Assembly (NCBI GenBank): GCA_900128395.1
Contig: LT649305.1
Span: 1-40,815, forward strand
Length of the DNA stretch: 40,815 nt
Direction of reading: 5' to 3'
Source of the DNA: Stramenopiles sp. TOSAG23-2
Lineage: Eukaryota
Translations under genes and position numbers: made by a program
Notes under the pieces: model-generated
What the model saw: the letters and a program-made list of their open reading frames with translations, nothing else
What the model was told of the DNA's origin: nothing
Database searches by the model: none
Shown: piece after piece, positions 1 through 40,815 of the stretch
Layout of the letters: every line of letters starts with the position of its first letter
Position numbering within the stretch: the stretch's first letter is position 1

Positions 1-549
1 TTTATTTTAGTCATTTCTGTAAATTAATAATTTAGTCAAGTACAAATTTTAATGTAAAAATTCGATGCTTAAAATTCTGCTATCCCTAATTTCTGAAAAC
101 GTGAAATGTCAAAATTATTTTGCCAATTGATAGTAAAAATGGTATACTAGTGGAGCCTAAGTTTAAAAAGGTATTTTCAATGTTTTTCCTTTGTTTTCAT
201 GTAATGAATTGAAAAATCCATCATCAAAACAATGAAATATAAGAATTTAGGTTGAAAATGATGAAAATGATGAAATTTGTTGGAAAATATGCGATTTCTA
301 ATGATACTCCTATGGTAATATAGTGCTTAGCCAATATTACGTGCATATTATATACGAAGAGGAGTAACCGCGACACTCCAATAAAATTACAACAATGTAA
401 AAAAAGATATTTTATATAAAATTGACTTCTGCATTTATAGACATATTGAAACATGTATGCGCGTGTATATATATCAGCAAAGTAAGACACATTTGCCAGA
501 AAGAAAACAAGAAGAACCAGGTAGAAAGAAAATCTTAAACACACACAAA

Positions 550-2667
550 ATGTGCTGTAAACAATGTTCATTTACATGTGTAAGTCTATCGATATTTTTA
601 CTATATGTAATTGTATTAGCACAAACGCTCGTAACATTAATATGGCCAGGTGGATTAGGTGGATTTGATTATGATACTCCATTAATTAGGACTGGAAAAA
701 AACCAAAGCTTTATACATCATTATGGAAAGAAAATAGTTTAATTGACGTTGCATTTTATTTATCAGTAGATAAAAACCCTATCGATGGAAAGTCGCTCGA
801 CGTACTTTTGAAAAAAAACTATAAAAATGATCATGATACAATATCAAAAAAGCATTATTTTATTTTTAAAAAAGAAAGAATTAAATTTATATATGGTGAA
901 GATTCGATTATTAAAAATCAAGTAAATTTAACGAAAAATATTGTATCAAGTAAACTATGGAAAAAAATGATAAAAGGAAAATCATATTTACATGGTTTGG
1001 TCTATCAACATGGATATTCACCAAATACCCGTAGTAAAAACCACAATCCATATTATGTAAAACATTATTCATTTTTCATGGGGAAAAACCGTGAATATAT
1101 AAAAACACAAAAATTACATCGGCTGTTTTCCTTTCCACTACCATATTATTCACAACTTCTTCTTTTTGGATCATCAGCAGCAGAAGAAGGAAAAAACGAC
1201 GACGAGGACGATTCATCATTTTTTTGTGGTGATCCAACATTATCTTTGGAAAAACCTGCAATATTTGATAATAGTAGTAGCATATTATCTGCAAATGAAC
1301 GAAAACCACATTGGACACCAAGTCTTTCGTTTAAGATTGTAACAGATTTTACAAAATATCCAGAAAATCAAATACCACCGTTAATTGCAAATAAAATGCG
1401 TATTAAAGAATATGAATATTTACCATTTACATTCGTCGATAGTGTTGGATTAACATCGGATAAGTACATTCCATTAAATAATACAGTAAAAGTTTTACCG
1501 TTGGAGATTACATTCGAACCATCTGGTATCGGACGATGGCAAATGGGATTGCAAATGGAAGAATCATTTAAAATGTTACATCAAAACATGGGTGCAAGAG
1601 ATAAAGAATCGGATGAAATGAGATCCATGTTGACGGAAACACACCCAACTTTATTGTTGGTAACGCTAGTTGTTACGTTGTTACATACATTATTTGATGT
1701 CTTAGCATTTAAATCTGATATTGATTTTTGGAGAAAATTGAAAAGCAAACGTGGTTTATCAGCAAGATCACAAGTAACATCATTAATCTGTCAAATAGTT
1801 GTAATAGCATATTTACAAAATGAAAAAGGTTCTTTGCTTATTTTAATTCCATCTGCATTTGGTGTTATATTACAAATTTGGAAAGTACAAAAAATGTTAT
1901 GTTCAAAATCACTTACAGAAAATACACTAGAAGCACAAATAAAAGCGGATGATGATGGGAATACTACTACTACTACTACTAATAATAATAATAGTAACAA
2001 CAACAAGGAAAAGAAGAAGAATAAAAAAGACGATCAAGTATTGAAGAAAAAACACAATGATAAAATAAAGAAATTAAAAGAATCATTAAAAGAGGAACAA
2101 GATGCAGTCGAAAAAACAAAATTTTATGATAATATGGCAGGTGTATATTTAGGTGAAATCTTATATCCATTAGTCATAGGTTCTGTTATACATTCCGCAT
2201 TTTGTCAAGGCCATACCTCGTATTATTCATGGTTTATTTCCAGTGCTGTTTATGCTGTTTATACGTTTGGATTTATTATCATGACACCACAATTATTTAT
2301 TAATTATAAATTGAAATCCGTTGCACATTTACCATGGAAATTTTTCATGTATAGAGCATTAAATACATTTATAGATGATTTATTTGCTTTTATTATAAAA
2401 ATGCCAACTGCACATCGTTTATCATGTTTTCGAGATGATATTGTCTTTTTTATATTTTTATATCAACGATGGATATACCCAGTTGATATGAGTAGAATTA
2501 GTGTTGGTGTGGATGGTGAAGAAATTGATGATGTTGATAATAGTAATAAGAAAGATGAAAAACAAATTAGATCTGGTAGTACAAGTAATGATAAAACGAA
2601 AAAAAATGTTATAGCGGATGATGATAAAGAAGAAGAACGAATGGATGAAATGGTTGTCAAGGAATAA
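550..2667 (+). CDS. CLPTM1 / CLPTM1L family multi-pass ER membrane protein (lipid scramblase family)
   Basis: Family motifs ETHPTLLLVTLVVTLLHTLFDVLAFKSDIDFW and MTPQLFINYKLKSVAHLPWKFFMYRALNTFIDDLFAFIIKMPTAHRLSCFRDD..F.IFLYQRWIYPVD. ATG 550 (in frame, AAAATG context, followed by a TM helix) is preferred over the ORF-track start at 457. Confidence 0.93.
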   Translation: MCCKQCSFTCVSLSIFLLYVIVLAQTLVTLIWPGGLGGFDYDTPLIRTGKKPKLYTSLWKENSLIDVAFYLSVDKNPIDGKSLDVLLKKNYKNDHDTISKKHYFIFKKERIKFIYGEDSIIKNQVNLTKNIVSSKLWKKMIKGKSYLHGLVYQHGYSPNTRSKNHNPYYVKHYSFFMGKNREYIKTQKLHRLFSFPLPYYSQLLLFGSSAAEEGKNDDEDDSSFFCGDPTLSLEKPAIFDNSSSILSANERKPHWTPSLSFKIVTDFTKYPENQIPPLIANKMRIKEYEYLPFTFVDSVGLTSDKYIPLNNTVKVLPLEITFEPSGIGRWQMGLQMEESFKMLHQNMGARDKESDEMRSMLTETHPTLLLVTLVVTLLHTLFDVLAFKSDIDFWRKLKSKRGLSARSQVTSLICQIVVIAYLQNEKGSLLILIPSAFGVILQIWKVQKMLCSKSLTENTLEAQIKADDDGNTTTTTTNNNNSNNNKEKKKNKKDDQVLKKKHNDKIKKLKESLKEEQDAVEKTKFYDNMAGVYLGEILYPLVIGSVIHSAFCQGHTSYYSWFISSAVYAVYTFGFIIMTPQLFINYKLKSVAHLPWKFFMYRALNTFIDDLFAFIIKMPTAHRLSCFRDDIVFFIFLYQRWIYPVDMSRISVGVDGEEIDDVDNSNKKDEKQIRSGSTSNDKTKKNVIADDDKEEERMDEMVVKE

Positions 2668-2971
2668 AAATACTTTTACACGCGCGTGAAATGGCATATA
2701 TGTACTTTCGTATATATTATATATCTAGATATAATACGAAGAGGATGTGTATGTGTTGTTTTTTAATATAAATTTATTTTTATAGGGAGAAATATTATAA
2801 TATATTTTATACGAACTTCGTATTTTACACTCTTTTTTTTGTTTTTACTTGTGTATGTTATGAAGTGTATATTAAAATCTTTAAACATGCGCACTTTCTC
2901 CTCTTCTCCCCTAAATTGGAAAAACCGAGAAAAATATACGTCTCGTATATATGATTTACAAACCTCTTCTT

Positions 2972-3658
2972 TTACAATTCACTTTTCTTTGCATCCAACA
3001 TTTTTTTCAATATTGCTTTACGTTGATTAATCCAACCAGTTAATGATGCTTTCATTTTTTTTGCTGACATTTTTTCAAGTCTAGCAATTTCTTTTTCAAG
3101 ACCAGCGGAATCCAAATTTTTTTTCTCTTGTTTTGCAATATATTTTTTTTCTTTATCTGAACATCCTTTTGGATCTGCTGGATCACATCTGTTTGCTGGA
3201 ACTTTATCACCATTGATTTTGATCATTTCAAGTTTGAAAATAAGTGCATCACCACCACCAATCTTTGGTGGAGATCCACGATCACCATAAGCTAAGTCAG
3301 ATGGGATATATAATTCCCAAATATCACCTTCAACCATCATTTGCATTGCTTCTGTCCAGCCTTTGATAACTTGATTTGGAGCAAAACTTGTTGGCGAACC
3401 TCTGTCATAGGAAGAATCAAATACAGTACCATCGACTAATGTACCGTGATAATGGCATGAGCATGAACTATCCACAGTTGGATGACTTTGTCCACTACCA
3501 GTTTGGAGAACTTTATATTGTAATCCAGATGTTAACGTTATTACACCTTCTTTTTCTGCATTTTCACCAAGCCATTTAATTGATTTGGTATTGGAACCAG
3601 CATATGCCAGCATAGGTACACTTGTTACTACTAATGCAATTAATATTAAATATTTCAT
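2972..3658 (-). CDS. Secretory/ER FKBP-type peptidyl-prolyl isomerase with C-terminal helical (ERp29c-like) domain and KSEL terminus
   Basis: Signal peptide; FKBP motifs TLTSGLQYKVL, HYHGTLVDGTVFDSSYDRG, QVIKGWTEAM, ELYIPSDLAYG; ends in KSEL. Confidence 0.92.
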   Translation of the reverse strand: MKYLILIALVVTSVPMLAYAGSNTKSIKWLGENAEKEGVITLTSGLQYKVLQTGSGQSHPTVDSSCSCHYHGTLVDGTVFDSSYDRGSPTSFAPNQVIKGWTEAMQMMVEGDIWELYIPSDLAYGDRGSPPKIGGGDALIFKLEMIKINGDKVPANRCDPADPKGCSDKEKKYIAKQEKKNLDSAGLEKEIARLEKMSAKKMKASLTGWINQRKAILKKMLDAKKSEL

Positions 3659-4055
3659 TATATATGCTATTTATGTGTATGTATATATGTATATTAAACA
3701 GTATCGTTGTTCTTGTCGCAGTTGTTGTTATTATATTCTTTTTTTTTCAATTTGCAAATAAGTAAAAATATTATTTCGTTTCTGAAATGTCTACAGTGTA
3801 TATATATTAATCCTTATCGAAATAGAAAGATATTCTTATCTAGTTTTATAAAATACATGATGTGCAACGTGCATCATGTGCAAAAATGTGTGTGGTTATA
3901 AATTACTCCAGAACGCCAACATCCATTATGAATAGTGTTATTTTTTTCATATGTTGACACTTTTTTCCACTATTTTAAATAATAGGATCTTAGTCTTGCA
4001 AGTTTACAGCGATAAAAGATTTCATTGAATTTAGTAGAAAAAGGATTAATATTGT

Positions 4056-5767
4056 TATGCAAGGCACCACAAGAGCTCCCAGGAGCTTATAATTTCAATA
4101 ATTTTTCCGTGGGATGTGCGCGTTGTGGTAGTACTGATGAGTAAATAAGGGAATCTGCATCATCAAATTTCACATACAAATTTCACGTTTCTCATTTTTT
4201 ATACTTTTTTATAAAGTAATTCGTCATAATTTTACTATTACTAATTAACTTCAATTTGCCTGGCCCTTCTTTTTTTTTCACTTATCAACACTCACGAAAG
4301 AAAAATGAAAAACCAAAATACACTCTAAAAACACGAAAATACAATTTAACTCTACAATTTCAAGCAAGTGTATCACATTAAGTTAGTTTAAGACATATAT
4401 ATCAAAATCTTAGAGTTAAATTACATCGTCAAACATATATATCACTTTTTTGTTTTTCAGCGTACGTCTATATTAACCATTTACACGAAATTATGCCTAA
4501 AAAAGAGAAAAAAGGTAAATTCAAAAGGAAAGTCTGGTGAATCTAGATGTGTCACAAGAGATAGTGCAAAAAAAAGTGGTATGGATGATTGAAACATCCA
4601 TCATACATGTTAGAAGACTTATATTTTGATTTGGTAGAAGAAATATATACAGAAACAATATTTAATATGTGTCGTTGTGTGTGTGATCATTAACATGTAT
4701 ATATACTAAATATTAATAGGTTGTGTAATATATAAAGAAATTAAAGTTAATTCAATATATACTATTTTATCATTTTTATAAAACGTATTTAATTTTACCT
4801 TCTAAAAATTTGTCGCTTCATCTTCTATGATATATTTAAGCGTATTCGACACCATATCTTTATTTATAAATATGTTTATTGATCTTATTTACGTATAAAT
4901 TATATTATATATAATATATACAAACCGTTGTAATTTTATTGAATAGAGACAATATGCTATATATACAACAAATGTAGATTTTGATGATTGACAGCACCAC
5001 TTACAAAATATTGTTCCTATCAATATTTTTTGTACCAAATCCAACTGGGGCTTCCCTGACATGTATGAATGGAATCCCAATCGGTCAGAACACCATACGA
5101 AATGTATTCCTTGTCGCCCTGAAAAATATTTACCATTTAATGTGAGAACGATACATTGTACTTTTATAGACAGAAAAATAGCATAATTTCGTGTAAATGG
5201 TTAATATAGACGTACGCTGAAAAACAAAAAAGTGATATATATGTTTGACGATGTAATTTAACTCTAAGATTTTGATATATATGTCTTAAACTAACTTAAT
5301 GTGATACACTTGCTTGAAATTGTAGAGTTAAATTGTATTTTCGTGTTTTTAGAGTGTATTTTGGTTTTTCATTTTTCTTTCGTGAGTGTTGATAAGTGAA
5401 AAAAAAAGAAGGGCCAGGCAAATTGAAGTTAATTAGTAATATATCATTTTACTTTTGGATTGTTTGGAATTGTTTTCTTTTCTAATTTTACCTTAAACTA
5501 AATAACATTCCTTTTCACATCAAAAATCGATTTTCGTTTTACATTTTTTGCACATCGATCACTAGAAAAACGTTGTGGCATGTGCCATGAGGTTTTCCAA
5601 ATACATGGACATACCATTGCAGTTTTCAGCCACTACACCTCCATTTTACACGTAAATACACATAAATTACATGTATAGATGATGGATGAAGAAAATAGAT
5701 AGATGCACAGATATATGTAAAGAGATACGTATCCGAATGAGAATTGAAACACGTGGTGCCTTGCATA
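4056..5767. mobile_element. Putative non-autonomous DNA element bounded by 15-bp inverted termini
   Basis: TATGCAAGGCACCAC (4056-4070) is the exact reverse complement of GTGGTGCCTTGCATA (5753-5767). The outer TA could be a target duplication. No long ORF inside; encloses the 261-bp inverted repeat. Confidence 0.45.
4236..5441. repeat. Long inverted repeat: 261-bp arms (4236-4496 / 5181-5441), 684-bp spacer
   Basis: Arms read as exact reverse complements by eye, including the T9/A9 run and both arm boundaries. Confidence 0.93.
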
Positions 5768-5960
5768 GTATATAATAGTATATCGGAATATATTTGATCT
5801 GTATATAAATTATTTATGCGTGATGTATAAACGTATAATGGTTGTAGCTAATTAACTTTCTAATGAATTAACCCGATATTATATATTTGTACTACAATCT
5901 TTTTAACAGTCGTCTACTATATGTATATACATTTTTAGATGTGTACATAAGCTAATATAT

Positions 5961-5986
5961 GTAGATCTATGTACACATAGATCTAC
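5961..5986. repeat. 26-bp near-perfect palindrome
   Basis: GTAGATCTATGT-AC-ACATAGATCTAC (12-bp arms, 2-nt centre). Confidence 0.85.
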
Positions 5987-6357
5987 CACCAGCATAAGAA
6001 GCGTGTATTGTTGCTTTTGTAAAACGAATACTGTACCAAGTACCGGGTATATTAAAGTTTAAAGTGCAAGTTGCACGATTTTTAATTTAAATAGGAAAAA
6101 AGTTGTATATTTTATACTAATCACAATACCAAACTCTGGGCTGCCCTCGCTGCTTGCCTTTTGCTTGCCTGGCTGCGATGCTGAATGTGGGCTTTTGGAT
6201 ATAAATAGCTATTTAATAAGTAGTAAGCGAATTGAAGAAGAGCGTGCAGGAAGAAAAGTAGCACACAACAAAAATTACAAATTATAATTTTCACACATTT
6301 GATAAGAAATAATTGAATGTACGAGTATGATAAAAAATAAAAAACTCTTAAACTCCT

Positions 6358-8194
6358 TTATGTTTCATTTTCAACCCTTGAAGTGAAGGTCTCATCTTTC
6401 ACAAATGGCATAGCTGTCCCAGTGTGGCGATAAAGATTACCAGTTGCAAATAACATCAATTTCATGTCTTTGTCGATAATCATGATCCATATTGCATTTA
6501 AGGAAAACAATACCATTTGAATAAACATACCTCGTTGCGAAGAACGTTTATCAATTATAAACTTTTTATTTTGAATGGTGTATTCAATAATAATTTTTGT
6601 TGGATTTCCATTTTCATCAAGCCCCCAATCACCAAATGTTAAATGGTAAACATTGGAAGATAAAATTAACATAAATATAATACCAATAATCAAAACAAAG
6701 GCTCTACTTTTTTTTTTGATTGCATCGTTCACCAGAAATGCAATAACAATTAAAATCAACATAATTCCTGAAATTGGGGAAAATGGTGTGCTTGGTCGAA
6801 CAATTTCTACAATTTCATTACAAAAGGACATTCCAAGGATAACAATTACATTTGTTTCTGTTTTTAAATATTTGATTGTTGAAAACGATACATTCTTATA
6901 ATATACCGTGCACAAGCTGCTTAATGATAAAAATGTAAAAAAAAGATATATCCCATATTCAAAATATGAATCAAATGTAAGAAAATTCCAAATAATTAAT
7001 GAAGTAAGACTAAATACACCAGCAGCTCTTTGTCCCCATTTTACTCTATATTGAAGACTATCATCAATTTCTACTTCTTCTCCTAATAATAAAATAGATT
7101 TACGTTTATTTATATTATTAGTAGTATTTGATTGAATTTTCTTCTTATTATTATCTTCATCATCGTCATCAATTGTTTCTGCAGTATCAATGGTGGTAGA
7201 TGGGTTTTCAACAATTCCTATTCCAGTTGACCGATATATATTTCCAGTTGCAAACATTAATAATTCCATTTTCTTATCTTTGATTAATGTATACATTCCA
7301 CTCATTGAAAATAACAGAACATGGAGAAATATTGATCGTTGAACCGATCGTTTCCAAAGGATAATTTTCTTACCATTAATTGTATATCGTGCAAGTGCAA
7401 CATTATAATCCACCGTACCAAATACACGAGTATATATATTCCAAAGATTAATTACTATAAACATGGTTCCGACTAGTAACGTAAAATTTCTACTTTTCAC
7501 TTTCATCGAATCCGATAAAATAAATGCTACTACACATAAAAAATATACAAGTCCACTTTGTTTATTTTGTACCATCATAATATATTATATATGTGTGATG
7601 TTTATATGTTAGAAAGAATTTCCATTATTATTATAAAGATATAAACATGTGAGGATATATAACATTTACTTACAATGCAGCACTATAAACATTATTTGAG
7701 AAAAATTCAATAATTAAATTAAATATTCCTGCAATGATAATTACAACTACATTTAATTGTCTACAAAGGCGTAAAAATATTGCAAATGAAAAATTCTTAT
7801 AATATATCAATAAAAAAGATAACACAGTCATTGCCCCAAAAATTATTGCAAGCCAATACAAGATATCTTTACCATTAGCGCTAATGCTTGTAGCCCCATT
7901 TATAATAAAAAAAATCACAGCGATTACACCAAAAGTTCCAACAAGCCTCTGGCCATATTTTATATTAGAATATATTTGTTGATCTAAATCACTGACATTT
8001 CCTAATAATAAAATGGTTGTACGTTTATTGACAAGTGTTGGTATTGTATTTAACTCTTCCATGTCAATCCATGAGTTACGATTTTTCTCGTCCGTGTTGC
8101 TTTTATTATTATTTACAACATGATTGTGTTGAATATTTGGTATCTTTGTATGTAATGGATTTGTTACTTCTATATGCTTCTTACCCTCATTCAT
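6358..8194 (-). CDS. Uncharacterised multi-pass membrane protein with internal duplication, 572 aa; exons 8194-7674 and 7555-6358
   Basis: The two track ORFs (7670-8194, 6358-7578) join through a 118-nt GTAAGT...AAACAAAG intron (7673-7556). The spliced junction SAAFGLVYFLCVVAFILSD aligns without gaps to the second internal repeat SPISGIMLILIVIAFLVND. Total length 1719 nt = 573 codons. Confidence 0.85.
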
Positions 8195-8586
8195 TATTAT
8201 TAGTGTTGTTATTATTCTGTATAAATAAATATATATTTCCTGTTTTTTATATATATATACTGTATGTATGTCACCGTTGATGTGGATAAAGTTACTTTTT
8301 TGTATCTATGTATACTAATTTTTATTTAGATACAGTAGCTAAGCATATTTGTATTTGTACTTTGTTGTATGTGTTTTTATTTTTTTTTGTTTTGTTGTTG
8401 TGTGCTTGTTATTTTGTTTCTAGTTCCTCATTACTACCATATAAATAGCACTACCACCTGGTGGTAGCTGTTGTAATTAAAAAATTAAAAAATTATGCGT
8501 AATAAATATTGAAAATATTAAAGTATTAATAATATGATATATTATAATTAATATATACAGAGTATACACATATATATAATATAATT

Positions 8587-9130
8587 TTATTGCAACACCC
8601 ATTGCTTCTCTTGTTCTTCATTTATACCTCCTCCTCTACCTTCATAATTCATGTTACGAATTAAATGTTTACCATTAAATCGAAAGGTATTATTATCAAC
8701 CCATAATTTTTCAAAAAGTGGTTTTGTTAATTTGATGGAATATTGTTCATTCATAAATTCATCTAAAATAGTTAATAGTATGGCACTTTGTTGTTAAAGT
8801 TGATTTGTAATGCATGTGTTGTTTGCCTGCCATCATTTGTCAATATAGGAAAGTCTTGATTTTGGCGATAATTTCCAACACCTATGAAGTCATTCGGTAA
8901 CGCAGAGCCACCACTAGCAACACTATTATGTGCTGGTGGAAGCGCTGGTAAACTTTGGCTATATCGCAAACTATCTACCGTGGCGATAATGATTTTGAAC
9001 GTGGTAAATAATGTTTTAACTTTCTCATCATGATATCATATTCTTCATCTAATTCATTATTGAAATTATTATTATTATTATCATCATATTCCCAATTATT
9101 ATATCTACCATTCTCATATCGATTAGACAT
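8587..9130 (-). CDS. Small hypothetical protein, 116 aa; exons 9130-8979 and 8785-8587
   Basis: ATG 9130 opens MSNRYENGRYNNWEYDDNNNNNF...SKSLSP. A 193-nt GTAGAT...CAACAAAG intron (8978-8786) restores frame into RAILLTILDEFMNEQYSIKLTKPLFEKLW...WVLQ*. Total 351 nt; acceptor matches that of the neighbouring gene. Confidence 0.6.
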
Positions 9131-9320
9131 GCTTTATTAAAACAACTAAGTAAACAAATTGTTAATAATGATGATTGTATTAATAATAACAGAGAGTTGG
9201 TTGTATGAATAGTTTCTCCCTTTTTCTATTTTATCTTTGTATGTAGTCGTATACATAAAATACTGTACATATTTTTGTTTTCTTACTATTTTTTTTATAA
9301 ATAACGTTTTTGTCGTCTTC

Positions 9321-9384
9321 TGCATGCTGGGCATGCTGGGCATGCGGGGGTCGGATCCTCTCTAGGCATGCCCAGCATGCCCAG
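9321..9384. repeat. GCATGC(CCA/TGG) 9-bp unit array forming a 19-bp inverted repeat
   Basis: CTGGGCATGCTGGGCATGC (9327-9345) pairs with GCATGCCCAGCATGCCCAG (9366-9384). The array resumes at 9721-9754, after the MITE-like element. Confidence 0.85.
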
Positions 9385-9726
9385 TCTGTCCATTAATTAA
9401 TAAAATGATAAAATCCTGGCATTTTGGGCATGAAATCAATTTGATGAAAAATGAAAATCCGAGAATCATGATTTCATGCCCAAAATTCCAGGATTTTATC
9501 ACTTTAAAATTATTATAATAAATATCCGATACATAATTTGATACAAATATATTATTATTATAGTTATTAATAATATTATATTTTGACTATATAATTCCAT
9601 AATTAAAAAACCAAGGTATAGAAATAATGCATTTACTTACGGAAAATATTTTCACCTGAAATCTTGTTTTTAGTGCTATGTAGTGCTAAATTTTCCGTAA
9701 GTAATTAATGGACAGACTGGGCATGC
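9375..9726. mobile_element. MITE-like non-autonomous element (~340 bp) with terminal inverted repeats and two internal hairpins
   Basis: 25-bp perfect IR GCATGCCCAGTCTGTCCATTAATTA (9375-9399 / 9702-9726), whose outer palindromic GCATGC may be the TSD. Internal IRs: 9406-9438/9469-9501 (32/33 match) and 9633-9647/9690-9704 (15/15). AT-rich and non-coding. Confidence 0.7.
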
Positions 9727-9947
9727 CCACATGCCCTGGGCATTCCAGCATGCAACGACGCGTCGCACACTGGCACACGGCACACACCGTCTGTTTTTCT
9801 CTTTGGTTTTTTTAGTTAGTCAGAATTAGAGCATTAAGGTATTTTATACTATAATGGTATATAAGCCTATTTTAATATAGTGCTGTGCTATGCATGTTCT
9901 TTGGAAACAGCCTTTTTCATTCTACATTACTTTTACGTATCGCAAAG

Positions 9948-10004
9948 TAATAGCTATTAGTAGCTAGCTCCTAGCTAGCTGGCTAGCTCGCTAATAGCTA
10001 TTAG
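9948..10004. repeat. AGCT/TAGCTA-rich palindrome cluster
   Basis: TAATAGCTATTA (9948-9959) and CTAATAGCTATTAG (9991-10004) flank repeated TAGCTAGCT units. Confidence 0.7.
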
Positions 10005-10125
10005 ATATAAAGAATAGTATATCCATGTTTGCGTCTCTCATCACCTATATACTATATACGCCTATCCAGCCTTTATTATTATCCACGGTATAGCTAACAT
10101 GGTCATACCATTCATCTTTCACTCC

Positions 10126-10176
10126 TTATTATGTCCAGGAAATATCTCTTACTATGTCCAGCTTACTGGACACAAT
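10126..10176. repeat. Left subterminal box array of the YR element
   Basis: TTATTATGTCCAG (10126-10138), TTACTATGTCCAG (10149-10161), 4-nt spacer CTTA, inverted box CTGGACACAAT (10166-10176). Confidence 0.9.
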
Positions 10177-10183
10177 GGGAATA

Positions 10184-10261
10184 GCATGGAGAGCTTCGCT
10201 CTCCATGCAACTCTGGTATCAGGGCCTTCGGCCCTATCAAAACGAAAGACGAAGTTTTGAT
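10184..10261. other. Three consecutive hairpins, two with C(GAA)G triloops on the minus strand
   Basis: GCATGGAGAGC-TTC-GCTCTCCATGC (10184-10208); AGGGCC-TTC-GGCCCT (10221-10235); ATCAAAAC-N10-GTTTTGAT (10236-10261). Confidence 0.85.
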
Positions 10262-10465
10262 GAAGGTAGAAGGTAAAGGATTATGGCCAATGAAAATAAT
10301 TACAAGTATTTATTTCTTCAATAAGCAAGAACAAGAGGAATAGGAAATAGTCAATGAACATGTAAAGCATACATGTTTACTGCAACATACAAACGGTTCG
10401 TATTAATATAATATTATATTATTATATTATTATATCAAGTTTGTAGCATACAATTATACTTTAAC

Positions 10466-12895
10466 ATGCCTCCTCGATCAACTCCATCATCTGTAGTAAA
10501 AAACAGAATCAAAAGTGATTATCATACAGCCTTAGCAGGCTTTGCAGATTGGTACTTTAATATCTTCCCAAATGGAGACAATGTTGCTGACAATGACGAA
10601 AGGAAAACATTATTGACACCAAATAATGCGCCTTTACGGTATTTCGATATCCCGGATAAAGCAAAATTTGTCAAACATATGGAAAATGTTGATATTGATA
10701 AGAATATTTTATTTGTTCATGTTCTATGGAAAAGAGATACACATTTCTGGCCAGAAGGACATTTTGGTAAAACTTACTTTGATCATCTTCGTTCAGGTTT
10801 ACTATTACGTTTGAATGAAGTATCTTCTGGACCAATGGACTATTCACAGCAGGCAACATCCAACATCAAAAAGTTTTATCAAGGTTTGAATAATGAATTG
10901 AAAGATCAAAAGGATGATGCTGGGTGGGATAGCAAAGGAACATCTGCTGTTCCTTGGTCTGTATATTTAGCAATTGCTACATATTTGTTGAGTGTTGATG
11001 TAACATATTGGCTTATGTTCCTCTTACAGTGGAACTTGATGAGTCGTAGTGTTGACATAACAAAAATAAATATTACTAGTTTTAGCTTTGATAATGATAT
11101 GTTAACTATTTTATATACACACCGTAAAACTCAAAGAAAAAAATCGACATCAACAGCAAATACTGTTCATATTGCAAGTAATCCCGTCAATCCAATTGTT
11201 TGTTGTGTATTGGCTCTTGCTGTAAATTTATTGAACAAAAATATTGATAACTTACAATTATTTGAAGGTGGATCAATTAAAAGTGGATACAGTAAGGCAA
11301 TTAGTGAGGCCTTAGACGATCCTGGTGTCAAAGAAGCACTCAAGGCTGTTGGGCTGTCTAAAGCAAAAATAGCCACTCATTCTTTGAGAAAATCTGCTGC
11401 GACATATGCTGCATCAGGAACTGACGGCACCCCTATGCATTTTACCATCCTCCTTCGTGGTGGTTGGTCCATCGGTAATGTATTGGAACGCTATTTTAGT
11501 CAAGCTGACCACGGAGATAAATTGATTGCTAACATTCTTGCTGGACGTAATTTTTTTACGAAAAGTTTCTCCCGACTCATACCGCATTTTAAACCTGACC
11601 AAAATCTTAAGCCAGATGTACTAAAAAGCCTATTTCAGGGAAAGTACATTGAGGAGTCATTTGATGAAATGGAAGGTTTCCTCCAGATGATGGTAGCACA
11701 ACTAGTATATCATTATGATTTCTTGGAAATTACATTAGGTGAAAATTCTTCTGTTGTTGGTGCATTAAACCGGAATTTTTTAAATCATCAAGATTTGAAA
11801 AATGCACTTGGTCCAGATTTTGCAGATGAAACCACACAAATAAAGGCTACTGGCCAAGGTGGTTCTGTTGTATACCAAAGACTGGAAAAAATTGAGAAAC
11901 AAAACGAAGCCATCATTCAAACACTTGATACTATTGTAAAATTGCTTACTGGTACACGCAATGGAAATCAAGTTGTTACACAACCAGGACAACAACAAGT
12001 ACCTACTGCTTGGGCTGGTACTGCAATTGCTAATACAAATCAAAATGAGTTAGTCACATGTTTAAAAAAACTAGTACTAGATGGTCAAAAAGCAACAGTA
12101 GCTGCTGTTAAAAAGACCATTCAGGATATAAGTGGTGTATCAGCACCAACAGATGTACAACAAGTACACTTGAATGTGTTTGTGCATAATAGTGTCAAAG
12201 GTAGAGTATGGAAAGTAGCAAAAACTTACTGCCTCCCTACTGATTTTCGAGAAATGGTCCGCCAATATGTTTTTTCGAATCGCAGTACACGTCAAACAGC
12301 ATTGCGTGATTGTAATGCTCGTAATATCTTTTATGATGTTACTGATGATCCAAATAACGCAAAGAAAAAAAAAGCCTTTCGTAAGAAATACCAGCGTGCA
12401 ATTGTAGCAGTAAATTGCTTCTTACAATTTGCTTATATCAAGCATCGAGAGAAGTATAACCGTTTCTTGAATGAAAGGTCTGATCCGTATAAACGTGGTA
12501 CATTATTTAATGTTCTGTATCGGTCTGCCTGGGTTGATTTCAATTCTACATTAGTTTCACGCAAACGTAAACGAAAACTAAACGAAATTACGCCCGGCAC
12601 AGTATATATGCATATGCATCGTCGTACAGATGATTCAACATTTATCAAACGGTTACGAACATCGTGTAATCTTTCCACCATGTCCAAACGAGAACAAGAA
12701 TGGTCCTATCCACTACCATCACTAACATTCACAGAATCAGATGCTAGTCCATTACTTGATATTGAAGAAAATTCAACAGCAAGTGGCATGGCAAGTAATA
12801 TGATGATGCCAATGCCGTCGACTTCAGATGTTGTCGATTCAAGTAGCACAACTTCTACTACCACAATTGCAACAAATACACAACAAAGTGTGTAA
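10466..12895 (+). CDS. Tyrosine recombinase of CryptonS type (809 aa) with a C-terminal putative DNA-binding (GCR1_C-like) region
   Basis: Catalytic set R194 (WNLMSRS), K221 (RKT), H305-x-x-R308 (THSLRKSAAT), W334 (LRGGWSIG), Y343 (LERY). The HIASNPVNPIVCCVLALA segment resembles oomycete/diatom Crypton YRs. Basic NLS-like runs KKKKAFRKK and RKRKRK. Confidence 0.9.
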   Translation: MPPRSTPSSVVKNRIKSDYHTALAGFADWYFNIFPNGDNVADNDERKTLLTPNNAPLRYFDIPDKAKFVKHMENVDIDKNILFVHVLWKRDTHFWPEGHFGKTYFDHLRSGLLLRLNEVSSGPMDYSQQATSNIKKFYQGLNNELKDQKDDAGWDSKGTSAVPWSVYLAIATYLLSVDVTYWLMFLLQWNLMSRSVDITKINITSFSFDNDMLTILYTHRKTQRKKSTSTANTVHIASNPVNPIVCCVLALAVNLLNKNIDNLQLFEGGSIKSGYSKAISEALDDPGVKEALKAVGLSKAKIATHSLRKSAATYAASGTDGTPMHFTILLRGGWSIGNVLERYFSQADHGDKLIANILAGRNFFTKSFSRLIPHFKPDQNLKPDVLKSLFQGKYIEESFDEMEGFLQMMVAQLVYHYDFLEITLGENSSVVGALNRNFLNHQDLKNALGPDFADETTQIKATGQGGSVVYQRLEKIEKQNEAIIQTLDTIVKLLTGTRNGNQVVTQPGQQQVPTAWAGTAIANTNQNELVTCLKKLVLDGQKATVAAVKKTIQDISGVSAPTDVQQVHLNVFVHNSVKGRVWKVAKTYCLPTDFREMVRQYVFSNRSTRQTALRDCNARNIFYDVTDDPNNAKKKKAFRKKYQRAIVAVNCFLQFAYIKHREKYNRFLNERSDPYKRGTLFNVLYRSAWVDFNSTLVSRKRKRKLNEITPGTVYMHMHRRTDDSTFIKRLRTSCNLSTMSKREQEWSYPLPSLTFTESDASPLLDIEENSTASGMASNMMMPMPSTSDVVDSSSTTSTTTIATNTQQSV

Positions 12896-13225
12896 TATGT
12901 AATATATTTTTTTGTTTAATTATTATATATAATAATAAATAGTCTTTGACACACACATCATTATTTATTATTATGGTTTTAAGTCTCCTCGTATAATTCT
13001 TATGCTATCCCCCTGCTACGCATCTCCTGCGCTCGTATACAATGATATTTATATGTATAATAACTGCTCAACTGCTGTAAAATCTAATAATTTCTTTTAT
13101 ACTTGCTATTCTACTAAAAGTAATACATATAATAATAAAGTATCCTTAAAATACATATCAATTATCAATTATTCACTATTAAAACTATCCGGTATTTATA
13201 AGGTGAACCAGTGCTAATATTATAA

Positions 13226-13372
13226 TTATCATGTCCCCCAAACTGGACATAATAACAGCAAGAACTGAGTATTCTGAGTTCTCTAACGCTGTGTCATGCT
13301 AGCAGAACTGGAAAATATCTCTTACTATGTCCAGACACCTGGACATAATAAGAGATTTTCTGGACATAATAG
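13226..13372. repeat. Right subterminal box array of the YR element
   Basis: TTATCATGTCCCC-CAAA-CTGGACATAATAA (13226-13255); TTACTATGTCCAG-ACAC-CTGGACATAATAA (13322-13351); CTGGACATAATAG (13360-13372). The 22-mer AAATATCTCTTACTATGTCCAG is identical at 10140-10161 and 13313-13334. Confidence 0.9.
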
Positions 13373-14132
13373 TGGCGGAATCAGAAATCTTGTTATCTAT
13401 GGTACAGTATTGATGCGTTTTTCATCAACGAACTTTCTACAGTATTTTTATAGCCATTTTGCCAAAAAATATCGCTACATACTTAGTTATAACACTATCA
13501 ATATAATAATGATTTTAATCATATCACTATGGTAAAGATGTTTAGGTGAAAAAATATACTATCCAAACATAATTAACTACCAAGTAAGTCTGGTATAATT
13601 TTTTCTGTCAGTCTTTTATTTTTTACGATAGGGTTGAAATTTATTCGACATCTATCTATCTAGAAAAATGGTGCTAGACACATGCTAATTGTTCCCGTCC
13701 ACAAACCACATATGGAAGACCCATTTCTATAATATGAAGATAGCATAGAAGGCTTAAATTAAATTACGGCTTGTGATTGGTGGAGTTCCAACTGAACGAA
13801 AGTAAATTTCAAACAACATTATTTTTATCCAATTATAAGACTGTTAAGAATAGAAAAGTAAAAAATTAGTCGGTTGCCATTTTGTTGTAAGTAAAAGTTA
13901 TCCAATGCTATTTGCATTCTAAATTGATACTAACAACGACCAAAAAAAGAAAATCTTAACAACTATTTTTATCATACATACACACACACACACAAAAATA
14001 TAAGTATATATATATATATGTATATATGCTTACACATCAAACTGGATATCAAATTTATGCTTAAAACACATTAATAACTAGAACTATTCAGATCAAAACA
14101 AAAGACACAAACTATAAACTATTATATAAAAA

Positions 14133-14906
14133 ATGAAATCCGCTACATTCATTGTTGTAATCGCTACTGTACTTGGTGCAGCAAATGCATACTGCCCAAA
14201 CGGTTGCTCTGGTCATGGTACATGTCAAACAGCTTCCACATCAACTGGAACTATTAAAGATAGTTGCTTATGTTTCACCCATTTGGATGGTGGATCCACC
14301 CCAGTACCAGCATGGACTGGCGCAGATTGCTCCTTACGTACATGCCCAAGAGCAGGAGCATGGGCAGCAGCTCCAGCAGCAAACAACGACCACGTTTCCG
14401 GCGACAACCATGTAGAATGTGCTAACAGAGGTAGCTGTGACCGTAAATCTGGTACTTGCTCTTGTGCAACAGGATATGCAGGTGCTGCATGTCAACGTTC
14501 CGTATGCCCTAATGACTGTAACGGACATGGTGTATGCCAAACACAAAAACAACTTGCTGATGACTATTCACATAATGCTGACGATAATGCAGTAAGTTCT
14601 CAATTTGCAACCCCAGACGCAGACAAAGATTGTGTCGATTGTACTGGTACACCAAACTCAGGTGCTGTTTATGATAGTGCATGGGACAGTGGAAGAAGTG
14701 TAGGGTGTAAATGTGATTCCGGTTTCGCAGGTCCAGATTGTTCATTGCGTGAATGTCCATCAGAAGACGATCCATTGGGAGGTCCAGGTAGAAGCCAAGG
14801 CCGTGTATGTTCAGGACGTGGTACATGCGATTTTACAACTGGAAGTTGTAGCTGTTTCAGTGGATACTATGGTGAACGTTGCCAAAGTCAAACAGTATTA
14901 TTTTAA
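14133..14906 (+). CDS. Tubular mastigoneme (flagellar hair) protein, short SIG/Ocm-type EGF-like protein
   Basis: Signal peptide, then CPNGCSGHGTC, WTGADCSLRTCP, ECANRGSCDRKSGTC, CQRSVCPNDCNGHGVC, WD..RSVGCKCD.GF.GPDCSLRECPSEDDP, CSGRGTCD...QTVL. This architecture is characteristic of stramenopile mastigoneme proteins. Confidence 0.88.
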   Translation: MKSATFIVVIATVLGAANAYCPNGCSGHGTCQTASTSTGTIKDSCLCFTHLDGGSTPVPAWTGADCSLRTCPRAGAWAAAPAANNDHVSGDNHVECANRGSCDRKSGTCSCATGYAGAACQRSVCPNDCNGHGVCQTQKQLADDYSHNADDNAVSSQFATPDADKDCVDCTGTPNSGAVYDSAWDSGRSVGCKCDSGFAGPDCSLRECPSEDDPLGGPGRSQGRVCSGRGTCDFTTGSCSCFSGYYGERCQSQTVLF

Positions 14907-15349
14907 TTGTATATCACTTGCAAATAAGACAAACTAAAAGAAGAAAAAGAAAATACATACATATATATTATACGTATTATAATTAAGAAATCTGCAAAAC
15001 CAAAAGGATGCAATGCATATCTGAGACTTTCATGTCGTTATCACGATGGAAATATTTGCTTGTTTTCGTGTATCATCACATACATGTATATATACACAAA
15101 TGAAAATCATATCATAAAAAAGGCCTAAAGAGTCCAGGGAGAGAAAGCATTGAAAGGATTTTTTCATTATACATATCCTCACTTATATATAAAAAGAAGA
15201 AAAAAAAGACATTTTTTTATAATATATAAAATATACTAATATCACGTATTATATCTAATAAAATAGTATAAAGTTATACAGATTACATCAAATGTCATAT
15301 ATTAATACGCGAGGTTATTATTTTATTTTAAATAAAATATATATCATAT

Positions 15350-18300
15350 CTATAATTCATCACACCATACTTCTGGAATTGAAATCGACTCATATTCCGC
15401 AGAATGTACTTCGAAATTTCTAAACGAACCATTCATTCTACAAAAATTTGATTCTGTCTTTTCATAAAAATCCCACATAACATGAGCTGCAATGGTAGTG
15501 ATTCCTTCAGTACATTGAACGCATTTTCCAGGAAAATGTTGACCGGCCTTGCCATAAGAGATGCCTTCACAAGCAGGATTTTTGGCACAAAGATTTTGAC
15601 ATTCTTGCAGTGTATAAATATTTGGCCAGTTAGGATGAGTAGTAGAAATGTCATTCCAGCCATCGTTACAATATTTGCCAACCTGAGGCTGTGCATAATC
15701 ACTTCCATGCGCCCCTAATAAAATGCGTGATGTTTGGTATTTCGTCGTCGGAGTATCAGATGATTTGATACCACTTGCCTTTTTGCAAACTCTCCTGTTC
15801 TTTACATTGTCTTGACCGTTGTTTCCAGGATTCCACACGATTCGATTCCCATCTCCATTCGCTGCACTTTTGTCATTGTAATATGAACACCCTGAAGGAT
15901 GTAGATTTAGGTTAGTTGCCTGCTCGAAGACCGTGCCACTTCCACCATCCAACATCATGGTATCTTTTGCATGCTTACATTCTTCTTTTGTAAGTTCATA
16001 TAAACCGCAACGATCCCTCTCCGACTCCGCTATAACATAGGAATGCTCCCCATCATCTTCATGTATTATAATCTCATCACATTTCACAACCGTTTTTTCG
16101 GAATCAATTATAATCGCATAAGAATGCCAACGATTATCGTTGCAATGACTATTATGAAATATTGTATTTGTCAGTTTAAACTCTCCAACATGAATAATGC
16201 TTCCGTAATTTATAGTATCCGTAGTAATTTCTCGAACTTGAGCTTCAAATTGAACGACAATCGTTTGAAAGCTTGGGAACAAATTTTCTATATCGATTGA
16301 CAAAGCAGAAGTGCTAGCAGTATACCCGCCACTATCAATTATTCTGTTTGAATCTTGCAAAAGCGATCGTTTGCTTGCTTTAAAGTCATACCATTTATGT
16401 ATTGGTATCGCCGGATAAAAATCTCTTTCAACCGCTGTAGAAGCTTGTTGGCATTCCGCTAATGATAAACGCTTATTGTAAATTGTAACATCGTTTATAC
16501 GCCCGATATGAGATTGTGTCGGATCGAATTTACCACCAGTTTCATCTGGTTCTTCACCTATCATTACAACCGTTGATGCATCGCTGAAGACATACGAATT
16601 GGCAGAAAAAGTAATCTTGTTCACACCATCAATCGCCAAAAAGGAATCTGCAGCTCCTTTTTTATAAGATAAGCATATATGATACCATTTATTTTTATTT
16701 ATTTCAGATGCTGAAGTATCTACAGTATTAGCATGAGTAATAACGACACGTGCTTTTCCATCAGGTTTAATTCCAACATAAAAATTATTGTCACCACCAG
16801 CATCACTTGATAATGCAAACACGGCGTTACATCCTGTGTTAAACTCGTCGACTTTTATCCACATTGACACAGTATATTCTTCATACTGATATGCAAGACT
16901 TGTACTTGGGTTAGGTTGCAACATCATGTAAGAATCGCTATATTTTTCCAAATTATTAGTAACATAATCCATCCTTGGATAATTCGAAGGTTTATAAAAC
17001 TTATATCCTATCTTTCTAAACTCGTTCCATTTATAAATAGGGGTTGTGGGGTAGCTAGATGCTCCAGGCGCGGTAGATGCTTGTTGACATTCAGATAACG
17101 ATAAACGCTTATCATACACTGTCACATCTTTCATTTGACCCACAAAAGCTTGGGTGGAATCTAGTTTACCCCCAATACTGTCTTGTTCCTGACCTAACAT
17201 TATAAACGTATTTACGTCATTATAGACATCGACGTTACTAGAAAATGTTTTTTTATTTACACCGTCAATTGCCAAAAAGGAATCTGCAGCATCTTTTTTG
17301 TAAGATACGCAGATATGATGCCATGTATCTACATTTATCACAGAAGTTGAAGTTTCTCCTCCAAAACTACTAAAGTAAATCCCTGCTTTACCATCAGAAT
17401 GTATACCGACAAGAACATTGTTACTACTAAGTGTACTTGCTAGTGAAAACATTGCCATGTAAGATCTGCTACCAAATGAATCCTCTGTCTTTATCCACAT
17501 TGATATACTATATTCACTAAATGTATTTGCTATTACACCCGTTCCTCGTATGTATAAAAATTGCAATGCTTTTATCTGTGAATCCGTTAATTCTACCGTT
17601 TCTGAGTATAGTACAGTATTATCCACTATACATTCAACGCCGATACCTATAGTAGCTTGAACGTTGTGTAGACCAAAGCCTTCCACATTGTCAGCAACTG
17701 TTATCGACTTTGTATCTTTTAAAGCCCAATAAGTAGAGACGGCCTCGTCTTTATGATAAGGATTTGTCAAAACATACGATCCAGCATCGATTATTTTAAA
17801 CCCCGCTTCATCTTCGACAATATTTGTTTCAGCTAATACCATATCAACAATAGAATTACCAGTAAGTGTATGAAATAACCACCGATTATCATAGTTTGGT
17901 AATTTATTTATTACAGCTTTTTCTGTAAAGAGATTCAAAATTTGTGAAACCGTTGTATCACTTAAATATGTATCATAAATTGCAATTTGGCGCATCTGTC
18001 CTTTGAAATGTTGATTAGTACTTTTATCTTTACACCACCCTGCCGTTATTTTCGTATCGGCATCTGTTACAGAATTTAAAACATATTGATTAGCCCATCT
18101 TATATCGGAGCTAGAACTGACAAGTTCACCGTCCATATTGTAAATTTCCATCCTTTTCTTCTTACCATCAACCCTTGCAACTGCTATATAATCCTTGCCA
18201 GATTCTATCTTTGCATTGGGGAAATTAGAATTTTCTACATGTGTTGTTAAATAGTTGGTGGTGGAATATTTACGCACTGTCCAATATTGATCCTTTCCCT

Positions 18301-21300
18301 GTCCAATCAAATGATTCCATTCACCCGTCATATCATCAAAATGAAATGATACGAAAACGGTTAACATTTGATTTGCTGGTGTTGGTACGTTTGCAGAAGT
18401 CTCTAATTGACCAATAGCAAATTTAATAGACGGTAAGCCATTTATACCATCTGTGATGTATGTAACTGTACCAGTCGCCGTCGTCGGTATCAAATGCCTG
18501 TCATTGCCTGACAAATCATTCCATTGAGTAACATCATCTGCATTACTGCATGTCGTACTACAGGTTACACTACTCGCGTCGTACAATGCAAATAGATTTG
18601 TCGTGCCAGTAATTTCTGAAAGACCATTGTAAAGTGTATCACCATCTAAATTTGCACTAGTAATATATACATCTCCAACTGCATAGGTTTTAGGCATTCC
18701 TGCAAATAAAGTTGGATTTACATTGTCCACATAGCTGGAGATGGACCCGACAGATGGTTGACCTGGTTTACACTGACCCACACTCGGCGAACCATTAGTT
18801 AAACAACGGGCTAATCTTTCTTTTGTCCTGGCATTTTCTAATGTATTTTTCTCTTTCATGTATGCACCGACATATCTTGTTCCACATTTTCTTGACGGCG
18901 GGAAACTGGAGGTAGACAATGGGCATGTGTATTGTGTACCAAAACAATTAGTGATTTCAGTTTCGCGTAATATACCACAAGCTGTTCTCCAGGCATCTCT
19001 ACGAGTGTTACAAGCTGCCTCTGTAGTTGGATCTGGTCCTCCTTGATTGTGGTCGTGGAACCAACCTATATCCCCTAAAGCAGGAAAGTCTGCACACGGA
19101 CCTACAATTTTGATCATGCAAGTTACAATATCTGGTGTCCGGTAGATATTGTGCGATATTTTATCTATGGCATGAAATTTATCAAGCGTTATCGTTGGCG
19201 AAAGCAATGTACGATGTAAATTTAGTTTTCCATCTTTTGTTTTAAAGATATGCGCCGCTTTAGATGCTTCGTTGTCTGTAAATTTGCTTCGATCTAACGT
19301 CAGCGTGCCATTTTTGACATAAATTGCACCTCCACGCGTATCAGCATCAGTACTTTCATAAACTTGAAAATTTCTAAAGGATCCTTGCATTCTACTATGA
19401 AATGTGCTTGAATCATAATGTGCACCAAGAACAATATCATTGTTTTTATTGTTTAAAGAGGTTGTTCCAAAATTTTGATAGATCAACAATCCATCACATT
19501 TTACAACAGTTTTTTCAACATCTTGTATGACAGTATACTGATGGTAATTTCCATCGTCACATATACTATTTTTAAAATTATGATTTTCAAATTTCAAATT
19601 CCCTATTTGAAACAAAGAAGCAGAACTTGCTCTTCCAGGAATCCATTCATAGTTACATCGCGATTGTGGAGAGTCTCGACAGACTGGCCGCGATGAAGCA
19701 TGAGAGCTTCCCGTTTCATGCCGGTTCCAACGCACTATATGATACGATGGATTGATCTCAAATTTTATTTCAAAAATCCAAGGTGTATTCGTAGCTGGAA
19801 AGGCAACTTTAATTCTGCGTGTTTGAAACATTTTAGGACATTCCCTATATTGAAAAGAATAGGTTGCATCATCAGTGGTTAAAGCGCTACTACATTCTTC
19901 AACCCATGAATCTGATGTTTTGATGTAGCTAAATAATTTAACCCCAGTTGCTCTATTAGTACCTACCCGTACATAGACACCAACAATATTATATTCAAAA
20001 CCAAGATCTAGGGTAAAATAATGTTCAAAAGTACTACTTTCACCAGTTTTTGGATGCCAAAAAACATTGCTACTATCCAATACTTTTGCAACATCAAATA
20101 TGATATCATCATCGACATCGGGAGTACCAGTGGATACGCAACCAGTACAATCAACCCACCATGCCGGATTTGCCTCGAGAGTACGCGTATGATCTACTAA
20201 TCCACTTTCATAGTAACAACCCTTAGGACGAGAAGGATAGTCAACTTCAATGACGCCCGTCTGTAAGCAAATTGGTTGATGCAATCGATTTTTCATAACC
20301 GTATAATCTTCGTTGTATGCCAAAGCATTATTTCCGATGGCCTCATCGTTATATACGTAACAAGGGCTGGCTGAACCGCCTTTTGAAAATCGCTTGCTTT
20401 CATACGTGTGCCATTCCGTACTTTCAGTCTTTTTCGAACAAGTTAGGGTAATGGATTTACCATGAGCATCACTAGCAACTGTTACAACTTGTTCATTGTC
20501 ATCATTTCTGCAAGTATACTTCACAATGTAATTCTTCGTTGAACACCCAGAAGCTAGATCGTCAAGAACGTTCGAATTTACATTATATACGCAAGAAAAT
20601 TGATGGTCACATTTGCTTTTAATATCGGACAAATGGTTTCCAGAATTATCAGATGTTCCTGGACAATTTGCTCCATAATGCGCGTAGTGTACGTCAATAG
20701 TTGCAATGCCAACAAACCAAGCTGTTGCTTGCCAATCACATTGATAATAATGATCGCAAAACATCGTATTTTGAAACGCAAAAGCTTTACATCGAGGTTC
20801 CTCCAAACATTTTTTTCTACATAGATCTATATCTAGGTTATTTCCTAACATTTTTTTTGTTTGGGTCGGCAATGTTCCATCTTGAAAGGCGAATGCATTT
20901 ACAATAGACGAGACGATATCATCATTTAGGTATGTATCAAATATGGCAAGTTGACGCATGTAACCAGAAAAACTATCTTGATTATTATCGCGGGTACTGC
21001 CTCTAGCAACATTTATTTTCTGCGTGCCAGATGGAATTTTTTCACTAGCAGTGCCTTTTGTATATGCACGACTTAGTAGCTCACCTTTCATGTTATAAAG
21101 TTTTATTTCTCGCATTTGTCTATGGACTCTTGCCACGATTACATAATCCATATCAGCATTTATATCTATCTTTGGATCTGCGTCATTAACGACTTGAAGC
21201 CACAATTTTGAATCCTTATCATGTCGAATCAATCTCCAGTAATTATCATGCCCTTGGCCTACCAAATGGTTCCACCCCTCATTAAATGCATGAAGTTCAG

Positions 21301-24300
21301 TAAATCGAAATGACAATATCATAGTCACATTTCTTGAGGAAGGTGTTGAAGACGCCGATGCAGTTTCCATGAAGCCACCGTTAAAATAAACAGAAGGCAA
21401 TCCAGCAATGCCTTCGTTTTTGAAAGTGACTGAATTTTCTCCAGTGATTGTATCTTTTATCAAATGATTATCGTTCCCTGACAAATCATCCCATTGAGTC
21501 AATTCATCGCCATCAACAATTCCTGTTATGCTATTTGCATCGTACAATGCCATCAAACTTGCTGTACCTGTTAAGTCGGAAATGGTTTCGGATAATAATG
21601 TTTTACCTGTCCACGTATGTGATCCATCCGCTTCTAAGCATGCTAATCTATTGTCGTTAAATTCAGCGTTACTGCATGTTCCACTTGGCGCAGTAACCCA
21701 ACCACCATTTGGTGCTTTGCAGCTATCACCATGCATAACTTGCCATGCATCATCCGATTTATATTCATTCGCTTCAATTGTTTCAGATGCGGGTAATCCC
21801 ATGGTTGGACATGCAGCTTCAGCATCCGTATCACCAGGCTGGAGACAGCAGCATAATGGGCGATGGTTAGCATGTAGATTAGCATCACACTGACTTGCAA
21901 GTTCTCCAGTACATGCACCAGCAGTACATCCCGCATGAAACCATGAGCACCCGGAATCCGAAATTCTTATAAATGGAGAACCGGCATAATCTCGCGCTAT
22001 ACTACCACCAATACCACAAGAAGCGCATTCTAGCTTGTTTGGAAGTTCATCATGATCTTTCTCCATATTAAAATTTACATGTTTTAATGCCATTTTCATC
22101 TTGTCACAAGTATCCAATTTTGTTTGTTGACCGGAGTTACATGTTCCTCCTACATGGTTACAAGCTTCATTGCAAGTATCACCTCCGTCACCCAATACCC
22201 AACGTGTCTTTCCCCCCAACTTTGGTAAACCAGTACCAGAAATTTGACCACCAGATGATTTGGCACAGCGTAAATAATTGAAATTTGATTGAAATGCAAT
22301 TTCACCAAGGCCGACTTGATTTCCATCGGATAAAGAGTATTGGTTGTAAAAATTACTTAACGTTTGCAATTTTACATATCTAGCTTGTATATTCATATCA
22401 AATGGAAAACTTTGCCTTGGTAGATGCCTGTAATTCAAAGAAAATGTTGGCTCATACCTTATAGATTCTCCAAAACGATCGAGTCCTTCTTCTTCTGTAG
22501 CAAATTGCAAAGTGAAATCTTTTAAACCATTTCCTGAACCATCATATCCCCAAAGACTGATTTCATTTATCGTTTCATCTTTTGCAAATGCAATTATTAA
22601 ATAAGGGTGGTGATTTACACTACCCATGAAATAACCAGGCCAATCAGTACTTTTCGTTAACCACTTGTTGCCGCCTATTTGATCATATGGTGCAGCACTA
22701 CTAAATCCAGTACCAGCACCTGATTTTAAATTGGATGCTGGATTTACATCGGTATCTGCGGAAGATGATGTAATGGAAACGATTGGAATAAACGTCGCAA
22801 CTTCATCCTCTTTCAATATAGTAGTGCCACTTGGACAGGTATATGTATCGGTAGGACCTATAAAGTATGGCGATATGTGCAAACCTGGAATTTTATTAAC
22901 ATTTTCAATTGTACACTGTTCATAAGTTAATGGAGTTCTTGATGAAACAGTTTCTTCAGCACTATTACACTCATTGCTATTTAGATTACCTAGACCATAA
23001 TATGGTTCCTGAATATCACAAAACCCTCTTTTTTTAAGATATTCATAATTTGATGGTTGGCAACTGGATTTGGGCGCATCTGTTGGCACATTGTTGAATT
23101 TATCTACTTTTTTACAGATTGGATAATGATGCCCTAATCCAGCACCAGTCCCATGTGAATTAAAACGTATACCCGTGCTTTTAACATCTTTGTTTGATAT
23201 ATCTTTGTAATAATAGCAACCTTTTGGTTTATTAGCATCCGTTTCCGTTGCATACGGATTTGATGTATGTTTCGATACGAATGCCACGATTTTTTTATCA
23301 TTGATAAAATTACATGCATCTGCATACCAAGCTGTGACCCCTGCATATAAATCGTTACAAGTAACGTTATCCGTATGTTTAAGACTATCCGAATTGTATT
23401 GTTGACAATCAGCATCTGTTGTACAGTCTCCAGCACCACTATTCCATAAGCAATCGGAATCACTTCCATAGCAATAAATGTTGTCATTTTCTACTCCTAC
23501 ACATACTGGCCCATCGGAATGAGAACCACACATAATAGAACCTTCCTTTCTACTTAATGCTTTACACGTCGCTTCATCAATCTCTTCCGCACCATCTGGA
23601 CATTTATTTCCCCCTGTATTTGCAATGTGATATGTTACTTCCTCCAATTCTGTAACTTCTTCAGTTGAAGTACACACTGGTTGAGCTATATGTGTTGCTG
23701 TTCCGGTTGAATGTCGATTGTACCGTACAACAATACCATCCACTGTACCAGTATTTATTGTATCGTCTGGTATCATACAAACAACTCCAACCGTTCCATC
23801 TCCAGTTATTTCTCCCTCAAGTTTACTAACTTCTCCTGCTACAGGAGTAGAACCTAAAGGACAGTCCGTTGGTATATCTTGATCCCTATGAAAAAGAACG
23901 CATTTACCTTCTGGATGGAATTCAACGGCTGCAATATCTGATCTCCAATAGACGGATGCATAACACTCTTCCGCAGATGTTCCTTCTTTTCCACCATCAA
24001 ATGTACAACTTGCTCCATATTTTCCATATACATCACGACATTGCCCTTCCGTTGTTTTATATGGATGAGATACGACAACATTTGGTGAAAACGGCGATTC
24101 CTTATTTGGAATGAGGCAATGATTGCTACCATCCCCATCGCCATTAACAATAACTTCACTATTGAAATCTACAGCCATATGGCCTTTCCCATCGCCAACT
24201 TGGCTTGCAGTGAAACCATCTGGACAATTTGTTGGACTTGCACCAGATGCATATATACTTTTGCATGTTACCCCATCATTACCAAGCGTAACAGCAACTA

Positions 24301-27300
24301 CACCATGTCTAAATGCAGTGCGAAAACATTCTGCAGGATTCCAAGCTAAAGTTTTTGAACAGTACCCCCCACTATAACCATTTGGATCTTTACATAATCC
24401 AGCTTCTTGAATGAATGGATATGGTTCGATGATGGAACATCCTTTTGGAATATGGCTATTATCTACTATTTCGTAAAATTTATTATATGCCTGCCAATTC
24501 AATGGTGGATTCTCACAGTATGCTTTATCAACTTGCCTTCCACCTTCTTTAATATTGCACGAGGATGGTATCCATTTTGGAAATTCTGCTTGACAATTTT
24601 CTTTACTAACTTCCCTGCCATGGTCATTTGGGTGCATGGCGTCTGATATACATAGAGGATAATCATGAGATTTTTTCGCTGAATATGGCAATACACGTTG
24701 ACAAAGTACTCCTAGTAAATCTTCCCCAATGCCAACATCATGCCATTTTCCATGCTCACCATCTCCATGTAGATCACTTTCCACGGCCATTCTAGTTTCC
24801 GTTGTACCTGCTATGTCTGTAAGCGATGAAGTGTAAGCCCATGGGCTAGTATCATCCCATGTCCATGTGCCAGCTCCATCTGACATTGCACCTACGTAAA
24901 ACATAGATGTAGTTACACTTTCCATTGCCTTTAAAGTCTGCTTCATTAATTTATTTTCTTCTTCGGTAAGAATAGTTGCAATGAATCCACCGTTCTGTAA
25001 ACACCATTGTTTTGAATCAACATAATTTCGAGCACCTGGCAAAGCGAAATATTCTTTATAGGTAGCTGATGGCCATGCACTTAATCCAGTTGGATGGCTA
25101 TTCCATCGTAAATGAATATTTTCATTCCCGTCATCAATTATATAGCATCCTGGTGGATTTAAATCTGAATAAATTGATTTAAAAGAAGCGATTTCAAATT
25201 CCACTTTTATCGTACGACTAAATGCAAATTGTATCGTTTCTTTTGTGCATTTATCTTGCGTAATTGAGGAGCTTCCAGTAGGACATGTTAAAGTGTTTAT
25301 ATGAAATATATGACTGCCACACGTACCTGCAGTCCATGTCCCTGTTGTTTCACACGCAGTGGCAGTTTTATATTGATCTTTGTTACATTCACCAGAAATC
25401 CAAGTTCCTTTTTGAACACATGCTTCCTCTGTCGTGTATGCCGCATCGGAGCAGCTGCCGCAAGTTGGGTGGGTTGGGTTGCCGGTAGTTGGACAAGCAG
25501 CTTCAGGATCATCACCGGGCTGGAGACAACAGCACAGAGGTTTATGACCAGCATTAATATTAGTATCACATGAACTTACATCGACCCCAGCAGTATATGA
25601 ATCATCAAAAAAAGCACAATTTGTATCACTGGACAATGGGGGACAACCATCAACGCATACATTTCCGTCTATGCCATCTGAGGCGCAACCACTTGCACAG
25701 TTATTAGATACACAACCCGTACAACATTTCCCACCTCCACAGGGACCCAGGCAATTTGAACAATCCCTTGGTAGAAAGAACGGAGTTCCTGCATAGTCAC
25801 GCCCAGCATGACAAGTATCGCCACAAGTATACCCAGCAGAGTTTGCTGCCATTTTTACCTTATCACATGTGTCTAATTTTGTTTGCTGAGCTGAATTACA
25901 CGTACCACTAATGGCATTACAAACAGTGTTGCAAGTATCACCTGTTCCGCCCATTACCCAGCGAGTAGCTGAGCTACAGTCTTTCACCGAATCAGTCCAC
26001 GTACCAGCTGGATTTTCACACAGAGTAGGACTTTTTTCTCTACCACCAGATGTTATATCACAATATCCAAGTTCCCATGATGTTCCATTGAGACGGCATG
26101 CTTTTTCAGTGGTGTATGCTGAATTAGAACAAGAGCCATCTGTCCATGTACCAGTACATGTTGATTTAGAAACTTTTTTACATAAAGTTATAATATCATT
26201 TCTACCTCGAGTTCCTCCCGTTGGATTATACTTTACATCATTCCATGGATATATACCAGCGCTGTAAGATGTGCCTTGATGCACATGGCAACCTTTTGGC
26301 ATGTCAGTATTACCAGTATTATCTAATGCTGCATCTGCGTCGGAGAAACCGGCACTTGTAGTTGCTGCGCTTAAACATTCATTTTCATCAAAATCCAAAT
26401 AGGATGTCTCAATGTCATCCATGAAAAGTGAGTCGCATTCTGGTCCATTTTCTAATGCAACATGTTCAAAACCATTTGTACAAGTTCCTTTTGTCCAAGT
26501 ATTTACGGTCGTGTCTAAACATGCAGTTTCAGAAACTTCCCTGCCCCCTGATTTAATATCACATTGTTTTACTGTAAATGAAGTCCATACTCCAGCAGGA
26601 CCAGTGCAATCGGCTTTACTAGCTTCCCTACCATTTTTAAATGCTGGATATATAGTTAATTCGATATCGTGCGCGCCGTAACCGTTCGGAGAAGATGTTG
26701 TTGATACATCATAAGGCTCACGGTTAGCCCAGTATGTTTCAATGTTAGCAGCAACAAAGGGAGACCCAGCACCTCTACCTGCGCTGATAGCTTTGACGCC
26801 AGCTTGATTACCATTGATAATTTTGGTTTGAACCATTATCATTTTAACATAATTAGCTCCATCAATATTGTGACCATATATCAACCATTTGTCAGAAGAC
26901 ACTTGATGAAAACTGGGGGAGCTGTAGGGAGCTGTCAAGGCGATAAATCCCCCATCCATCGTTGCATTAGTAATTTCAATTCTTCCAATATCATTAGCAC
27001 TAGTAAGAGCAGTAAGGTATGCACTTGTTGTTACAAATGTATTAGCTGCTGTGGTTCCTGTCTCTGTCGTAGAAGATGGGGCTGAACACATTCCTTCATT
27101 CCACGTACCAGGAGTTTCACATGCTACCTTCTCATTATATTCAGAACCTGTACAAAATGCCTCTGTCCATTTACCTTTGTTTTCACACGCAAACTCGTTT
27201 AAATATTGAACTGACCTAACACAAATACCAGCATAATGGAAGTAACAGTCCACCCCACCATTCTTAAAACGAAGAGCCCGGATCTTCATCTCATCTTCTC

Positions 27301-30300
27301 GCTTGTGAAGAGTAACCGTATGACTTCCAGCTCCAATCTTATAAGATACTATTTGAGCCGCTACCGGATCTCTCCATGTAAAGTCGTTTGAATGTCCTTC
27401 CAAATGCCAAGCTTCCGGATTACCACCATCCACGCTTATATAAAAGGAATCGGAACCACCATCTGGTGCAATTACTTCTGCTTCAAACGCAATTGTAGTG
27501 GGAGCAGAGCATGTAAATGGAAAAGTGATGCTTCCACTATTAACACCATCCGGAACTTCCACATGATCACCTGAAATTACAAACGGGGATTCTATCACAC
27601 CATCCAACGCTTGAATTTGCGTAACTCCACTATTTTCATTATAACGAAGTAATACCCCAACATCTGGATGACGATATACGAAACATCCAAGGGAAAGTTT
27701 ATTATCATTGATCTTTTCATACAAATTATCAGTCACACCATCTACAGTGAAAAAATTAATTCCCAAATGTTTTTCTAACAAAGCGATTGTACATTCTTTC
27801 TCCGTTGCAAGTCTATATCCTGGTAAACATTTCTCACCTTTATTTGTATAAACTAACCCTTCTTCGCATTTTCCTTTGATCAATGGTTTGTCAAATAACT
27901 TTGCTATGAATTCGCTATTGCTACATTCCGCTTCAGTTACACGCCGTTGATAATTTTGTTCCACATTTCCTACGTTATGATTGTTACACGTTGTTGAACT
28001 AGATTTTCCAATTGAAAATTTTTTTTGAAAACATTTAGAATGAACCGTTTTAGATGGTTTCACCATAATTGAATAACGTTTCCATTTACTGACTTCAACT
28101 TTGTACGTGTGTATATTTGTTATTGACATTGTTGTTGCCTGAGTCATAATTGAACAATTTGTAAGAGAACGTGCACATTCCCCACCACCTGTCGTTTCTT
28201 TCCATGAAAATCCATTACAATTAGAAGCAGCAAGGCAATATTCATAACAATCGTTTGCTGTATAATATGTGTTTGATGTCGTATCCACATCATATTCATC
28301 ATCACAACGACCCATGCCGATAAAGGAATATCCTAAATCTACTTCACTCATTTTTACTACTTTCATATCAAAATGAACTACAAGGGAATGTGTTGTAGGT
28401 AAAATATGATTATCCAGCTCAAATTGTAACGCTTTAATATTTTCTGAAGAGGCTGTATCAAGTGTTGCGTTAGGAACAGTTACTGATTGTTCTGCACCTG
28501 TATCAGGGTCGCAAGCTCCAATATTTTCAAATCCAGCATGGTTACCGAGGCATCTTCCTATGACTCTAGTTCCAATTCCATTTCCATCTTTAAATTCTAC
28601 ATTTTTTGCAATAAAATGCCCGTCGCTATCGATTTTAAAAAGGCGATTTGATCCTTCGCTAATTATTTTTGGCAATACACCGGGAGAAATTTCTGTGCCA
28701 TAAATTTCTAATTTATCCGTCACTAGGATTTCATTATGCAATGTACAATCTGCTGTTAAATGTACTTTTCCGTTCGATTTAAAATCACACACATTAACAA
28801 AATTCGCTTTCCACACGTCGTTGTAACGATTTGTCGAATCATTTGGATTCCTACCACCGAATAGGAATAGACTGTTTTTATATACGACCATTGAGGAAAA
28901 TATTCTACTTGGGGGTGAAGATCCATCATTATTTTTTATTATAAGTGCTTTCTTTAATGAAGATGAAATTGATATTGATAAGGAAATCAATTCATTTCCA
29001 CTTGGACCAAAATAAAAAATATCATTACCATACATTGCAATGGCTTTGGAAACTATTGTTGGATCCATTGCATTTTCACCAATATTTGTCCATTCCTTGG
29101 TGATTAAATCAAACATCCATACGTTTCCCAAAACATTTGCATTATAATCATACCCGGCAAGTATATACATACGAGTTGAATCCATGAATGCTGCATGGTG
29201 ATTTCTAGCTTCTGAACCACTACCAGCGGTAAACGCAATTGCTTCCCATCCGACCGATTCTATTAAAATGGTATCAGCATCGGGTAAATTCATGGAATAG
29301 ATATCATATCCAGTTTCTGCAGCTTCGTTCTCACATGTTTTATGTATATAACAACAATATGGGGGTGCATTAGCTGTTCTTGAAAAAAAATTACAACCCT
29401 CCACCTCTTTGCAAACTTCTTCACATTTTAGATAATCCATCATATTGCATAAACCAGATCGTTTGTTTATGGTATCCACCGACCACTCTATTGTGTTTGC
29501 TGGGTTCACATATTTTACTGGTAAATCTTTGTAATGCAATTCTAAATATTCTAATGTGTATTCAATGTCAGCGCCACTATGCACTTGGCATATTGTATCC
29601 ATGGGTGAAGTACCTTTTAAAGAAGGTCTCTTCATTGGACCTGGTATCAATCTGTATCTGTGTAAATCGTCCAAACGGTTAGCACAATTATGCCCTCCAA
29701 AAATATACATACTATCATCATATACAACAGCACTATGCCCAGAGCGTTTGGTTGGATTTGGCGGTGAGCCTCCATCTGCAATAATTTCTTCCCATGCATT
29801 TGTAGCATAATTATACATTTGAAGATCGTTTAAACAAGTCGATCCATCGTAACCACCAAATACGACTAACGTTTCTGTATAAGATGCTGGCACTTTGAAA
29901 CTCAAATCAGAACTATCCAATTCATGCCCTAACTTTTTAAATTGGTTTCCATCAATAGTTATATCGTCATTTACGGCATAACCGCTTCCCATTTTCTTGA
30001 AAAAAATGGATGTCAAGCCGTTATTATTAATATGAATATCAAATGTAGCGCCACTTCCATGTCCTGTATTTCCTTTTTCTATTACATTGTAATAATGACC
30101 TTCGATTGTTGAATAATGAATTTTTGTCCATGTACCTGAAGCACCAGTGCAATCAGCTTCTGTCAATTTTGTATTATCATCGCATGTTCCACTTACTCCC
30201 CAGCTAGTCGTATGCTGCGCTGCGCCATTTTTAACATTAAATGTTATTGGAATTTCAGACCTACTGTCACCATCACTCGAGGTAATATCATTAATCGTGA

Positions 30301-31735
30301 CAAGATCACCATATTTGTAACCACTTCCAGAGTTTGTTATGGATATTTTTACTTGAACAGAATTGCAATATTGACAGACAGATGTATAATTCGAGTTGAC
30401 AATAGGATTGCTTTTATTACTATTAAATAAAAAACTCCTACTTGTTCCCGATTGACCAGGATGATAATAACAAAATGGATGATCATCGCTTACGGTTTCT
30501 TCGGCAAAAAAATCTTCCGATACAGCGTTTGGAGTCCATATGTTAGCAGCAGTCCATACACATTGTTCTGCGCTGGTAGGAGTGCCGCAATCAGTGGCAG
30601 CAACACAAGCAGCTTCATCATCGGCATAATTTGCACCATTCCCTACTTCTCCATTAGCAGCAGCACAACTTCCAAATCGTATACATAAAGCTTCAATATC
30701 ATGACTAGTATCAGAACATGCGCTGGTATCAGTCCATGTATATGTGGCATTCCAATAGCACTGGGCAGTACTACTTGCACCACAATCAGTTGCACCAATA
30801 CAACCAGTTTCGTTGTCATCGTGAGCTGCACCATTTCCAACCGATCCATCATTGCCTGTACATGTTCCATATTGTATGCAATCGCTTTCAGTACTACTAG
30901 AGCCATCACTACATGTGCCACTCACAGTCCATGTATTGTTTGCTGTCCACACACACTGTAATTGGCTTGTAGCTTCGCCACAATCGCTTGAACTTTCGCA
31001 GGTGTCTTTATTATTATTATGCGCCGCACCATTTCCTACTCCACTGGCAGCACCACATGTCCCTGGCAATTCACAATTTACTTGTTGGTCATAAAATTGT
31101 GGGTCGGAACAATCTCCAATTCTACTTATAAAATCATTTTTTGCAGCCTCACATATAGCGGGATCCTTTATATTATGACCATCTGGACACATACTACCAG
31201 TCTCTGATAAATAAAATCTTCTAATATTGGAATCACTAGAGTTATCACTAGTAAGAAAAATGTTAACATTTGCTCCTGTACCACTTCCATCAGTTGTATC
31301 TTGGGACAAAGTAGAATATGTTTTATCCATGCAAAATTTTAAAGTTTTGACACCAACGGATGTAGAATTATGCAATGACATAATATTTGAAACATTTACG
31401 ATACCAGTCCCAAAAGCGTGATTCACAGCGGAGGCGGAATCACGTGCTGTTGGTGCAGCGTTTGTGGGGGTTATAGATTCCCACTGTGAGTTTATTAAAT
31501 CTAATTTCCATAAATCACCATAACGTGTGCTACCAGATTTACCTCCGTATACAATCATATGTTTTCCATGCACAAGTGAATTATGGAAACAGCGTTGTAG
31601 TGTTGAATCACCACCAGATGTAGTTTCTTGACTCCAAGATACTACAGTTGTATTTACTTTATTTACAAAAATGATTAATAAAAATAGAAAAGATGGGAAA
31701 ATATACAAGTTACGTAATTGATTATTCAAAACCAT
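15350..31735 (-). CDS. Giant secreted/surface Cys-rich multidomain protein (5,461 aa): Kelch propeller, C-type lectin, SUEL-type lectin, PAN/apple-like, discoidin-like, LamG/pentraxin domains, beta-helix motifs
   Basis: Uninterrupted 16.4-kb ORF with N-terminal hydrophobic signal. Kelch motifs (IVYGG, VVFGG, YIFGG, FLFGG); CTL-like (WCLQNGGFIATI..EEN..FYVG..WTWDD..WHD); SUEL-like (AHYGANC..C..QFSC..D...GC..KNYIVKYTC); two pentraxin-like domains (SMWIK..WHHICVSY..GQEQD..GG..D..Q.F.G); GGAIYV..F..N motif. Confidence 0.85.
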   Translation of the reverse strand: MVLNNQLRNLYIFPSFLFLLIIFVNKVNTTVVSWSQETTSGGDSTLQRCFHNSLVHGKHMIVYGGKSGSTRYGDLWKLDLINSQWESITPTNAAPTARDSASAVNHAFGTGIVNVSNIMSLHNSTSVGVKTLKFCMDKTYSTLSQDTTDGSGTGANVNIFLTSDNSSDSNIRRFYLSETGSMCPDGHNIKDPAICEAAKNDFISRIGDCSDPQFYDQQVNCELPGTCGAASGVGNGAAHNNNKDTCESSSDCGEATSQLQCVWTANNTWTVSGTCSDGSSSTESDCIQYGTCTGNDGSVGNGAAHDDNETGCIGATDCGASSTAQCYWNATYTWTDTSACSDTSHDIEALCIRFGSCAAANGEVGNGANYADDEAACVAATDCGTPTSAEQCVWTAANIWTPNAVSEDFFAEETVSDDHPFCYYHPGQSGTSRSFLFNSNKSNPIVNSNYTSVCQYCNSVQVKISITNSGSGYKYGDLVTINDITSSDGDSRSEIPITFNVKNGAAQHTTSWGVSGTCDDNTKLTEADCTGASGTWTKIHYSTIEGHYYNVIEKGNTGHGSGATFDIHINNNGLTSIFFKKMGSGYAVNDDITIDGNQFKKLGHELDSSDLSFKVPASYTETLVVFGGYDGSTCLNDLQMYNYATNAWEEIIADGGSPPNPTKRSGHSAVVYDDSMYIFGGHNCANRLDDLHRYRLIPGPMKRPSLKGTSPMDTICQVHSGADIEYTLEYLELHYKDLPVKYVNPANTIEWSVDTINKRSGLCNMMDYLKCEEVCKEVEGCNFFSRTANAPPYCCYIHKTCENEAAETGYDIYSMNLPDADTILIESVGWEAIAFTAGSGSEARNHHAAFMDSTRMYILAGYDYNANVLGNVWMFDLITKEWTNIGENAMDPTIVSKAIAMYGNDIFYFGPSGNELISLSISISSSLKKALIIKNNDGSSPPSRIFSSMVVYKNSLFLFGGRNPNDSTNRYNDVWKANFVNVCDFKSNGKVHLTADCTLHNEILVTDKLEIYGTEISPGVLPKIISEGSNRLFKIDSDGHFIAKNVEFKDGNGIGTRVIGRCLGNHAGFENIGACDPDTGAEQSVTVPNATLDTASSENIKALQFELDNHILPTTHSLVVHFDMKVVKMSEVDLGYSFIGMGRCDDEYDVDTTSNTYYTANDCYEYCLAASNCNGFSWKETTGGGECARSLTNCSIMTQATTMSITNIHTYKVEVSKWKRYSIMVKPSKTVHSKCFQKKFSIGKSSSTTCNNHNVGNVEQNYQRRVTEAECSNSEFIAKLFDKPLIKGKCEEGLVYTNKGEKCLPGYRLATEKECTIALLEKHLGINFFTVDGVTDNLYEKINDNKLSLGCFVYRHPDVGVLLRYNENSGVTQIQALDGVIESPFVISGDHVEVPDGVNSGSITFPFTCSAPTTIAFEAEVIAPDGGSDSFYISVDGGNPEAWHLEGHSNDFTWRDPVAAQIVSYKIGAGSHTVTLHKREDEMKIRALRFKNGGVDCYFHYAGICVRSVQYLNEFACENKGKWTEAFCTGSEYNEKVACETPGTWNEGMCSAPSSTTETGTTAANTFVTTSAYLTALTSANDIGRIEITNATMDGGFIALTAPYSSPSFHQVSSDKWLIYGHNIDGANYVKMIMVQTKIINGNQAGVKAISAGRGAGSPFVAANIETYWANREPYDVSTTSSPNGYGAHDIELTIYPAFKNGREASKADCTGPAGVWTSFTVKQCDIKSGGREVSETACLDTTVNTWTKGTCTNGFEHVALENGPECDSLFMDDIETSYLDFDENECLSAATTSAGFSDADAALDNTGNTDMPKGCHVHQGTSYSAGIYPWNDVKYNPTGGTRGRNDIITLCKKVSKSTCTGTWTDGSCSNSAYTTEKACRLNGTSWELGYCDITSGGREKSPTLCENPAGTWTDSVKDCSSATRWVMGGTGDTCNTVCNAISGTCNSAQQTKLDTCDKVKMAANSAGYTCGDTCHAGRDYAGTPFFLPRDCSNCLGPCGGGKCCTGCVSNNCASGCASDGIDGNVCVDGCPPLSSDTNCAFFDDSYTAGVDVSSCDTNINAGHKPLCCCLQPGDDPEAACPTTGNPTHPTCGSCSDAAYTTEEACVQKGTWISGECNKDQYKTATACETTGTWTAGTCGSHIFHINTLTCPTGSSSITQDKCTKETIQFAFSRTIKVEFEIASFKSIYSDLNPPGCYIIDDGNENIHLRWNSHPTGLSAWPSATYKEYFALPGARNYVDSKQWCLQNGGFIATILTEEENKLMKQTLKAMESVTTSMFYVGAMSDGAGTWTWDDTSPWAYTSSLTDIAGTTETRMAVESDLHGDGEHGKWHDVGIGEDLLGVLCQRVLPYSAKKSHDYPLCISDAMHPNDHGREVSKENCQAEFPKWIPSSCNIKEGGRQVDKAYCENPPLNWQAYNKFYEIVDNSHIPKGCSIIEPYPFIQEAGLCKDPNGYSGGYCSKTLAWNPAECFRTAFRHGVVAVTLGNDGVTCKSIYASGASPTNCPDGFTASQVGDGKGHMAVDFNSEVIVNGDGDGSNHCLIPNKESPFSPNVVVSHPYKTTEGQCRDVYGKYGASCTFDGGKEGTSAEECYASVYWRSDIAAVEFHPEGKCVLFHRDQDIPTDCPLGSTPVAGEVSKLEGEITGDGTVGVVCMIPDDTINTGTVDGIVVRYNRHSTGTATHIAQPVCTSTEEVTELEEVTYHIANTGGNKCPDGAEEIDEATCKALSRKEGSIMCGSHSDGPVCVGVENDNIYCYGSDSDCLWNSGAGDCTTDADCQQYNSDSLKHTDNVTCNDLYAGVTAWYADACNFINDKKIVAFVSKHTSNPYATETDANKPKGCYYYKDISNKDVKSTGIRFNSHGTGAGLGHHYPICKKVDKFNNVPTDAPKSSCQPSNYEYLKKRGFCDIQEPYYGLGNLNSNECNSAEETVSSRTPLTYEQCTIENVNKIPGLHISPYFIGPTDTYTCPSGTTILKEDEVATFIPIVSITSSSADTDVNPASNLKSGAGTGFSSAAPYDQIGGNKWLTKSTDWPGYFMGSVNHHPYLIIAFAKDETINEISLWGYDGSGNGLKDFTLQFATEEEGLDRFGESIRYEPTFSLNYRHLPRQSFPFDMNIQARYVKLQTLSNFYNQYSLSDGNQVGLGEIAFQSNFNYLRCAKSSGGQISGTGLPKLGGKTRWVLGDGGDTCNEACNHVGGTCNSGQQTKLDTCDKMKMALKHVNFNMEKDHDELPNKLECASCGIGGSIARDYAGSPFIRISDSGCSWFHAGCTAGACTGELASQCDANLHANHRPLCCCLQPGDTDAEAACPTMGLPASETIEANEYKSDDAWQVMHGDSCKAPNGGWVTAPSGTCSNAEFNDNRLACLEADGSHTWTGKTLLSETISDLTGTASLMALYDANSITGIVDGDELTQWDDLSGNDNHLIKDTITGENSVTFKNEGIAGLPSVYFNGGFMETASASSTPSSRNVTMILSFRFTELHAFNEGWNHLVGQGHDNYWRLIRHDKDSKLWLQVVNDADPKIDINADMDYVIVARVHRQMREIKLYNMKGELLSRAYTKGTASEKIPSGTQKINVARGSTRDNNQDSFSGYMRQLAIFDTYLNDDIVSSIVNAFAFQDGTLPTQTKKMLGNNLDIDLCRKKCLEEPRCKAFAFQNTMFCDHYYQCDWQATAWFVGIATIDVHYAHYGANCPGTSDNSGNHLSDIKSKCDHQFSCVYNVNSNVLDDLASGCSTKNYIVKYTCRNDDNEQVVTVASDAHGKSITLTCSKKTESTEWHTYESKRFSKGGSASPCYVYNDEAIGNNALAYNEDYTVMKNRLHQPICLQTGVIEVDYPSRPKGCYYESGLVDHTRTLEANPAWWVDCTGCVSTGTPDVDDDIIFDVAKVLDSSNVFWHPKTGESSTFEHYFTLDLGFEYNIVGVYVRVGTNRATGVKLFSYIKTSDSWVEECSSALTTDDATYSFQYRECPKMFQTRRIKVAFPATNTPWIFEIKFEINPSYHIVRWNRHETGSSHASSRPVCRDSPQSRCNYEWIPGRASSASLFQIGNLKFENHNFKNSICDDGNYHQYTVIQDVEKTVVKCDGLLIYQNFGTTSLNNKNNDIVLGAHYDSSTFHSRMQGSFRNFQVYESTDADTRGGAIYVKNGTLTLDRSKFTDNEASKAAHIFKTKDGKLNLHRTLLSPTITLDKFHAIDKISHNIYRTPDIVTCMIKIVGPCADFPALGDIGWFHDHNQGGPDPTTEAACNTRRDAWRTACGILRETEITNCFGTQYTCPLSTSSFPPSRKCGTRYVGAYMKEKNTLENARTKERLARCLTNGSPSVGQCKPGQPSVGSISSYVDNVNPTLFAGMPKTYAVGDVYITSANLDGDTLYNGLSEITGTTNLFALYDASSVTCSTTCSNADDVTQWNDLSGNDRHLIPTTATGTVTYITDGINGLPSIKFAIGQLETSANVPTPANQMLTVFVSFHFDDMTGEWNHLIGQGKDQYWTVRKYSTTNYLTTHVENSNFPNAKIESGKDYIAVARVDGKKKRMEIYNMDGELVSSSSDIRWANQYVLNSVTDADTKITAGWCKDKSTNQHFKGQMRQIAIYDTYLSDTTVSQILNLFTEKAVINKLPNYDNRWLFHTLTGNSIVDMVLAETNIVEDEAGFKIIDAGSYVLTNPYHKDEAVSTYWALKDTKSITVADNVEGFGLHNVQATIGIGVECIVDNTVLYSETVELTDSQIKALQFLYIRGTGVIANTFSEYSISMWIKTEDSFGSRSYMAMFSLASTLSSNNVLVGIHSDGKAGIYFSSFGGETSTSVINVDTWHHICVSYKKDAADSFLAIDGVNKKTFSSNVDVYNDVNTFIMLGQEQDSIGGKLDSTQAFVGQMKDVTVYDKRLSLSECQQASTAPGASSYPTTPIYKWNEFRKIGYKFYKPSNYPRMDYVTNNLEKYSDSYMMLQPNPSTSLAYQYEEYTVSMWIKVDEFNTGCNAVFALSSDAGGDNNFYVGIKPDGKARVVITHANTVDTSASEINKNKWYHICLSYKKGAADSFLAIDGVNKITFSANSYVFSDASTVVMIGEEPDETGGKFDPTQSHIGRINDVTIYNKRLSLAECQQASTAVERDFYPAIPIHKWYDFKASKRSLLQDSNRIIDSGGYTASTSALSIDIENLFPSFQTIVVQFEAQVREITTDTINYGSIIHVGEFKLTNTIFHNSHCNDNRWHSYAIIIDSEKTVVKCDEIIIHEDDGEHSYVIAESERDRCGLYELTKEECKHAKDTMMLDGGSGTVFEQATNLNLHPSGCSYYNDKSAANGDGNRIVWNPGNNGQDNVKNRRVCKKASGIKSSDTPTTKYQTSRILLGAHGSDYAQPQVGKYCNDGWNDISTTHPNWPNIYTLQECQNLCAKNPACEGISYGKAGQHFPGKCVQCTEGITTIAAHVMWDFYEKTESNFCRMNGSFRNFEVHSAEYESISIPEVWCDEL

Positions 31736-32122
31736 GGTTTTAATTAATGTACAAGTTATTAGTACGAAGATATTTTTACACTGTCAACGTAAATGAATAA
31801 ATAAGATTTATATGGTATTTATATCTACGTATAACATAGATTCTAAAGTATAATATTGTTCAAAAGTTATTTAGTATATATGTTTTTCAATATTATTGAA
31901 ATGATGTTTTTAGAGTAATAAATATATATTATTATTCTTCTTCTAAATATCGATTTTTTTTATTATTATATAACAATAACAACAACAACAACAACATAAC
32001 AACAAACAAACTAAAACAATAGTAGTGAATGAAGGAAAAAAGCATTTAATATGGACACACTATTGAAAAGTTATATCGAATACAAATTCTAATTGACGAA
32101 ACCAAAAAAATAAAATGCATTT

Positions 32123-32148
32123 TGGGCATGCTGGCATGCGCATGCTGG
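32123..32148. promoter_or_regulatory. GCATGC motif cluster in a divergent intergenic region (candidate cis-element)
   Basis: TGGGCATGCTGGCATGCGCATGCTGG, the same unit as the 9321-9754 array, lying between two divergently transcribed genes. Function is inferred. Confidence 0.4.
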
Positions 32149-32507
32149 ATGATACAAATCACAAAAGGCAAAGCACAAAATAAAAAGGCTGTTGTCCTTC
32201 GCGTACGTATAGGAGAGCGAGACAGCGAGACACACCAAGCGATTGTTAAGGTAATTATCTAGTTATAATAATATACTAATACTACTTATTATTTCAAAAA
32301 TTCTTTTTGTTGTTGATGAGCACATGATAATAATATTTTTAGATTATTATTATTTTCAATTATATTGATTTTACCAAAATATATTCTTGCATAAAAAAAA
32401 AATAGAATTTCAAAATGGTCAAAGGTAGAAATATTCAATCAAATGGTTGCTAAATTTGATAATATAAATATACTTTTAAAATTATCCCCCCTTCTCTCCC
32501 TCCCACC

Positions 32508-33875
32508 ATGTCGAACAACGTATTAGCATTTCAAGCAGTTCGAACCGCACGAACAAAAGCATTAGATATTTTTGAAAATGCATTTACAAATTTAAAAAAA
32601 ACTACTTCATCCACAACATTTTGTAATAATAACCTGGTAAATAATGATAATAAAACACGTGAAATGGTAATTAGTAGATTGGCACTTCCTTTCCAGAGTG
32701 ATAAAGAGCTTCGAGAAGAATATGTGAATCATTTAGGTGATTTACGATTAGGACTATTATTAGAAGATGCAGATGCATTATGTGGATTTGCTGCGTATAA
32801 ACATTGTAGTAATATGGAATCATTGCCAAGTATTGTTACTGCTTCCATGGATAGACTTTCACTTTCTTCAAATAAATCTTTACAATCAAATCAAGATTTA
32901 CAATTATTAGCTTCAGTAACAGCAACCGGGAAATCATCAATGAATGTAGATCTTGATATTGCAACTATATCATCTAATCCTAAATCTGTTGTCACTGCAA
33001 GTTTCACCTTCGTTGCACGCAGTAGTAGTAATTATCAATCCGTTGCAGTGCCAAAAATTAAGCCACGTAATAATAATCAAAAAGAATTAATTTTAAATGA
33101 AACAGGTCACACACGGCAAAATTTACGAAAAGAAGATAGAGCAACATCTTTAAATATTTTACCACCAACTTCCGAGGAACAAGCAATTTTACATGAGTTA
33201 TTTACAACATATAAACCTGGCACAACTTTAATCAAAAAGAATTTTAATATGAAAGGAAATAATGATGATAATCATAATGGTGTAATAATAGATGATATGA
33301 AAAGTAAAGTACGATATAAAATACGTGAAACAAAAATGGGATCAATAAATATATGCCATCCACAGATGCGTAATATTCATAATAAAGTATTTGGTGGATA
33401 TTTAATGAGAAAAGCATATGAAATTGCATGGACAAATGCAAATTTAATTATTGGTGATCCAAATATCTATTTAATGGAATTAGATGATATTTCATTTCGA
33501 CATCCTGTTGAAATTGGTTCAATTTTAGAATTTCAAGCTAGATCTGTTTATTCAACTGAGTCTACACTTTCAATTTCTGTACATGCCGATGTCATCAATC
33601 CCCAAACAAAAGAAAAAAAACGTACAAATACATTTGAATTTTGTTTCTCTATAAAAGATCCGGATGATAATTCTTTACAAGATAATATAGAAATTCCAGA
33701 AATTATACCAAGAACATATGAAGAAGGGATCGCATATTTAACTGCTAGACGAAATTTAATCAATATGAATAATGCTAATTATAACAACAGTAGGATCATT
33801 AATCTTAATAATGTTGATAAGGATGATGATGTATTGTTTGATATAAAACATTATTTAACTGAAAGTTCTTTATAA
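32508..33875 (+). CDS. Acyl-CoA thioesterase, double HotDog fold (ACOT9-like), probable mitochondrial transit peptide
   Basis: LREEYVNHLGDLRLGLLLEDADAL..FAAYKH, IVTASMDR, TGKSSM, HPQMRNIHNKVFGGYLMRKAYEIAW, DDISFRHPVEIGSIL, IIPRTYEE. Confidence 0.92.
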   Translation: MSNNVLAFQAVRTARTKALDIFENAFTNLKKTTSSTTFCNNNLVNNDNKTREMVISRLALPFQSDKELREEYVNHLGDLRLGLLLEDADALCGFAAYKHCSNMESLPSIVTASMDRLSLSSNKSLQSNQDLQLLASVTATGKSSMNVDLDIATISSNPKSVVTASFTFVARSSSNYQSVAVPKIKPRNNNQKELILNETGHTRQNLRKEDRATSLNILPPTSEEQAILHELFTTYKPGTTLIKKNFNMKGNNDDNHNGVIIDDMKSKVRYKIRETKMGSINICHPQMRNIHNKVFGGYLMRKAYEIAWTNANLIIGDPNIYLMELDDISFRHPVEIGSILEFQARSVYSTESTLSISVHADVINPQTKEKKRTNTFEFCFSIKDPDDNSLQDNIEIPEIIPRTYEEGIAYLTARRNLINMNNANYNNSRIINLNNVDKDDDVLFDIKHYLTESSL

Positions 33876-34113
33876 AAGAGCGAGGGCATGTGTAGTTTTT
33901 ATAGAGAGGGGGCGGTATATTTTGTGTTCTCAAAGTGAGTCCTAGTGATATTTTATTTAAATTAATATATGAAGTATTTTGTATGGCATACTTCACAAAA
34001 TATTAAATGTGTGTGAGACTTAAAATTTGTACGCGTTCCGGTATGATATGTACATTTATAAAAATTATTATACGAGACGAATTTTTTATGTGTGTGTGGG
34101 TGTCTCTCCCTCT

Positions 34114-35565
34114 CTATTTTATACCACCCAATAATGGTTTTTCTTCATTGTCATCATCTTCTTCTTCCTCCTCCATGTCATTTGTAGTTTTATCAACATA
34201 ATCAATTAATATCTTCTTATCTTTCCCTCCTATATCATCGTTCTCATTTGATTTGATACATCGTTGACTAATATATTTATATCTTAAGTTAGACCAATTA
34301 ATAGTATCATCCACTTCCAACATGGTCATAAAATCATATGTGATAAAAACACTTAATAATGTCAATAAACTATAAAATGCCCACACATAACGCCAACCTA
34401 AATATTTTTGCATTGGTGTTAATATATTTATTAAAAATGCACTACCAAATGTATAACCAACAAAATCCATCAATGCTGATACAGTAGCTGTATCTTTTTG
34501 TCCACCAAATTTAATGGAAAAAATCGCAGTTGGTATAAAATACGTTAATCCAATGGAACATGCATAGAAAAAAATTAATACACAACGAAACATTAACATG
34601 TTATAACTATTTGATTTTTGAACACCAAAAATTGCTAATAATGATGATAATATGACACCAAAAATAAGCAAAGCAACACATAACAATCGTTTATTTTTTC
34701 CATCAACAATACGATTATAAATAGAACCACCAATAAATATACTAGATAATAATCCTACTTGAAATATAGCTGCATACCATGATGCACTACCTTCATTAAC
34801 AATGGTAGATGTATCATTAAAATATACTGGCATCAATTGACCACTTCGTTTTAATAATGTTAAAAATAACATTACAAGTGCACCCGACCAAAAACGTTTT
34901 CTACATAAAATAGTTATAGTACGTTTTCTAATATCATTTATTGTAATATTCGGATTATAAATATCAGGAGTTTTTACAGAATCTTGATGTAAACGTGATA
35001 ATAATGCACATGCAAAGCATAAAATGGACGCTAAACGAAGTATATATCGCCATGAAATATGTTTATACAACATAGTGCCATATAATCCTTTTCCAAATAA
35101 ATCACTGCCACGTGAACTGAGACTTATAATTTGTATACCTTCGCCAATTAAATTTTCACCAAAATTGCCTCTTATCATAACTGCATGTGCTGGCCAAGCA
35201 GTTCCAGCATGCAATTCAATAAAAAATTCAAAAATAGCCACATGCATCACTGTTTGAGAAAAAGATAATAACATGCATAATATACCAATCGTAAAAATAA
35301 GATATAAATATATTGCTCTAGCACCAAATCTAGCAACTACATATCCTGGTAATAGTTTTCCACAACCAGTACCAATAGTAGCAATTCCATACACTAAAAA
35401 ACTTGAACTTGATGTAAAATTTGGAATATCATTATGCATTGCAGCATATGAAGCTAATGGTGACGTTGCAGCAAGGATAACTACTCCATATGTAACAAAA
35501 AATAATAGTTTCCTTGAAAATGATGGTACATAATCTTTTGGCAATGATGTTTCTACATCATTCAT
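34114..35565 (-). CDS. Major facilitator superfamily transporter (OPA/UhpC-like)
   Basis: About 12 hydrophobic segments; MFS motif-A-like GKLLPGYVVARFGAR; AWPA; TATVSALMDFVGY. Start placed at MNDVETS (35565); the track extension to 35664 looks like UTR. Confidence 0.8.
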   Translation of the reverse strand: MNDVETSLPKDYVPSFSRKLLFFVTYGVVILAATSPLASYAAMHNDIPNFTSSSSFLVYGIATIGTGCGKLLPGYVVARFGARAIYLYLIFTIGILCMLLSFSQTVMHVAIFEFFIELHAGTAWPAHAVMIRGNFGENLIGEGIQIISLSSRGSDLFGKGLYGTMLYKHISWRYILRLASILCFACALLSRLHQDSVKTPDIYNPNITINDIRKRTITILCRKRFWSGALVMLFLTLLKRSGQLMPVYFNDTSTIVNEGSASWYAAIFQVGLLSSIFIGGSIYNRIVDGKNKRLLCVALLIFGVILSSLLAIFGVQKSNSYNMLMFRCVLIFFYACSIGLTYFIPTAIFSIKFGGQKDTATVSALMDFVGYTFGSAFLINILTPMQKYLGWRYVWAFYSLLTLLSVFITYDFMTMLEVDDTINWSNLRYKYISQRCIKSNENDDIGGKDKKILIDYVDKTTNDMEEEEEDDDNEEKPLLGGIK

Positions 35566-36207
35566 AACTTTTATATATATATATGTATTATGGTAAATAA
35601 TGTCACCAAAAAAATAAATCAATTGTACAGTTAAAAAGGGAAGGAAAGGAAAAACTTTTACCATTTGGCACTTTGCACCTATTATTTTTTGTTGTTGTAT
35701 TTATATTTTTTTTGTTTTTTTTTTTGAAAATTAAAAAAAAAATAAATTTATTGAAAAAAGGAAGAAGATTTTAAACGCGACGCGATTTTTTGCCAAAATT
35801 TTCTATCAATTCAATTCAATTGAACCATAATTTTATAATATAATAAATTTATACTTGAAAGGGAAATCACTCGGATTACACGTAATCAAAAAAAATTTTC
35901 ATGTGATTTCCACTCTATTCGGAATTGTTGATTTATATATTTTTTCGCTTCTCGCTCCTTCTCCTATATCTGCACGATGGTAATGTGTTGTTGAAGAATG
36001 TAAAAAGGGTATATATTAAGCCCTGAATGGAAGAAAAGTTAAAGTATATTATCGATAATAAATTAGATATGTATACATAATTTCTAAATGGTGCAATGGA
36101 AAATAACAAATGTTAGATAATATAGTAATAAACACCTACCTATTATTTTTTTTGTTCTCTTATTGAATTAAAAAACAGTATATATATATATATATATATA
36201 TAAAAAC

Positions 36208-38838
36208 ATGACTTATCATACCAATAATTTAGTGATAGTAAGATTAATCATAATAATAATAATAATAATAATATGCATTATCATCAGTACTACAGCGTCA
36301 CAAAGATTTAAAAGGCAAATTTTATATAATAGTACTACGGATAATATATTTATTGCAAAAGAATTAAGGCGATATATTTATTTAACCGTTGGTGGAGATT
36401 TGAGTGAAATAATAAATATTGCATCAAGCAATTACGATATAAAAGAAATAAGTGAAAATTGTGGAGAAACTCTATTTATAACAATGGCAACATCACCGTT
36501 ATTGGAAAAAGATATGCTTAACAAGAAAGAAGAAAAATCAAATCAACAAGATTATTTTTCAATTCAAACCATAAATAGTCATAATATCATTCTTCTTCTT
36601 GCTGAAAAGGAAGAACAACGAAGACAAGCAGTATATACGTTTATTGAAAAATATTTAGGAGTACGATTTGAATTGCATAATGATGTACTCCCAGATAGAA
36701 CAGATCTTCCTTTATCACTTTATTCCAATAAATCTTTTTTTACTACTACAAATGAAAATATTATTGATAGATATAATCCACCAATGTTTGAATATCGTGG
36801 TTTGCAACCATTTCATGATTTTCCAGAAGGACCAGATTGGTGGGATACAGCCCAATGGAAACATGTTATTACTCAAATATCTAAAATGAAGATGAATTTC
36901 ATTGGATTACATACATATCCATATAGTAATAAATCTATTGGAAATGTAACAGGAACAAATGAGCCAACGACTTGGGTAGGTACATTGGATCAATTGAATC
37001 CAGATGGAACCGTTAAAGAATCATATCCAACATCATATGCCAATACATTAAGAGATGAATGGGGAGATACATCTGTTGAGACATCTTCGTATTTATATGG
37101 TACTTCAGAAATATTTGAATCAGATTGTTGGGCGTCTTATCCAACAAATGAGCAATCATGTCCATATCCAAAAAATATGCTGGAACAGAATAATTTTTTT
37201 GAACGTGTATCAGATATGTTAGAAGAAGCATTTCATTTTGGAACAAAATTGAATGTACAATCATGCCTGGGAACGGAAACACCTTTATCCAAACCTATCT
37301 ATACGGAAAAAAATCAAAATTATACGACTCAAGATTATTATGAAGGAATGTTTACACGTCTTATGAAACGAATACCATCGTTGTCATGGTATTGGATATG
37401 GACACCAGAAGGTTGGGAATGGTCAAAAGTTAACTCAAGCAATCCAGTGTTTACTAATGCAATAGATGATCTTGCTGCTGCTATGGCGGCGAAGAAAAAA
37501 TTAGGTTATAACGTGTCATTTTCAACAAATGGCTGGGTCGTTGGGCCATTGCCTGATAGAACAATATTTGATCAAGTGTTACCAACAGATTGGGATGCAA
37601 TAACATCGATTGATTTAAATACTGGACATAATCCAGTCGATCCTGCATATGAGAAAATTATTAGGCACAATAAGTGGGATATTCCTTGGATGGAAGATGA
37701 TCCAACATTAACACAGTCGCAACTTTGGGTAAATAGAACATTACAGCACATGGATGATGCGAAAAAATACGGTTGCAATGGTTTGCTTGGCATTCATTGG
37801 AGAACGCGAGCAACATCACCACAAATAAGTGCAATGGCACAAAAAAGTTGGAATCCAACATTGAATTCGTTTGAATTTTGGATGGATTGGGTCGAAGCAC
37901 ATTTTTTTGGTTCAACATCATCATATCGTTTGTCACCATTATTAATCAAGACACCCCATCATCATGACAACATCAACAGTGATGTAAAAGATAGTATAGC
38001 TGGTATATTTAAAAGTGTAGATTCATTTAAAATGCCTATTTTAGTTCAATGGGTAAATGGACCAGGACAATTAGTTCCAAGTTGCGAAAATATAACTGAA
38101 TTTGAATTTGTTGATCGATTAAAAAGTTTTAGAAACAAAATAATTGGCCCAGCAAATCTTGATCGATATGATTATTGGTTAAATACATTTCAATATATGA
38201 GAGCGATTGGAAATGTGCAATGTAGTTGGAAACAAATGCTTGATATTCAAACGAAAATTTCAAAAGGCAAAGATGCAAAGACGCAGAAACATTTAGCAGA
38301 GACTATTGGCCTACCAGCACGTATTGCATTGGTAAATAATGTATCAAATATGATATTTTATTTACAAAATACTATAAGTAGTCCAGGAGAACTTGGCACT
38401 TATATGAATATCCAAAGTCATTCATTAAATAAAGTGTTAAACGCTACGGAATTACAAAAATATCTTCAAGCACCACTTCCTACGGAAGCGATACCATCCA
38501 CTACTTTTACTGGATCAGAACCTTTATTAATTGTACCTACAGCTAGATCAACCGCTGAACAAGGGGAAGCGATTTCTTGGAGAGCACTCGTACTTAGTAG
38601 TAGTGAAGAAACATGCAAGGTGAATGTATATATTCGCGATCTTCAGGATTCAAATAATTTCCTTCCATTTCCAATGAAAAATATTGGTAGATCCGTATTT
38701 GAAATTAATACAAAAAATATTGGAAAACATACATTTGATGATGATTTTGCTTATTATATGGAGGCGGAATGTGGTGAAAAGAAGGCATATTTCCCTGCAG
38801 GTGCACCTGCTATATTTCAAACAGTGGTATGGCTTTAA
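36208..38838 (+). CDS. Secreted glycoside-hydrolase-like protein (GH20/67/115-like N-domain plus probable TIM barrel), family unassigned
   Basis: Signal peptide; AVYTFIEKYLGVRF; P.FEYRGLQPFHDFPEGPDWW...KMKMNFIGLHTY; WIWTPEGW; IPWMEDD; GLLGIHWRT. Confidence 0.65.
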   Translation: MTYHTNNLVIVRLIIIIIIIIICIIISTTASQRFKRQILYNSTTDNIFIAKELRRYIYLTVGGDLSEIINIASSNYDIKEISENCGETLFITMATSPLLEKDMLNKKEEKSNQQDYFSIQTINSHNIILLLAEKEEQRRQAVYTFIEKYLGVRFELHNDVLPDRTDLPLSLYSNKSFFTTTNENIIDRYNPPMFEYRGLQPFHDFPEGPDWWDTAQWKHVITQISKMKMNFIGLHTYPYSNKSIGNVTGTNEPTTWVGTLDQLNPDGTVKESYPTSYANTLRDEWGDTSVETSSYLYGTSEIFESDCWASYPTNEQSCPYPKNMLEQNNFFERVSDMLEEAFHFGTKLNVQSCLGTETPLSKPIYTEKNQNYTTQDYYEGMFTRLMKRIPSLSWYWIWTPEGWEWSKVNSSNPVFTNAIDDLAAAMAAKKKLGYNVSFSTNGWVVGPLPDRTIFDQVLPTDWDAITSIDLNTGHNPVDPAYEKIIRHNKWDIPWMEDDPTLTQSQLWVNRTLQHMDDAKKYGCNGLLGIHWRTRATSPQISAMAQKSWNPTLNSFEFWMDWVEAHFFGSTSSYRLSPLLIKTPHHHDNINSDVKDSIAGIFKSVDSFKMPILVQWVNGPGQLVPSCENITEFEFVDRLKSFRNKIIGPANLDRYDYWLNTFQYMRAIGNVQCSWKQMLDIQTKISKGKDAKTQKHLAETIGLPARIALVNNVSNMIFYLQNTISSPGELGTYMNIQSHSLNKVLNATELQKYLQAPLPTEAIPSTTFTGSEPLLIVPTARSTAEQGEAISWRALVLSSSEETCKVNVYIRDLQDSNNFLPFPMKNIGRSVFEINTKNIGKHTFDDDFAYYMEAECGEKKAYFPAGAPAIFQTVVWL

Positions 38839-39134
38839 CATTGAAATGCTCGTATGATAACAAAAGTCGTAATAGTGTGGTGCATATTTATAGAGAGATG
38901 CGTGGTGTGTGAAAATTACGAAAGTGTGTATGTGTGTGTACAGTGTTGTGAAAAGTATGACATGAGAGATACCATGAGTTGTTGTGGAATGTTGTTTGAA
39001 ATGAGTAAAATACACGCGGTCGTAATTAAAAGAGATATGATATGACTGCATATAGTTAAAATATACGACTCGTAAAAAAAATATTTTTATATTGATTATA
39101 TTTATGACCATATTAATAAACACACACGCTCCGT

Positions 39135-40607
39135 TTACTGCGGAGAATTCTCATTACCAATGTTATTATCATTACCCTCAGCATGGTTGTTGTTGTTGTT
39201 ATTATTATTATCATACTGCACGTTGTTACCATCAAATCCAGCACTACTATTTACAGCACCTTGTGGTGGATAATAATATATTTGTTGTTGTTGTTGTTGC
39301 ATAAGGTGTTGGTGGTGGTGAGGAGGAGGACCTTGATGGTAATACATCATTTGTGGTAGTGGTGTATGTTGCTGTTGCTGATAATGATTTGGATGTGAAT
39401 ACATCATATGTTGTGGAGGGGGCATATGCATCATATGATGATGTGGTGGTGGTGGAGGTGCATATTGCATTTGAACATGATGATGATGATGTTGTGGTGG
39501 AGGTGGTTGCAAATTATTATATGGTTGATGTTGTGTTGGCGGAGCAAATTGCATTTGATACAACATTTGATTATATGCATGGATTGCAGCTTGACGTTGT
39601 TGCTGTTGTAATGTTGGCGTTCGTATGAAATCTGGATCATGTATATCATCTTGTATATCTCTGAAATTAACAGTTGTCTTTGTATTGTTTTCAATAGAAG
39701 TGTTATGCTTTTCATCATCATCATCATTTGTCATATTGTTATTATGAATAATTTCATTTTTTTTTCCATCATTATTTGCTACTTCTTTTGAATGTTCATC
39801 ATGTTGTTGTGTCAACATGTTATTTGTTGTTGTTGTTGGACTACTATCCGATTCATCTCCAAAAATCCGTTTTCTAGCCTCTTCATATTGTAACATTTTT
39901 TGCTCCATCTTTAATTCCTCTTCTGTTTTCTTTGCTGTCGATGCTTCAACATTTTCATTCTTTATTAAATCAGATGTATTATCAAGGTTATCATTATTAT
40001 CTTCTTCTTTATTATTATTATTATTATTATTTGCTATATTCATTGTTTCTACTGATGGAATTTCATCTTCTATATTTTCTTTTGTATCCATATTCATCTT
40101 GTTGTTATTAACCGTGAGATTATCATTATTCTCGACATTGCTATTTTTATTATTATCATGCCTTTGACCTTCATCAACGTCATTTTTTTTATTTGTTATT
40201 ATATCTTTTTTTCGCAATACTACTTTTCGTTTTAATATAATTTTTTTCTTTGTTTTCTTTGATTTTTTGCCATATTTATCAATTAATAAAAAATCAGGAT
40301 TTTTTGATATATTATCTTGTTTATATAATACCATTGTTTTATTATTTGTTTTGCCAGCATCATTGGTATCTTCCGAAACGATGTGAGCTAGATTAAATCG
40401 ATCAGCAAGCCGATGCAATATTAAACGATGATGCGATGATAATGGTGGAAAGACCAATTTTTTTCTATTCGTTACTGCCATGAATTTTACAATATTATCT
40501 TCCAGTTTGAATGTTAAATTTCTTTCACGTTTGGTACTATTTTGTATAGCATCGATGATCACTGAATCGACACCATCGATTATTGTCACTGGAGTTAAGG
40601 GTTCCAT
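39135..40607 (-). CDS. R3H and SUZ domain RNA-binding protein (R3HDM/encore-like) with Q/H/P-rich low-complexity tail
   Basis: R3H motif FPPLSSHHRLILHRLADRFNLAH; SUZ elements KIILKR and YEEARKRIFG; prion-like C-terminus. Confidence 0.88.
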   Translation of the reverse strand: MEPLTPVTIIDGVDSVIIDAIQNSTKRERNLTFKLEDNIVKFMAVTNRKKLVFPPLSSHHRLILHRLADRFNLAHIVSEDTNDAGKTNNKTMVLYKQDNISKNPDFLLIDKYGKKSKKTKKKIILKRKVVLRKKDIITNKKNDVDEGQRHDNNKNSNVENNDNLTVNNNKMNMDTKENIEDEIPSVETMNIANNNNNNNKEEDNNDNLDNTSDLIKNENVEASTAKKTEEELKMEQKMLQYEEARKRIFGDESDSSPTTTTNNMLTQQHDEHSKEVANNDGKKNEIIHNNNMTNDDDDEKHNTSIENNTKTTVNFRDIQDDIHDPDFIRTPTLQQQQRQAAIHAYNQMLYQMQFAPPTQHQPYNNLQPPPPQHHHHHVQMQYAPPPPPHHHMMHMPPPQHMMYSHPNHYQQQQHTPLPQMMYYHQGPPPHHHQHLMQQQQQQIYYYPPQGAVNSSAGFDGNNVQYDNNNNNNNNHAEGNDNNIGNENSPQ

Positions 40608-40626
40608 GACGATTGTTTTTGATATA

Positions 40627-40673
40627 TCTATCTATCTATTCTATCTATTCTATCTATCTAATCTATCTATCTA
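40627..40673. repeat. Imperfect (TCTA)n microsatellite
   Basis: Tandem TCTA/TCTAT units directly upstream of the R3H gene start. Confidence 0.8.
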
Positions 40674-40815
40674 TAGACGACTATATATCTATTATTATTT
40701 GTATATTATGTAGACGATTATTATTTTATCTATTATTTTTCTCTCTCTCTCTTTGTCCATTGTCCATTCACCTGTTAATCCATCAGGGGTCGTTTTGAAG
40801 AAGCGTCGAGCAAGC

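What the first reader, a model, noticed from the sequence alone, without database searches (positions are those of the whole stretch)
10098..13403. Apparently intact eukaryotic tyrosine-recombinase element with a predictable crossover site
Seen: uninterrupted 809-aa YR with full R-K-HxxR-W-Y set. Direct cores CATGGT (10098) and TATGGT (13398) lie almost symmetrically outside the box arrays. Their inner neighbours CATACCA and TGTTATC are 5/7 inverted, so a circular junction would read TGTTATC-(T/C)ATGGT-CATACCA, an att-like site. Knowledge: Cryptons are YR transposons with short terminal direct repeats, and stramenopile CryptonS ends are, as I recall, typically TATGG. Inference: a potentially active excise-circularise-integrate system with a ~6-bp target.
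Basis: partly seen in the sequence, partly recalled or inferred. Interest (0 to 1): 0.75.

Follow-up and report, generated by a model that had tools for sequence, protein, structure and literature searches.

The report
Crypton transposon with two-base crossover site
An intact jumping gene from a marine single-celled eukaryote uses a Cre-like enzyme and shares only two DNA letters with its landing sites; its vacant site and its end-to-end joint both turn up in ocean sequence data, which gives a concrete way to test how this little-studied class of jumping genes moves.

Summary
The 809-aa ORF has a Flp/Cre/Ndc10-like fold and R194-K221-H305-R308-W334-Y343. Copy homology ends at 10112 and 13380/13382; the ATGGT cores lie in host flank.

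All 12 left ends begin TCATCT. All 14 right ends are followed by TC and four variable bases, usually then AT. The target is (A)(T)-TC-NNNN-(A)T, with only 2 bp shared. Public contigs show the empty allele (2 of 4 runs laid) and an end-to-end junction (3 of 4 runs, plus one JGI contig). That junction is a symmetric att site: 12-bp box, 9 bp, TCATCT, 9 bp, box.

The element's spacer always returns to the left end. This fits exchange of one strand at TC, with the Holliday junction resolved by replication or host enzymes (inferred). Circle and head-to-tail dimer cannot be told apart here.

It is a CryptonS-like variant lacking the 5-6-bp repeat. A 2026 review calls the Crypton mechanism undemonstrated. 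The scan's sequence look-up found no look-alike; it has noted other Crypton-like elements.

The parts
10112..13380 (+). Autonomous Crypton-like element, 3269 bp, from the left TC to the right GGAA; the second TC (13381-13382) completes a 2-bp direct repeat
   Evidence: Copy alignments; joints 10111->13381 and 13380->10112, each 3269 bp
10110..10111 (+). Target-derived AT left of the spacer
   Evidence: Kept in the empty allele; AT in 7 of 12 left ends, A at -2 in 10 of 12
10112..10117 (+). Element's own 6-bp spacer TCATCT; TC is the only homology with the target
   Evidence: 12 of 12 left ends; centre of the end-to-end junction in L081 and
10118..10126 (+). Left 9-bp arm between spacer and first box, beginning TTC (inverted partner of GAA at the right end)
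   Evidence: Symmetry of the junction
10127..10177 (+). Left box array: 12-bp boxes (TATTATGTCCAG type) at 10127 (+), 10150 (+) and a degenerate inverted one ending at 10177 (-); probable recombinase binding sites (inferred)
   Evidence: kept in non-autonomous copies
10112..10240 (+). Left terminal segment shared with non-autonomous derivatives
   Evidence: 98% match over 129 nt to L066; loose ends at 10240 in three runs
10466..12895 (+). 809-aa tyrosine recombinase; catalytic R194, K221, H305, R308, W334, Y343; helical C-terminal domain about 570-745; low-confidence tail 751-809
13050..13380 (+). Right terminal segment shared with non-autonomous derivatives
   Evidence: loose ends at 13086
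13227..13371 (.). Right box array: palindromic pairs 13227-13254 and 13323-13350, and terminal inverted box 13360-13371
13372..13380 (+). Right 9-bp arm ending in GAA
13381..13388 (+). Target-derived spacer TC-AGAA and target AT
   Evidence: Present in the empty allele; TC in 14 of 14 right ends, T at +8 in 13 of 14, AT at +7/+8 in 10 of 14
10098..10103 (+).
13398..13403 (+).

Best explanation
A CryptonS-like tyrosine-recombinase (YR) transposon that moves through an end-to-end joined form, most likely a circle. SHOWN: the ends, the empty allele, the junction, the 2-bp TC homology, the weak palindromic target (A)(T)-TC-NNNN-(A)T, non-autonomous partners and an intact sister copy. All four junction types fit one crossover at TC. 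INFERRED: the YR binds the 12-bp boxes and the GAA/TTC arms and cleaves at the edges of a 6-bp spacer, as Cre and Flp do. Only the top strand is exchanged, at the left edge, where TC gives the pairing needed for ligation. The four mismatched bases block the second exchange, so the Holliday junction is resolved by replication or host enzymes. The same top-strand exchange between the two ends makes the circle with the left spacer and restores the original target. Because one sister molecule keeps the parental state, this route can also raise copy number.
For: Ends fixed by 12 left and 14 right ends with different flanks. Empty allele in runs X9 and X6, junction in X3, X4 and X6, and junction in JGI contig L081. 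The target rule and junction were written down before (note). Boxes sit 9 bp from a 6-bp centre on both sides, and the target's preferred A and T frame the same 6 bp (binomial P 6e-4 and 8e-6). Polarity: 12 of 12 left ends carry ATCT, 0 of 14 right ends do; under a 50:50 outcome, the 11 right ends of this family alone give about 5e-4 (own arithmetic). Fold matches Flp, Cre and Ndc10. Sister copy L063 is 90% identical with an intact 804-aa ORF, dN/dS 0.26. Precedents: 2-bp homology for the first exchange in IntDOT (PMC2034462, abstract); replicative resolution in integrons (PMC3458562, abstract); clean excision with rising copy number for CryptonF-1_cRei (PMC9977147, passages).
Against: No cleavage site was mapped: sequence alone shows only a crossover at TC. 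Contigs cannot separate a free circle from a head-to-tail dimer, and both element ends themselves fit the target rule. Contigs drop rare variants, so junctions with target-type spacers could be missed. The junction was not among the exact matches in the own genome. Invariant ATCT could instead be a sequence the protein reads. The empty allele may be pre-insertion and so says nothing on excision. Expression was not tested: no RNA run was laid. Fold E-values are modest (best 6.8e-4) and Pfam finds no domain.
Confidence: 0.6

Rival explanations
1. IntDOT-like: both strands are exchanged (first with 2-bp homology, then without homology), and the 4-bp heteroduplexes are repaired with a strong bias towards the top strand.
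For: IntDOT does ordered homology-dependent, then homology-independent exchanges (PMC2034462, abstract). It gives the same four junction sequences if repair is biased.
Against: Unbiased replication would put ATCT at the right end in about half of insertions; 0 of 14 do. It needs an extra, unobserved repair bias at both junctions.
Confidence: 0.18
2. The overlap is only the 2-bp TC, and ATCT is part of an asymmetric left binding arm; recombination is a complete two-strand exchange with a short stagger.
For: Simplest reading of the junction sequences. ATCT is kept across subfamilies 10% apart.
Against: Box spacing and target preference are symmetric about 6 bp, not 2. Described YR spacers are 6-8 bp (PMC3212892, passage).
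Confidence: 0.1
3. The end-to-end junctions are chromosomal head-to-tail arrays, mainly of non-autonomous copies; free circles are rare or absent.
For: Junction contig depth is high against end depth: 12.4/176, 34.3/67 and 35.7/55, far above 36 versus 6,959 reads for a Starship circle. L081 has a non-autonomous interior and does not close on itself. Element ends fit the target rule, so insertion into an existing copy gives this junction.
Against: Depths are means over whole contigs and may include shared end sequence. None of the 6 left and 6 right ends of this family in the own genome abuts another end. Arrays with this exact junction are most simply made by integrating a circle.
Confidence: 0.11
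4. One reading: (T/C)ATGGT direct repeats are the crossover cores, as in TATGG-type CryptonS.
For: Both motifs are present; most CryptonS families have TATGG ends.
Against: Homology of all copies ends inside them; the observed empty site and junction use TC; such 5-mer pairs arise by chance in 45% of trials.
Confidence: 0.01

Closest known systems
CryptonS transposons of oomycetes and diatoms (Kojima and Jurka 2011, PMC3212892)
   Same: Single YR ORF, about 3 kb, no GCR1_C domain, 1.3-1.7-kb non-autonomous partners, no long TIR or TSD. The best Atlas feature hits include oomycete and diatom clusters without Pfam (0.98, 0.97).
   Different: Listed CryptonS repeats are 5-7 bp (mostly TATGG) or not determined. 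Here only TC is repeated and four of six spacer bases are free. Junction and empty allele are both seen.
CryptonF-1_cRei of Chlamydomonas (PMC9977147)
   Same: Donor motif at one terminus recombines with a target motif; clean excision; copy number rises.
   Different: 5-bp near-identity (CACCG/CAYCG) against 2 bp here. No circle junction in the passages read.
Starship Hephaestus (PMC10104507; bioRxiv 10.64898/2026.09.21.753150)
   Same: Eukaryotic YR element with short one-sided homology plus a conserved distal target base (TTAC-N7-A); circle junction found in deep reads.
   Different: DUF3435 captain, giant cargo, 4-bp homology. This element is 3.3 kb with no cargo and no Pfam DUF3435 match.
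CTnDOT / IntDOT of Bacteroides (PMC2034462)
   Same: First strand exchange needs 2 bp of homology next to the cleavage site; the rest of the overlap may mismatch.
   Different: IntDOT performs the second exchange; a bacterial conjugative element. Here the outcome is strictly polar.
Integron attC x attI insertion (PMC3458562) and strand-biased circularizing elements (SE, PMC9345347)
   Same: YR with one-strand exchange; SEs have a 6-bp spacer taken from one end into the circle.
   Different: Integrons use folded single-stranded attC. In SEs the spacer moves from attL to the new attR and so changes between generations; here it returns to the left end and stays constant. SEs have four core genes.

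Membership tests
Crypton (broad sense) | Eukaryotic DNA element encoding a YR with R-H-R-Y residues and no RT or DDE enzyme | tested here: met
   One ORF of 120 aa or more in the element; residues and conservation; Flp/Cre/Ndc10 fold
Crypton (broad sense) | Multi-copy and mobile, not domesticated | tested here: met
   Ends at different flanks, empty allele, sister copy at another locus
Crypton (broad sense) | 4-6-bp terminal direct repeats reflecting target microhomology | tested here: not met
   Microhomology is present but only 2 bp (TC), 14 of 14 right and 12 of 12 left ends. Many published families are 'n.d.' for this feature.
Crypton (broad sense) | No long TIRs and no true TSD | tested here: met
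   One TC is in the empty allele and one in the junction; only subterminal inverted box arrays
Crypton (broad sense) | Circular intermediate (proposed model) | tested here: inconclusive
   Junction seen in 4 data sets; circle versus tandem not resolved
CryptonS | No GCR1_C domain | tested here: met
   No Pfam match in the query and no GCR1_C in 30 of its 150 listed homologues that were scanned
CryptonS | 5-6-bp direct repeats, mostly TATGG | tested here: not met
CryptonS | YR falls in the CryptonS clade; conserved C-terminal region | not tested
   No labelled reference sequences were available. Atlas scores for oomycete/diatom clusters (0.98, 0.97) and a fungal NDC10_II/GCR1_C cluster (0.97) do not separate S from F; residues 565-750 gave no Atlas hit.
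CryptonF | GCR1_C domain after the YR | tested here: not met
Starship | DUF3435 captain and cargo genes | tested here: not met
   No Pfam match; no cargo

The most novel reading that the evidence does not exclude
This is natural evidence for the free circular intermediate of a Crypton, at high abundance in wild plankton. It belongs to a eukaryotic recombinase that integrates a circle into almost any A.TC.....T site (one per ~120 bp in this window; the strict form one per ~970 bp) by exchanging one strand at a 2-bp homology and letting replication finish. That is an integron/CTX-like copy route, and it would explain why Cryptons both excise cleanly and multiply. It would also be a small landing-pad-free integrase.
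Probability: 0.4. Interest if true: 0.85.

Novelty: new variant of a known kind. Interest (0 to 1): 0.68.

Why it matters
A 2026 review states that the Crypton mechanism has not been demonstrated and that the circle is a model (PMC13565253, passage). In families with 5-6-bp repeats, donor and target spacers are nearly identical, so the products say little about which strands were exchanged. Here four of six spacer bases differ, which marks the origin of each junction, and all four junction types are in hand with an intact enzyme. That turns a 20-year-old model into a direct assay with defined sites. It also links Cryptons to Starships (TTAC-N7-A) and to bacterial YRs that tolerate mismatched overlaps.

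Tried and rejected
ATGGT ends and TATGGT at 13528: rejected. Pfam on the protein and its halves: no real match. PDB sequence search with the 81-sequence profile: 3 matches, all E 0.2 or worse. Viral contigs: no relative and no end motif. Atlas on residues 565-750: no usable hit. Of 26 metagenome loci matching the end pattern, 16 had no further similarity to the element and were dropped; 10 were kept, one of them (L062) on a 34-nt terminal match only. The loose pattern search of the own genome gave 125 matches against 123 for the control, so only exact matches with the box array were used; two exact matches (C654, C1437) were set aside as not ends. Pairing the non-autonomous left and right ends in the own genome failed because contigs break inside the repeat; C2390 with C3010 is plausible but unproven. 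No left end or recombinase was found for the sister family. Cluster look-up gave no informative names. Only 4 of 20 holder runs were laid, and the two possible source runs were left out.
Full report
**Observation.** The ORF at 10466-12895 (+) encodes 809 aa without interruption. Pfam and a PDB profile search find nothing. A scan of 1.84 billion representatives finds 1816 proteins at E up to 0.001, the best 50% identical. In an alignment of the query, 79 of these hits and one paralogue, K221 and Y343 are invariant and R194, H305, R308 and W334 nearly so. The AlphaFold model (mean pLDDT 76.5) matches Flp and Cre, then Ndc10, Xer and lambda integrase (best E 6.8e-4). Atlas feature hits include oomycete and diatom clusters without Pfam and a fungal NDC10_II/GCR1_C cluster. 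It is a Crypton-type tyrosine recombinase.

**The true ends.** The own genome holds five more left ends and five more right ends, at 92-100% identity. Homology starts at 10110-10112 and stops at 13382. Three right ends of a sister family were added. Ten of 26 metagenome loci matching an end pattern belonged to the family; the pattern stopped before the spacer, so it did not select spacers. One sister end (C6644) first appeared with a pattern that asked for T at +8 and was then recovered by plain DNA search. In total, 12 of 12 left ends read TCATCT, preceded by A at -2 in 10 and by AT in 7. All 14 right ends read GAA-TC, then four variable bases, then T at +8 in 13 and AT in 10 (P 2e-6 to 6e-4 against flank composition). 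Three complete copies have both flanks: the window (AT-TC-AGAA-AT), L063 (CT-TC-AGCA-GT) and L068 (AA-TC-AACA-AT). The ATGGT motifs are 8 and 15 nt outside the ends. A shared 5-mer arises in 45% of random pairs of 25-nt stretches.

**Empty site and junction.** I laid contigs of 4 of 20 holder runs, from four studies, leaving out the two possible source runs. Runs X9 and X6 join 10111 to 13381 (45 and 58 letters on the shorter side). X9 has no cover over most of the ORF. The insertion is therefore polymorphic, and the vacant site is AT-TC-AGAA-AT. Runs X3, X4 and X6 join 13380 back to 10112 (26, 21 and 43 letters on the shorter side). JGI contig L081 carries the same junction in full. It reads 12-bp box, 9 bp ending GAA, TCATCT, 9 bp starting TTC, inverted 12-bp box. 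I had noted this junction and the target rule. Against over-reading: these are contigs, not reads; a head-to-tail dimer gives the same junction; junction depths (12-36 against 55-176 for the shared ends) are whole-contig means; and the own assembly has no such junction.

**Family.** The protein search of the own genome finds only this full copy of the family, one 29%-identical second family and one short fragment. The other ends belong to non-autonomous elements of about 1.56 kb (from overlapping L066 and L081) and 1.64 kb (L068). They keep about 130 bp of the left end and about 300-330 bp of the right end; the 1.56-kb type has an internal inverted repeat of about 350 bp. L063 is a second autonomous copy at another locus, 90% identical, with an intact 804-aa frame and dN/dS 0.26 (0.21 over residues 1-430). 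Run X4 holds a 99% identical 1607-bp piece of the ORF; the 28 of its listed differences that I tested introduce no stop.

**How it probably works.** Shown: left end, right end, junction and empty site all fit one crossover at TC. Inferred: box spacing and target preference are both symmetric about 6 bp, the usual YR spacer (6-8 bp, PMC3212892), so TC is the left edge of a 6-bp overlap whose other four bases mismatch. If both strands were exchanged and sorted by replication, ATCT should end up on the right in about half of insertions; it does in 0 of 14. Exchange of the top strand only, at the edge where TC can pair, gives exactly the four observed sequences for both integration and excision. 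The Holliday junction would then be resolved by replication or host enzymes. The element has no second ORF for a resolvase. An earlier unchecked note of this scan reports a Crypton-like element carrying RusA (e1-7617607), which would fit a need to resolve such junctions; I did not test it. Rivals: IntDOT-like double exchange with biased repair, a true 2-bp overlap, and arrays without free circles.

**Comparison.** Published Cryptons have 4-6-bp repeats. Kojima and Jurka's table lists repeats of 5-9 bp, long TIRs for two families, or 'n.d.'; none of 2 bp. The element works like a Crypton and resembles CryptonS, but it fails the repeat criterion and was not placed on a tree with labelled references, so I do not file it as CryptonS. 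Starship Hephaestus has a comparable one-sided target, and its circle was reported in a 2026 preprint. A 2023 paper and a 2026 review say the Crypton circle or mechanism is not demonstrated. Five searches on Cryptons listed no paper whose title or abstract start reports a Crypton circle junction or a 2-bp Crypton end. The library lacks most subscription papers, Repbase could not be searched, and bioRxiv supplements are closed, so such families may already be recorded.

**Papers seen.** PMC3212892: passages and supplement 1 whole. PMC9977147, bioRxiv 2022.05.23.493040, PMC9345347, PMC13465315, PMC10104507, PMC12130899 and PMC13565253: passages. bioRxiv 10.64898/2026.09.21.753150: parts 1-2 of 4. 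PMC2034462 and PMC3458562: abstracts. Goodwin 2003: not seen, known through these citations. CTX-phage integration is recalled, apart from a passing mention in PMC9345347.

**Host.** Marine by the runs that hold it; AT-rich, with long single-ORF genes. A stramenopile host is my inference, not tested.

**Verdict.** Observation partly confirmed; interpretation partly supported (kind right, site wrong). New variant of a known kind. Interest 0.68.

Noticed in passing
window 9300-9830: Nested inverted-repeat (MITE-like) DNA just upstream of the element; 67 matches in the own genome; several runs skip or replace it (joints 9310->9826, 9334->9783), so it is polymorphic too.
   Followed up: partly
window 12972-13062: A 60-90-bp segment in the 3' non-coding part of the element recurs at 81-92% identity on eight other contigs, away from element ends; run X4's copy differs by many indels nearby.
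   Followed up: no
L031 / G000:C4211 (ORF 295-2574, - strand): Second YR family, 759 aa, 29% identical, with different palindromic boxes. Its five right ends share 18 nt past the last box and its two left ends 12 nt, again a 6-nt excess but on the right side. Too few ends to fix a spacer.
   Followed up: partly
G000:C1442, C6644, C9066 (L086, L087, L088): Sister family of right ends, about 73% like this one, with the same GAA-TC-NNNN-A(T/C) rule; no left end or recombinase found.
   Followed up: partly
L014 (G000:C2390) left flank: This copy sits in an 8-bp repeat (CCAGCATT units) whose repeat spells a perfect AT-TC-NNNN-AT target; a 14-mer of it occurs 131 times in the genome.
   Followed up: partly
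window 15350-31735 (-): A 5461-aa uninterrupted ORF with a signal-like start and many cysteine-rich repeats.
   Followed up: no
window 14133-14906 (+): 257-aa EGF-rich secreted-type protein that recalls stramenopile flagellar-hair proteins (recalled, not tested).
   Followed up: no
P0001 cluster: The closest full-length homologue is clustered with 32-57-aa fructose-1,6-bisphosphatase fragments; no likeness by eye, probably a clustering artefact.
   Followed up: partly
many own-genome loci: Adjacent exact duplications of about 55-250 bp recur in many contigs and look like scaffolding artefacts.
   Followed up: no

Follow-up and report, generated by a model that had tools for sequence, protein, structure and literature searches.

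A Crypton-type transposon of a marine protist with ordered subterminal boxes, candidate accessory sites for its tyrosine recombinase

The element and its ends

The window (the whole stretch of 40,815 nucleotides that was analysed) carries at 10112-13383 a Crypton-type DNA transposon of 3.27 kb, the single gene of which encodes a tyrosine recombinase (Table 1). Gene content and the seawater samples that contain the sequence indicate an uncultured marine protist as the host, putatively a stramenopile, the kind of host expected of CryptonS, and junctions of the element are found in seawater DNA. Seven RNA runs contain 17-33% of the sequence words of the stretch, a measure of word sharing only. 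Rfam yields no match in 9000-14500, and relatives were found in viral contigs neither by protein nor by the right-end pattern.

The ends are placed by independent insertions (L001, L002 and L014), in which homology to the window begins or ends at 10112 and 13383. The terminal direct repeat is the triplet TCA: the integrated element has it at both ends, whereas the joined form and the empty site have a single copy each. In Cryptons such short terminal repeats reflect microhomology with the target, which is not duplicated; they are usually of 4-6 bp, and TCA falls below that range. The outermost bases are not inverted repeats, and there are neither terminal inverted repeats nor long direct repeats, as is characteristic of Cryptons. 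An imperfect inverted repeat of ~35 bp, with a 2-nt indel, had been described and is real, but its coordinates do not mark the ends of the element, which lie 14 bp and 8-11 bp farther out: the repeat begins 8-14 bp inside the ends and is a product of the box arrays. Candidate CryptonS-type termini, CATGG at 10098 and TATGG at 13398, were rejected, both lying outside the mapped ends. The list of open reading frames holds only one of at least 100 aa between the ends, and the sole enzyme is a tyrosine recombinase with the R-H-R-Y residues and eukaryotic neighbours, as in Cryptons in the broad sense, which have neither a reverse transcriptase nor a DDE transposase. The element is a variant of Crypton and not a separate class. 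Its mobility is read from assembled sequence, as independent insertions, joined ends and, weakly, an empty site.

Table 1. Features of the element (positions in the window; strand as given, with a point where none applies)
Feature	Position	Strand	Remarks
Whole Crypton-type transposon	10112..13383	+	unit length 3269 bp plus repeated TCA; reciprocal joints 13380 to 10112 and 10111 to 13381
Left crossover microhomology TCA (attL core)	10112..10114	+	3 letters fit both sides of both joints; common to left ends of window, L001 and L014
Left end kept by non-autonomous derivatives	10112..10240	+	depth about 3-10x that of the gene; same loose end at 10240 in 4/4 runs
Box L1	10126..10138	+	exact
Box L2	10149..10161	+	exact; 23 bp from L1; first arm of left inverted pair
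Box L3	10166..10178	-	3 mismatches, intact core; second arm of left pair; spacer CTTA
Hairpin, perfect	10184..10208	.	11-bp stem, 3-nt loop; adjoins left array on its inner side
Second hairpin	10221..10235	.	6-bp stem, 3-nt loop
Tyrosine recombinase ORF, intronless	10466..12895	+	809 aa; R194, K221, H305, R308, W334 and Y343 present
Two long helices and disordered linker	11858..12127	+	residues 465-554; connects recombinase body to C-terminal domain (model)
C-terminal domain	12161..12730	+	residues 566-755; folds alone, pLDDT 85.9; family-conserved; candidate box-binding domain
Right end kept by non-autonomous derivatives	13086..13380	+	raised depth; loose end at 13086 in 4/4 runs
Box R5	13226..13238	+	3 mismatches; first arm of inner right pair
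Box R4	13243..13255	-	exact; second arm of inner right pair; spacer CAAA
Box R3	13322..13334	+	exact; first arm of outer right pair; inner pair 96 bp away
Box R2	13339..13351	-	exact; second arm of outer right pair; spacer ACAC
Last right box	13360..13372	-	1 mismatch
Right crossover microhomology TCA (attR core)	13381..13383	+	same triplet in L001; 2/3 letters in L002

The recombinase

The catalytic residues are intact and conserved across an alignment of 110 sequences. The structure model (pLDDT 86.6) matches the folds of Flp, Cre, Ndc10 and Xer; the Flp/Cre-like fold is confined to the N-terminal part (residues about 1-375), and the closest solved folds are those of Flp and of the centromere protein Ndc10. 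The C-terminal domain is very basic (39 K+R versus 15 D+E; pI 9.8-10.5 in 20/20 aligned proteins), and its consensus motif is conserved both in the 110-sequence alignment and in 20 locus proteins, a conserved C-terminal region being characteristic of CryptonS. It has resisted assignment: GCR1_C or NDC10_II is matched neither in this protein nor in any of 35 relatives or 21 C-terminal regions; Foldseek returns nothing with E under 2; comparison with 48,161 chains gives a best Z of 3.8; the Atlas offers no usable match; no Pfam family is common to more than one of 21 members; and a profile search of PDB sequences yields nothing meaningful. These failures are evidence neither for a new fold nor against DNA binding, and the basic domain is a plausible predicted binder of the boxes described below. 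A homodimer of residues 460-755, predicted with the alignment not used, scores 0.02 against a mark of 0.32.

The box arrays

Both ends carry ordered arrays of a 13-bp box, TTAYTATGTCCAG, with the coordinates and orientations that the earlier note had given. Its count of eight copies holds for sites, but only five are exact, one is near-exact and two are degenerate. The three inverted pairs have 4-nt, non-identical spacers, as had been described. The arrangement is asymmetric, with three boxes on the left, five on the right and none at the crossover. Exact matches in 100 simulated windows average 0.02, with a maximum of 1. At up to two mismatches the box is not selective (9 found versus 3.55 expected, with 3/9 away from the arrays); at up to one mismatch, the level at which its commonness away from such elements was checked, no match occurs in host DNA totalling 55,868 bases, taken from the window and from three loci. 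The 22-bp direct repeat at 10140 and 13313 is likewise real, but its 22-bp identity does not hold in L001 and L002, which are close copies, and the repeat is thus a by-product.

The two left hairpins together give z about -5. At the position of the first, L005 and L006 have hairpins of different stem sequence; it is broken in L002 and not evident in the second subclade.

Joined ends, empty site and crossover

Joining of the right end to the left (13380 to 10112) is seen in seawater contigs of 3/3 metagenome runs, X4, X5 and X6, all from one study, at depths of 34.3, 18.7 and 46.4 and with shorter sides of 21, 54 and 116 letters, reads having been placed at 85% likeness. The reciprocal empty site, 10111 to 13381, appears weakly, in X6 only, as one contig at depth 3.6; it and the X4 joint have sides of fewer than 30 letters. 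Of the junction contigs only one is long, and it comes from a derivative that lacks the gene; no joint is seen in the single-cell run X2, which may be the source. Cryptons are proposed to move by way of an excised circle. Circles and tandem arrays give contigs that look alike, and the joined form may be either. Both the joint and the empty site cross over at the TCA triplet, outside all boxes. Among the relatives, twins of which one is integrated and the other end-joined (L008/L009, L028/L038, L030-32/L033) have their crossover at the outer ends, where 4-8 letters are shared; in the clade of the window the identity is of 3-4 bases.

The 13-4-13 palindromes are, as the earlier note had supposed, not crossover sites. 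That they might be loxP/FRT-like, or that the 22-bp direct repeat might be the recombining unit, is scarcely credible. Their arm length and the Flp/Cre fold of the enzyme do suggest loxP and FRT, and one small joint in X4 (13307 to 13357) deletes the outer right pair; but among the listed joints none lies in a pair spacer and none joins the 22-bp repeats, which are in any case not conserved, the spacers vary within and between element copies, the pair gap of relatives is 14, 15 or 24, and homology extends beyond the boxes to TCA in independent insertions.

It has also to be asked whether the joined form persists as an episome that amplifies itself, with replication or partition as the role of its arrays and two hairpins (in the manner of plasmid iterons or of the yeast 2-micron plasmid), in addition to recombination or in its place. 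End-to-end assembly is found in 10/80 related loci, in 8 families, and the junction contigs are 4-13x deeper than host flank contigs (34.3/7.05, 18.7/4.59 and 46.4/3.6, as whole-contig mean depth), to be compared with 36 reads against 6,959 at the Starship junction in the accessible part of that work. Flp and Ndc10 as nearest folds, and the persistence of hairpins in L005 and L006 despite altered stem sequence, point the same way. Contig depth, however, is averaged along the contig and does not measure the junction; the same assemblies come from tandem arrays, or from a modest pool of circles alongside numerous rare insertions; overlaps that are 92-99% alike in several end-joined contigs fit mixed copies; a replication gene is absent; and neither the hairpins of the second subclade nor the joint in X2 are in evidence. 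We regard such an episome as quite improbable. In the end-joined distant relatives L019 and L071 the ends of the element could not be placed.

Derivatives and relatives

Non-autonomous derivatives, which lack the gene, retain both arrays; a single contig of 697 nt starts in a foreign interior, crosses the right end and continues into the left end. These natural derivatives define minimal ends of about 130 and 300 bp.

Related elements do carry their own co-varying arrays: the layout is kept and the motif is swapped in all copies at once. GTCCAG occurs 7-8 times in the window, L001, L002 and L005, once in L003 and not at all in L006, which has GTACAG eight times; L003 has GGGGA[GC] eight times. 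As the elements under comparison supplied the motifs of this specificity table, its test value lies in the off-diagonal counts alone. On a quick tree the changes in L003 and L006 are independent. Set against L001 and L002 in 16 box comparisons, the boxes are invariant in columns 8-11 and 13. Measured core to core over the joined ends, the gap has the constant value of 37 in both subclades, in the joint of the window as well as in 4/4 end-joined contigs of the clade (L003, L006, L009 and L013). The short gaps differ between subclades: the pair gap is 15 in one and 24 in the other, the direct gap 23 and 32-33, a shift of about one helical turn. The long pair-to-pair gap is 96, 97, 103 or 107, and the phasing therefore varies. 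Only loose motif arrays are found in more distant relatives, and empty targets lack the box.

A host transcription factor would not track whole-array motif changes between close elements, and this bears on the proposal that the arrays are purely regulatory, bound by such a factor or by the recombinase in autorepression, with no role in strand exchange. End joining does place five further boxes upstream of the start codon, and circularisation of a Starship raises recombinase expression in the accessible part of that report; with box-to-crossover spacing fixed to the base, and both arrays retained by gene-less derivatives, we hold the proposal to be very unlikely.

A closer question is which part of the enzyme reads the boxes. 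Recombinases can bind accessory sites in a non-cutting mode, as do Tn4430 TnpI and the integrases at integron attI direct repeats, and it is possible, if doubtful, that the ordinary core-binding and catalytic domains do so here, the C-terminal domain being otherwise employed (in non-specific DNA binding, target capture or nuclear import). Arms of 13 bp set head to head resemble the half-sites of recombinases; between the window and L005/L006 the C-terminal region is the better conserved, with 39-40% identity as against 27-29% in the N-terminal region; and the co-variation test, with 8 residues tracking the box motif in the C-terminal domain against 8 in the control, did not single that domain out. 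On the other hand, the window and L005 share a box despite N-terminal regions only 27% identical, the distances of 16 and 21 bp between joint and discriminating core exceed the usual core arm of 11-13 bp, and empty targets offer these domains no box.

Proposed mechanism

The explanation that we consider best, at a probability of roughly 0.6, is a recently mobile Crypton with phased, arm-like candidate accessory sites for its own recombinase. A single tyrosine recombinase would join both ends at the TCA microhomology, releasing the end-joined form and leaving the empty site, and the joined form would integrate at new AT-rich targets with TCA and without the box. On this view the element's own protein would bind the eight boxes as accessory sites. 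The boxes may confer specificity on each element family and keep protein and DNA in a helically phased complex about the central 22-bp segment that the catalytic domains cut, so that a core tolerant of sequence differences could capture targets without a box. The arrays could also set directionality, because they differ between the ends and meet only in the joined form. More tentatively, the binder might be the basic C-terminal domain tethered by the long helices, making the enzyme bivalent. IntDOT, with its arm-binding domain, requires just 1-2 bp of identity at the first exchange, according to the accessible part of PMC2817482. The 'lambda-like' architecture of the earlier note serves only as an analogy: the candidate domain is C-terminal, crossover identity is 3-4 bp and no excisionase gene is present among ORFs of at least 100 aa.

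A more far-reaching version, which we think unlikely, takes the end-joined form not for a passing intermediate but for a nuclear episome of 3-4 kb, abundant in marine protists and able to maintain itself like the 2-micron plasmid of yeast; one bivalent recombinase with a C-terminal domain of new fold would there read a fast-evolving box code that separates co-resident families.

To our knowledge, the way in which Cryptons move has never been demonstrated. Here four junctions are available at base resolution (both integrated ends, the joined ends and the empty site), together with the minimal ends, an intact and intronless enzyme, and L003 and L006 as natural specificity variants for domain swaps, so the mechanism is testable with one protein. 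If the proposal is true, phased, co-evolving accessory arrays would mean that a eukaryotic tyrosine recombinase has reached the arm-plus-core design of bacterial integrases via a different domain, and would suggest what role the C-terminal domain plays in Cryptons. Such an integrase, requiring three bases of target identity and having orthogonal variants, is also a possible tool.

Comparison with known systems

LoxP and FRT have inverted 13-bp arms around a 6-8-bp spacer that is identical between partner sites and in which strands are exchanged. The likeness to Cre-loxP and Flp-FRT lies in the fold of residues about 1-375 and in inverted pairs with 13-bp arms; in contrast, the pairs here have variable, non-identical 4-bp spacers (13-bp in the sister subclade) with no joint within them, strands being exchanged elsewhere.

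CryptonF combines a YR with a GCR1_C DNA-binding domain and is related to Ndc10. The present protein likewise joins a recombinase to a separate C-terminal domain and counts Ndc10 among its fold matches, but it lacks a GCR1_C or NDC10_II match. No literature description was found of the sites that GCR1_C binds in Cryptons.

Lambda requires full identity over a 6-8-bp overlap, a requirement that is relaxed in IntDOT; the clade of the window has 3-4 identical bases. Its arrays, like arm-type sites, are asymmetric and separate from the crossover core, and their role would be in binding. In the accessible part of PMC2817482, lambda Int and the IntDOT/Tn916-type integrases share with this element extra sites placed asymmetrically around a small crossover core and excision to a joined form, and IntDOT also the need for very little crossover identity. 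The same source places lambda Int's arm-binding domain at the N-terminus, whereas the candidate here is C-terminal and unrelated by fold search, and these systems need bending factors and excisionases, which control their direction, whereas here there is no second ORF of at least 100 aa.

Starships, in the accessible parts of PMC10104507 and preprint 10.64898/2026.09.21.753150, are eukaryotic YR elements too; their excision is clean and takes place at short microhomology, with a circular intermediate known from junction reads; they differ as giant cargo elements with DUF3435 captains, the junction of which is very rare (36 versus 6,959 reads). That part of the preprint does not mention 'binding' or 'repeat'.

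The nearest Atlas clusters are of oomycete and diatom proteins without a Pfam family, the third match being CryptonF with a score of 0.97; as placement near CryptonS this is only a lead, and the 10 clusters looked up have no informative names. No paper was found that describes such arrays, or joined ends, in Cryptons, as the earlier note had surmised for the architecture, although Repbase entries and Goodwin 2003 may note some. Kojima & Jurka 2011 (PMC3212892), in the accessible portion of their paper on the CryptonS of oomycetes and diatoms, describe no ordered subterminal arrays that are specific to an element, no joined ends and no empty sites. Those elements resemble the present one in being of about 3 kb with one tyrosine recombinase gene, in lacking GCR1_C, and in having a conserved C-terminal region, short terminal direct repeats and non-autonomous derivatives. 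Their terminal repeats, in contrast, are 5-6-mers, mostly TATGG, where this element has the 3-bp TCA, and it is therefore filed as CryptonS-like rather than as a member of CryptonS.

Ends, joints and joined forms

One metagenome scan provided 80 loci (numbered from L001; the best 80 of 81 confirmed) with relatives of the window's recombinase. L001 (protein 89% identical), L002 (81%) and L014, which is a broken copy, each lie in other flanks than the window element, and the likeness of the window to L001 spans 10111 to 13384. (L014:4505-5347, from the same assembly as L001, has a correct left end; its first two boxes are deleted and ~990 bases of the gene are missing.)

Contigs of four of the 23 listed runs, single-cell run X2 and metagenome runs X4, X5 and X6, were aligned to window 8600-14900 with likeness set at 85. 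A joint linking the right end to the left (13380->10112) is found in all three metagenome runs, which belong to one study, and the reciprocal empty-site joint (10111->13381) in one; three letters fit either side of each. These joints at TCA make the element 3,269 bp and place strand exchange outside every box, so that the boxes, as the earlier note held to be probable, are not crossover sites. The shorter sides of the joint measure 21 letters in X4, 54 in X5 and 116 in X6; the empty site is a single contig of depth 3.6 with a side of 26 letters, and X2 has no joint listed. An artefact is unlikely: the joints are exactly reciprocal, the sides reach 54 letters in X5 and 116 in X6, and three independent insertions agree. 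There are two minor joints. One, in X6, links opposite strands (10208/13063) and ends at the first hairpin; the other, in X4, skips 49 bases (13307-13357) and with them the outer right pair. Contigs with the junction are 4-13 times as deep as those of the host flanks. They may represent tandem arrays or abundant circles, and their depth fits both.

The ends (10112-10240 and 13086-13380) are several times deeper in contigs than the gene, and both pass into foreign sequence at identical places in all four runs; derivatives lacking the gene therefore exist. A 697-nt contig of X6 joins the right end of one to a left end. The non-autonomous elements with the box that the earlier note would have scanned for are thus at hand: the gene-less derivatives keep both box-bearing ends. 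As far as sequence can establish them, the ends, the crossover, the joined form, mobility and the derivatives' dependence on the ends are shown; the element is real and well-bounded, and probably active.

The derivatives also keep two hairpins, which have counterparts at L005:102-166 and L006:82-141. At least one hairpin with a GAA or GGA triloop (minus strand) occurs in the window, L005 and L006 despite different stems. Triloops of this type are very stable in single-stranded DNA.

Features of the window
Feature	Position	Detail
Inverted-arm stretch	4236-5441	1.2 kb; 261-nt arms, 100% complementary; no ORF of 100 aa
Nested small inverted-repeat elements	9311-9826	immediately left of transposon; arms ~9365-9400 and 9703-9737; depth in hundreds
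Inner inverted repeat	9401-9438/9469-9506	38 nt; within 9311-9826
Crossover letters TCA	10112-10114 and 13381-13383	letters fitting either side of joints
TTAYTATGTCCAG, exact	10126+, 10149+, 13243-, 13322+, 13339-	motif search of window
TTAYTATGTCCAG, one mismatch	13360-	
TTAYTATGTCCAG, three mismatches	10166-, 13226+	
Two hairpins	10184-10235	directly inside left array
YR (tyrosine recombinase) ORF	10466-12895	809 aa
Part of EGF-repeat gene 14133-14906	14297-14507	depth 140-380 in metagenomes
Intronless ORF	15350-31735 (-)	5,461 aa; Kelch, F5/8 type C, PAN matches; long cysteine-rich repeats

The box arrays and their relatives

Motif positions in the window bear out the box layout described before, together with the three 4-nt spacers of the inverted pairs and the 22-bp direct and imperfect inverted repeats at the ends. 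Exact matches to TTAYTATGTCCAG come to a mean of 0.02 per simulated window. Host DNA totalling 55,868 bases has none at no more than one mismatch; in that sample the box is not common away from the element. A loose end at 13360 in X6 shows the right end joined to a second element that shares the box core but not the pair spacer; further families with this motif are therefore present in the samples. Of the box differences between the window, L001 and L002, most are A/G or T/C at columns 6-7, beside the core, some making or removing CG, possibly methylation-driven decay.

Terminal redundancy was seen in 11 of the 80 loci, 50 of the 80 being at least 2.7 kb; L044 was dropped, its repeat being internal, which left 10 end-joined loci in 8 families. 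Integrated and end-joined forms are both present in three families (L008/L009, L028/L038 and L030-32/L033), with the crossover at their outer ends, within 4-8 shared letters.

A quick tree defines a 13-member clade around the window, and every member whose ends were examined carries arrays with a six-base core. The core is GTCCAG in the window, L001, L002 and L005. In L006, sister of L005, GTACAG occurs eight times and GTCCAG is absent; in L003, the sister to the window group, GGGGA[GC] occurs eight times. Two lineages have thus changed all box copies at once, and the co-varying arrays for which the earlier note proposed to look are present. Second-subclade cores are GTCT-type or GTCCAC.

Gaps were measured from core to core. 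Across the joined ends the gap is 37, both in the window joint and in end-joined contigs L003, L006, L009 and L013; the one that follows on the right is 21-22 in either subclade. The inverted-pair span is 14-15 in the first subclade (that of the window) and 24 in the second, where the extra pair of L017/L018 spans 14; the direct gap is 23 in the first as against 32-33 in the second. The extra pair, 96, 97, 103 or 107 away, belongs to the right end in the first subclade but to the left end in the second. Of the 22 bases separating the innermost boxes, the shared letters are numbers 9-11 or 9-12 in the first subclade; in L008 and L012 they are numbers 12-15. Second-subclade elements (L010, L012, L018) often lie in flanks with many GATC/AGATCT words, possibly a target preference.

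In relatives further away the inverted motifs are looser and lie near an ATACAT core. L028, L030-L033, L036, L038 and L051 have an ATACAT-type crossover in common (shown for L028 and L030-32) and, close to the left end, looser inverted TTGCCG and CATAC/GTATG; the insertions L030, L031 and L032 are in different flanks.

The recombinase and a possible mechanism

The YR protein has no Pfam match. R194, H305, R308, W334 and Y343 do not vary among 110 aligned relatives, and K221 hardly does. Fold matches of the predicted model of residues 1-755 (pLDDT 86.6) are Flp, Cre, Ndc10 and Xer, with E 0.001 reached by the best row alone. This large family numbers 1,321 representatives at E <=1e-30; closest to the protein among Atlas clusters are those of oomycete and diatom proteins that have no Pfam family, followed by CryptonF-type proteins. 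Residues 566-755 are predicted to fold alone (pLDDT 85.9), matching neither a Pfam family nor a solved fold, and the C-terminal region has a pI of 9.8-10.5 in 20 of 20 proteins.

The boxes are best read as binding sites for the element's own protein, since motif position is base-exact, all copies change together between close elements, positions shift by 9-10 bp between subclades and the motif is absent from targets. The distance from the joint to the discriminating core is 16 and 21 bp, and no crossover lies near six of the boxes; on these grounds the boxes are probably accessory sites, in agreement with that part of the arm-type reading advanced earlier. A bivalent enzyme, whose tolerant core would cut at 3-4 matched bases while a second domain read the boxes, would explain free target choice together with strict end recognition. 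The C-terminal domain, separate, basic and on a long linker, is the natural candidate reader; a residue-to-box co-variation test of it was null. By analogy, ordinary core domains may bind the boxes instead, as they do the accessory sites of TnpI and integrons.

The surrounding window

AT-rich and eukaryotic, the window carries ordinary protist genes. The inverted-arm stretch is probably a young non-autonomous foldback element, and the 5,461-aa product probably a giant surface protein. X4 joints 9310->9826 and 9336->9752 resemble alleles without the nested elements. The depth at 14297-14507 points to a large multi-copy family.

Comparison with known systems

According to the available text of a 2026 review, the Crypton mechanism is undemonstrated (PMC13565253). 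Crypton arrays or circles do not appear in the accessible portions of PMC13465315, PMC10104507, PMC12130899, PMC5753468 and the Starship circle preprint. The literature searched, in the parts available, yielded no report of subterminal arrays of binding sites in Cryptons or of their joined ends being observed, and no earlier description of this end architecture with its joined forms. Taken broadly, the window element is a Crypton. CryptonS, as far as the source was accessible, has 5-6-bp repeats, mostly TATGG, and a conserved C-terminal region, and lacks conserved nucleotide features (Kojima and Jurka 2011, PMC3212892); the window element is CryptonS-like but lacks that terminal-repeat feature. 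Its junction contigs stand far above the Starship junction figure of 36 in 6,959 in the text available. The nearest described logic to a tolerant core with a second reading domain is, from the accessible part of the source, that of IntDOT (PMC2817482).
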